From: Octopus sinensis | Taxonomy: Eukaryota | DNA length: 64,000 bases | NCBI RefSeq assembly: GCF_006345805.1 | Contig: NC_043007.1 | Span: 62,930,001-62,994,000, forward strand | Direction: 5' to 3' | In this document: one piece after another, positions 1 through 64,000 of the stretch | Layout of the letters: each line of letters starts with the position of its first letter | Numbering within the stretch: the stretch's first letter is position 1 | Notes under the pieces: model-generated | Told to the model about the DNA's origin: nothing | What the model saw: the letters and a program-made list of their open reading frames with translations, nothing else | The model's database searches: none | Made by a program: the position numbers and the translations under genes

Positions 1-624
1 CTAGCAGTAGAGGGAACCTGTGGAAGAGGTAGAGCCAGGAAGACCTGGGATGAGGTGGTGAAGCATGACCTTCAAACATAAGGCCTCACTGAGGCAATGA
101 CAAGTGGCCGAGACCTTTGGAAATATGCTGTGCTTGAGAAGATCCAGCAAGCCAAGTGAGACTGTAACTGTGGCCTATGCCAGTGCAGCATAATTGGCCC
201 ATTTAAGAGTACTTGTCAATCATTGGGCAATATAACTGTGCTTGCAAAGACCTGTTGAGTCAAGTGAAGTCATTGTTGTGGGTGATGACAGTACTGCTTG
301 ATTGGCACCCATACTGGTGGCACGTAAAGTGTGGTTGTTGCCAGTATCGCCTGACTGTCTCCTGTGCCAGTGGCACGTAAAAAGCACCATTCAAGCATGG
401 TTGATGCCAGTACCATCTGACTGGACCTTGTGCTGGTGGCACATAAAAAGCACTCTCTACACTCACAGAGCGGTTGGTGTTAGGAAGAGCATCCAGCTGT
501 AGAAACTTTGCCAAATCAGAATGAAGCCTGGTGCAGCCTTCTGGCTTGCCAGCCCTCAGTCGAACTGTCCAAACCATGCGGCATGGAAAACAGATGTTAA
601 GCAACAACGATGATGGTGATGATG
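1..624 (+). mobile_element. RTE-clade LINE 3' end (ORF C-terminus, 3' UTR, (GAT)n tail), decayed
   Basis: Frame 1 reads LAVEGTCGRGRARKTWDEVVKHDLQT*GLTEAMTSGRDLWKYAV, matching the C-terminus of the 13230-14471 ORF. The 3' UTR has the same repeat units as 12884-13107 and ends GATGATGGTGATGATG. Confidence 0.9.
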
Positions 625-859
625 TTAAAAAAAAACAAAAATATATCTTCAGTAGCTGGCAAAAATTGTCCAGCGGCAAGTATCCACATTCTCTCCCTCT
701 CTCTCACTACAGAGAAAAGAAAAACACATTGGTAATAAACAAATATCCTTAACATCAGCAAACGAACAGCAAAATACTATTCCATAATTATTTTTGTCAG
801 ACTGGAATGTACACATCTACAGAAAGAAAATATGAGAATGAGCTACTTGCAGATGCTGT

Positions 860-930
860 TTGTTGTTTAGCTTTAGGTGAACCCTAATTGAAGAAAACCT
901 TTGATGAAAGACATTCCAGCTATGACTTAT
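860..930 (+). repeat. Short dispersed repeat (TTGTTTAG..CCAGGTCAGCCCT..GCAGACC..TGATCAAA family), diverged
   Basis: Reverse-complement relatives seen by eye at ~1605-1660, ~41258-41312 and ~63068-63102. Confidence 0.45.
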
Positions 931-1780
931 CATTTTTTCTTTTTTATGCAAATACAGTGTATCTTGTCCAATGCATCCCTTAAACTCCATACTACTTCAG
1001 CTTAAATCCAATGACTGTACCTGCCTATTTTGCCTGGTACTTAACCACCTCTCCTTCATTGTCTCAACACTAAGATCCTTTGTATTTTACCCTGCATCTC
1101 CTCAAAATGACTTCCCTCCTCATGTAACCTGTCTATTAATCTTCAATAATTGCAACTAAACATTTACTGCTCTAATATCACTCAGCTATATATTTATTTC
1201 TTAGTGTATGAGGTTCTGTAAAGTCTATAGGAACTGCTGCTTCTTAATTTAAAATAAGGAGATTAGCTACACATCTGTTCTTCATTTATGTCTCATTTTA
1301 TCCAAGAAGTCTGTTCCACCTCATATCAAATTTTTAACTAGCTTACCTCTATGTCTTGTTTAGCATTCTTTGTATCAGTAATTACTCATCAATCTAACAT
1401 AGTTCTTCTGTCCATCCAATATATGACTAAATTTATTACCTGAATGTGTATTTGAAATTTATTTGAAGCAAAAAAGAGATCTTCTAGAAATAGCAAAAAA
1501 AAAATTCCCTTGCATTACACTCTACTGTCTAAAAAAAAAAAAGGAATACATTTAATGATATAGTCTTCTACCTGAAAAAGAAAATACAGATGTAGTGATT
1601 ATAGTTAAAAAGCTTTTGATCACAGGTCTACCAGGCTAGCCTTGGACTAAGTAGCAACAGTGAAAATGAAAGATTAATATTTTTTAGTGAGCTATTTTTT
1701 ACCTACTTCTACAGCAGAGTTATTGGTATCAAGTGCATTTACCTCTAAAATATTTGTTCTAACAATTTGTATACATGTCT

Positions 1781-2760
1781 ATCACGATCATCATTTAACA
1801 TCTGTTGTCCATGCTGGACAGTTTGACCAGAGCTGGCATGCTGGGGAGCTGCGCCAGGCTCCAGTCTGATTTGGCATGGTTTGTATGGCTGGATACTCTT
1901 CCTAACACCAACCACTTTACAGAGTGTGCTGGGTGCGTTTATGTGGCACAACACAGGTGCGTTTATGTGGCACCTGTACCGGTTTCTTGTAGGCCATTCC
2001 TCTCTAATCTGCTCTTACCTACACATGTCCTCTACATTCAGAGTCAACATATCATTACCATATAGAATTGCTGTCCATGTATATGCATCATGCAATCTTC
2101 TTTTCACTCAAAGAGAGAAACCACAGGTGACAACTCATTGAATTTCCTCCATCCTATTCTTATTCAAGCTATCACACTCTCTGTGCATCCTCCCCCACTA
2201 TTAATTTGGTCCCTTAGGTAACAAATTATCCACTACCTCTAATGGGCCACCAAGACATTTGAGAGAATCAATTTCCTGAGTTTTTATAGGTTTCAAGAAT
2301 CCTGTGCATCTTCCACATACAAACACTACCTTCTCTGGTAACCTTCCTATTAATCCACTGCACCTCTTGTGTATCTATATCTTACACTAGCTACACCGTA
2401 AGGAATTTCTGTTTACACCTTTCCTACAAATTGAACAGGGCCACCTGAAGCGGGTAGGGTCCTGTCTGTTTTCTTGCTTACTAAGACATTAGTCTTTGCT
2501 AAGTGAACCTTAAGGCCTTTAGATACCAGATTTTGCTTCCACACCTGGAATTTCTCTTCTAGTTCTGATATGGAATCAGCTAAGAGGGCAAGATTGTCAG
2601 AATGTTAGTTTTCAAGGGCTGCTGGTCTTGAATTCCTGTTATGGCCTGGAGGACAATAATGAAAAGGAGACTGAGGACTGAGCCTTGATGAACACCTGCC
2701 TATACACCAAATTCTTTGCTGTGCTTGTGGTTAATTCTCAACTTCCTGACAGTGTCTCTA
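1781..2760 (-). mobile_element. Old, internally deleted RTE LINE copy (tail, 3' UTR, RT fragments)
   Basis: 1781-1975 is the reverse complement of the RTE tail. 2400-2760 is collinear with 14010-14360 and its minus strand encodes RWPCSICRK. Confidence 0.8.
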
Positions 2761-2852
2761 TCAAATTTACAAGATATTGCATGATTAATTTAAAACAGTG
2801 TGAATATATAAGCATTACATTCAACAAAGTAATCTGATTGCTAAAAGTTTAA
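2761..2852. mobile_element. Partial piggyBac-type MITE, family 1 (right half)
   Basis: Matches the right half of 32373-32588 (ACAAGAT..GCATGATTAATT..AAAACA.TGTGAAT..ATAAGCATTACATT..TAATCTGA.TGCTAAA). Confidence 0.7.
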
Positions 2853-3874
2853 AGGTGTGTTGGACAGGGGTAGTAAACCTTTGATTATATGATCATAAGT
2901 TCAAGCTTTGCTACAATCATTGTGTTCTTAATGTTTGTTTCAGTTTAACTAAATGAATGCTATATACCACTCTCATTTGGGATATTTCAATCTGGTTTCT
3001 GTAGTCTTTAATAGGTAGTACTAGCATCAGTCTGAGTTGGGTATTAGTTCGTCAAGTGTTTTCTTATATTTCAGCTTGGTGATTTGAAATAGTTTTTTTT
3101 CTCCATGGGCCAATGTTTTAATGTTCACTTTTCCTTGCTTGCAATAGTTGGATGGAGTTTATTGAGGTATATGTTATGCCCTTCTTGTTGCCAACCCTCA
3201 CCTATTTCCAAGGAAGGTAATATTTTCCTATGGCCAAATACATTTTCACAGAATGTTGGAAATGGACACAATGTACAACAGTCACACAAGGAGACACAAA
3301 CACACACTCAAACACACACCTTCCATGTGGTTAGGAAGGAAACTTCTTAACCTCATTGTCATGCCTGCACCTATATGCTGCCAAACATTAACTGAAATGT
3401 TTCAAACATTAGTAATTGAAACTTGCATAATTATGTACCATCTAATCTAGCTGATTAACTATGCTGCTACATTATTGTTTTTACTTGTTTCTTTTTTTTC
3501 CTTCTATCTTATGAAATTTTATTGGATTTACAACACGTTTGCTATCACCATTTTAATGTTATACAATTCAAGTTAGTTTGAATGAAAATTCTGAACTAAT
3601 GACAAACAAATCATTACCCTTAGGAAACATAGGACCATAGTATACTGTATTCATTTAGCACACTTACATTCTTATCAGATCTCTATTTTATCTGTTAACT
3701 TGGGTACCTAGTCCCTTTACTTTGCTATAAATTCTTTGATAGTCTGTTTCAATGTATTTTAAAATTATACCCATCACATTAAAATATTCTTTATATTTAT
3801 TTGTGATTGATTATTGAATAAAATATTGTGCTGTTTTTCCCCATCAATAAAATCTAGATTTTTTAAATTCTTAA

Positions 3875-4087
3875 CCCTTTAGCATTCAAACCAACCATAT
3901 CAGGCCTAAATATCCTGTTTTATGTTCAAACTGACCTGATTGGACCCCTCACACCTACCCTACAATGTCATTCTAAACATTAAAACATCATCAGATTTTC
4001 AAAGCTACAAGATAAAAGTATGATTAATTCAAAGCGATGTGAATAAATAAGCATTACTTTTGATAGATTAATGTGAATGCTAAAGGG
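3875..4087. mobile_element. piggyBac-type MITE, family 1 (213 bp)
   Basis: TTAA at 3871-3874 and 4088-4091. TIRs CCCTTTAGCATTCA / TGAATGCTAAAGGG. Confidence 0.92.
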
Positions 4088-5741
4088 TTAAATAAATGTC
4101 AATTGTTCTCTAATGTAGTTGTAATCTATTGCATTGGGAGCTTGCTCAATACTGAGGAGATCTGAGGTATTTTAGCTCTTAGTCTGATTGTACCAGGACT
4201 CTGCTTGCTTAACATTAAGTGTAGCTAATTCCCAGACAATAACTCTGAGATTTTTAGCTGCACTTTATATATTTTAAAATTTGTGATGATACACATAACT
4301 CTCTCTCTCTCTCATGTAAATTTGGTCAATTTTCTTTACTACTTGACTTCAAATGCTGTAAAAAAAAATCTACTCACTAGATCAATTCAATTTTAATTTT
4401 TTTCTTTCTTTTTAAGTATTTGTGTGCATGTGTATGATTGCAAATATAATCTTAGATTATACTGGTTGCACTTCTAATTTACTAGGCTTAGCTATCTATC
4501 TGTGTAGATATTTTGGTGCTCTCTATAACATTTAGTGGATTTTAATTACTCGTTCTTTTGTTTCAAGCATTATAACTAATCCACCTGAAGACTGACTTGA
4601 GAATTTTTTTTGTCTCAGCTTAAACCACACCAAATTCTTTTTCTTCCTTGTTCTGTGTGTATTGTGAGATCCACTTTTATATTGGTTTTAAGATATATTT
4701 ATAAAATTTCAATACAGACAAAACTTATAAGCAGCTCTCATGTTTGTTTAATGGCATTTTAATGGCATTTGACACTCTCCCCACCTCTCTGGCATCTCTT
4801 TCTCAGCCATGATCTCTTTCTGTAGGATAGCTGGAGTAGTAGTGTCTACGCAACATGCCGACATCCTGGATTGGTGTGATCATTTTGGTTGATATTCAGG
4901 GAAAATGTGAGTAGCAAAAATTCCGGGAAGTAGCAGCTCTAAAGGTTTTAGAAATGTAATCATTGTAGGAACCAAGAACTGGGATACAGCAGGAATGATA
5001 AAAGAGGATGCATTTTTGAGTGGTGGAACATGCAGATAGGTAGGTCTCAGAAGCTAAGGCCATTGTAGGGGTTGAGAAAAAAAAAGGCAGAAAGGAAATA
5101 GCACATATGCATGTGTGTGTGTGTACACAGACAAGGTAGAGTGTACAATTTGTCAACCAAGTAGAACACTTATAGACCAGATTTATTTCCATACTGCACC
5201 ATTTTCCTCTGTTACCCTAAATTTTAGTTAATCCGTTTTTTATACAAGTTGTCACTGTTGCCTGCTTATAGAGTTTAGATATCCCCTGAGTGAGTGTTTT
5301 CTTTTTCCTTCCCTACTAGTTGTGTGGATAAATCTCAGTTACTTTTTCAACTCACCATATTAAATATGTGGAACACTTCTGTATTTATAGTAAAGGACAC
5401 TTCCCCAAGGCATCATGCTGTGGGACTAAACCTGGAAACTTGCAGTTGTGAACTTAAATCACATTTTGCACTTGTTGATTTTTTTGCTCTTAAGAAAAAC
5501 TATTTACTTAATATTTAATGACTTCATAAATTAAAAAATATATATATCTGTTTAAAATTTCTATTGAAATCAATGATAAAATAACATATCAGTGAATTAA
5601 TTCTAAGCAAAAATATTTTTTATAAAATATGAACAATTATTGCACAAATTTTCAGACCTATGTATTGGAGTGAAAAGCACAAAGATCTAAGTTGTTCCAG
5701 GCAAAATATATTATGAAAAATATGAACTTGGAAAAATTTAA

Positions 5742-5958
5742 CCCTTTAGCATTCAAATTATGCTGTCAAATGTAATGCTTATTTATTCACATTATTTTGA
5801 ATTAATCCTGCATTATCTTGTAGCTTTGAGATCTCAATGGGATGATTGTTTATTTTTAGAATATTGTAAGGTAGGTGCAAGTGGTCATATCTGGCTGGTT
5901 TGAACATAAAACAGGTAGAATATTTGGATTGGATAGGATCGCATTAAATTCTAAAGGG
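5742..5958. mobile_element. piggyBac-type MITE, family 1 (217 bp, opposite orientation to 3875)
   Basis: TTAA at 5738-5741 and 5959-5962. CCCTTTAG...CTAAAGGG termini; interior is the reverse complement of the 3875 copy. Confidence 0.9.
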
Positions 5959-6942
5959 TTAAACAATATATATCGTAACAAAATGATTACTGTTGCAGTG
6001 TTATTACTTGTATTAAGGGGTTATTGAAATAAATAAGATTTTCAGAAGTATATATGCAGAAACTAAGTACATTTCATTCTTTTGATCTTACCATTTCAGT
6101 ATTACATTTTACTTCTGAATTGTTTCAATGTATTAGTAAGATAATAAGAAACCTCAAGTAATACAATCTTACAGGCACACTTTTAAAATATAATAAATAT
6201 TTAATGTATTATGACTATCATAGAAAAATGTAATGTTATTATTTTGATTCATTACACATCACTTAGCTCAAACAATGACCATACATTTACAAACAGAAAA
6301 TGGGTAAAATTAAGTTTTTGTATATGGTGTGCATTACCAAATGAAAAAATGTAGTTGTGCAGCAGTGTCTGGAAAATGGTAGGAGGATGTGAGTGTAGTA
6401 TTTTGTGGAGGTGTCAGAAGGTCATATAGTGAGGGTAAGAAGACAGGTCTCTGAGTTACTCCATTTAAAAAATTAAAGTTTCTAGAAGTGTTTTGTATAC
6501 TACATAGGCTTAGTAACCTGACAGGTAGTTTTTTGTACACCACATAGGTTGGTAATCTAACAGGTTTTGTGTTGCTTCTTGAAAATGTTGAAAATTTTTT
6601 AGCGAATAGTAGGGAATATAGTTGAAAACATTGATGTAATTAGAACCATACATCCTGGTGGTTTTTGTTGTTGAAACTATCATATATTTTCATTTTTTGA
6701 TTTGTAAATCATTTTGGTGGTTGAGGGTCTGGATCAGTATTGGGATTTGCAAGAGAGTGTAAGTTAGGAAGGGTGTACAAAAGAGAGTAATAGATTTTTT
6801 TTGTAATCCAGATATTGTGTCGTTTTCTGCAATACTGTCTCCTTTGTTGCGGTATTTGCTTGGTGTTGTGCATATATTGAGGTTTTTATCATGACATAGG
6901 TAGAGTGTGAGCATTATTGTTGATACCACTAATTGCTCTATA

Positions 6943-7819
6943 TGAGATGGTATTAAAAGGTTCCAGGACTAGTTATGTTTAATAAAAATAACTTATTTAC
7001 CTAAGTTTTAATATCATCGCCTTTGAAATAGTCACCTTGCACAGCAATACACCAGTCCCAATGCTCCTGCCACTTTTGGAACCCGGCCTGGAAGTAGTTT
7101 TCCGTGAGTTGAGGACCTTTTGCGATTCACTCTGGATCTTGACATTGGTGTTAAAACGATAACCTTTGAGCTGTATTTTCATCTTGAGGAAGAGGTAGAA
7201 GTCCCATGGTGCTCAATCTGGTGAATAGGGCAGGTATGGAAGCAGTACCATGATACCATGTTGTTTTTGGTAAGGAACTCACAAGTTAGGAGAGCTCAGT
7301 GAAGAGTCCAGTTCTTTGCACTCCACAGACCCAGTTGCTTTCACTGAATGTCCCCTCAAATGCTTAAAAACATCACAGTAGAACTCTCAATTGACAGTCT
7401 GGCCCTGGGGGACAAATTCTCGATGCACAATATCACATTTCTGGAGGCGATGCTTGTCACAGATCTTCCAGATTGCTCATTATCTTCCAGAGATGTTCTT
7501 CTGCTTTTGAAGCACCCATGCCACTTGAAACAGTGCACATGACCCATTGCCAAAGTATACTCAAGGTCTATGTAACAGACTTCTCAAGCTTAACGCAATA
7601 TTTCACATTAGCTCTTTGTTCCTGTTTATGACAAAATCGCAGATTACAACATACACACGATCACAAAAGCACAAATTTCACAACTTGTAAAGTAAACTGC
7701 AATGTTACTCAGCACACTGCCTTGTGAAAGTCACTGCTAGCCCTCACTGCATGCAACTGTATGCTGCCATCTGTTGGTGTGCTACAGAATTAGTCCAGAA
7801 ACTTTTTGATACCACCTCG
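6943..7819 (-). mobile_element. Mariner-type element, internally deleted and decayed
   Basis: TA at 6941-6942 and 7820-7821. About 30-bp imperfect TIRs (TGAGATGGTATTAAAAGGTTCCAGGACTA vs CGAGGTGGTATCAAAAAGTTTCTGGACTA). The minus-strand ORF 6997-7182 (MKIQLKGYRFNTNVKIQSESQKVL) resembles a mariner transposase C-terminus. Confidence 0.85.
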
Positions 7820-8611
7820 TACAGTGTTTTACAGTTAGTTTTGTAGTTTATGTTGGACTCTGTTTGCTAGTTTTCTTGTTGAATGTACCTGATGCAGTGT
7901 TGATGATATGGTGATATTGAATTCTGAAAAATCTTGATTTCTATTTTTTGTTAGATCACATTCCACTGTACTTTTTTAAAGTTTGTATAAGTGTATTATG
8001 ATGATGATAAATAGATGTTATGGGGATTGGTGTACCAAGTGGGTGTAGTCAGGTGTGTTGCTCAGAAGGAGATGTCTAGGGAAAAGTTACTACAGTTGCC
8101 TCACTGAGGTGTGTGTGTCAGTGTGGATTGTTTAGAAGTAAAGGGAGTTTGTTACTTCTTTTGTGATTAGTATTATTCGAAAACCTGGAGGTATTAAGTA
8201 CATTGAAGTCTCTCTCAGTGATACTGTATGTGAAAGCGTTAGTGCTCCAGTAGGAATGTGCATCCTAGTGGGACACTTGGTGAGGTGATGGTATATCTAT
8301 GTCATAAGACCACTTCTGGTTTAAAAGAACCTGTCCTGTATAATTTGAAAAACTCAATGTTTTGGTAGCAGCAATGTTTCCTGAACTGCTACCTGAATGT
8401 CATGATAAAATCTTTTTGTGTCAAAAAGGTATTTTTAATATTTTAGTGTTGTGTTGCATATGTTTTAGGAGTTTTTTTTTGTTTGTTTTTTTGTCACATT
8501 TGGAACATGTTGGTGTGCAAAGCATTCATTTTTAAATGCACTTTATGTGGACCTGTGACATTTGCAAGGGAGATAGAAAGGTATTTTCTGTTTTTAATCT
8601 CTGTTGTTATT

Positions 8612-9029
8612 GGTGCAGGCATGGCTGTGTAGATAAGAAGTTTGCTTCTCAACTTCATGGTTTCAGATTCAGTTCCACTGCAGAGCATCTTGGGCAAATG
8701 TCTTCAACTATAGCCTCAGGTTGACCTTGCAGGTTTGATAGATGGAAACTGAAAGAAGTTCGTCGTGTGTGTGTATGCGTGCACAATTGTTTGTGTCTCC
8801 TCTTGACATCACATGAGAGTTGTAAATGGTGTTACTGTCATATAAACAATATCATTCATTTCCAATATTCTGCAAAAACATATCTAGCCATGAGCAAATA
8901 TTACCTTACTTGGAAACAAGTGAGGGTTAGCAATAAGAAGGGCACTTAGCCATAGAATAATCTGCCTCAATGAAATCCATTTGACCCATGCAAACATGGA
9001 AAAGTGGATGTCAAAATGATGATGATGAT
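8612..9029 (+). mobile_element. tRNA-derived SINE, type with RTE-like (GAT)n tail
   Basis: Head shared with the 29491 and 31401 SINEs (GGCTGTGT...AAG.TTGCTT...GGTT.CAG.TTCAGT.CCACTG...CTTGGGCAA.TGTCTTC). Tail CATGGAAAAGTGGATGTCAAAATGATGATGAT resembles the RTE 3' end. Confidence 0.85.
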
Positions 9030-9520
9030 TTTGCTGTCAGTGTTGTTGTTATCCTGCTGTAAATTTATTTTTCTGGGTTATTTGTAAATGTGGGTATTTG
9101 GTGGTAGTATGTGGTAGATTTTGTAAGACACTTCCATTTACAGATGCTTTAAAGCCATTTCAGAGAAATTCATGGCCACTGTAGTTCTCTGAAAGCATTT
9201 GTACAAGTGATACATATTCATGTACCAAGTATGTTATTTGACTGGCCTTTTAGCTACAACCATCTCGTCTTTTCTGTCATAGTATATTCAATATTAGTCT
9301 GGAAATCTTTGTCAAAAGGTAATTTAGCCAAGCACAAGACTGAAATATGTATAATCAAGTAACACACTTGAAGGTAGTGCCCCAGCATTGCTGCAACTCA
9401 ACTAGTAATACAACAAAATCTCCTTGTCAGATAATGAAATTTTAAATAAAAATTATAAAATTTAGATAAACATGGCAATGAGCCTAACAAGAAGTCGATA
9501 GCCAGTTGAACTCAAAATCA

Positions 9521-9730
9521 TTCATCATTATCATTACATTTAATTTTTCCATGCTAGCATCACTTGAACAAGCCAGCTGGATGCACTACCTGTCACCAAC
9601 CCATACCTGTTTTTCATGCAAGACATTTTTGTTCCACTGGCCTTCATAAACCAAAACCACTAAGCTAGACATAAACCTGACATTGTCACTAAAGTGTTGT
9701 CAAGTGAAAACATGCAGAAAGTAAACATTC
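9521..9730 (-). mobile_element. Decayed SINE/RTE 3' tail
   Basis: ATTCATCATTATCATT...TTTTCCATGCTAGCAT...GCTGGATGC matches the reverse complement of the family tail. Confidence 0.5.
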
Positions 9731-10447
9731 AAGTAACACATACACACCCATTCATTCACTTATTTACTATCCATTATTTTCCATGCCATCTTGGGTTAGA
9801 TGGAGACGACTTCAGACTGACCAATGCCTTGTGAATGAATTTGATAAATAGTAACTGCATCGAAACCTCTCCCTGAATTATTTTAATTTTCCCTAAAGTA
9901 TAATTAAATTAAATATAGAGATACTCAATTGACAATCCAATAATTTTATTTATATTACAATATTACATTAAATCTTATTTCATAACATATTATATTACAT
10001 AAATAATTATAAAAACCATAAAAGGCCAACAAATTGTTTTGACTTTTATATAGTTTTTCTGATATACATAATCACAGTTCCATTATATATATAGTCACCT
10101 CAGGGTCTTGGCTTTAGAAAAAGACTAAATTCCATGTGAAAGGACAGCTGAATTGTAAAAAATTAATTCAAATGTCTGTGTTATGAGCGTGAGCATTAAC
10201 TATTCAATCATACATCAATTACAATTCAAAAAACAACAAAAAACATTTTATTGGATGATACAATCAAGTAAATGCAATCCACAACCATCGAAATTTACTT
10301 TATTACATCTCAAACACATACCAATTGAAACCCTTTCATGTCCAAGGTAGTCGCATGTCATCACAACATAAAACAATAAAATTTTTACAATCCAGCCATC
10401 CTTTCACACAAAATTTCATCTTTTTCTAAAGCCAAGACCCTCAATTG

Positions 10448-10449
10448 AC

Positions 10450-10483
<34 letters not shown>

Positions 10484-10576
10484 ATGTGTGTGTATATATA
10501 TATATATATGTGTGTGTATATATATATATATGTGTGTGTGTATATATATATATATGTGTGTGTATATATATATATA

Positions 10577-10617
<41 letters not shown>

Positions 10618-11334
10618 ATATATATATATGTGTGTGTGTATATATATATATGTGTGTGTGTGTATATATATATATGTGTGTGTGTATATATATATATATA
10701 TATGTGTGTATATATGTGTATAATATGTATATATATATAATATGTGTGTGTATATATAATATATATGTGTGTATATATATATATATATATGTGTATGTAT
10801 ATATATATATGTGTGTATATATAATATATGTGTATATATATATATATATGTGTGTATATATATATATATGTGTGTATATATATATACCCATGTATATATA
10901 TATTATATATATGTATATATATATATACCCATGCTAGCATGGAAAACGGACGCTAAATGATGATGATGATGATGATGTGTATATATATGTATATATATAT
11001 ATGTGTATATATATGTGTATATATATGTATATATATATATGTGTATATATATGTATATATATATATATATGTGTATATATATGTATATATATATATGTGT
11101 GTATATGTATATATATATATATGTGTCTATATATGTATATATATATATATGTGTATATATATGTATATATATATATATGTGTATATATATGTATATATAT
11201 ATATGTGTATATATATGTATATATATATGTGTATATATTATGTATATATATATTATGTATATATATATATGTGTATATATATGTATATATATATATGTGT
11301 ATATATGTATATATATATATATGTGTAATATATG

Positions 11335-11365
<31 letters not shown>

Positions 11366-11833
11366 GTATATATATATATGTGTATATATATGTATATATA
11401 TATATATATGTGTATATATATGTATATATATGTATATGTATATGTATATATATATGTGTATATATATGTATATATATATGTGTATATATATGTATATATA
11501 TATGTGTATATATATGTATATATATATATGTGTATATATATGTATATATATATGTGTATATATATGTGTATATATATGTGTGTATATATATATATATGTG
11601 TATATATATGTATATATATATATATGTGTATATATGTATATATATATATGTGTATATATATGTATATATATATGTATATATATGTATATATATATATGTG
11701 TATATATGTATATATATATATGTGTATATATATATATGTGTATATGTGTATATATATATGTGTATATATATATATGTGTGTATGTGTATATATATATATA
11801 TGTGTATATATATAGTGTGTATATATATATATA

Positions 11834-11874
<41 letters not shown>

Positions 11875-12606
11875 GTATATATATGTATTATATATATATA
11901 TAATATATGTATATATATTGTATATATATGTGTATATATATATGTGTATATATATATATATATGTATATATGTGTATATATATAATGTGTATATATATAT
12001 ATATGTATATATATGTGTATATATTATATATGTATATATATGTGTATATATATATATGTGTATATATATATATGTGTATATATATATATGTATAATATAT
12101 ATATGTATATATATGTGTATGTATATATATGTGTATATATATATATGTATATATATATATATGTATATATATGTGATATATATATATGTATATATATTGT
12201 GTATATATATATATATAGTGTATATATATATATATATATAGTGTGTATATATATATATATATGTTATATATATGTATATATATGTGTATATATATATGTA
12301 TATATATGTGTATATATATATGTATATATATGTGTATAATATATGTATATAATGTGTATATATATGTGTATATATATATGTATATATATGTGTATATATA
12401 TGTATATATATGTGTATATATGTATATATATGTGTATATATATATGTATATATATGTGTATATATATATGTATATATATGTGTATATATGTATATATATG
12501 TGTATATATAATATATGTGTATATATATATATATATGTGTATATATATATATATATGTGTATATAATATATGTGTATATATATATATGTGTATATATATA
12601 TATGTG

Positions 12607-12637
<31 letters not shown>

Positions 12638-12672
12638 GTGTGTATATATATATATATGTATATATATGTGTA

Positions 12673-12717
<45 letters not shown>
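10448..12717. repeat. Compound (TA)n/(TG) microsatellite array, ~2.27 kb
   Basis: Directly visible; it is the source of the spurious YI/YICV ORFs. Confidence 0.98.
10928..10977 (+). mobile_element. 50-bp RTE tail stub with (GAT)n inside the TA array
   Basis: CCCATGCTAGCATGGAAAACGGACGCTAAATGATGATG... differs at 4 of 51 positions from the reverse complement of 12718-12768. Confidence 0.85.
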
Positions 12718-12719
<2 letters not shown>

Positions 12720-12883
12720 TCATCATCATCATCATCATTTAACGTCCGTTTTCCGCGCTAGCACGGGTTGGACGGTTCGACCGGGGTCTGGGAAGCCAGG
12801 GCTGCACCAGGCTCCAGTCTGATCTGGCAGTGTTTCTACAGCTGGATGCCCTTCCTAATGCCAACCACTCCGCGAGTGTAGTG

Positions 12884-13107
12884 GGTGCTTTTTACGTGCC
12901 ACCTGCACAGGTGCCAGGGGGTTCTGGCATCGGCCATGATCGGATGGTGCTTTTAACATGTCACCGGCACAGAAGCCATCCAAGCCGGCGCTGGCATCGG
13001 CCACGTTCGGATGGTGCTTTTTATGTGCCACCGGCACAGAAGCCAGTCGAGGCGGTGCTGGCAACGGCTACGTTTGGATGGTGCTTTTTATGTGCCACCG
13101 GCACAGG
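12884..13107 (-). repeat. 67-bp tandem repeat (~3.3 units) in the RTE 3' UTR
   Basis: GGATGGTGCTTTT recurs at 12942, 13009 and 13076. Confidence 0.9.
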
Positions 13108-13229
13108 TATCACAACTACTATTTCCATTGATATTTGTTTCGATGTTCATGTACATGCACTTGACTCAACAGGTCTCCTCAAGCACAGCGAGATGTTCCG
13201 GGATCCAAGGTACTTTGAATGGGCAGGGG

Positions 13230-15460
13230 CTATGCGGAACTGGTGCCGGAAGCATCCCGGGTCTTTGTAGTCACAGCACATCTCCAGAGATCTCGGTCCT
13301 TCGCCATTGCCTCAGTGAGGCCCAACGCTCTGAGGTCATGCTTGACTACCTCATCCCATGTCTTCCTGGGTCTACCTCTCCCCCTGATTCCTTCAACTGT
13401 TTGGGAGCGGCACTTCTTCACACATCTCACCTCATCCATCCGCAGTACATGACCATACCATTGCAAGCTTCGCTCTTGCACACCGCATCTGATGCTTCTT
13501 ATGTCTAGCATTTCTCTCAGGGTGCTTACACTCTGTCGTGCATTCACACTGACATTACACATCCAGTGGATCATGCTAGCTTCATTTCTTTCAAGTCTAC
13601 GCATGTCCTCTGCAGTCACGGCCCATGTTTCACTGCCGTGAAGCATGGCAGTTCGCACACATGCATCATACAATCTACCTTTCACTCTGAGCGAGAGACC
13701 CTTTGTCGCCGGTAGGGGTAGGAGCTTTCTGAACTTTGCCCAGGCTATTCGTATTCTAGTGGTGACACTCTCTGAGCATCCACCTCCACTACTAACTTGG
13801 TCACCCAGGTAGTGGAAACTATCAACTACTTCTAGTTTCTCCCCCTGGAGTGTGATGGAATCTGTTTTCTGAGTATTTGTGGTGTCTATTGTCCCTGTGC
13901 ATCTGCCGCACATGAAAGCTATCTTATCAGTTAATTTCCCTTTGATGTTGCTGCACCTCTTATGCGTCCATAGCTTACACTGGGTGCATCTTATGGAGTT
14001 TCTACCTACACCTTTCCTACAGATCGAGCAGGGCCACCTGCCCGATGGGGTGTGTGCTGAGTTCGCCTTTCTGCTTACTATAACTTTGGTCTTCGCTACA
14101 TTTACTCTAAGGCCCTTTGATTCTAACCCTTGTTTCCACACCCGAAATTTCTTTTCTAGTTCCGGTAGTGATTCTGCTATGAGAGCCAGGTCATCAGCAT
14201 AGAGGAGCTCCCAGGGGCAACCTGTTTTGAATTCCTCTGTTATTGCCTGGAGGACTATGATGAATAAAAGGGGACTGAGGGCTGAGCCTTGGTGTACACC
14301 TACTTCTACCCGGAATTCTTCACTATATTCGTTGCCAATCCTAACCTTGCTGACAGCCTCTCTGTATAGAGCCTGTACAGCCCTTATTAGCCATTCGTCA
14401 ATCTCCAGTTTCCGCATCGACCACCAGATAAGGGATCGGGGAACCCTGTCAAAGGCTTTCTCCAAGTCCACAAAAGCTATGTAGAGGGGTTTATCTTTAG
14501 CTAGGTACTTCTCCTGCAGTTGTCAGACCAGGAATATAGCATCAGTGGTGCTTCTACCCGGCACAAAACCGAACTGCATCTCATCTAAGCAAATTCTCTC
14601 CCTAATGAGATGGGTTATGACCCTCTCTGTGACCTTCGTCACCTGATCCAACAATTTAATACCCCTGTAGTTATTTCTATCCAGAGCATCACCCTTACCC
14701 TTGTAGCAGTTGACTATGGTGCTGCTACACCAGTCATTGAGTATGACTCCATTATGAACTACCTGGTTTACAATGCGGGTGACTAGGCCATAGCCCACAC
14801 AACCAGCTGTTTTAAGCATCTCAGCAGTGATACCTGATGGGCCGGGGGCTTTACCTGGTTTCATACCCTTAATTGCCTTAACTACAAGGGAACTGCCTAT
14901 TTGGATAGCTGATCCCTCTACTGGGTCAACATTTGGCAGGCCCTCCTCCTCCCATTCATTCTCCACATTCAGCAGTCTTTCATAATGTCTTCTCCAAGCC
15001 TCTTTCTTTTCACCAACATTAAAAGCAAGTGCTCCATCATCCATGCAGATACATTTCTCTCCTGTAACATCACTATTTTCTCTCACACACTGTCTAGCAA
15101 TCCGAAATACCTCAGTTCTTTGGTCCTCACGTCGCTGGACATTGGCAAACTTCTTCTTTTCTGCTACATCTTTGGCTATGTATACCTGCCGCCCAGCCTC
15201 CCTTTTGGCTACTTGGTACGGTTCCCTGCTACCCCCATCCCTCCAGGCTCTCCAGGCCTGTTTCTTTGCACTAATGGCTTTGTCTACTGCACTATTCCAC
15301 CACCACCACGTAACTCTAGGTCTGGAAGGGATTTTGCACCATCCACAGACTTGGTCTGTGGCACTCAGCAAGCTGTCCCATAGGAATTTCCAGCAACCTT
15401 CTATGTCCAACGTCTGTAGCTCCTCCTCCCTCTCATCAAATTTCTTGATGAGGATGTCCC
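13230..15460 (-). pseudogene. RTE reverse transcriptase ORF with one premature stop and an internal PHD-type zinc finger
   Basis: ORFs 14523-15503 and 13230-14471 are in the same frame and joined by IFLV*QLQEKY (TGA at 14523-14525). RT motifs NYRGIKLL, QFGF, DLEKAFDRV, GVHQGSALSP, YADD and FHYLG are present. Confidence 0.93.
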
Positions 15461-16060
15461 TATATATATATATAATGGAACTGTGATTATATATATCAGA
15501 CAAAATATATGTTGAAACAATTTGTTGGCCTTTTATGGTTTTTATAACTATTTATGTTATATAATATTATGTTATATATTATATTCATAGTATTTAATGT
15601 AATATTGTAATGTAAATAAATTATTGGATTGTCAATTGAATATTTCTATATTTAATTTATCTTTATAATTGAATTATACGAATATTTATATGGTATCCAA
15701 CTGAAGTACCAGTGAATTGGATGTTTAACACACCTCTTTGAAGGATTTCTTTTCCTCAGTTTGTTACTTTAAGGTAGTACTAAGATTATATTTTTTTTTA
15801 TTATTATTATTTTATATTTAAAAATGTTTTTTTTTTTTAATATCTGCATCTACACTGTTTTAATTTGTTTGAACTCCAACTGACATCAAGTGTTTTGAGG
15901 TATGCACATGGTGCCAGACTGGATTAAAAATAGGAATCTTTGATGACAATTAGAGATGAAGCCTAGCAAAATATTATCTAGATATAAATATTTTAATGTT
16001 TCTTCTCTAATGATCAAATTAATTGTCGAAAATATTTTAATCATACATTTGCTGAATTTA

Positions 16061-16218
16061 TATCTATCTATCCACTCAGTTGAAGTCGACTCTTGGTTAC
16101 TCGTTGGATTAGTGTCCTCCAGTCAGTTCTATCCTGGGCCGCTTCTTTCAGATTGGCTATGTCCATTCCGGTATCACTCTTGATGGTGTCAAGCCAGCGG
16201 GTTCTTGGTTGGCCTTAC
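16061..16218 (-). mobile_element. BovB-like RTE 3' end with (ATAG)n tail, strongly 5'-truncated
   Basis: Minus strand encodes GQPRTRWLDTIKSDTGMDIANLKEAAQDRTDWRTLIQRVTKSRLQLSG*, matching the BovB-type C-terminus as recalled (RWLD...DR.AWR...V.KSR.RLS). Confidence 0.8.
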
Positions 16219-16280
16219 ATAGTATAATTCTTATGTTATAATTCCTGGATATATTTGAACTTGACTATGCGCACAGTACT

Positions 16281-16484
16281 ATGCATTTAAATCAGCCATA
16301 AGTATTCTACTTATCTAATGTTCAGACTGATCACATCCAGTCTCTCACACCTATCTTACCAAGTGATTCTAAAAATAAAGTCACATCATCAAAATCTTAA
16401 AGCTACAAGATAATGCATGATTAATTCAAAACAATGTGAATAAATACGCATTACATTTAACAGTGTAATCTGAATGCTAAAGGG
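16281..16484. mobile_element. piggyBac-type MITE, family 1; left TIR eroded
   Basis: Right end TGAATGCTAAAGGG followed by TTAA at 16485-16488; interior matches 32373-32588. Confidence 0.8.
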
Positions 16485-17742
16485 TTAAATATGTACTCTA
16501 GCTCCCTATTCTCTGTGTTACTGTATTAATTCTTCCATACAAACATTAATACAAATAGTATTATACTGTACTTAGTGCTGCTATTGATCTTGTATATATT
16601 CTTATTATAATTATCAAACATCCTGCAAACACCTCTGATCTATTCAAACTCTACACCAAATACTTGTTACCCTGTGATTTCTACTTAATGACCTCCCAGA
16701 ATCAATTACAACAATCACTATTCATTGATTTAAATTAAACTGTAGTTTGTTATTTTATAGCAGTATTGCTATGAAATAAGTTTATTTTATAGCAGCAGTC
16801 TTTCTGACATTTTAAGGCTGTTCATTATTTATCTGAACAGATGAAACGTTTAAATAGAGATCAAAATTTTTAACTCCCTCAAAATAGATTTTTTTAAAAA
16901 CTGACTTCTATCTATTTTGAAGGATTATGTCTTTCAAATTTAACTTAACAATGTTCTGTTCAGCCAAAAAGGTCATCATTATATATTGTAGCTAATAACT
17001 AGTGCCAACTATTCAACCTTTAACTATTTACTGTTTTACCACTTGCATCATCATCAGCTCTCTACTACTGAATTCACCAATATTACTATGTTTTATACTC
17101 ATCAGTACATCCTAACTCTTTTGTCATATGACTATCCCATTACAGCTGTAAAATGTAACCTCCATTTTGTTTGGCCTTACATCAAATGTTTCTTTTTAAT
17201 TTTTTATATTAAATGTTTTATATTAAATGTTTTTATACATTAAACTTCTCATCTGAAGTTGATTTCACTTTGGAATTGGCACTCTCCTACACTGTACTTT
17301 GTAATAATCGTCAATTTTACATAATCACTACCGTGATCATACACTCCATCCCTACTGCTATTATCACTATATTTAACTAGTGGCTAATGAATAAACCTTC
17401 AAGCTAACTCCAACTGTGTGTTCAGTTATGTGGGATTTAGTTGAAAGTTGAAATGGTTAGGGAGTTAAGGTCTTAAATTTCTATCATTCTACCATTTTTT
17501 TATCTTTTCATTTGTGACAGTAATCTCAATTACCTTTTTTTATAAAATTAATACATTAATAAAGAGACAATTGATTACGGTTTGAAAATTTTTTATTCCT
17601 ACTAAAGTCAATTTAAGATTATTGCTACATGATTTTTACAATCTTGGAATAAATAAATAAATAAAAACACACACACACACAAGTGAACATGGGGAAAAAA
17701 GGTAGCACTCAACACATTTGTTAGGGGTTATAGATATTTTTA

Positions 17743-17820
17743 ATATCTTCATGACTTAGTTTTGTAAGCACATCTATCTCATCAGAGGCTTGAGCGCACC
17801 CTACTCAACCATGAAGGATT
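17743..17820 (-). ncRNA. Candidate decayed minimal type I hammerhead ribozyme motif
   Basis: Minus strand: ATCCTTCAT-[hairpin]-CTGATGA-G(13 nt)C-AAAAC-TAA-GTC-ATGAAGAT. GAAAC appears as AAAAC, the change expected from CpG deamination. Confidence 0.45.
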
Positions 17821-17969
17821 GTTAAGTGGGGTTTAGTTAAACTGTTATTAAGACATATATATATTGTATTTGGTGTAATCATTGTGTAAAATTTGATTAG
17901 TATTTCCACAGTACATACACATCAGTTTTTATTAAGCAAAATTATATGCTTATCCATCTACATATATAT

Positions 17970-18290
17970 TGGTGCAACTACGGCTGCAACATGGTTTATG
18001 ATCTCATCCCATTGTGTGTTATCTTAGGCATGTGTCTCCTACTGCAGCCTTGGGATGACTACTGCCTCGTTAGTGAAATTGGTATGTGAAAACTGTATGA
18101 AGGCCCATTGCATATGTAAGTGCATGTGTGTGTCTTTGCTTTGACACCATTTTAGTGATGAGGAAGATACGTTTATATCTCCCTGAAACTGTATATCCTG
18201 TGGTCCAACAGTTTTGTTAGTGTCAGTGTGTTAAGATCAGTAAAATAGAAAACCCTTACTTGGTGACAAAAAAGGGCATCTGACTGTAGA
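17970..18290 (+). mobile_element. Old SINE, same type as 8612
   Basis: Degenerate head and AAGGGCATCTGACTGTAGA tail motif. Confidence 0.55.
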
Positions 18291-21200
18291 TTTGTCAACC
18301 TCAATAAGGCTTGTGTGTAATGTCTATCAGCTATTAATGTAACATAAGATTATATTAACACTAAACATTTTTCAATCTTGTTAGACCTTTTCAGCAAAGC
18401 ACAGATTTTCTTCTCTACACTTGAGGCTGTGATAAAAAGATCACTAAATAGATGTACAATAGTGTACATAAGTAGGCAAAAAAATTAACATATTAAGAAA
18501 ACTAAATATATCACTGATGTTAATTACTCAGACTCCAGTGAAGTCTATACTTGGCTGAGGTCTAATAATATCAAATCAGCTCTAATATATTTGCCAAAAT
18601 GATTAAAATAACATTGATTATTGATCTAATGTTGCATTTTCCTCACCACATAAGTATTTCTAATGAGATTTTTGATGCTGACTGCATTAAATATGTTAAC
18701 ACTAACTTGATTTATAGTAGACACTTTTGTTGTTATTCTATCCAAGAATTGTATAAACATTGGAGCTCCTCTTCAGTTATGTTACTTGCATGTAACATTT
18801 AAATGTTAAATGAAATTAATCTCTTGTTATCCCATCTGATGACTATTATATGAATTGTTAGTTTAATTTGTAACGGCCATACTGAAACCTTCCACTTACC
18901 TCCTTTTGAGTGTGTGTATGTGAGAGAGAGAGAGATACTCCATTTGATGTTCTAAGGATGTTGTCATTTTCTCTTTTGTCTTAAATTAAGAGCTTATAGT
19001 TAATAGAAGCTACCTATGTTATTAAATAGCCCATACAATTATATTTTACTTAACCTATGACAATCTTTGACTCATATATTTTCACCATTATTATAGAAAT
19101 ATTTAATGAAGGATTCTGTATCAATCATATTGTATTTCTAACAGGTGTGAATTGTGAAGAGTTGGTAGGGTGTCCATCAAAATATTTCAAATGATTTTAA
19201 TAAAATATTGTTACTCTTTTCTTAGTATAATGAGCTAATTTTTCATTTCATTATCGATAATGGACATTTGAATACATTATAAGCAACCAGACAGCAATTA
19301 ATTTGTCTTTAACATCCCTGAGGTATAATTTGCAAACTTTTGTCTGTCTATTGTTCTTTCACTACATTTTGGTCAATATTCCAATAGACTTGTCTATTTT
19401 TGGTGGTCACTTGCAAAGCATTTAACAAGAGGCATGTCAAATTATTTTTCCTTAGCATGATCAGTTAATGACAAAAGAAACAACTAAATATTTGGCTTAT
19501 TGCTTATATGCTTTGCTTGTTCCATAGTCTCATGTTATTATTTATAACCACCATAGTTCTGATTTTATCTTGGCTGTTCATGTTGTTGGAATGCCCACAT
19601 GAGCTCTTACTGAGAACTGCAATACTGAAGTGGTAAATTGATTGCTTTGAGAGTGACTCACACACTGACAGAAAATGTCTGCTTTCTCATTACATATTTC
19701 ACTTGAGGAATTACAGGTTCAATTGGTTCTACATGTTTCATACAAAGAACTCTAAGCTACATGTGAAGCAGTCCATCATCCATACTCTCAACCTTAAATC
19801 TTGTAACTATCTGACTAAAATTGTTGTAGTGTCAGTATGTTCAGATGAAACAAACTGGAGCAATTTCTTGTAGAGGTTGCTTTGCAGAAATAGAAAATTT
19901 AGCTACCTAAAGGCAGAGAATTCAACTTCCAACTAGAGACTTCATGAAATTTCCCCTCTCTGGCCATATATACTCTAAACGCAAAATTTTTTAGGTTCAG
20001 TATCTCCTGACTTTGTAAATATCCACCAATTTGAGATTTGCTTCTCAACATCAAACTAGTTGCTACATATTACAAGTCAACAAATTCTAGAACAATCATT
20101 GACCAAACTGTTCAGCAAGACTGATTTCATGTTGCCAACTGCTATATTGTTTCATGTCAAAGTGACATCTGGTATAGCTGTCAAACAAGACTTGTACATT
20201 CTTTCTATTATTTAATTGGTGCCATAGGTCTGCACAAGTAAAACTGATTGGGAATACTCAATGTCTGTTCTTACATTTAAAGACAAGACTGCATAGAGAT
20301 TTGTTTTCCATTTTAAAACCAAACTTAATACGCCCTATGTAGTAATGCTTACATATGTGAAAGGGTGCACACTTAAGATGTTAAGTATAGTGAAGGAAAG
20401 GCTGGCTATCCTAGTGGATAATACTCTACAACCTTTGATCTGTCATAAAGCTCACAATGGTCTCTTCTACATATTTTGCTTGTATGCAATTTCCAAGGTA
20501 CTGCCTTCTCCTACTGCTCCTTGCTGTTCAGCAACACCAGACTCGTTAACTGTACTAACTTCTCCAGGTTACTACCAATCCCCAAGTCATGGAAGGCCTG
20601 ATAAGGCTGTATGTACTGCTTTGCCCTTTTCCTTCTCAGCATAATGAAAACAAAATCTATTTTATGATGAGATCATAGCTCAGTCTGAACAATTATAAAA
20701 GAACGAATAAATACACGATTCTCCACCCAGCAGATGTATATATTTCACTGCAAAAAGAAAAGAAAAGAAAGCCTATTGATTTAAGGTCTATAGAGTCCAA
20801 AGTATTTAAAGGCAAAGTTGACTTTACCTGACAGGTTTTGAATTCAGGATAGTGAACACACCAAACTTTATATACTTCAAAATCTAACCAAGCCAGATTT
20901 TGTGGCAATATTTTTGAAAGGGACTTCTACTGATACTACATCTATTGATGCAACAAGATTCTAAAATTTATTGGAATAATTCATTAGCATAACTCAGTGT
21001 TTTTGGAATATTAATAACTAAAACTTTCTGAAACAACCAAGATGGTATTTTGGTATAGATTCCATCATTGAGGAAAATAGTTAAAAACACTTGTGTATTG
21101 TCATAGCTATTTCCCACCCACTGATTTATAAAATTATTTCTTCATTCTCACAGTTATTTACAAATATCCTCCTCCCCTCCCTCCTTCCTTTTCATCTAAA

Positions 21201-21459
21201 TGGGAGACAGTTTTTTTTTTCATACTGTGTGTATTTCATAGCTAACCTTATTGTTTGTTATTACAAGGGTTGATTGCCCACATCCTTATTCTGACCTTAT
21301 GGTTACTTATGTGACCTTGTTTCATTAAAAATTGTGTAACCCTGTTATCTTTGGCATATGTATGGTGAGAAAAGAGATATATATATGTGTGCACACATTC
21401 GTATGTTTGCATAATAATTTTTAATCCACATTTTTTACAGCAAATTTTTTACTTATATG

Positions 21460-21462
<3 letters not shown>

Positions 21463-21521
<59 letters not shown>
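21463..21521. repeat. (TA)n microsatellite
   Basis: Directly visible; abuts an RTE/SINE tail. Confidence 0.95.
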
Positions 21522-21527
<6 letters not shown>

Positions 21528-21692
21528 CATCATTTAATGTCTGTTCTCCATTCTGGCATGGAATGGATAGATTGGCAGAATCTGACAAGCCAGAGGACTG
21601 CATCATGCTTCAATGTCTGTTTGGTGCAGTTAAAGTCAACCAATTTATAGTGTGTATTGGGTTACTGGGTGCTTTTTTTCATGGCATCACCA
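21522..21692 (-). mobile_element. RTE/SINE 3' tail fragment
   Basis: CATCATCATCATTTAATGTCTGTTCTCC...GGGTGCTTTTTTCATGGCA matches the reverse complement of the family tail. Confidence 0.7.
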
Positions 21693-22202
21693 CTACTGAG
21701 TCCATCTTGCATTTAAAAAAATGTTAAATGGCTTCTGAATACCAACATATGTAAGCATGCATATACAACATAGTGGATGCATACAACTGTATTTTTATGT
21801 AGAATATATACTTATTAATACAATCTTATGTTTTCACAAAATAAAATGTTTCTGAAAGTTCACACAATCACCATAGTTAAATGTACAACACTTGCACACA
21901 CTTCTCATGCTATAGTGATCAGTATGACATGGATCAAGAATGTATAACATGGAGAATTATTTTGCCTTTATGGCTCAATGTTTAATATATTTTGGTACTT
22001 CATCTATATATGTGGTCAAAAGGTACAGGGAAATAGTGCCTGTGTAATATCAAAATATTAGCCATTTACTGAATTACCGATTAAATTTCACACATTAAAT
22101 ATGCATTTTTGTAATGGATATGAAATCATTTGCTTTTCAGTAATTAATATTTGTAGTTTATGAGCATGTGTTTCGTATACATGAGGTGGAAGATCTCAAT
22201 GA

Positions 22203-22427
<225 letters not shown>

Positions 22428-23169
22428 TAGTGGTGGTTTGTCTGCCTACTCAAAATAACTGACATGAAAACTCTGAGGTTAAAGCTTGACTGTGTTATCC
22501 TTCGCATATAACGTTCAATTCAGTTTCCCTAACTGATAACAAGTATCAATTCAAGAATGAATGGTTATTTGTATAAAGCTGTTTGTCCAATAAAATGGAA
22601 ATTTGCTAAAAATCACACTTTATGCTAGCATTGCAAAACTGATATTAAACTGCAAAAAAATATATTTGTTAATAGTTATGGTTATAGTGCAAAGGATGAT
22701 ATGCATAACCTTAGTTTGCTTAATAGTATATTGTAAGTTCTGCTTTGGCTTTTTCTTTTCCCTTGCAAACAAATTGTGCTTATCAATTTTGCCTTTTGTT
22801 TCTAAGATGTACTAAAATATTTGTAATAATTTGTTATTTAATTATAAAACACTCCCCAGTAAAATTGACTTTGTGCTTACACAAATTAACATAATTATTA
22901 TAGCAGTGAAATTGATAAAAATAGTGTAAATATGGTTTATGGTGTCTAGTTGGCACTTTGTTTTCTTAGACATTCCATCACTACTGGTTATACATCCATT
23001 TTCAGTAACCACAAAGTTGATAAATGCTTTTCAACCTTGTATTTCTCCACAGGTATTACCATATCAAGAATTTTAGGCACTTTCTTCCTACATTTTGTCA
23101 TATAGTGATAGTAGATGTTAAATCTTAGAGAATTTTCAAGATTTTTTACTTAGACTAGAAGACCAATGT

Positions 23170-24110
23170 TCATCATTATCATCATCTTAACTTCTGAGTT
23201 ATCTGTCACATCTCAGCTCCATTCTGCAGCTTAGAGATGCAACACTTTCTTCAATACGTATGCTGTTCTACTTATTGCTACCAACTGAGTACTTCCTATG
23301 AAGTTTAGTATTTTCAGCTTTTAATGCCAGAATATTGCTTCCTTTGACATGATTCCAAGTGTATTGATCACAATAGGTACCACACTCACTTTTGAGTTTT
23401 CGTGGATGCATTTCCTTTCCAATGCTAGGTTTTGGTACTTCCTGACTTTCTCACCCTCTGTCTTCCTCAGTATTCTGGTCTGCAGGTATAGCAATGTTGA
23501 TGAAAGGTCATTCTTTGGACTCCCTCCATAGCGGAGTGCTGTCTGGTCAGTTCTGTTTCAGCTTCTTATCTGTGTATATTGGCATATCCCATGTGAGTTT
23601 CACATGATCATTCTCTGCAACTGCCAAGGTTTGGCGCTCATACCACTTGTTGGAACATTGTAGCCCATACTTCATGCACAACTCTCAGTGTATTTGCACT
23701 GTCATGGCAATTTTTGTACTCCTTTTGGGCTAGTTTTGAGCATCCACTAATATGTCTAACTGGCTCAGATGATCTTTCACATAATCTACACAACGGTGAT
23801 ACTACTATTTTATTAATTCTACACTTGATTGAGTTGGTTCATAAAGCTTATTCTTCAGCAGCCAGAATCAATTCTTTTGTCTTCTTTAAAAAAAACATAT
23901 CTTAACCATCTCCAGGATTTTTTATCAACTCCATTATTGTTATTATTGTTGGCCAAATGGGGAAAATAATAGTCTTCTGAATGAATTAACACTCCTTGTT
24001 TCTTTTGTATACTTGAGCAAAATTCTTTGTATTTTGATAAAGATTCTTGACTGGTGGATTTAAAAGAAAATATTTTGTTGATTAATTTGCTCCTCTGCCA
24101 CAACCACCAC
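23170..24110 (-). mobile_element. R4/Dong-like RLE-endonuclease non-LTR retrotransposon, 3' fragment, decayed
   Basis: Minus-strand pieces: VDKKSWRWLR; CRLCERSSEPVRHISGCSKLAQKEYKNCHD (CCHC); KWYERQ...ENDHVKLTWDMPIYTDKKL; INIAIPADQN; EKVRKYQNLALE; VVPIVINTLG. Ends AYVLKKVLHL* followed by a GAT/AAT tail. Confidence 0.85.
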
Positions 24111-24249
24111 CACCTCTCCTTTCTTCATAGATGGATACAAATCAGTTTACTATGAGAAAAAGAGAAATTCCACAATAGTTGCTTATTTCTTGCATTGATA
24201 TATTATGAATTAATAAAGGCTGGGTAAAGTTAGTTCAATCAAACCAGTA

Positions 24250-24355
24250 TATTACTGGTAGCTATTTTATCAACTCCTAAGTAATAAAAGGCAGAAAGCA
24301 ACCCCAGTAAGATTTGCACTTTAAGTGTAGAGGAATAGATCTGAATACTGATTGA
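24250..24355 (-). mobile_element. Decayed SINE fragment (ACTGGTA...AAAGGCA...ATTTG.ACT type)
   Basis: Resembles a common octopus SINE recalled from memory; similar pieces at ~20808-20860 and ~60700-60800. Confidence 0.45.
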
Positions 24356-24539
24356 CTTTTAGTCCAAATTTCTACCATTTCTGTCAATTTACTACTCTCT
24401 AATAGTTAGCATGAAAGTTATTTTAGCTGTGCATGATAGGTAGTTTGTTTCTTTTTCAAATCAGCTTTGTTCAACCAGATCTGTAATCAGAAAGCATTCT
24501 AGCCAATCTTTTTCTCGGAACAATACATTAATGACAACA

Positions 24540-27500
24540 TGTATGGAATATTCTTTTCTAAGTGTTATAATGTGAATCCTTTTTGTAGGAACTCTGTGTT
24601 CTTCCTTTTTCTTTCACTTGTACGCATGGGTTCAACCACCTGTAACAGTGTTGGTACTGGGAATGTATCATACAGCCATTCCATAGGTTCTTCTAATCTG
24701 TCTGGTCCATTTTCTATGAATCTCTTTTTCAATTGGTTTCTGTGTCTTTTTTCAATACCTTTTCTGTTTTTAATTCCCTACATCATTTTTCCTTCTTCCC
24801 AGTACTGTTTTCATTTTTATATGACCTCATGTACACCTTATTGCCAATTTTGAAAAAAATTGGGATTGTCTTTCCTGTTTGTTTTCCTTCCTCGCCATGT
24901 AACAGTTTATCAAAAACTGATTTCACCTTCCTTGCAAACATCAGCTCTGCTGGTGAGCTTCCTGTTGGTGTATTGGGATTCTGTGTCACCCGTATACACC
25001 TAGGAATTGCGACAGAACAACTTCGTCTGTGATTTCCTTGTTTGCTTTTCTCAAAGCTCTTTTAAAAATGTCCACAAAACCATTTCAGAGGTTGGTCTTT
25101 TGCACTTAACAATGTCCAGCCATTTTGTAAAACTGTCAACTACTACTAAGTAGTAGTAACCATTTAACGGACTCACAAAATCAATATGTGGTCTTGACCA
25201 TGGACTTTTTACTTCTGGCCAAGGCTCCCATTTTTGAGTAGGCAACTTTGCTGCCAGAGCACATCCTCTGCAGCCTTTTAATACATTTTCAACTTCCTTG
25301 CCCATCTACTGCCAATACACATAAGTGCTGTCATCCTTGCAATCCCCAGATGTCCAATATGGAATTCTTTCAACATTCTTTTTTATAAAGTTCCGGGTAT
25401 CACTACCTTTTGGCCATACATCGGTATGCCATCACAAGTTAAATATATGTTTACCTGTTGCTGTTTTTTCTTACTGAACCTATTTTTTGTTTCCTTCAGC
25501 TGACCATAGATTTTTTTTGTTTCATTAATGAACTTATCTTTTGACATGTCACTTTATCTCCTCTAGAGTTATTGGTAACTCTTGTACAATGTTCCACATT
25601 ATGTGTTTAATTTCTGCTTCAGCTCTTAAGGCTGCTATTACTGTGTCCTCGAATAGTTCACCATTTCTGGGTATAAATCTCAATAGGCTATCAGCATATC
25701 CTAACTTTTGTGAAGGTAGATATTCCATTGTGTAGTCATAGTTTAATAGTATGGTGTCCCATTGCTGCAACCTGTTCGCTATATATACTGGGATTCCTTT
25801 CTTGAATCCATAAATTGTTAGCAACAGGCAATACCGTCTACCATGTATAAACCTGTGGAACTTTTTATGCCAGATATAATCAACAATGCCTCTTTTTCAG
25901 TTTGGCTATAATTTTTTATGCTGGCCATAGCGTCCTTGACATGTGAGCTCTGGCCTTTTGGCTGCCATCTTCACTAGTATCTGTTGCCAGTGTCATTTCC
26001 AACTTCGGATCGAAGTGTGTAAACAACAAGTCTGAAGTTAACATGCTTTTTAGTTCCTCGAATGCCTTCTGTCATTTTTCTGACCAAAACCACTTAGCAT
26101 CTTTTTTAACAGCTCGTTTAGTGGAGACCTTGTGTTGTGTATGTTTGGGATATATTCTTGATTGTAGACTAACAATGCTTGTAACAATTTGACATTCATT
26201 GGGGCAGGCATATTCTTTATTGCTGTAACCCTTGATGGGTCTGGTCTTCATCCCCTTTCATCAATTGCTTGACCTAAATATTTGATTATTTTTTCATCAA
26301 AAATTCATTTTTCATCTGTTAGTCTAAATTCATATTCATTTATTTTTCCAAATACTTTTTTTAATATGTTCAAAGTGTTACTCCACTGACTCGCTCTTTA
26401 TCAAAATATCATTGAGATAAGTGATAGCAAAGTCGCAATCATTTAACATTGTGTCCATCACTTGTTGGAATATAGCAGGTACCACTTTTACTCCAAAAGG
26501 AAGCCACTTGAATTTATACAATCCACGGTATGCGTTGCTTGTTAAAAGGTGTGTGTAATCTTCCTCTGCCTGTATCTGCAGGTAAGCCTCCGAGAGGTCT
26601 AGCTTCCAGAAAATTTTTCCTTCATTTAGTTTTAAGAACACTTCTTCTGGGCTTGGTAATGTATAATTGTGTTTACCTAAACAGTCATTTAATTCAGTTG
26701 AAAAGTCCGCACACACTCTTTATTATTTTTATTCTTTACATAAACCATCAGAGCTGCCCAGTCTGAATGGTTGACTTTTTTAATTATAGCTAGATTTTCT
26801 AGTCTTTCTAGCTCTTTATTAACCTGGTCCAACACTGCAAATTGTACATTCCATTTGGGCATAAAAACAGGTGTTGCCTTTTCTTTTACTGTGATCCTCG
26901 CTTTTGTTTTAGTGCAACAGCCTAATCCCTCCAAAAAACATTTGGAAACAATTTTTTAATATTTTGTCTCAGTTGTTCTACTTCATTCGAACTTTTGACC
27001 TTGCTAACTACATTTTCACAGAGAACACTAATGGGGGTATCCCACATTTTAAATAACTCCATGCATTCTGTGCCAAATAGGTTTAGTGAACACAAATGAT
27101 TGTCCTTTTCATTTCACCTAGAAAAGTAAAATTGCAAATACATTTTCCAATGAAATATAATTTCTTTCTTGTAACATCATATGCTACTTTATTTGATTTA
27201 AGTAATTTAGGTTTACCTATTTGTTGCTATGTTTCTTCATTTATGATAGTGATGGCACTACCCATGTCTTATTGCATTTTGACACTAGCTGTTTTGATTC
27301 TCGCCTTGATGGATTTTCTGTTTGTTGTACAAACTTTTTCCTCTACTGACGAACTATTTTTTTTTTCTCATTTTTCATCATCTTTGTTCTGCAGTACGAT
27401 TTAATGTCCTGTGTTCCCTCGATGAAAACACTTTGCTTTTTTGAATCGACACTCTTTTCTCAAGTGCCTTCCACCGCATGCCATACATGGGTTTATCTTC

Positions 27501-28498
27501 ACTTGTATATCGCATTTTTTGTGAAACACTTTATCCGTCTTCTGATTCTTCCACACTGGTTTTATCTGCATTGGATTTCTTCTGTATCGTGCCTTACTGT
27601 TAATATTATATCGCACTCTTCTGACAGTTTCTAAGAGAGTTATATTTTGGTTCATTTCTAGCTTTGTGAGAATTTTCACTCTGACTTCTGCATCCTTTTT
27701 AGCAATAAGTCCGTGTGCAAAAATCAGGCACTTGAACAATTCTGGAATTAGTTTATCCAGTTTAAATCTCTTGCGCTCTCTGTTCACTCTACCTGCATAT
27801 GTGGTAAAGTCTTTGTTGTCACTTTTCTCCATGTTCAAACACTTCCAACATGTGTTGAATAATGATATTATTTTCACTGAACATCTTACATAAAATGTCG
27901 AATGTGTCCATGAAATTTATGTGAGAATCTTTTTTAGGCAGTATAAAGTTACAGTATTTTAATGTTCTGTCATCGCCAGTTTCCTTAGAATTAGACGCAT
28001 TTTCATTTCGGCTGTCCAGTTTTGGCATTCGTTTTTGTTACTGAAGATTACAAGGCATATTACTGAAGATTTGTTCAAATCTTCAGTAATATGCTTCGAC
28101 AGTGACTTCTTACGGTTCATGCTTAAATTTATTTATTGAATTTACTATATGGTCTGGCAAAAATGTATTTTCTGGTTTTGTGACCAACTTCATTAGTTGT
28201 AGCATTTGTTGTTGTAACATTTGTTGTTGTTGCTGTTTTTGCAACTCAACTAACAAGTTTTCCATAATCTTACAGATTTTTTTGTAAAATATGTACAGCA
28301 AAAATGTTGAGTTTTTAATTTCTCCATGTGAAAATTTTTCAATGTCATCTGCGTGAATTGTTTACTTTTTTGTAAAAAAAATTTTTTTCAACGTTATCCA
28401 TGTGAATTGTTTATATCCTTGTTGCCACTGTTATAATGTGGATCCTCATCCATTTGTATGTTATTGCCAGCACTGTAATATTCTTGTCGCTACAATTA
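24540..28498 (-). mobile_element. Ty3/Gypsy (Mag/K02A2.6-like) internal region gag-pro-RT-RNaseH-INT, heavily frameshifted
   Basis: ORF track: gag with zinc knuckle (CMACGGRHLRKEC); RT (KLDLSEAYLQI, LPFGVK, YLNDILI); RNase H (ANRLQQWDTILLNYDY, GYADSLLR); integrase (CRGC, PWSRPHIDF, VVVDSFTKW). Confidence 0.92.
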
Positions 28499-28749
28499 TG
28501 TTGTTGCGGTATTCCATTTCTTATTACCGTTGACTTATCTATCATGCTATCACTGATAGCTCTGCAAGACAGTGACTTTGAGATGTTTACCTAGCCCGTA
28601 ACTCAGACTTGTATATATCATGTAACTGACACTAACTCCATCCAAAAACTCATATGACTCTACTACTTGCTATGACTGAATGACTGTCTGACTTTATAAT
28701 GGCTTATCATACCACTTTGTCACAAGGGTGTACTATTTTCACTACAACA
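28499..28749 (-). mobile_element. 5' LTR of the Gypsy element (251 bp)
   Basis: TGTTGT...ACAACA terminal inverted repeat. The minus strand continues 6 nt later into a PBS-like TAGCGACAAGAAT (28480-28492). No second LTR was found to confirm the boundaries. Confidence 0.7.
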
Positions 28750-29490
28750 CTAAGATGTGTCGTTTGAGGAAGATTTGGCTGCTATTTTTGCAGGTCAAGT
28801 GACTACCTAAAGGCTCATACTGTAGTGTAATAAAAATAACAGTTGAATGTGCATGAGTTACTATTTGAATGTGAGTGCATTGAGGAAGTAAAAGGATATT
28901 GGCAGCAATTGCTCAAGACTATTATTATTTTAAGAACAGGTAATGCTTATGTACGATGCCTATTGAGATGGAAATGTGTATACTTGAGGATAGCAGGAGT
29001 AGAAAGGGAGTAAGAATTCAACTATAGTTAATATGCTTATAATAATGTTATGCACCATAAGTTAACTCTAGTTAGAAACAGCAGGACATACACTATTGTA
29101 CCTAATTGCATTCTCAGTTTGCTAAATGAAATATTAATCCAACAAGGGAGGATTCAAATAAGCTTAATAGTTTACACAGCACTTGACAAAATTGCATTCT
29201 ATATTTACAGTTAAATCATTTGCCCTGAAGTTAGTTGGCTTTGCAATTTTGTCATTTTTTCGGTCAATAAAGTGATGCTAGTTTCATGCTTGGGTATGAA
29301 AAGTAAAGACAATTCATATTAAAAATAGGACGTTTGCTTAATAATTAAATATGTATTAGAAGTCAAAATAGAGTAAGACAAATGTTACCCATCTTGACTT
29401 GTTCATAAAAGATAATGAAAGGGGCACCTTTAGTTAATCCTTAACCAAGTGTTATTTTGAAATAGATAGCTTTTCTGAGTTTTTTTATTA

Positions 29491-29702
29491 TTTACTCTCT
29501 TTTACTTGTTTCAGTCATTTGACTACAGCCATGCTGGACCACCACCTTTAGTCGAGCGAATTGACCCTAGGACTTATTCTTTGTAAGCCTAGTACTTATT
29601 CTATCGGTCTCTTTTGCCAAACCACTAAGTTACAAGGACGTAAACACACCAGCATCGGTTGTCAAGCTATGTTGGGGAAACAAGCATATACACACACATA
29701 CG

Positions 29703-29742
<40 letters not shown>

Positions 29743-29925
29743 TACACACACACACACATATACGACAGGCTTCTTTCAGTTTCTGTCTACCAAATCCACT
29801 CACAAGGCTTTGGTTGGCCCGAGGCTATAGTAGAAGATACTTGCCCAAGGTGCCATACAGTGGGATTGAACCTGGAACTGTGTGGTTGGTAAGCAAGCTA
29901 CTTAGCACACAGCCACTCCTGTGCC
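29491..29925 (-). mobile_element. tRNA-derived SINE, full length, with internal (TA)/(CA) microsatellite
   Basis: B-box-like GGTTCAATCCC in the head; tail ...AAATGACTGAAACAAGTAAAAGAGAG; collinear with 31401-31788. Confidence 0.92.
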
Positions 29926-30278
29926 TAAAATCTATTGTAATACAAAGGTTCTCTATGCAATAATTTTAAAAACTACTTTGTACTTCAAAATGTTTTAAGA
30001 GGTGTGTTTGCAAATGGAAATGTTAGATCTGTTTACTAAGAAAATGTTTTAAAGGACAACTAGGAAACCTTAGATACATTTTCTTTCAATTTTTAGAATT
30101 TTTTCTACAAAATTGTTGTGGTTCACTGTTAGGAAATGATTTTAAACACTATATTTTATTCCAAAAAGACTTGCTGCTCTTGGCAAATGTTGGGTAACCA
30201 TAGCAATAATTTTCTTCATGGTTTGATGACAAGGGAATAATAGTATGCAACAATTCTTACTTAGAGTTATATGTAGTA

Positions 30279-30485
30279 AGACTTTTGTTATCATACTTCT
30301 ATTGAAATATACTGTTTGTGTTCCAGTTAAGTTTGAAAATATTGAAGAATTTAATACTTTGTCATTAATAAGATGATGATTAACACGAAATTTTGGTGGA
30401 AGGTTTTAATTTAGATCATTTTAAAATATGAAATGGTTTTATATAGCCAGCGGCAGTCTCGGATGAATTGATATCAAAAGAATTA
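30279..30485. mobile_element. Decayed piggyBac-type MITE, family 2
   Basis: Similar to 35750-35971 and to the ends of 61986-63055; TIRs eroded. Confidence 0.5.
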
Positions 30486-31400
30486 AAATTCCAAGACTGC
30501 ATATTTTGTTAAAAGGTTCATAAAACGCCCCTGGTATACTTAGATTACTTGTGCATTTCATACATACTTGTGGACATGCAAGTGTGTATACCAACACGCA
30601 CACCACATGTCAACACACACACTAAGCATTCTCTAGTATTACCAAACAATTATTGTTACCAAAATTGAATCCAAAACATGCTCAGGATATTCTCCTGCTT
30701 TATGCTATTATAAATTAAACAAAATTGAACTAAGAGAAATAACTCAAAATGGCCAGTAGCATGTATATGAACGACAGAGACAACTACAGGCATATCAAAT
30801 GCCATGCAACATAAATTCTTAGTTTATTAAAATAATCTCCATCTCTAGAAGATATGTTACAATTATCAAAATAGTAATTGAGACCAGCTCCATATAAAAA
30901 AGGGAGATAATCTCAAGAATCACAAATTATCCAAAGCTAACCTGGTCTCAACACATTCAGACACCATCTCTTTCAAAAATGAATCCAGTGCCTCAGCAGA
31001 AAAAAATATACATCACTTTAGTATGTTTAATATACATTGCTCTAGTGTTGGTTAGAGTAAAATGCACTCAGTGTACTCTGTAAAATGGTTTATTTGGAAA
31101 ATCCAAATAAATTTTGTAAGAGTCCACAACAGAAATGAATGAATGGAGGCAACATAGAGCTGTGGAGGGTTTCACTGAACTTCATAAGTACTGGTAGCAT
31201 GATAAAATATAACAACACACAATACAGTTGATTTTTCTCTGTTGCTGTGTGTGTCAGTTGACAAAACTTATGGCAATGGCTAAAATACATGAAGTTCATC
31301 CAACCCTTACTAGCATGAGAAAATTGATGATGTAACTTGGTAGTACTGTTGTAGATAATGAAATTTGTAGTTTATGGTTTGGGTTTTTTTTTGTTGTTTT

Positions 31401-31788
31401 TTCTTTTACTTGTTTGAGTCATTTGATTGTGGCCATCCTGGGGCACTGCCTTAGTTTTAGTCGAACAACTCAACCCCAGGACTTATTTTTTAAGCCTAGT
31501 ACTTATTCTATCAGTCTCTTTTGCCAAACCATTAAGTTATGGGGATGTTAACTTACTAACACCAGTTGTCAAGTGGTGGTAGGGAACAGACACTCACACA
31601 TATATGGATAATATATATACATACATACACAATGGTCTTTCAGTTTCTGTCAACCAAATCCATTCACAAGGCTTTGGTCGGTCCAAGAGTATAGTAGAAA
31701 ATACTTGCCAGAGGTGTCACACAGTGGGACTGAACCTGGTACCATGTGGCTGGGAAGCAAGCTTCTTACCACACAGCCACGCCTACAC
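31401..31788 (-). mobile_element. tRNA-derived SINE, same type as 29491
   Basis: Collinear head, body and tail. Confidence 0.9.
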
Positions 31789-32372
31789 CTTTTTTTCAAA
31801 AGTGGACAAATATGTTATCCCGCTCACACACTCACACTGCAATATTTCATAATGTATTTTTTTCTTCTTCCCTATAAGCTTCTTCTAGCACTTGCTGCCT
31901 TCATACCTCATTTGAGGGAAAATTTTGCTGTAGCTGTGTACTTGGAACACTTACCATCTGTCAGTTTTTCAGTAATCATACTGTCCTGTCAACATGGTAT
32001 TGACTTTTAATCAACTGCTTTTTCTCCATATTGAACAAAGCACTTTCCTATCAGCCTGTGAAAGTCATGACCCCCTAAATAATTTTCCTATTCACATGCC
32101 TCAGCTGGTAAGCTTTTCCTAAAAGCTATTCAGTTAAGTTTATGTATATTTTCATAGCTACTCTCAACTAGATTACAAACAAAAATTTTATATATCTCTC
32201 CTTTTATACTCATTCTGTCTCTCCTTTTTTGCTCACTTCCTCTCCTTTGATTCCTCCCTCCCTTCCTCTCTATGTAGTCTCTTCTATTCTTTCTCCTTAT
32301 CCTTTGTCTTCTCCCTCTTCTTCCTCAACAATGTTTCAAAATGTTCATTTTAGTCATTTTTAACTGATTTAA

Positions 32373-32588
32373 CCTTTTAGCATTTAAACCGGTTATATGC
32401 AGCCAAAATATCTTACCTGTCTGTGTTAAAACCAACCAGATATGGCCTCTTACATTTACCTTATACTCTTCTAAAAATAAACAATCACATCATTGAAATC
32501 TTAAAGCTACAAGATAATGCATGATTAATTCAAAACAATGTGAATAAATACGCATTACATTTGGTAGAGTAATCTGAATGCTAAAGGG
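32373..32588. mobile_element. piggyBac-type MITE, family 1 (216 bp)
   Basis: TTAA at 32369-32372 and TTGA on the right; CCTTTTAGCATT / AATGCTAAAGGG termini. Confidence 0.88.
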
Positions 32589-33782
32589 TTGAAGCTCCTT
32601 TATTAGTTGGAATAAAAGAAAAACATTGTGACTCATTTCTTTGAATCTATAAAATACTGACTGATTTGGATTAAGGTTTGCTTAATTACTACATCTAGGC
32701 CAAGTAAAAGCAAAACAAATAAAAACTGCTAGCTAAAGAAACTGGTTACTTAAATCTGCTGCATACCATTTGTTGTATATCTCTCTAAGCTGATATATTT
32801 CTTAAAATTAGATTGGCTGTATGATCTGCTAATCAAAATAGAATGTGACCTCTTTAGAGGATTACCTTCAGTAATAAAATCAGGTGGTGAATAGTTGTCA
32901 TTTGCTCAAATAGCCTCTGTGTATATTATGAGAATATTAATTTATCAATTGTTAGGCTATCTAAACATTTTAATGACAACACTAGTGTCATTTACTAATT
33001 TTTTCTTAATATGGATATTATTTATCATAGACATTAAAAATATAAATCTGCTCTGTGATACTGATGTTCTTGTTGATTTAATTTTGTATTTTGTAAGTAT
33101 GAAAGATACTATGAGAGATAGTGTTAGGAGGTAGGGGTAACTGGCTGAGGTTAATATCTTATTTGAATTCATACAGACTGGTGGGTGAAAGTAATACATT
33201 TGCAGCTAGTTTCAGGAGTATATATTCTGGAGAAAGATTAGGAAAAGTGTTTCATATATTGCCTAAAGGTGAGACAGTGGGACTATGAATTGCTTTGAGT
33301 GGGACCTTGGTCATACAGTGAGATAACTTGGTGGAGCAGGGATTTGTTGAGTCAGTAAAAGGTGAAAAAAGATGCCATTTAGTGTTAGATCTGAGGATGG
33401 TGAGTGAAAACTTTCCTATCAAGTAGATGACTATATGGGGTTATGGTTTGAGGTGGGGATCTCCATACCTGATATGTAAATAATAAATAAAATAGTGTGT
33501 AGCATAATTGAGCTTTGTTCCAGTTAGCAGATGTCAATGTAAAGTTTTGTTTCAGGTCAAGCCCTCAGATATTTTGGTGTGCCCTGAGAACTGTGAGACC
33601 TACTCTATTAGTCACCTCCATCAATACACTTCCATTAATCTTCTCTCCCAAATGTTCAGCCATTCAAGGCATTCAAATTGGTCTTTCTCTCAGCACTCTT
33701 TAAAACTTTTATTTTCTGCATTTAGCAGCTGTTTTTCTTTTCTCTCATTCTTGAGATTGATTTATAGACATAGGACATCTTG

Positions 33783-33818
<36 letters not shown>

Positions 33819-35749
33819 GTTTTCAAGAAGGAAAGGTGTTACCAGTGGTCCATAAAGCCATTGTGTAGCAGTGTATCTTCAGATTATACCTTAGTCTTTT
33901 GTTTTGATTGTATACAGTCCAAGGCAAATTTAGTTTTTTCCTGCAGCCATACACTCAGCTGCAGCTTAGATAGTAACCATACTGTATTGATGCAAATGTG
34001 TTACAGCAAGAGGCTTTCCTGTGCAAAGTAGAACTTTAATGCAGAGTTAAAAAAACTAGACTAATTATTTGATATATTAATATATCTGCTTCTCATTTTA
34101 AGTCTTACCAAGTTGAACTTTCATCTTGTTTGGTTGTATAGAATAAGCACTGTTAATCTTTTTAGTGATAAACTTTTTGCATGCTATGTACCAAAAGAAG
34201 TCTTCCAATTACTTCTATACTTGTTGGACATTTTCAGTGATAAGATTTTTATCAAGACCAAATCCACCATATGTTGTTTATGGAAATGAACAAAAATTTT
34301 ATGATCACCATTCAACTGTTGTTGATAATCATTCAGAACATTTTTTAAAGTTTATATTTTACACTCCTTTATGAAACAAGAATGTTGTGAATGTCTATAT
34401 TTTAGTGCAATACACTTTGAAGTACGCAAACATCTAAATGAAGCTGGAAGTGGAATTTTAGAACACATCCTTCTAGAAATTCAAGTGAACTTATCCATTT
34501 AAGAAACTAAGCATGGAAAAAAGGCTGTAAAAATGATGCATGGATGAGTGAAAGAGTAGATGCACATACATACACATGCACACAATTAGTTTATATGAAG
34601 CTTTGGGAGAAAAATCTATATAATTCATTCTGACTGTTTTGTTTCCATTCTCGTTTTTCCTCCCCAATTAATATATAATGTCTCTACTATGCCAGTTGAC
34701 TAATATATGAAGGTCTATTCTTTGTCTAATATAAGTGATATATATTTTTTCTAGCTGATATGGGAAATGTGCAGTTGTAAAATAATATACTAGAATTACA
34801 AATAAAAGGGAAAATGAAGCCTCTCTGAGAGAGCAGAAGTCTGATAAAAGCTGAAAAATTGATTGGTTAAAATGTCATCTAGACCCGCCCTGTCGCTAAA
34901 GACAATACAGAAACAGTTATGCTATGAATGAATAAACATCCAAACTGTTGTTTACTCATAGTTAATCAATATTTTATTTATCTCGTGCAAGTGTGATAGT
35001 CCATTGGCTTGAGATTTCCCAATCAGCTATATTTTCCAATAGGTGGATAGCCCCATTAACTAATGCTTATAAGTAATTTATTTTAATGTCTGCTACTATT
35101 ACAGTTAACATAATGTTCCATCATTGAACTTTAACTGTTTTCATTCTCTAAAAAACCGACTGCTTGTATATTATCCTTTAAATTCTCATTTTCAACATCT
35201 CTACACATGAGAACCAAGTTTATTGCTAGTGTTGAAAGCACCAGATGCTGGAGAAACTCTTGAGATATCTCTTGAAGCTTTTGTGAATTATTATCAGCTT
35301 CAGTTTTACTATTTTGACAACCAGGCTGTTAAAAACTACTAGCAATAATAACTAAGTTTTCTGGTATATTTTCACTATTTAATAATATACTTTTCTTTGT
35401 TCTAGATTTCTTCTGTCAGTTTTACTGTTTCACTGTAGGGGTTACGATGTTGCTGATAATGAAGTAGTGCATCAGATTAACCATTTTGAAACCAACTCCA
35501 CCACCTGAAAATGCTTTTGCTTATATGATATAAAATTGCTTGTTTTAATGCTCATCTTTAAATTAAAACTGTCCTTCATAATTTTATGTAAGAATCTTTT
35601 GTTTAATTATATTCCAAATAGCAGTTTAATAATTAAAAAATTATTTTAACTAGAACAGCAATAACAGTAAGATTGTGAATAAGGGAAACATAGATGTCAC
35701 AAGCCACAGTGAAGGCAATCTGTCGAGGAGGGAAGTACCTCTGAATTAA

Positions 35750-35971
35750 CCCTTTCATTACTGTATATATTTTGAGATGCTGTGTGTTTCTTTCAATTAT
35801 TTTAATATATAACAAAGAATTTAGTAAAATAACTTAGTTATCATTAAGCTAGTGTTAGGAACATAAATTGTAACTAAGGTTTGGTGAAAGATTTTAATTC
35901 AAAACTTATGAACACAAGACATATGTACTATAGAGCCAGAGCCGGTTTCAGCCGGGTTAGTAACAAAAGGG
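35750..35971. mobile_element. piggyBac-type MITE, family 2 (222 bp)
   Basis: TTAA at 35746-35749 and TGAA on the right. TIRs CCCTTTCATTACT / AGTAACAAAAGGG, near-identical to those of 61986-63055. Confidence 0.85.
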
Positions 35972-36249
35972 TGAAATATGACAATGTTGAGAGGACACTT
36001 TTAATCCTAAAACACAACTTTACTAATATTGGTAGCACAATAAAATGTACTTAATCCGTGTTGTAAACTGGTTAGTAATAGGAATGGGGGATCCAGCTAA
36101 TAAACCATAGCAAAATCATGACAGCCACAAAAATGAAAATTATACAAGGGACCAATTGTGTTTACTGGGACCACTGCAGATAATAGTAGAAGGCTAGATG
36201 GAAACTGTATCTGAGAATCAATTTTTTTCTTTTTAAATGCGGAAAATGA

Positions 36250-37594
36250 ACATCAAACAACCCACTCTCCACCCAAACTTCTCTTGTCAAATGCAAAATT
36301 TCATGGTATGATGCAAGGTAGGTTTGAGGATATTGCAGAGATGTAAGCACATATCTACTCTTCATAGACAATGAACTTGAGTATAAAATCTTGTGGGTAT
36401 ATAACAGTGTTGGACTGGTTGGAGTCAGTATTTTGATGCCAGAAAAATGGTTAGATAAAAATAATTTGTAGTATGTGATAAAATAACTAAGCTTAGGCTT
36501 GTCATAGACAATACAACAGCCACAACAATTTCTGCATATACATCCCAATCAGAACTGAAAGATGAACAAAGGTGTAGGAGTGGCTGTGTGGTAAGTAGCT
36601 TGCTTACGAACCGCATGGTTCCGGGTTCAGTCCCACTGTCATGTATGCACACTGACATTACGCAAACAGTAGACTTCATACACATCAGGAAATGGGATAG
36701 GCAACTACTATAGATATGAAATCTGTCATCATTGAACAATGTACCACACCATAAAAACTGGTGATTAATGTCTTTAAGATAAGAGCCTGAAGAGAGAGGT
36801 ATGGAAAAGTATATCTTCACCTAGACAAAGGTTTAAGGAAACACTAGTTAATGCATATAACAAAGAGGAGATAAACTTATAACATAAAGGATGATTGGGA
36901 GTTGAAAAGACAGTCTAAATCTATGGAGCAGGTGCCAGCCAAGTATAAAGTGACCTGATAGTGAAATGGTATGCTCAATAGTAGTAAAGCTAAGAAACCA
37001 GCCTAGGGAGAAAATGGGGAACAAAGAACAATATCATAACTAAAAGTAAAGTTAGATATCAAGTATACTTAGCAAGGAGAGAAGCTTAACTTAAAGATTT
37101 GTTTCTGTAATGAAGCAATTAGAAGCAAGAGATGTTCCACATTGCAAATCAGTGTATCAATGTAAATCAAAATAATGGGAACCAATAAGTGACAGAGTAA
37201 TAGCAGCATATATACTTGTCATCACTGATGCTGAGAAGAAAGATGTATAAGAATCTTACAAGAGGAGTGAGAGAAAGGGGGTGGGGGAAGACTCAACAGA
37301 GGAGCCAAGTTGACAGTGATACAGTCAAAAACACAGTTATGAATATGAAGGCAGGGAAAGTAGCAGAACCTTTAGGGATAATTGCTGAAAATATCTGGCA
37401 AAGTAGAACACATGTTAGTCATTTGCATAGTCAGTCAGGGAGTGCAAGAAAGTGTCACATCCAATGACTGGCATAGCAGTATCATCATCAACTGTTACTA
37501 AGGCAAAAGAGATGCTCTCAAAAGAAGCAACTACAGAGCTAAGTTATGATAGTTACTGAATGTTATAGAACAACTGATTATGAAGGGAATTACT
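36250..37594 (+). mobile_element. Old RTE LINE fragment (APE endonuclease to RT start)
   Basis: Plus-strand pieces VGLVGVSILMPEKWLDK, ISAYTSQSELKDEQ, MKAGKV and NDWHSSIIINCY*GKRDALKRSNYR parallel the 14523-15503 ORF and RTE endonuclease motifs. Confidence 0.7.
36571..36638 (+). mobile_element. Isolated SINE head (68 bp) inside the RTE endonuclease fragment
   Basis: GGTGTAGGAGTGGCTGTGTGGTAAGTAGCTTGCTTACGAACCGCATGGTTCCGGGTTCAGTCCCACTG matches the 29491 head. Confidence 0.85.
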
Positions 37595-37598
37595 TTAA

Positions 37599-37816
37599 CC
37601 CTTTAACATTTAAACCAGCCATATCCACCCCAAATATCGTGTCTGTTTTATGTTCAAACTGGTTAGATCCTTCCTCTCACATCTACCTGACAATATCATT
37701 CTAATAGTAAACAATCACACCATTGAAATCTCAAAGTTATGAGATAATGCATGATGAATTCAAAAGAATCTGAATAAATAACCATTACATTTGGCAATAG
37801 TCTGAATGTTAAAGAG
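37599..37816. mobile_element. piggyBac-type MITE, family 1 (218 bp)
   Basis: TTAA at 37595-37598 and 37817-37820; CCCTTTAACATT / AATGTTAAAGAG termini. Confidence 0.88.
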
Positions 37817-37849
37817 TTAAAGAAGTGGCAGTTCATGTTTTCTAGATTT

Positions 37850-38165
37850 AATCCTACAAGTGTCTCCTACTAAAGCCCAGGCCAACCAATATATTGTGAG
37901 TGAATTTGGTAGACAGAGCTGCTACAGGGAAGTTCATTATGTGTGATTTGTATTTGTTACTCTCCATAAATTGCCTTTATGTTAACTCTTTAACAACTGG
38001 CATTGACTGTATACTCTTTCATTACTTAGCAGATTGAGGAAAAGACACTGATTAGAATAAATGCTGGGCTTAAATAAATTCTGGGTATCAATTTGGTCAA
38101 TAAAATCCTTCAAGGCAATGCCCTAGCATGATTGCAATCCAATGTCTGAAACCAGTACAAAAGTG
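37850..38165 (+). mobile_element. Decayed SINE
   Basis: AAGCCCAGGCCAACC...GTGAGTGAATTTGGTAGAC head and AAGGCAATGCCCTAGCATG...AATGTCTGAAAC tail. Confidence 0.6.
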
Positions 38166-41100
38166 TATTTCATTAGAAATGTAGTCACAAAATTGTTGAA
38201 AGTTGGCACTTCTATGATATAAAATCTTTTTTATTTTTCTGTTTTTCACTCCTCCATCTTAGTGTCCATGAGTATTGGTCAATCTTTTTTGAAACTATCA
38301 GCCTTTCTTTCTTTAAATTTTAATTTACTTTACAACATGCTCCTCACAAGTTCAGTTCTTTTTCTAATTTTATTTTAATTGAAGAGTTTGAACGGAAATA
38401 GAATCATTTTTGTAAATATTTGCTTCTTTGAATTTACGTTTGATGTCTTTTTTGTTTAAAAAAATGTTCATTCCTTTAGTATGCATTGTTGTTTTAATTG
38501 CTATTTGTTTTAATTAGATCAATAACAAATATTCTTTACTTTCAACATGAAATTGTATTGGATTTCTTGTAAATATTTGAAATTTAAAGAATCTTTTATC
38601 TTTTTAATTGTTTTGAAAATAGTTATAAACATACTATCCTACTATTCCCCCCATCTCTCTCTCTCTCTCTCTCCCCCTCTCCCTCCCTCCCTCCAAAAAT
38701 TTCTTTTGCAAGCTCAATATTTTAGTTCCATAAGACCACTTACAATTGCTGAAACTAAGAGAATACAGGAAGAGCTAATTTTCTCACACTATTTCTCATA
38801 TATAGTTTGTTTTTGCTGTCACTGTTAGCAGTTTCCTTTTTAGTAGAGAGTAGCAATAGTTTCTAAAACGATACATCACATTAAAGTATTAGTAGCTTAA
38901 ATCATTAAGGGTGTTGCAAAATTTTTGAATCTAAGAATTTTTTTTCCCCTTTTATTAGAATTCAACTTAAATTAGTTTCCCTGTTAACCACAAAATAGTT
39001 GGTTTATTTATGCACTTTTTTTTTTATCCTGTAGTACTCATCTGCTTTCTTTAGTATGTCATTGTTGCTAGCAAGAAATGTGCCAACCTGAAAATATTTT
39101 CTTAGTGAATCAAAGATCTCAAAGAGCATTGTTGTTCAAGTAAAATTTTGATTATCAAATAGACGAACTTTCCTGTGGACTATTTATTGCTGATGCAAAC
39201 CATCACCAGCTTAGATTCCAGATTTTACTTTGTTTATATACCATTACCTTATGTCTTTGTCATTTCTATTGAATTGTTAAATTGTTTAGAATCAGAAATA
39301 TTTTATGAAGAACAGAATATATCATTGATTGACAATTGGAAGTGTTGTTCTGAATTTTTTAAGCCTTTAAATTCTCTGCAATTGAATTTGTAGAATCTAG
39401 TCCAATGACTCTTGGTTCTTAGTTCCAAGCCAACTGAAATTTAACATAGCTTTTCATATTAGTTTTCAATATTAGTGCCCAGCTTCTTTTTACATTTTGA
39501 TTGCACTTAACGTAAGAGCTGTCAACTAGTAAATTTTCCTTCTCTTTTCTTTTTATAGATTCTGTATTTGTTTATATATACTCCTGATTTTATTATTGCT
39601 TTGTTTCTATCAGATGTTCTTTCCAAACTACTGTTTTTAAGTTGCAAGGTATTGTCAGTATCCTACTGTTGTATGCTGCTTGCTAGTCAGTAGCAGTTAT
39701 GTCTGATAGCACCTTTTTTTTTTTAAGAAATTTCTATTGCAGTGGAAAATAATTTTGTATGCTAGATGTCCTCAATATTTCATAGTGGGCTGTTTAAAAA
39801 ATTGAATATTTTGAAAAATTATTGATAAAACTCTTGAGCTGTTGTACCTGCTTAGTTTGATAATATTGATTTATTAACTAATCTGTCCTGAAAAACACCA
39901 ACTTTCACAGCAGCCTGAAAGCTATGTATGCATGTATGTACAGTAGAGAGAAGGATTTTGTGGGTGTAAGAGAAAGAAAGAAAGAAAGATTGTATCTACT
40001 CTTGTCAAAGCAGTTTTATACAGAAATTTTGTGGAAAGAAGTTTGTGTTCATTTTAATCTCTGTTCTTCTGTATCAACATGGATTTATAGGTCTTCTGTA
40101 CTGTATATCATCACACTTTTCAATCTTGTATGAGGCCAACATTTAGCAATCTAGCTCTAAGGTTAGATATCTTCCTATATCCTTCCTGTTCTTTGTTTGC
40201 ATACAATTAACGTTCCTTCAACCAACTATTCACCATTCTTTGGATTCAAATGTATTTCAGCTCTGACTCATTTATAGATAACTGATAGCACCATCCTAAG
40301 TATATCCTTCCATTTCCTTCTTACAAACAAATCTCACAACACAAATAGCTCCCAAGTGGTCCATATATACAGTAAGGTTGTAGAAGCAAAGAACACTACC
40401 TATGACATAGAAAGTGAGTTATCCATCTGGAAAGCAAATGATGGCTATATACATTGCTTGACAAGCTCTCTTAACTCCCAAACTACCATCAGACCTTGTT
40501 TCTTGCTAAGATCTCTACTGACTCAGGTATTCCTATTATTATCCTTTAACTAAAAGAAATCTATAAGTTGTATTGTTGCAGATAAAGACACCACGTTTTT
40601 TCTTATTTTGATTCCAGTTCAGTGTTGTTTACATACAAAATCTTCTAAACCTACTCTTCTTGATTTTATCTGCTTCATCACCAAACTATCACCCTCACTT
40701 TCAACATTTCAAAGGGATAGAGACCGTTTTAAGCAACCACTTCCTTCACTAAATTGTATCTTTCTCTTCTCTACAATCATCAGCACAATTTCTATAGAAT
40801 CAGAACTATTGCAAACTGCACTTGCCATGTTACAATCAACTGATATTTTAATCTTAAGAACTTTTATAAAAGCAATTATAGTGCTCTTGCTATCAAACTT
40901 TTGTCTATTTCTGATACAAAAATCTCCAGCAAGTCATTTGTCTATATATTCCAACCACCTCTCATTTCTTGTATTGGCTGATTCCTGCCTGACTATCTTA
41001 TTGCTTTCTTCTCTCTTCTGTATGTTAATGATCTTTACAATCAAGTCTTATTAAAATGACTTGCTATTGTCATTTCTAACCATACACACACTGAGACAGA

Positions 41101-41521
41101 TTATATCACCCCCAACAAGAAAGCCTACATGCACTCACTCAACATGGTGCGTTAGCATTTAAATCTCCCTCACATCAGACCTTACTTATCTTATAAAATT
41201 GAGTCATTAGGAACTATAGTTCTAGATATACAAAACAAGAGATTGGTTAGAGATAAAATACTTTTGATCAAGGGTCTGCTTGATGAGGACTGAAACTGGA
41301 ACTAAACAATTCACTAACATTCTGCATGAAGGTACCGGTCACATACAGCCTAGACATTTCACTTTAGGTTCAGTGCCTTAGAGAGTAAAGAGAATAAGTT
41401 TTAATGTTTATTTTGTTCTCTTGGGGGTTAATTCAGCTTTAGCTAGTTGGTTGTGGCTTGATACAGCTATGTTATTGAACTAGCATGATAATAAAGTGAT
41501 AGTCTGTGGCTTACACACACA

Positions 41522-41552
<31 letters not shown>

Positions 41553-42231
41553 TAATGATGAGTAACCTTCATAGCTACTCTTACTGAAGTGGGTCAGCAG
41601 GGACTTTTTTCCTTTATTACCAATGAAGACTGTTATGTATGTCACCCTACACTTCTTATAAGATGCTCATTGTCTAGTGTTTGTTGACTTGGCTTTTTTC
41701 AATGTTCTCACACAAGGAAACATTTACTCATTGAAAGATAATAAGTAAACAATACTAACAATAGTTTTGAAAAAGATTTATGCTATGTAAATAAAGTTTA
41801 TGAAGAAAATATTTTTCTGTATAGAAGTATTTTGTGGTACAAACCCCAACCCTCACTCCACCTTGTCACAGCTATGTACAACCAACCAGTTAGTTTGACC
41901 TTGACTAGAAGTTGACTGGGAGTAAAGGAATTTTGTGTTTTTATTTTGTAAACTTGACTGTAGCATTTTATTTCTAGTGTTGAGGAGTGGCTGGGAACTT
42001 CAAGGCACAGAGTTTGCTTTGAGTATGTCATAATTTTACAGCTTGTTAATAGTAAAGTACTGCAAATGTAGATGTTAAGAATGTAATGTGAAATGCTGAT
42101 ATTAGTTTTTCAAGTACCCATTTTTATATTTGTGATAGCCCTTAATAAAGATACCAATAAAACTTGTTTAGCAAACAATATTCTGTATACTGTATTTGTA
42201 TAAAGAAATGGTAAATTTTTGTGTGTGTAAG

Positions 42232-42620
42232 TGCAGGTACAGACATGGTTGTGCAGTGAAAATTTGTTTCCTAGCTACATGGTTTCGGGTTCAGTCCAAC
42301 TGCATGTCGCTTTGGGCAGGTGTTTTCTATTACAGCCCCAAGCTGACCAAAGCCTTGTGAGTTGATTAGGTAGATGTAACCTGAGAGAATCCATCCATAT
42401 ATGTGCTAATATATCTCTTTGCCTTGACATTGCATGATAGCTGTAAATGAGTGTCACTCTAACGGAAGCAGTAATTTATTCCAATCTTCTGTGAAAATAT
42501 GTCTCACCATGAGGAATATTACTTTACTAGGAAACAAACAGGTGAGGGTTCTAGAAAATCTGCCTCAACAAATTCTGTATGACTGATGTAAGGATGAAAA
42601 AAGTGAACATTAAGCAATGA
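42232..42620 (+). mobile_element. SINE, same type as 8612
   Basis: Head and body collinear with 8612-9029; tail runs into a microsatellite. Confidence 0.75.
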
Positions 42621-42624
42621 TAGT

Positions 42625-42680
42625 GTCTTATATGTGCATATACGTTTGTATGATATATAAATATATATATATACATAGGC

Positions 42681-42711
<31 letters not shown>

Positions 42712-42753
42712 CATGTACATATATACACGCATATATATATCTACATATATATA

Positions 42754-42830
<77 letters not shown>

Positions 42831-42907
42831 TTATACATATATATATACATACATCTGTATGTATATATATATTATATATGTATGTAATATATATATATAT
42901 ATGTATG

Positions 42908-42939
<32 letters not shown>

Positions 42940-43056
42940 TGTATGTATATATATATATGTATGTATATATATATATATGTATGTATATATATATATAGTA
43001 TGTATATATATATGTATGTATGTATATATACATATATGTGTGTGTGTATATATATG

Positions 43057-43122
<66 letters not shown>

Positions 43123-43192
43123 TGTGTGTGTGTATATATATGTGTGTACATATATATATTTGTATACATGTATTTATGGATGTGTGTGTGTG

Positions 43193-43223
<31 letters not shown>

Positions 43224-43240
43224 ATTTATATATGCATATG
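42625..43240. repeat. (TA)n/(TG)n compound microsatellite
   Basis: Directly visible. Confidence 0.95.
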
Positions 43241-44029
43241 GGATAAACAACCCTCAGCTAAACATCCATTAATGTTATATCACCTGAAGAAATGAATCCA
43301 TGAACATGATCTACCCATTGCCTATGGGTACTACAGACTACAGTGTAATCATTCCAGGAGTACAGACTGATTTTAAGAGACATATGATTTGTGGAAATGC
43401 ATGTAGCGATGCATTAAAATGTTTATAAATTCCATAGACAGATTATTGCAATTGCTGTATGTATGCATGTGTGTGTGTGTGTGTGTGTGGATCAAAACAA
43501 ATTGAAATTTGTTGGTATTTTTAGTTTCAAGCGTGATGCTAGTCATCAGCCATTTTGAATTTGAATGACAGAAGTTGACAGTTATTACCGTAAGTTGGGC
43601 TGTGATTGATGGAGGAAGGTCACGCGGTGTTGTGGTTTGATGTTGGTATATGGGTAACAGTTAGTTGGAAAATACCACATGGTGAACAGAAAATTGATCA
43701 TATGGGGGACAGGAAATGGACCATGTGGCAATTAGGAAATTGGTCAGGTTGTTGCGGGGGATAAAAGGAAGGGGTGGTATGTGCAAGTATATAGCTCATA
43801 TGGTTTTGCGTGCATGTGTATATTGATGCAAATGTGCGCATCTGTATCTAAGCACATATGCCAGCATGCATACACGCACATGTATGCATGCACATACGCA
43901 CACACACGCATGCATATTCATTCATATGTACTTATATATATATACTTGCATGCATGTACATATGCATACCAATGTGCATGCATGTGTGTGCACATTTGCA
44001 TGCATGCATTAGTATACATGCGCAAAACG

Positions 44030-44620
44030 AGAGTCAGGGATTGGTAAACACATCAATAGCCATATCAGAGATGACATGGATATGTTAAATCACCTCCCAA
44101 AAAATGTCAGGGAAGAAACAATCATGGTTTCATTTGACGTAATTAATTAATATACCAGTATACCTCATAATTATGGGCTAGAGGCAATTCAGCTTCGGCT
44201 GGATCAATTTCTGGAAGAAATACCAGAAAGGATCAGCAAAGAATTCATAATTCAATCGGTTGAATTCATCCTACGAAACAATCACTTCAAGTTTGACAAT
44301 ACATTTTATCGACAAAAATCTGGAATTGCCATGGGCACTCGGGCAGCTCCAGTCATTGCAAACCTAACAATGAGCTATCTAGAAATAATAGTATACCAGC
44401 AATCTTTATCTACCTTTGGAAACCCCCTTGCCCAATACATAAAAGAAAATTGGAAAAGATTCCTAGACGACTGTTTCATACTCTAGAATGAAAACACAGA
44501 TAAACTCCTGAAATTCAAAAGTTTATTGAAGAGCACCAACCCAAACATACAGTTCACAATGGAGTACAACCAAAAGGAGCTCCCATTCTTGGATATACTA
44601 ATTAAAAAAATAAACCATAA
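44030..44620 (+). mobile_element. Penelope-like element, RT fragment with two stops
   Basis: Reads SHIRDDMD...VSFDVIN*YTSIPH...FYRQKSGIAMGTRAAPVIANL...WKRFLDDCFIL*...IQFTME...LPFLDILI, the Penelope RT motif series. Confidence 0.9.
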
Positions 44621-45320
44621 CACGTGGCCTATGCCAGTCGTGTATAACCAGCCCAATTGAACAATAAACTTTGCTTGCAAAGACCTGTTGAAGTAAGTGA
44701 AATCTAAATCAAAATCGCTGGCATGGCTGATGACGCCAGTAGAAGTGCCATCCAAGCGTGCCTGTTGCCAGGGCTGCTGACTGGCACCCATACCGGTGGC
44801 ATGTAAAAAGCACCATTCTAGTCTGATTATTGCCAGTGTTGCCTTACTGGCGTATGTGCCTGTGGCATGTGAAAAATAACATTCGAGCATGGTCGTTGCC
44901 AGTGCCGCCAGACTGGCTCTCGTGCAGGTGGCATGTAAAAAAACATATTCATATATATATATATATATATATATATTCATACATGTTATATATGTATATT
45001 CATACATATTTATATATGTATATTCATACATATTTATATATGTATATTCATACATGTTTATATATGTATATTCATACATGTTTATATATGTATATTCATA
45101 CATATTTATATATGTATATATATATTCATGTATATATGTTTATATATGTATATATATATATTCATGTATATATGTTTATATATGTATATATATATATTCA
45201 TGTATATATGTTTATATATGTATATATATATATATGTATTCATGTATATATGTTTACATATAATATATTCATATATATCAGCATGGAAAGTGGACGCTAA
45301 ACGACGATGATGATGATGAT
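44621..45320 (+). mobile_element. RTE 3' UTR and tail interrupted by a TA-rich minisatellite
   Basis: 44621-44945 matches 170-470; the tail CAGCATGGAAAGTGGACGCTAAACGACGATGATG lies at 45278-45320. Confidence 0.8.
44985..45260. repeat. 24-bp minisatellite (TATATTCATACAT[A/G]TTTATATATG) grading into longer units
   Basis: Directly visible; gives the (MYEYTYIN)n ORF. Confidence 0.9.
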
Positions 45321-45321
45321 T

Positions 45322-45640
45322 TCACAAAGCGAGTTATTTATCAACTTTGTGTTTATAGGAATGTAGAGGTTAAAAGTAAACTTACATCATCTATACCTTG
45401 CTAAAGTACATTTATATAAATCCCTGTCTATTGTGTGGACTAACGAGAAGATAATTAATAGAATTTCCAAACGACTCTTGAGATGCGTACATGCATATAT
45501 ATGTACTTTCGCACAATGCAGTGAGAATGAATTTTGAGTAGCCCTTAACATAACTCAATTTACTTTAAGCGATGGATGACTTCAGTTTACTTTTAACCTC
45601 TCATTTCTTATAAACACCAAGTTGATAACTCACTTTGTGA
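45322..45640. mobile_element. MITE with long imperfect TIRs (~60 bp clear, possibly ~100 bp)
   Basis: TCACAAAGCGAGTTA...GTGTTTATAGG...GAGGTTAAAAGTAAACT matches the reverse complement of AGTTTACTTTTAACCTC...TATAAACAC...ACTCACTTTGTGA. Confidence 0.85.
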
Positions 45641-46082
45641 TCATATTCTCACGTGTGCATATTCTCACATTTTTGTGGATGCTTGTATGAGTGAGTGTAC
45701 TGGCGCCATGCAGCTTGCCCAAGGGCGTTTATACATCCATACCTGTTAACAGTTATTTTTAATACTTTTCTCGCTGGATTGCGTGTTTGTTTCTCTTGTT
45801 GTCATCTGTGATTTTATTTTTGATCTATATCTGGCAGCTTTTCTCTCTACGAAATCGACAGTTACATTGCAGAACAGTCATTTTAACAAGTTGTATTTAT
45901 CACTCGACAAGATACATCTGCACCACCGGATGCTCCTCAACCAGTTGTTGAGTGTCCCACCCAAGAGGAATCGATGCTAGATGTGTTGAAATAATTGTCA
46001 TTATTAATAATAAATTCTTGTATATTCCATCTTCTGTCTTTCCTTTGCTGTATGTATGTATATATGTATATACATATATATA

Positions 46083-46130
<48 letters not shown>

Positions 46131-46444
46131 GAAATACTGTAAGGTTTTTTAACTTGTACAGGCCATTTCTTCTGACTAACTCTGCAAGTAGAAGATCCTA
46201 TAATTAGTTGACCCTCAATCTGTCATCAAGATTTCTTGAAGTGGTATGAACAGAATCACTCCCCCTCTCTCTTTCTCTCTCTCTCTCAAACACACCTACA
46301 CAATATCTAGACTCAGAAAATGAAGCTTTATGATGAGAGGTGGCTGATGCCTCCTAACAGGCATCATGGTTAACATGTTTGCTTTCGTTAAAAGTAATTA
46401 AAGAAAATTATCAAATTATCTTTGTAGAAAGAAGTTTGATCTTA

Positions 46445-47030
46445 AGTATCTCTAGCTGGGACACAACTCTCAAATGGCTCAGTTGTAAATAGTTACAGCA
46501 GGATCAGGTAAAAATCATCATTCCAAAAGAACAGCATTACTGTTGATTCAATGAACAATGAATCTTGGATTTTAAGAGAAAAACTTATATTGCACATTAT
46601 TCTGAGTTAAAAATATTAACCTACAAATAGATTATGCATATTTTAAATAACTCATGCTTAGTGCTTCATATAAGGCAACCTATGAAGACTTGCATTAGTT
46701 TAGACATTTTACTAAGAATGGTAATGTGGATGACTAGGTGAATAGAATAGCAGATAATAGCCAAGAAATTAAATACTCTCGTGTGCCAGGACATCTTTTT
46801 CAAACAGTCCAGTTGTAAATGAGTAGTACTACAGGACCAGGTTAAATCATCACTCCATGAAACAGCATTACTGTTGATTTAATTATTGATAAATCATTGC
46901 TAATACTGCAAAGAACCTTGATTTTTAGAAGGAAATCTATATACACCATGTGTACATTATTCATGTCTGAGTTGAAAATCTACAAATACATTATGCATAT
47001 TTTAACTAGTTCAGGGTAAGTACTTCAAAC
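46445..47030. repeat. Old diverged direct duplication (two units ~330 bp apart)
   Basis: CAGTTGTAAAT, AAATCATCA.TCCA, AACAGCATTACTGTTGATT, CACATT/TACATTATT and CTACAAATA.ATTATGCATATTTTAA each occur twice in the same order. Confidence 0.75.
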
Positions 47031-47879
47031 AGTTCCTCTAGACATCAATAACGGAGGCAATTGATATTTTTGTTAGATGAACAGAGGGCAATAAAAGGTC
47101 AGGCAGGAGACTGAAACTTCAACAACAACTAATACTCTTGCACAGAAGTGCATGAAAAATTTAATAATGGTAATTTCTGAATCGCAAAATCTATAATAGA
47201 TGTAAGCATCTGTGTGTGTGTGTCCATGAATCTCCTCTGTCATGGAAGTAATTCGTTCCTGAAAACTTGCTGTAGCATGGAATCCCATAACGTGAAATTA
47301 ATCTTCCCATTGATTTTTATATTATGGTGTGATATTGCATTCTGCCACTTTTATATTTTCTAAAGAAATAAGTATTTCTAAAGAAATAAGACCACAGTAA
47401 ATGTGTAAAAAAAAAAAAAAAACCATTTGTAAACATATACAGTATAATTCATAATATCATGAAAGAATACATCCTTACCACAAAAGATGTTGACTACTGT
47501 GTGCAGGATGGTGTTGGTGGTGGTGGTGATAGAATAAGAATTACTGGGAAGATGAGGGACACTCTCTTCTAGCTTAGAGGGGTGAAGAACTTATCCAAAA
47601 TCGTTTCATTGTTTATGCTGCATCATCACTTTTTACAGCTCAATCTAGGAACTCAGTTCATTATAAACTCCTTATAATTTTTATGTTATGTTTGCAATTA
47701 GGGTTGTTATAAGCGAAAACTTATACACTTTCCTATATAAGTTCCAACCCTTTGGCATAAATTTAAAAGTTCTCATATAATATGCCTTGAAGTTAGTTAC
47801 TATTCTTAGAACAAAGAAATTATATTCTTGAGAATACATTCTATTTTCAAAATTAAAGTTCACTGGATAGTTTGGTAGG

Positions 47880-48420
47880 TTGTTCATATCACCAGCAGCA
47901 TTTCCTCTCAGAAGCTGCATCAAGTAGTTTTTGGAAATGTTAAATTTTGGTGTTGATTTTTTCTATTCAAGGAAGTTCTTGCAGACAAGAGCTTCCAGAA
48001 AAGTGCAGTTTCGTCAATATTGTATACTTGTCCTGGTGTGTAGCCTCCTTTAGAACTAAATCCTTTCTTTCAGTTGCTCAGCAGCAGCTTCTGTATCAGC
48101 ACTGGTAGACCAGTCATTTTTGATGTACAAATGGAAGCACTTCTTAACCTTTCAAACCAGCCTTTACTGACTAGAAATGGTTTTTCTTTAGAAGTTTCAC
48201 CTTCTGAAAATCATCATACAAGCTTTTGCCTTTTTTAAAAAATTCCATCATGCTTATCAGCACACTACATCAAGTCTGATCTTCGATACATACCTCCAAG
48301 AGCTATCCCATTTTAAGCATCATGTGTTTGTGTGTGGGTGTTCTCTTTCTCAATTTAATTTAGAGTAAATTTTGACTGGCCACCTACTTGGTAGCAAGGT
48401 TGTGAAAGAAAGTATCTTCT
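47880..48420 (-). mobile_element. Tigger/pogo transposase fragment
   Basis: Minus-strand pieces KPFLVSKGWFERLR, SADTEAAA and GYTPGQVYNIDETALFWKL. Confidence 0.75.
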
Positions 48421-48429
48421 TTTAACCAT

Positions 48430-49682
48430 CATCCTTTAAATCTGAAGGTCTTGGAAATTTTTATAGTCCTAGATATTGTCATCATTTGTAACATGTGAAT
48501 TAAGCATTTGGATTTCTCCCCAAGATCCCAAGCTCAGCCATACTTGGTTCCAGATAAGCTGGTATGTATCCTGTTGTTCCAATACTAATAGGAATGAAGC
48601 TGGAAGTGTATCTTGGGTATTGGATTTGCAAACTACTTATCAATGGTCCATAAATATTCTCTTTCTTTTGTGTTTTTCTAACCACATTGGTGTCCAGAGG
48701 GCAGCTGATTTCCACAACAGAACATATCTTTTCTTTGTGGCCCTACGCAATGATACCTTGCTAGTTGTGTTTTAACTTGGTGGTTGTTTTAATTTTTAAG
48801 TTCCACCAATATTCTTTTGACCCATTGGGCTCTACATGGTCAACTTCAGTTGTAGGTGTTTTCTTTATTGTTATCCTGTTCCAGACTATTCTGGCCATTA
48901 CATCATTCCTCATAGGAAGAAAATATCTTGAAGACATTCTCTCACCGTTGGTAATAATGTGGTTCATGTCTTCAGTCTTGGTCTTGCACAACCTGCATTT
49001 GTTGTCTGTCAATGTTTTCTGCCTTTTATGATGTAGGTACTTAGTGGGGATCTCTTGTTTTTGGATTACATGGATGTAGCCTTCAAAGTGGAATGTCGTA
49101 AACTTTTCTGTGTTCATTGCCAAGTTTTAGACATGGTCAGTTCGTTCTATGGTTTGTGTTTTACATGCCAAGTATCCATGTACTATCTTTTCAGTGAACT
49201 GGTCCATTTGTTTTATTCAGTTCTAATAAATGGATTTTACCAATGTTCCTTGAGGAGAGATCTGTATCAGCTCTTTTTTCACACCTCCCCTCAAGTTTTT
49301 CATACCTCTCCTCAAGTTTATTAGCTATCCTAATTATATTGTTGGCTTCATGGTCTCAAACTTGGTCTCTTTCCTCAGATGTTTCAATGTCACAATACAT
49401 GTTTCATATAACATCAATATAGATTTGAGACCACAGCTGCCATCCTTTGTGAAAAGTATATAGCCTGTCTACATTTCCATTGATGTTGAAGTTTCCTGTA
49501 ATACTAAGCAGCTTGCAAGTTTGAGCATCTATCTCATTGGATTGAATTCTTGTAGTGACCAATTGAGAAGGCTAAACATAGGTGTGAGGACAGGCACTGC
49601 AAAGATTTTGTGAGCAATGTGCTTCTTGTAAGCTGAGAGTTCTGGTGACCATATTCTCTTTACTTGCACAGAAACATCTTTG
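48430..49682 (-). mobile_element. Second R4/Dong-like RLE retrotransposon fragment (RT end, CCHC, RLE)
   Basis: ORF track: LSAYKKHIAHKIFAVPVLTP; EGY...QKQEIPTKYL...CRLCKTKTEDMNHII...RYFLPMRND; EYWWN; EISCPLDTN...YGPL...FIPISIGTTGY. Confidence 0.85.
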
Positions 49683-49684
49683 AA

Positions 49685-49696
49685 TATATATGTGTA

Positions 49697-49757
<61 letters not shown>
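49685..49757. repeat. (TG)/(TA)/(CA) microsatellite
   Basis: Directly visible. Confidence 0.9.
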
Positions 49758-49758
<1 letters not shown>

Positions 49759-49799
49759 TAGGCTCATATACCTACAAATAAACTTATATATTCTATATA

Positions 49800-50674
49800 C
49801 AGGGTGAAATGGGTAAATTGTCACCATTTTATATTTTTAATTTCGCGCATTGTTTGTTTTTGGTTTTGTTGACTACACAGTATAGTAGGATCAGTTGGGC
49901 ACTGTCTGTGAGAAAAAGAGCACCATGATGCAGTTCACTCTGCACAAAAATTTGGAAACAATATGCTGTATTACTTGGCATCCACGCCAGAAGCTCCAAT
50001 ATGAACATTTCAGAGTGTTTGGGTGTCAGTCTGAGGACATGTACCAAGAGTGATAAAAATCAAACATGCAGTCAGCACCATGATGTTTGGAGTGATCACT
50101 AGAGACAGCGACGTTATGCCTCTATTCATCTTCCCACACGGCCTCATTCTCAACACAGAGGCCTAAAACAAATGCCTGGAGGAGGTAGTGCTGCCCTGGT
50201 TCAAGAGGATGGCTTTTGGGAGATCCTATGTCTGGCAACAGAACTCTGCACCTTGGCACACAAGCAGGAAAACCCAGTCGTGGCTGTCAGACAATTTCTG
50301 CGACTACATCACCCCTAACATGTGGCCATCTAACTCCTCAGACTGCAACCCCCATGATTATTATGTGTGGGGCACAGTTGGACAAGAGACCAACAAAAAA
50401 ACTCCTTGTAACACGCACCAAAGATGAACTGAAGGCAAGGATTATGGCAGCATTCATCAACTTAAACAAGGAGACCATCCAGAAGAGTTGCAGGAGATTC
50501 CAAAGCCATCTGGAGGCCATGGTTGAAGCCAATGGTGATTTTATTAAATAAATTTACTCTTGTGTATTTCAAGATATTTTTATGTAATTTCGGTAAATAT
50601 ATCCATTAAAATGAGATGTCACTATTATTTTCATTTTTGTGTAATTTAGACAACAGTTTATTCACCACATCCTG
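49800..50674 (+). mobile_element. maT (DD37D) Tc1/mariner element, internally deleted
   Basis: TA at 49798-49799 and 50675-50676; CAGGGTG/CATCCTG ends. QQNSAPWH...WPSNSSDCNPHDYYVW has 37 residues between the second (D>N) and third catalytic positions. Confidence 0.85.
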
Positions 50675-51789
50675 TATATTTATGCTTATATTTATTCAGT
50701 TTTGAGGCTTGCACCCATTACTACCCTGAGTTTTCTGCAAAATAGAAACAAAACAACTCCATATCAACAGTGGGTTGTATGACTTTGAATAAATGAGTAA
50801 AACTGTATACGTTTTTGTTATTACTACTGGATATATGTGTGTGTATGTATACTTTATATAAATGTATACTTTATATACATGGCTTGGTGTGTGTGTGTGC
50901 ATATGCACATGTTGTGTATGCTTTAACATCCCATTCGATGGCTGAATATGCCACAGAATGAGATGATGTAATGCTGATTAGGATTAATGCCTATTCTCTG
51001 TTTGGTAGAATTGAAGTAAGTACTATTAGTTGCTGTAATCTCACATCAAAGCATAATATCAGTGTTTGAATACTTACAATGACCTTTTACCAAAAATATC
51101 TTTTAACCTTTGTCTTCACAGAAGACTGAAATGTATCTTGCTATGTATCCATGAAGCACCATTTTGATATGTATGATTATAAAGGTGTTCATAGCTTAAA
51201 TGTTTCTCATGACCACTTTTGGCTTCTTCCCTCCTGCTTTAGAATGCTGCCTCTCCCATCAGTTTTCTGGTTTCATTTCATCCTCTCTTAAATCAGTTAG
51301 TTATACTGTGTATCTAGTGTTTGTCAAGTCTCCATGTATGTCTTCTGCTCTGTACATACTGTTGAGCTCTTTTCTTGCATTTCTTCAAATTTTCACATCT
51401 ATGATTTTTTTTTCTTAATACTCAGATATCTTAATTAAGTGGAATAAAATATCCCATGTCTGCTTTTAATATCAAGATTTTTTTTTTACATGCACAAGGT
51501 TATACATTACATTAACATACTTGTTTGCATACACTTGCATATTTGTGCAATCATGATTACATACTCTAACATTTAATACATGCATATAGCTGCATAAGTG
51601 CATGCACATATGCATAGGCTTCAGTTATTTTTACTATCTTTCTAGTGACAAAAACAAAATCATATCCTCTTATTTCACTAATTATTGAACCATAAGTTTT
51701 GGAATCGTTGCTGTGCTTTAAACTTTTATTGATCAGGGAATACATCAAACTTATATACAGAATAGTAAGAAAATCTATAAGCAGGGCAC

Positions 51790-52040
51790 ATCATCTATGA
51801 CTTCACGCCAAAATTGAAAAGATCTATATTGACAGGAGAATAAGACGAAGGGATATAATATCACCCAAACACTTTAATGCTGCTCTGGAAAGCATCTTTA
51901 AAAAGTTTAACTAAGATGAAAAGGAAATAAATGTAAATGGTGCATTTTTAAGTTATTTATGCTATACTGACAACATGGTCCTCTTCTCAAAATTATGCAC
52001 GTAAACTGGATCAAATGTTAAATGAACTGAACAGTGAAAG
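51790..52040 (+). mobile_element. RTE-type RT fragment of a different subfamily, decayed
   Basis: Reads GDIISPKHFNAALESIFKKFN*DEKEINVNGAFLSYLCYTDNMVLFS. Confidence 0.7.
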
Positions 52041-52059
52041 TAATATGTACGTGTACTTG

Positions 52060-52680
52060 CATTCACCTGAGGTGGGTTGAACCAGCTCCAACCAATGAGT
52101 TCTCCACATCACTCACAAATGCTGACCACAACAGACAGTCGGCTGCAGTCAAGGAGCATAGATGCCATAGCTGTAGTTGTCATTCACTCTTGAGGTGTGG
52201 AGCTCATGTTTGGAGTTTCCGTGAGAATACTAGTTCACATGTGATCCCTGGTCACATGCATTCACACTTTGGGATAGTGTTATCTGTAGCACCTCATCTT
52301 GCTGTTGATTGTCACCCATTACAGAGGATTCACTGATCAAGTCACTGTCAGTTATCGGAGCAGGCATGGCCTGGATTTGAAGCAGGTACTAAACACATGC
52401 TTTTACAAAATGTAAGGGGTATCTCACTCCCAATGGCCTTCCAGCACACCAGACACCAACCTGAAATTTCTGAGGGCTTGTGCTAATGGTAGATAGTCAT
52501 TGAGCCTACACGAGGTTCATCTGTCCTTTTGACAGGTTTTATTTTTAGTCCTGCTGGGTTTCTAGCAACCTCCTCACCAGACAAGCAAGCCTAGTAGGGG
52601 TGCCGGTTTAATCACCAATGACCTGAATATGCAACAGGTTGTACTGAATTCCATGTTACCCGTAGCACTCATGAGATACT
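52060..52680 (-). mobile_element. GC-richer segment resembling a LINE (RTE) 5' UTR and endonuclease start
   Basis: Contains GGCTTGCTTGTCTGGTGAGGAGG and AAAACCTGTC motifs that resemble RTE 5' UTRs as recalled. Family and orientation are inference. Confidence 0.4.
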
Positions 52681-52684
52681 CCGG

Positions 52685-52805
52685 TCCTGCTAGTAGTCAT
52701 ATGCTTATCTCAAAGCTTAAGCCATACAAGTGTAAGTTCATGCCATAAATGAATGGTGAAACCATGAATGGCTCAGGAACCAGACCTAATCCTTGGGATC
52801 GTATT
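52685..52805 (+). rRNA. Decayed 18S rRNA 5'-end fragment (pseudogenic, roughly nt 12-130)
   Basis: 52685-52737 matches the invertebrate 18S start as recalled (TCCTGCCAGTAGTCATATGCTTGTCTCAAAGATTAAGCCATGCATGTCTAAGT) at 47 of 53 positions. GGTGAAACCATGAATGGCTCA (52755-52775) and CCTTGGGATCGTA follow at the expected spacing. Confidence 0.9.
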
Positions 52806-54769
52806 CCTCACTGTGAAGAGAAAGTAATATAGCAGGACTAAAAATAAAAGTGAAGAAAATACAAAACCTGTTCAACAGCCATGCAAAGTGTGAAGTCATC
52901 GAAGTTAATTATGATACCAAGCTAACTAAATTCTTTTGGACAGCTGGTAAAAGTGAAATACAACCCTTTTGAAGATAGTAAAAACTTGAATTCAAATTCT
53001 ATTATCTTTTTGGTAAATTAATGTTATAAAAAGTAAGAGGTCTCATGTATGACAGCAGCAACTTCTGAAGCAGGTAAAATACGGAATAGAAGCATAAAAC
53101 AACATAATGCAGTATGGAAAACTGCTTGTTAGAAATTACAAAACACAGAAAAATTTATCAGTGGATTACAGATTAAATTAAAAATACATCATTAACCATA
53201 TTAAGAGGAGGTAGTGGAGACAAGTTGAGCATGGGCCCATACAAATGACAAGAAATAGATATTGCTGTGTATAGAATGAAAGCTGAGAGAGACAGTCAGA
53301 TATTTTGAGAAGATTGAAAGACAATGTTGAAGTTACATTATGGGTGTTACATGAATGAGAGAGATTCAGGAGAGTTACAGTTGGTACTAGCTTGGGGTGG
53401 CCTTCGCTTTGAACTGGGGTGAGAATGGCAATTCTATTTTATATATGGCAATTATAAGGCAATTCTATGTTATATAGTGATGTAATTTAAAACCATTTTA
53501 AACATCTCATTTTACATAGCTACTGGAAGTAAATATCAGATCATTTTAGATTGCTGGATAAGATAGACCAGTATTGTATCTAGTAATGAAATTTATCCCA
53601 TCTTTAATAGTGACAATGGCCTTTAAAAGTGCCATTGGACTTGAAAGATATTTGTATACTGTTCCAAAATTAAAGACATAAAATTAGTGACCCCATGATG
53701 GTAGTGTTTGTTAGAGAGTAATTTAAAACTGTTTCAGCTGTGTAGGAAAAAAATGCAAAAATCTCTCTGGTTAGTGATTTGCGTGCCTCAGGTTTGCCAT
53801 AACGTACCAGTTTATTGTTACTCGATTTTTCAATAATTAGCTGTTCAGATTTCAATTTTTGTCATTCAACTAAGCTTTTCATTCTTTTTTTTTTTTTTGT
53901 ATTGTTAAATCTATGCCGATAATTTACAGCCATTGATTATATTGACTATAATCCTTCATTTTTAAAGTTATACTTGTACCTAGTCAGATGAAATCATGTA
54001 TACTGTGTGTGTGTGTGAATGAGAAATCAATGAGGGAATTGTTTTGAATAATAATCCACATTTTTGATTGAAAGACTTTTCAAAAGTTCATAATTCTTAA
54101 GATAAAACTGAAATATAGTCATGATTTTGAATGATTAGAAATAAAAATAATTTAAAAATCCTTTCCTGTAACCATCTCGCAGTGGAATTAAACAAGATTA
54201 CATTTTTATAACAATTTAAAATGAAGCACATCAGAAGTAGGTTTGCAATAGTATGTGCATTTTTTATTTCCTTTTTCTTATCTTTTTTCATGCATCTCTT
54301 CCATTTTAATATAGTTTGGAGATACATTTATATTTCTTTAACAAGAATAATACTGACTATAACTTTGAAGTTTCAGCCAGCTAAGCCATCAACATTACAT
54401 ATATGTGCACATTTGTATAAAGTATTTTCTGTTTTTTTAGCACTCTTGATTTCCCCAATTCTTTGAATCATGAAATGGAATTCACCTCCATTTTAGCTTC
54501 TTTTTTAGCTTTTTCTCTTTTATCATACAAGTTTATTTCTGTGGCTTCTAAATACAGGATATGATTTTGAACTAGTCAATTTTTCCTTATCTTCATAAAT
54601 CTAAGTATGACCAAGTAATTAAGAAGTTTGCTTTGAAATTATTAAATCCCAAATTCAATCCCACTGGATTGTACCATTTGCTGGTATCTTTTACCATGAC
54701 CTTGGGTAGAGCTAGTACAAGGAATTCTAGGTGAAAACCCTCTGCCAGATAGATTGTGCCTAATATTTA

Positions 54770-54900
54770 AATGCTCAGCCTTGTCACATATTGTATCATC
54801 CTAATTCAACCTAAGAATTATGTTATGAGTACATGTGAATACTCAGCCACTTACATGTTAATTTAATGAATAGTTGATGAAGATAATCAAATAGTTGAAT
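54770..54900 (+). mobile_element. Decayed SINE-like repeat (ATGCTCAGCC...CTCAGCCACTTACATGTTAATTT)
   Basis: Recognised from memory as an octopus dispersed repeat; single copy in the window. Confidence 0.4.
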
Positions 54901-55011
54901 GTTCTTCATCAAAACCAGTACAGGATTATCTCACCCTCCAGATTTAGGATATAGTTAACCAGTAGGATGGGATTTCAAAGTTCCAGCAGAGGTATTGAAA
55001 TCATAGATTAA

Positions 55012-55229
55012 CCCTATTGGGAAACCCCAGCCTATTGATCAGCCCAAGTAATACAAGCTGAAAGGACTTTGCAGCCAATCCATAGGCCTGATGGAACAAA
55101 AGTTGTGAATGGTGGGTTTTGAAGTGTAACAGCTAATCAAAGATCATCTTTCAGTAGATGTATCTCTGTAGGAAAAAAGTTTTGATCTTTTTGGCTACAC
55201 ATACCAAAACATTGTGTCTCTTAAAAGGG
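55012..55229. mobile_element. Candidate piggyBac-type MITE, family 3 (218 bp)
   Basis: TTAA at 55008-55011 and 55230-55233. Left end CCCTATTGGGAAAC vs right-end reverse complement CCCTTTTAAGAGAC (10 of 14 match). Confidence 0.55.
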
Positions 55230-55899
55230 TTAACAGCCTATCTGAATGTGTATGACAAACTCCTTAACTATACAGTCCAAAGTAGCTGATTTACAGACAA
55301 GGTTGCAATATATTCAAGAAAATAAATAAGTGTACAGAGAGAAGAGGAAGTCAAGTTCCCATAGGACACACTGAACAAGAACAATGACAGTAAAGTAAAC
55401 AGAAATTGCTGAAAAAAATACAATTATCTACTGTCTATTTATATCTCTTTTACTTTTTGTATGTCTCTCTATATATATGCATGTGTGTGTATATGTATAT
55501 AAAATTTTGTCCATGTTATTTTATTGTTCAGCTCTGGTCAAAATCCCTTGGGGGTTTTTGAAACCCCTGACCAACTCTCTGAACATTCTTTAATAGTCTT
55601 TGGTAGTAGGAATTTATGGTGTTAGTTCCTGTTGCTTTCAAGTTTTAGTGAGTGTATTTTTTGTTATTGTACTCAGAATGATGGCTATGCTTCCTTAGTA
55701 TTTGTGGGCTAAGCATGGACCATTATCTCCGTGCTTTTAAAATGTATCTTTTGGGTATATATCACTGGCCATGTCTATTTTTGATGCCAGCCATGTTGCA
55801 TATTAAATAATTTCACTTTTTATCAGTGAAAACATTCTAATTATATTTATCTTTGACTTTTCATGTCTTGTTATTCACGGAATATGGAACTCATCATGA

Positions 55900-57030
55900 G
55901 TATTAAAGAAAAATAGGGTACAATGATTCATATGTTTACTATGAATTTGCTTTCATCTATAGACAAGAAAGGATGCAATGTGCTATTTGTTACCTACATT
56001 TGGTAAATGATTCTCTGAAATCAATAGCGTTAAAGCAACAACTACTGAATGTTCCTCCTCAACACGAGCAAGGATGAAAGTTTTATTTCTTTAAAAGCAT
56101 CAGGGGAATGCTCTCAAGAAGATGAAGCTGGATTCAACGGGAGTATTACAAGAAATGAACCAAAAGATCACTGAAGCTTTGTCTGTTGTAGCAAAACAGA
56201 AAAAAAAAATCCCTGCTATAATTGAGGAAAGTTTGATCAAAATTAAAATGGTAGAAATTGTATTGGGAAATGGATTGGAGAAAAAAGAAACTTGGAGTTA
56301 TTTCACTATCGAACAGTACTTTTAAAAGAAGGATCAGCAAATAGCCATTGACATCAAAGGTCAAGTTGTGCAGATCAATTCAGTAACATTTGGCTTATTT
56401 TCAATTCAAATTGATGAATCAACTGATGTGGTATTATGTTGGCAGTTACTGGTGCTTGCAAGATATGTTCACCCTGGTACATTTAAAGAGGAATATCTTT
56501 GTTGTTCTCTTGAAACGAAAACCAAACCTCAGAAAATTTTTTGTAAGAAAGCTGCCATGTGCAACCTGGAAAATTGGATGAGAAAGGTCAATATTAAAAA
56601 TATTGCAGTGTTTGAGAAACTGTTATCAATTCTTGCTGCTGACCAAGAGCTTTCATAATTTGCAAAAAAATTAAATTATGCAATACTTGACAGCACTGAA
56701 AGTGCAAAATCTATTCAAATTATCAATAGTAAAAGTTCCTGATGACTGTCAAGATGAATTCCTGGAGTTAAAGACTGATTTGCAAGCAAGAGATGTATTT
56801 GATCAGAATTCAGTCACAAAATTTTGGCCATTAATGTGCAATTCTTACTTAAAAGTAGCAGAAACAGCTATCTATTCATTGCTTCCATTTGTGTCAAGCT
56901 ATCTTTACAAATCAGGATTTTCAACTCTGTTGCAAGTGAAAATGAAGTAGATTTAAGGTTGAAAGTTACTTGCATTGTATCTTCCTCCATGTCTCACAGA
57001 ATTGGCAAACTGAAGCATGTTTCAATTAAC
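55900..57030 (+). mobile_element. hAT (Charlie/Buster, ZBED8/SCAND3-like) transposase remnant
   Basis: FSIQIDESTDV...QLLVLARYV...KEEYL and a C-terminal LLPFVSSYLYKSGFSTL dimerisation motif; many frameshifts. Confidence 0.85.
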
Positions 57031-58531
57031 TTTAGTCTGTCAAGTAATTTGGTATGACTATAGAAATGACAGTATTTGTTTGACAAGACACTCCTTGGTA
57101 ACTATCACATGAAACCCAGACAAAGAAACAGGAGCACTTTCATACACAAATCTTAACATTAGCCTGTAACTCTTTAAGTTTGATCCTGCTACACTCTACT
57201 TTACCTAGTCATTTGTTCTATCAATTTAAACTCTCTTTATATTCTTTTGGATGAAGCTGGGTGCCTCCTCTCTTCCTCCTCATCTACTGGTAGGTGTTGA
57301 AGAATGGTAAGTTTGGGCTATGTATCTTAACTGCAAGTAGAAGCAGATGCTTACTAAATTTTAATTAAATCTGCTGTAATGTATGAAGTGGCTAAAACTT
57401 AAACTGTTGATTGTGAGCATACTGGTAAATGTGGGGATGATTCTGTAAGAAAAACTCAGTAATTTCTTGAAACTAGCTACTTATTTATCTAGAAAAACTG
57501 CAATATCTCCTCTTTTCTAATTTTTACTTACTTTTAAACAGCTTCAGGAAAATCAAACCTTCTTTCTAAAACTTATTCCTTATCTTTGATAAATATTCTA
57601 TCATTGAAAAATCATGTTCCCTACTAACACTATATCTCTTCTCTGTATCTTCATTGTTTGTGTATATTGTGTAAAATTCTTGTTCTTGATTTAGATTTAA
57701 TTATATGTACACTGAGTTTTATTTTCATTTAGATGATTTCTGGTAATCTGTTGAAGGATTTTTTTTTGTGTGTCCTGTCCATATATTTAAGCAGATTATC
57801 CTAAAACATTTATTCTGGGTGTTTTTTATAAAAATCTAAGCAACTCTTGTTTATAGTGAAGTTATATATTTATAAATTGTTTATCCATATATCTGTTGTT
57901 TTTGTACAGATAATTCAGATCTGCATTTTATTCTGTCAACTTCAAATGCTTTGGATTATTTAGATTATTCTCTGAGTTGAAATAACACATAGGATGCATT
58001 TTCTTGAGTGGCAATAATAATACCAATGTTGGTCGAATTAACTATATCTTATAAGAAAGGTTTGGGTCTTTTTAAAAGAAACTATTATTGCACTACTGTT
58101 TTATGACTGTTTTAGTTTTACTTTTTTTATTTATTGTGTTCATGCTGCAATATTGACTTTAGAGAAGTGGGAATAGAGATGTGATCTTTATGCCCTTCCC
58201 AAGGATATTAATAATGTGAATGGGATGAAATTGTTCTGCTTGGAGCTTTTCTGTTTTCTACATTACTCACCACTTTAAATTTAATCATTAGTTGTTTGTC
58301 TGAGTAAAACCACATTACAATCAATGTCTATTTCCTAACTTTACATAGTTCCTGTATGTTTGTTTGTAGCTAATTTTATTCTTTTTTTTTTCATTTTCCT
58401 GAAAGAAACTTTGTGCTTCCAAGTAATGATATATTACAATTAATAATATCACTATCTTCTCTCAGTAGGAGGTACTAGCCAGAACTTAATTTTCATTAAA
58501 TACTTAATGCCTTTACTACAGAGTGAAGCCC

Positions 58532-58620
58532 TCATCATTTAGCATCCACTTTTCCATTGCTTGCATGGGTCAAATGGAGTTCTTTAAAGCAGACTTTCTG
58601 TGGCTGGATGCCCTTTTTAC
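58532..58620 (-). mobile_element. SINE/RTE tail fragment
   Basis: CATCATTTAGCATCCACTTTCCAT...GCATGGGTC...GGCTGGATGCCCTT. Confidence 0.65.
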
Positions 58621-61214
58621 ATACCCTTAAAAAAGAGAACAAAATGAAATGTATAATCTTTGAGTTGATTCCATTGTGGCACCAGTTTTCTGCTGAGGAT
58701 ATTACATTAAAGTTTTGTTTTGATACAGATTAAGGAAGGACTTCTCAACATTACAGCTATGAAAGAAGTCAGGTTATTCTAAGCAGGATTATAGTAGCAA
58801 AAAATCTTACCTGAACTAAGGAATAAGTAATGTGGAAGACTAATATGCTTATAACTGTCAAATGTTAGAGCTGAAAAAAAGTTGTGTAGCAAGATTTTAG
58901 AAATATTTGCTTTCTAAGTATATAAATGTTGGCTCAAGTTGCTTCTCAACTCCCAGTTGGGATTGTTGCAGAGTGCCTGTTATGTTATACTACTTTAGAT
59001 AAACTGCAACTATCATGTTTTCTTCCATAGGTAAAATATTTTTAAAGGCATGACTTCACTAAATACTGTAATCATTTTTCAGAACCCATTTACTTATTGG
59101 TTACCTTTTTCTCCAACGCATTCCTCGTATAAATGTATGTGTGTATGCATGTATCATATGTTTTAGTTGTACATTATCTGATTGTTGAAAATCTTAACTA
59201 GTATTAGGCTTACTTTATCTATCTTTTCATTATTGTAATAGGATATAATTTATCGCATTATTTCCACGCTATTTTATCGTTTAGAGAAATGCTATTGTAT
59301 AAATAAAAATTGATCAAAATTTCATGCACTTAAAATTGATTGAGGTAATTACATTTCTTTTTTTCCAACATGATCTCATTTATTCTCAATTTTTTAAAAT
59401 GTTTATTGGATGCTCACTTATTTTCAAATTGAAGAACATAACTCTAACTGCAAGATCAGTAATCTAATTTATATTTGAAAAATGGAATTAGGTAAACATC
59501 TAAACAACATATGAACTAAATCTCCCCTTCTTTAATAATCTGAAAAATTTAACATCTCCATGTATTGATAGTATTAAACATTTTACATCAAAATTTGTTC
59601 CTTCCATATACCTGTACACCATTCAAGAGCTGCAGTTATGTCATGCTATGCTTTCAACAATGATTTGTATTTTGTCACTAGCACTTTGCTATGTCTAACT
59701 AAAATTTAACCCTTACAAGCTCTAACCATTTAACTAAATAGTGGAGAATACAGTTTTCTAAGTTGAGTGTATTTGTTGAATGTTCTATTAGTAGCAGTAT
59801 TTTCTTCAGATTCTCTCATCACTTTCAAATTTAAGTTTTTTTCCTTTTGAGTTTTCAGTTTCTCATCTGCATTTATAAAGAATGATTTTGGTTATGAAGT
59901 AATTATGTTAATTTAAAAGAACAATATAAATAAATAATCTCAAATTTTATATTATTTTTAGACTTTGTAAAACAATTTCTGACATCTAATTTTGCTAGTA
60001 CAATTCAGAGATTAACGTTTGTGAAAAAAACCAGCCAACCGACAAAAAAATTTTAAATGATAATATAAAGACAACAAATAATGTATCTACAAATTATAAG
60101 TTGATGTTTTGTATAGATTTCTTGTCAGGATTGCTGTTTATCTATTGAAAGAAAAGCTGAGCTAATTGTTATTATGGCTCCAGTCTTTCATAGACCATTC
60201 GCTGTTAAGTTACCATATCAACTAACATTTTCTGTTTCTGGCTGCAATGTAAATTGTTTTCTCTAAGTTCAGTAGATCCGTTGCTAGCTCAGATCCCAAT
60301 GTCTAGAAAAGAAAATCAATACTGTCTGATTTCCGTTTCCAATCTTCCTTCAGAAAATCATTTGTGATTGGTCCTTCTTCGATCACCATTAGTTATTCGC
60401 TGTTCCCATTACATCATGGTTTCAAGCCTCTTTTTACAACATAGTCTTTCAGTAGCACTGTACTCCCCTCTGTTCACCTATTCAATGATATCTGCATGTG
60501 AAAATTCTTTGATTTGACTTGCAATACATTCTATTGGGATTTCTTAGAAACGATTGATTTCATGTTTCATAGACTGGCCTTTCTTGAGGAAGTAATAAAT
60601 ACTATTGATTAATCGTTTTGGTTTGTGCTTAAAAGTTTATTGTTATTGGGGTAGGAGAGGCAGTGGGAGTTGCCAAAAATGGTGAAATGCCAGACTATAT
60701 GCTCGACTGCATTTATTTAGCTTAATCATTTTAAGCTAAAAGTTCAGTTCTTGTCATTGCCAACTTTACCTTTTTATGAAGTCAAAAAAAATCAGATACC
60801 AGTTATATATTTAAGTAAATTCGTTCAACTATTGTTCCTTAGAAAAGTTAACCTTGTTCCTCATTGAAGAAAATCATTACAAATAGCATTGGTGAAGCTA
60901 GTGTGCCTGCTTGTAATAAGTTTTATGGTACATCCCTAGCCAAATTCAGTGGCTTTTAGAATTATTATATGCATGCACATACAATTTAACAGATATTTTT
61001 CAAAAATGTGTTTTTAGATTTTTTAATTTATCTAGTCTGTGTATATACTGGTTATTGAGTTGGATAAAATGGCAAACACAAGTAATGTGGTTTTACATAG
61101 CCTTAAAATGATTAGACACAGGGTTTCAGGTTCAATTTGACAGTTTCCATAAAAGGAAGAGAAAAAACAATATCTTATCCAAAAATATCAACTAGATTAT
61201 GGCTGAGAGATAAC

Positions 61215-61620
61215 AGTTTATTCAAAGTAGCTACCCCAGCTTCCACTATGGCCTCAAGATAGCTCCAGAACCTTGTGCATTCATTCCTCACTGTGTCCAT
61301 GGGCAGTTCTTTGAACTCCTCTTTGATCTTGGCAACCAGCTTAGCCTTGGTATTTCAGGCAGAGTGGTTGGTGCTTTTCTCAACCATCTTCCACACATAG
61401 TAATCCATGGGATTATAATCAGGGAATTAGGAGGCCAGCAATTTGGACTGGTAAAGTCATAGAAATTCTCTGACAACTACTGCTGATTCTTTCCAGAGGT
61501 ACAGCAAGGAGCTAAACCCTTCTGCCACACATATGGCATTCCTGCAGGAACCTTCTCCAGCCAGTTATTGTGCTTCCAGTAGCTTCACATAGCCATCTAA
61601 ATTGAGCCTAAAGCCCTGTT
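61215..61620 (-). mobile_element. maT-type transposase C-terminal fragment
   Basis: ENFYDFTSPNCWPPNS / YNPMDYYVW / KLVAKIKEEF / FWSYLEAIVEA parallel the 50188-50551 frames. Confidence 0.8.
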
Positions 61621-61985
61621 GGGTGAATTCAGGTGTGTAGATGCAGTTTGAGTACCTGCTGAATGCTGGCTGGCCACAGCTTTATAGTCTCCATTATGGC
61701 CCTCTATGTCACATTTTACAACCTTTACAGTGTTCACAGAGCATTGAGCAGCAGTCATGATGTCAGCATTTTGATACCTAGTGCAAATTATCGTGATTCA
61801 AGTAACTCTTTTCCAATATTCAGATGGTTTCCTGTCCTTCATGTCAGCTAACTTTTTCTCAATTATAACTTTTATACTCTCCAACATTGTTGATTGTTCA
61901 CCAATACATCAAGCAGTTCTTGAAAAAAGAAGACATAATAATCATCAAATTTAACTCAAACACCTTGTAGTCGGAATGCCTTTAA

Positions 61986-63055
61986 CCCTTTCGTTACTAT
62001 ATTTCTGACCAAAATACACCCCTTATGTGTTTCAATTAATTTCTAACATAATCGTAAATTTAGTCTGGTTTCATTAAACAACTATAACTTTTTTATTTAT
62101 CAATATATTAATGTGATTTTTGGAAGATAATTTAATGAAATGTTCTCAACCAATTCTATACTATAATTTTTGTCACAAAGTGACTCTAATTGCAGGTAGA
62201 TACAGGTAAATTCAACAAAATATAAAATTATTAAAATTTTGTTCAAACATCGCTATAGAAAATGGGTTATTAGCTAATATTCAGTTGGGTATACAACAAA
62301 ATTTTATGATAGAATTTGTTATTCTGGGTAACTTTCTGATACCCATAATAATATTTAAGGCAAAATAGTCTTAATTTCATTTAAGGTTGTGGGAAACCAC
62401 TAACTATCCTTTCTTTCACTTTGTTTACATTTAGCGTAACGGTTCGTTTCCGCCGTAATGAGTTCAAATAGACTCATCGGAAAAAGTAAAAAGAAATAGT
62501 CTATCACTTTACTCTCCTGGGAAAGTCTGTGGCTTGGTCCAGTTTCTTCAGAAAAATCATCGAAAGAAACAGTTTTTAAATTTTCACTCCATTCAGGTGC
62601 CAATTCATTTTCTTTATCGCTGTTTTCACTGATTCACTGTTTTCACTTTCGGAAAATGAAACATCAGATCCATTATCAAATACCACGTGCTTTTTTTTTT
62701 TTTTAAGTCATAGAGTTAGATTTCTTCAGTAGAAAATCCTTCGAATTCTGACTCGCTGCTTGATATAATGAAATTCGTATCCATTTTTTGTCATAATTAC
62801 AAATTTTGAAAACACAATAGGAACAAATTTCAGAAAAAAATCTCCCAAAATTCACGGAATTAAAATTACACTTCGATCGTTGTACAAAACTGTAGATTAA
62901 CTGTTTACGAAGTATAATCACTTGTTTTCACGAATGTACTAAAGGGATTTGCTCTGATATTCTCATTTAAATATGAATAGGTAAATACGGGCGGGTTTGG
63001 TCACATTAACCAAAATTTTTTTCGGGTGGCTTTGGGCAGTTTGGTAACGAAAGGG
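61986..63055 (-). mobile_element. piggyBac deletion derivative (1070 bp) with intact TIRs and an N-terminal transposase remnant
   Basis: TTAA at 61982-61985 and 63056-63059. Perfect 12-bp TIR CCCTTTCGTTAC/GTAACGAAAGGG. Minus-strand ORF 62400-62603 (GPSH...IDYFFLLFP...LITAETNRYA) continues *WFPTTLNEIK, typical of a piggyBac/PGBD N-terminus. Confidence 0.92.
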
Positions 63056-64000
63056 TTAATCATATTATTCAGTTAGGGCTGACCTGGGTCTAAACAACAA
63101 CTAAAGTCACTATGACTATTAGTGCAGTGAAACATATTGGTTATATAGTTAAAATTATGTTTCTTGCAATGGCTGTAGAGTAGTTTAAATACAAAACTCT
63201 ATGAGCAGTCTAACCACTCGGCTACCAATCTTAATCAATTATTTGTTAGTGACTATCATTGCAGATCTCCCATGTTATTCATTTACTAAAGTGATGCATC
63301 TAAGTTCCCTCTAATCTGATAGGGATATATTTATAAACTTTCAGAGGAAAACCTGAGGAAATACAGTGATATTGCCCAAGTTCTCAAGGGTGACAGTGAT
63401 GAATATAGAAATGTAGACAATATTGATATACTGCAAGTTCTGTAAGAAGTTGAAATGTGACTGGTTTCTTTTACTGCATCTTACTCTTCTCTTTAAAATT
63501 AGATTAGCAGTGGGAGGAGTCTTGTTTCTATTGAGTCTGGAAATAATTTGACAGCTAAATTTATAAATAAATAAAATAAATAAAACTGATTCGATATAGC
63601 ATTAAATTTAGTTTTCATAATTTGTCTGACAATTTAGCTTTGAGAAAAGGTTTAGACAAATGCAGTTTGTGAAAATTCAACATTGAATTGAGGACTTATT
63701 GAAATTTTTTATTGATATAAAATTTGAAACATTTAATCTTGAGTCTTTATATCCTTTGAGTGTTTTTCAAGTTTGATTAACACTTTAAATAAGAGGTGTT
63801 TGCAATAAGTAATATCACATGATAGTTGGAAGGCTGTTGACCAGAACCACTGAAGATTCTCTTGAATAAGAAAAGTCATGAGAAAAGGAGATTAATGTGG
63901 TGAAGTCAACTGGAAATAAAAAATATAAAGTTGTGTCATGTAATTCTATATATGTATGTAAATATAGATACTTAAACAAGTCACTTTATTGCATATGTAA

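What the first reader, a model, noticed from the sequence alone, without database searches (positions are those of the whole stretch)
52060..52850. 18S rRNA 5' fragment fused head-to-head to a LINE-like 5' region
An unmistakable but decayed 18S start (47 of 53 nt, then the GGTGAAAC..GAATGGCTCA block) sits alone in an intron, with no further rDNA. It directly adjoins a GC-richer segment resembling an RTE 5' UTR on the opposite strand. Simple template switching from LINE RNA to rRNA would give the same orientation, so the antisense arrangement needs another explanation. Options are a retroelement family carrying anti-18S sequence in its 5' UTR (able to pair with the 40S subunit), an element that inserts at the 18S 5' end and was moved with its flank, or an inversion during integration. 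rRNA-derived SINE heads and rDNA-targeting LINEs are established; this configuration is not one I recognise.
Basis: partly seen in the sequence, partly recalled or inferred. Interest (0 to 1): 0.75.

Follow-up and report, generated by a model that had tools for sequence, protein, structure and literature searches.

The report
Orphan 18S fragment in composite insertion
A decayed copy of the first ~140 bases of 18S ribosomal RNA sits in octopus-like DNA as part of one 773-base patchwork insertion into an old jumping gene; its repair-type footprints make it a one-off rRNA pseudogene fragment rather than a new ribosome-pairing element.

Summary
The 18S fragment is real. Rfam SSU_rRNA_eukarya scores 55.9 bits, E 9e-15, starting at model nt 1 (window 52677/8), sense on the + strand. 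It is not free-standing. It is the right end of a single 773-bp insertion (52047-52819) bounded by a perfect 11-nt target-site duplication. Joining the flanks restores the reverse-transcriptase frame of an old + strand RTE-like LINE (RVT_1, E 3e-6). The claimed "RTE 5' UTR on the opposite strand" is not supported. The 630 bp left of the 18S start match no protein, RNA family or repeat on either strand. The true internal break is not at the 18S start. It is a 19-nt (perhaps 24-nt) inverted copy of the target flank at 52537-52555, which ends exactly where the target was nicked. This marks a template-switching, two-ended insertion: twin-priming-like reverse transcription or polymerase-mediated repair. 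Antisense rRNA/LINE chimeras made by twin priming are already described in primates. The duplication and filler are identical at 30 of 30 sites, while the 18S part is 13-18% decayed. The template was therefore probably already an old 18S pseudogene. Whether other copies exist could not be tested. The result is ordinary, with one neat mechanistic footprint.

The parts
51729..53429 (+). Old, decayed RTE-like LINE (reverse-transcriptase region to C-terminal motif) that serves as the target and is split by the insertion
   Evidence: Reading frames give ..RRDIISPKHFNAALESIF..NGAFLSYLCYTDNMVLFS..LNELNSESN | IAGLKIKVKKIQNLFNS... The frame-stitched translation across the joined flanks hits Pfam RVT_1 at E 3e-6, 27.5 bits, residues 28-122, spanning the join. 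RTE-clade assignment is by eye from motifs, not by a tool.
52036..52046 (.). Left copy of the target-site duplication GAAAGTAATAT
   Evidence: These are the only two exact copies in 64 kb, with 0.11 expected by chance. The repeat finder family D2. Removing 52047-52830 restores NELNSESNIAGLKIKVKK in frame.
52047..52536 (.). Segment A: 490 bp of unidentified, non-coding, CpG-depleted sequence; strand of origin unknown
   Evidence: GC 0.465, CpG o/e 0.19, TpG+CpA o/e 1.64. No in-window copy. No Pfam, Rfam or protein hits in any frame. phmmer of its 100-aa + ORF gave only tandem-repeat junk. No fold signal on either strand.
52537..52555 (-). Filler: exact inverted copy of the 19 nt of target flank that lie immediately beyond the right duplication. 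It may be 24 nt (from 52532) if a 17-nt slip is allowed.
   Evidence: the repeat finder I1 is 19/19 against 52831-52849; I3 pairs 52532-46 with 52857-71. These are the only two occurrences in the window at up to 2 mismatches, and 0 of 100 shuffles produced any match. Anchored alignments show no similarity on either side of the 19-mer (z between -0.6 and 1.2).
52556..52676 (+). 121 nt contiguous with and upstream of the 18S-like start (begins GGG). Candidate 5' ETS of the source copy, or other sequence.
   Evidence: Read from the sequence. No Rfam, protein or repeat match. Fold z-score +1.2.
52677..52815 (+). 18S rRNA-like 5' fragment, nt 1 to about 125-145, sense on the + strand. It is decayed: a 4-nt deletion near nt 9-12, about 13-18% substitutions, and nt ~100-120 scrambled.
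   Evidence: Rfam RF01960 at 55.9 bits, E 9.1e-15, from model nt 1. blastn 46/53 and 17/20.
52820..52830 (.). Right copy of the target-site duplication GAAAGTAATAT
52831..52871 (+). Target flank that served as template for the filler (52831-52849, possibly also 52863-52871). It encodes the AGLKIK motif of the old LINE.

Best explanation
The finding is one 773-bp composite insertion into an old RTE-like LINE.

Shown:
- It is bounded by an 11-nt target-site duplication.
- Its right third is a sense copy of an 18S 5' end (nt 1 to about 140), preceded by 121 nt of contiguous upstream sequence.
- Its left 490 bp are unidentified non-coding sequence.
- Between the two parts lies a 19-nt exact inverted copy of the target flank. 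It stops precisely at the position where the + strand was nicked.

Inferred:
- The two halves were synthesised from the two ends of a staggered break and joined in the middle.
- The right target end primed on the 18S-like template. A short resemblance (target AACAGTGAAAGTAAT against 18S AACTGTGGTAAT) is an own-reading lead for this; its 18S reference is from memory. Synthesis ran towards and past 18S nt 1.
- The other half grew from the left target end.
- Before the halves were joined, a polymerase briefly copied the nicked + strand up to its 5' end, leaving the filler.
- This is the topology of twin priming with template jumping by a LINE reverse transcriptase. Polymerase-theta or replicative template switching would leave the same footprint.
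- The duplication and filler are identical at 30 of 30 sites, but the 18S part is 13-18% diverged and fully CpG-depleted. The template was therefore most likely an already decayed 18S-derived sequence (an older pseudogene or its transcript), not functional rRNA.

The block has no detectable function.
For: - 18S identity, start and strand.
- Duplication and restored RT frame.
- Filler flush with the duplication, unique in the window, with no homology beyond it.
- No LINE, RT, RNA-family or ribozyme signal in the remaining 630 bp on either strand.
- No second copy in the window or in 21 kb of O. vulgaris DNA.
- CpG o/e 0.22 against a background of 0.24, and the probability of 30/30 identity (about 2e-3 at 10% per-copy divergence).
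- Published precedent: antisense 5S rRNA and tRNA chimeras whose 5' start faces the LINE, attributed to twin priming (PMC13174262).
Against: - Segment A was not identified, so its polarity, and with it the two-ended model, is inferred only from the position of the filler.
- There is no poly(A), LINE tail or known endonuclease motif to prove reverse transcription. A DNA-templated repair event is equally compatible.
- The 18S 5' end is 121 nt away from the internal joint, unlike the primate 5S and tRNA chimeras, where nt 1 abuts the LINE.
- The 'copy of a copy' argument rests on 30 AT-rich sites. It weakens to P of about 0.05-0.1 if A/T sites mutate slowly.
- Absence of other copies is based on only about 85 kb of cephalopod DNA.
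Confidence: 0.55

Rival explanations
1. The block is a contiguous rDNA-derived fragment. On this reading 52047-52676 is the 5' external transcribed spacer of an rDNA unit (functional or orphon) in rDNA orientation, copied together with 18S nt 1 to about 140 from one template. The 19-nt filler would be a brief polymerase excursion in the middle of that template.
For: - The 18S copy starts at nt 1 and continues upstream without a visible break for 121 nt.
- Both A and the 121-nt piece have the same GC content (0.47) and strong TpG+CpA excess (1.64 in A). This fits a formerly CpG-rich spacer.
- Nothing suggests coding or a known repeat.
Against: - Leaving a template and then returning to it around a flank-derived filler is less economical than a joint between two products.
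- There are no structure signals.
- The host ETS could not be obtained, so there is no positive match.
Confidence: 0.2
2. This is a classical LINE/18S twin-priming chimera. All of 52047-52676 would be the 3' part of a minus-strand RTE-type LINE, and the 18S start would abut its truncated 5' end. The 19-mer would be the element's own AGLKIK-coding stretch. Its identity to the resident LINE would either have helped to place the nick (an RNA:DNA hybrid at the target) or be coincidence.
For: - On the minus strand the 19-mer reads AGLKIK in a frame that continues as ..EEVARNP AGLKIK PVKRT...
- By eye there are faint RT-like strings (LLHIQVIGD, CWKAIGSEIP).
- The topology equals that of the primate 5S and tRNA antisense chimeras.
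Against: - There is no similarity to the resident LINE on either side of the 19-mer.
- Pfam finds nothing for single frames or for the stitched peptide.
- Six-frame queries against 5.8 billion proteins return nothing.
- tblastx, and tblastn with the window's intact LINE RT, find nothing significant.
- An exact 19-nt island flush with the nick, inside otherwise unrelated sequence, is what copying produces, not what descent produces.
Confidence: 0.1
3. Either a retroelement family carries antisense 18S in its 5' UTR and can pair with the 40S subunit, or an element inserts at the 18S 5' end and was moved together with its flank.
For: - The 18S-like part seems older than the insertion. It therefore evolved for some time outside rDNA and was copied at least once more.
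- No 18S-derived transposable element is listed in the 2024 review of rDNA-derived elements (PMC10946416), so such a family would be new.
Against: - The block is closed by a duplication on both sides, with no LINE body attached.
- It has no ORF, RT or ribozyme.
- No second copy exists in the window or in L001.
- Diagnostic-pattern scans of public contigs were empty, though they are nearly uninformative for cephalopods.
- The middle of the block contains sequence copied from this particular target.
Confidence: 0.06

Closest known systems
Twin-priming chimeric retrocopies (5S rRNA/LINE-1 and tRNA/LINE-1 antisense chimeras; L1 5' inversions)
   Same: A target-site duplication of LINE-typical length. 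Two parts that appear to have been made from opposite ends of a staggered break. An rRNA-derived part whose 5' end points inward. Priming at a short resemblance between target and template.
   Different: The partner segment is not a recognisable LINE and there is no poly(A) or LINE tail. The rRNA part carries 121 nt of upstream sequence. The joint contains a 19-nt inverted copy of the target flank. The host is a cephalopod, not a mammal.
Dispersed rRNA pseudogene fragments (the SSU-rRNA / LSU-rRNA entries of repeat libraries)
   Same: A short, truncated, decayed piece of 18S outside the rDNA arrays, non-functional and CpG-depleted.
   Different: It is embedded in a larger composite insert and was probably copied from an already decayed copy.
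Templated filler insertions of polymerase-theta end joining / replicative template switching (MMBIR/FoSTeS)
   Same: A short stretch copied in inverted orientation from within about 40 bp of the break, with sharp ends and possibly an internal slip between TTTT repeats.
   Different: A clean 11-nt duplication and an rRNA-derived segment point to an endonuclease/reverse-transcriptase origin for the break. The enzyme that made the filler cannot be told from sequence.
rRNA-derived SINEs (5S-derived SINE3, 28S-derived SINE28) and rDNA-specific LINEs (R-elements, including 18S-specific ones)
   Same: rRNA-derived sequence lying next to retroelement sequence.
   Different: There is no evidence of multiple copies, no LINE-derived tail, no RT gene, no rDNA context and no ribozyme.

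Membership tests
Eukaryotic SSU rRNA-derived pseudogene fragment | Significant match to the SSU rRNA model or sequence | tested here: met
   RF01960 at 55.9 bits (above gathering score 50), E 9.1e-15. blastn E 6e-12.
Eukaryotic SSU rRNA-derived pseudogene fragment | Truncated, mutated and outside an rDNA unit | tested here: met
   Only model nt 1 to about 125-145 are present. There is a 4-nt deletion and 7 mismatches in 53 universally conserved positions. No other rDNA is found in the window.
LINE-mediated chimeric insertion by twin priming | Target-site duplication bounding the whole composite | tested here: met
   11/11 duplication with restored RT frame.
LINE-mediated chimeric insertion by twin priming | One segment is a LINE 3' part ending in its tail at one duplication | tested here: not met
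   No LINE or RT homology in 52047-52676 on either strand, and no poly(A) or microsatellite tail.
LINE-mediated chimeric insertion by twin priming | The two segments are in opposite orientation with respect to their template RNAs | tested here: inconclusive
   The 18S part is sense on +. The polarity of segment A is unknown. The internal flank-derived filler argues for a joint between two products.
LINE-mediated chimeric insertion by twin priming | Endonuclease consensus at the nick | not testable with these tools
   The nicks are inferred at AATAT^AGCAGG (+) and ACTTTC^ACTGTT (-). Cleavage preferences of octopod LINE endonucleases are not known to me.
rDNA 5' ETS-18S fragment (contiguous) | The upstream sequence matches the host 5' ETS | not testable with these tools
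   No cephalopod rDNA could be reached. Six-frame protein-database queries, which would have caught ORFs called on rDNA contigs, were empty.
rRNA-derived SINE or other 18S-carrying retroposon family | Many dispersed copies with shared ends | tested here: inconclusive
   No further copies in the 64-kb window or in the 21-kb O. vulgaris locus. Pattern scans of public contigs gave 0 hits. The sample is far too small to exclude a family.
rRNA-derived SINE or other 18S-carrying retroposon family | Internal promoter-bearing head and LINE-derived tail | tested here: not met
   No tRNA, 5S or 7SL part. The tail is unlike the LINEs in the window.
rDNA-specific LINE (R-element) with co-transcribed rRNA flank and HDV-like ribozyme | RT ORF adjoining the rRNA junction | tested here: not met
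   No RT in the block. The block is closed by the duplication.
rDNA-specific LINE (R-element) with co-transcribed rRNA flank and HDV-like ribozyme | HDV-like ribozyme at the 5' junction | tested here: not met
   No ribozyme family at E up to 10 in 51000-54000 or 52030-52690.

The most novel reading that the evidence does not exclude
The block could be a copy of an octopod retroposon family that has carried an 18S 5' module for a long time. On the element's sense strand the module would be antisense and so able to pair with 18S rRNA. The internal 19-mer would be native, meaning that element RNA paired with the target next to the nick and guided integration. The apparent age gap between the 18S-like part and the insertion, together with the exact 19-nt complementarity flush with the cleavage site, does not exclude this.
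Probability: 0.05. Interest if true: 0.8.

Novelty: new member of a known kind. Interest (0 to 1): 0.25.

Why it matters
In itself it matters little: it is a dead rRNA-derived fragment in repeat-rich DNA. Its value is as a clean natural footprint of how non-LTR-type insertions are resolved in a cephalopod. It shows a duplication-bounded composite whose internal joint carries sequence copied from the nicked target strand up to the nick. This extends rRNA chimeras of the twin-priming type, catalogued so far in primates, to molluscs and to 18S. If the source of the already decayed 18S module turns out to be a repeated element, it would be the first 18S-derived module reported in a transposable element.

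Tried and rejected
- Whole-window and 3-kb Rfam scans miss the 18S piece. Only a 200-nt scan finds it.
- Six-frame translations of 52047-52680, and of the whole insert, searched against 5.8 billion proteins gave no hit, even at E up to 10.
The 100-aa + ORF alone gave two weak hits. Both are tandem-repeat translations with no DNA similarity.
- Pfam on the single frames and on a stitched minus-strand peptide gave nothing.
- A home-made HMM from 120 relatives of the window's intact LINE failed even on the positive control, so it was uninformative.
- Local and anchored alignments of the minus strand against the resident LINE showed no similarity beyond the 19-mer. I therefore dropped my own earlier by-eye reading that the segment is an RT fragment.
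- tRNA scan: none found.
- Folding of A on both strands and of the 121-nt piece gave no signal.
- Exact look-ups of window ORFs in the protein collection found none, so the source assembly and orthologous locus could not be fetched.
- Pattern scans of metagenome, genome and viral contigs used the diagnostic 18S variant, the junction and two unique stretches. All returned 0 hits and are nearly uninformative for cephalopods.
- The DNA transposon and Helitron readings were rejected from the sequence: there are no terminal inverted repeats, and the 11-nt duplication is atypical for them.

Full report
**Observation.**
The + strand of 52677-52815 is a decayed copy of the 5' end of eukaryotic 18S rRNA. 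A second block, GTGAAAC..GAATGGCTCA, lies at 52756-52775. Nothing comparable occurs elsewhere in the window.

Rfam misses the fragment when the whole window or 3 kb is scanned. When only 52640-52840 is given, it reports SSU_rRNA_eukarya at 55.9 bits (gathering score 50), E 9.1e-15, starting at model nt 1 and window 52678. The match is solid to about nt 100 and plausible to about nt 125-145 (..CCTTGGGATCGTA..). The copy has a 4-nt deletion near nt 9-12, and nt ~100-120 are scrambled. The segment to the left is indeed GC-richer, 0.46 against 0.30-0.33.

**Surroundings.**
The DNA on both sides belongs to one old, frameshifted + strand LINE of RTE type. The clade assignment is by eye, from motifs such as ..RRDIISPKHFNAALESIF....LSYLCYTDNMVLFS.. 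and ..AGLKIKVKK...

The 11-mer GAAAGTAATAT occurs exactly twice in 64 kb, at 52036-52046 and 52820-52830, with 0.11 occurrences expected by chance. Deleting 52047-52830 gives ..NELNSESNIAGLKIKVKKIQNL.. in one frame. The stitched translation across that join hits Pfam RVT_1 (E 3e-6, residues 28-122). So 52047-52819 (773 bp) arrived as one insertion with an 11-nt target-site duplication. The 18S piece is its right end.

**The host.**
An almost intact LINE elsewhere in the window (13230-15551, minus strand) is 80% and 76% identical to Octopus bimaculoides and O. vulgaris proteins. A 21-kb O. vulgaris locus shares repeats with the window at 76-92% identity. The window is therefore octopod-like DNA. 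No host exon was recognised, so 'intron' remains unchecked.

**The neighbour of the 18S piece.**
I found no support for this:
- no Pfam hit in any frame;
- no hit for six-frame queries against 5.8 billion proteins, even at E up to 10;
- nothing significant by tblastx against the resident LINE, or by tblastn with the window's intact LINE RT;
- no Rfam family, including rRNA, snRNA and ribozymes;
- no tRNA;
- no other copy in the window or in the O. vulgaris locus.

The 100-aa + strand ORF gave only two weak hits to translated tandem repeats, with no DNA similarity.

**The internal joint.**
The one thing the segment shares with the resident LINE is an exact 19-mer. 52537-52555 is the reverse complement of 52831-52849. 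These are the only two occurrences in the window even with two mismatches allowed, and none appeared in 100 shuffles. The flank copy begins at the first base after the right duplication, so the internal copy ends exactly at the inferred + strand nick (..AATAT^AGCAGG..). On the minus strand the 19-mer reads AGLKIK, which tempted me to see an RT fragment. However, local and anchored alignments show no similarity on either side of it, and a stitched peptide has no Pfam hit.

An exact island with sharp edges, one of them at the nick, is what copying of the nicked target strand up to its 5' end would leave. It is not what common descent would leave. A second short inverted match (ACAGGTTTT, 52532-46 against 52857-71) suggests that 24 nt were copied with a 17-nt slip between TTTT runs. 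This is possible but not secure.

I therefore divide the insert as follows:
- A: 52047-52536;
- filler: 52537-52555;
- C: 52556-52819, made of GGG, 118 further nt, and then 18S nt 1 to about 140.

**Mechanism (inferred).**
A joint that carries target-derived sequence in the middle of an insertion bounded by a duplication points to two products grown from the two ends of a staggered break and then joined.
- On the right, the minus-strand 3' end would have annealed to the 18S-like template. By my own reading, with the 18S reference from memory, the target AACAGTGAAAGTAAT resembles 18S AACTGTGGTAAT. Synthesis would then have run through nt 1 and 121 nt further.
- On the left, the + strand 3' end would have produced A.
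- The filler and the following GGG would be the trace of template jumps at the join.

This is the geometry of twin priming. A 2026 catalogue of primate LINE-1 chimeras reports that 5S rRNA and tRNA segments are typically antisense to the LINE with their own start at the junction, and attributes this to twin priming (PMC13174262).

The present case differs in four ways. The partner is not recognisably a LINE. There is no tail. The 18S start is 121 nt from the joint. The joint carries a flank-templated filler. Polymerase-theta-type or replicative template switching on DNA templates would give the same picture, and sequence alone cannot separate the two.

**Age argument.**
The two duplication copies and the filler/flank pair are identical at all 30 paired sites. 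The 18S-like part differs from universally conserved 18S positions at 7 of 53 sites, about 13-18% overall, plus indels. The insert's CpG o/e (0.22) equals the background (0.24), and segment A has a marked TpG+CpA excess. With 10% divergence per copy, the chance of 30/30 identity is about 2e-3. With 5% it is about 0.05.

This suggests that the template was already a decayed, methylated genomic sequence: an older 18S pseudogene, an rDNA orphon with its spacer, or an element carrying such a module. This locus would then be a copy of a copy. The argument rests on few, AT-rich sites and is suggestive only.

**Rivals.**
- (a) All of 52047-52676 is 5' ETS, copied contiguously with the 18S start. This is compatible with the composition and the lack of homologues. 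It needs an excursion and return around the filler, and I could not obtain cephalopod rDNA to test it.
- (b) The whole segment is a minus-strand RTE 3' part and the 19-mer is native. This is contradicted by the absence of any further similarity.
- (c) A family with an antisense 18S head, or an 18S-targeting element. The block is closed on both sides, has no ORF or ribozyme, contains sequence copied from this very target, and has no second copy in about 85 kb of cephalopod DNA.

Pattern scans of public metagenome, genome and viral contigs were empty but carry almost no weight. A 2024 review lists 5S-, 28S- and IGS-derived modules in transposable elements, but none from 18S (PMC10946416). Reading (c) would therefore be new if a genome-wide search supported it.

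**Verdict.**
The object is best filed as a dispersed 18S pseudogene fragment inside a one-off composite insertion of the twin-priming / template-switching kind. That makes it a new member of a known kind, of modest interest. Its most instructive feature is the nick-flush, flank-templated filler. The decisive test is a genome-wide search for the parts and junctions plus comparison with the host rDNA spacer. It could not be run here.

Noticed in passing
window 13230-15551 (minus strand); fragments at 7-153, 2009-2759, 37382-37540: A nearly intact LINE with two ORFs (326 and 413 aa), split near 14472-14522. Its reverse transcriptase carries an internal PHD finger. The closest named relatives are Octopus proteins (80% and 76%). 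About 50%-identical relatives occur in Hydractinia, Branchiostoma and Mercenaria, and in some 'bacterial MAG' records that are probably host contamination.
   Followed up: partly
window 52776-52790: Within the 18S-like copy, the highly conserved nt ~100-120 (TTAAATCAGTTATGGTTCC) are replaced by GGAACCAGACCTAAT. This reads like a partial inverted copy of the same stretch. It may be a micro-inversion or template switch within the fragment, or chance.
   Followed up: no
window 10445-12740, 42617-43300, 44483-45300: Very long TA/CA-type microsatellite arrays that produce spurious ORFs of up to 611 aa (YIYI..).
   Followed up: no
window 25549-27877 (minus strand) and 48764-49126 (minus strand): Remains of other retroelements: an RT piece (RVT_1, E 3e-11) next to a gag-like ORF with a zinc-knuckle-like motif, and a zf-RVT piece (E 1.5e-4).
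   Followed up: partly
window 50100-50550 (+), 61178-61476 (-), 62403-62633 (-), 56326-56950 (+): By eye these look like mariner-like transposase remnants (two of them), a piggyBac-like N-terminus and a hAT-like fragment. Pfam gave no hits for these short pieces, so the labels are unverified.
   Followed up: partly
window 51522-51623: A weak Rfam match to the mitochondrial control-region structure mtDNA_ssA (26 bits, E 0.85) in a CATA/TGCA-rich low-complexity stretch. It is most likely chance.
   Followed up: no
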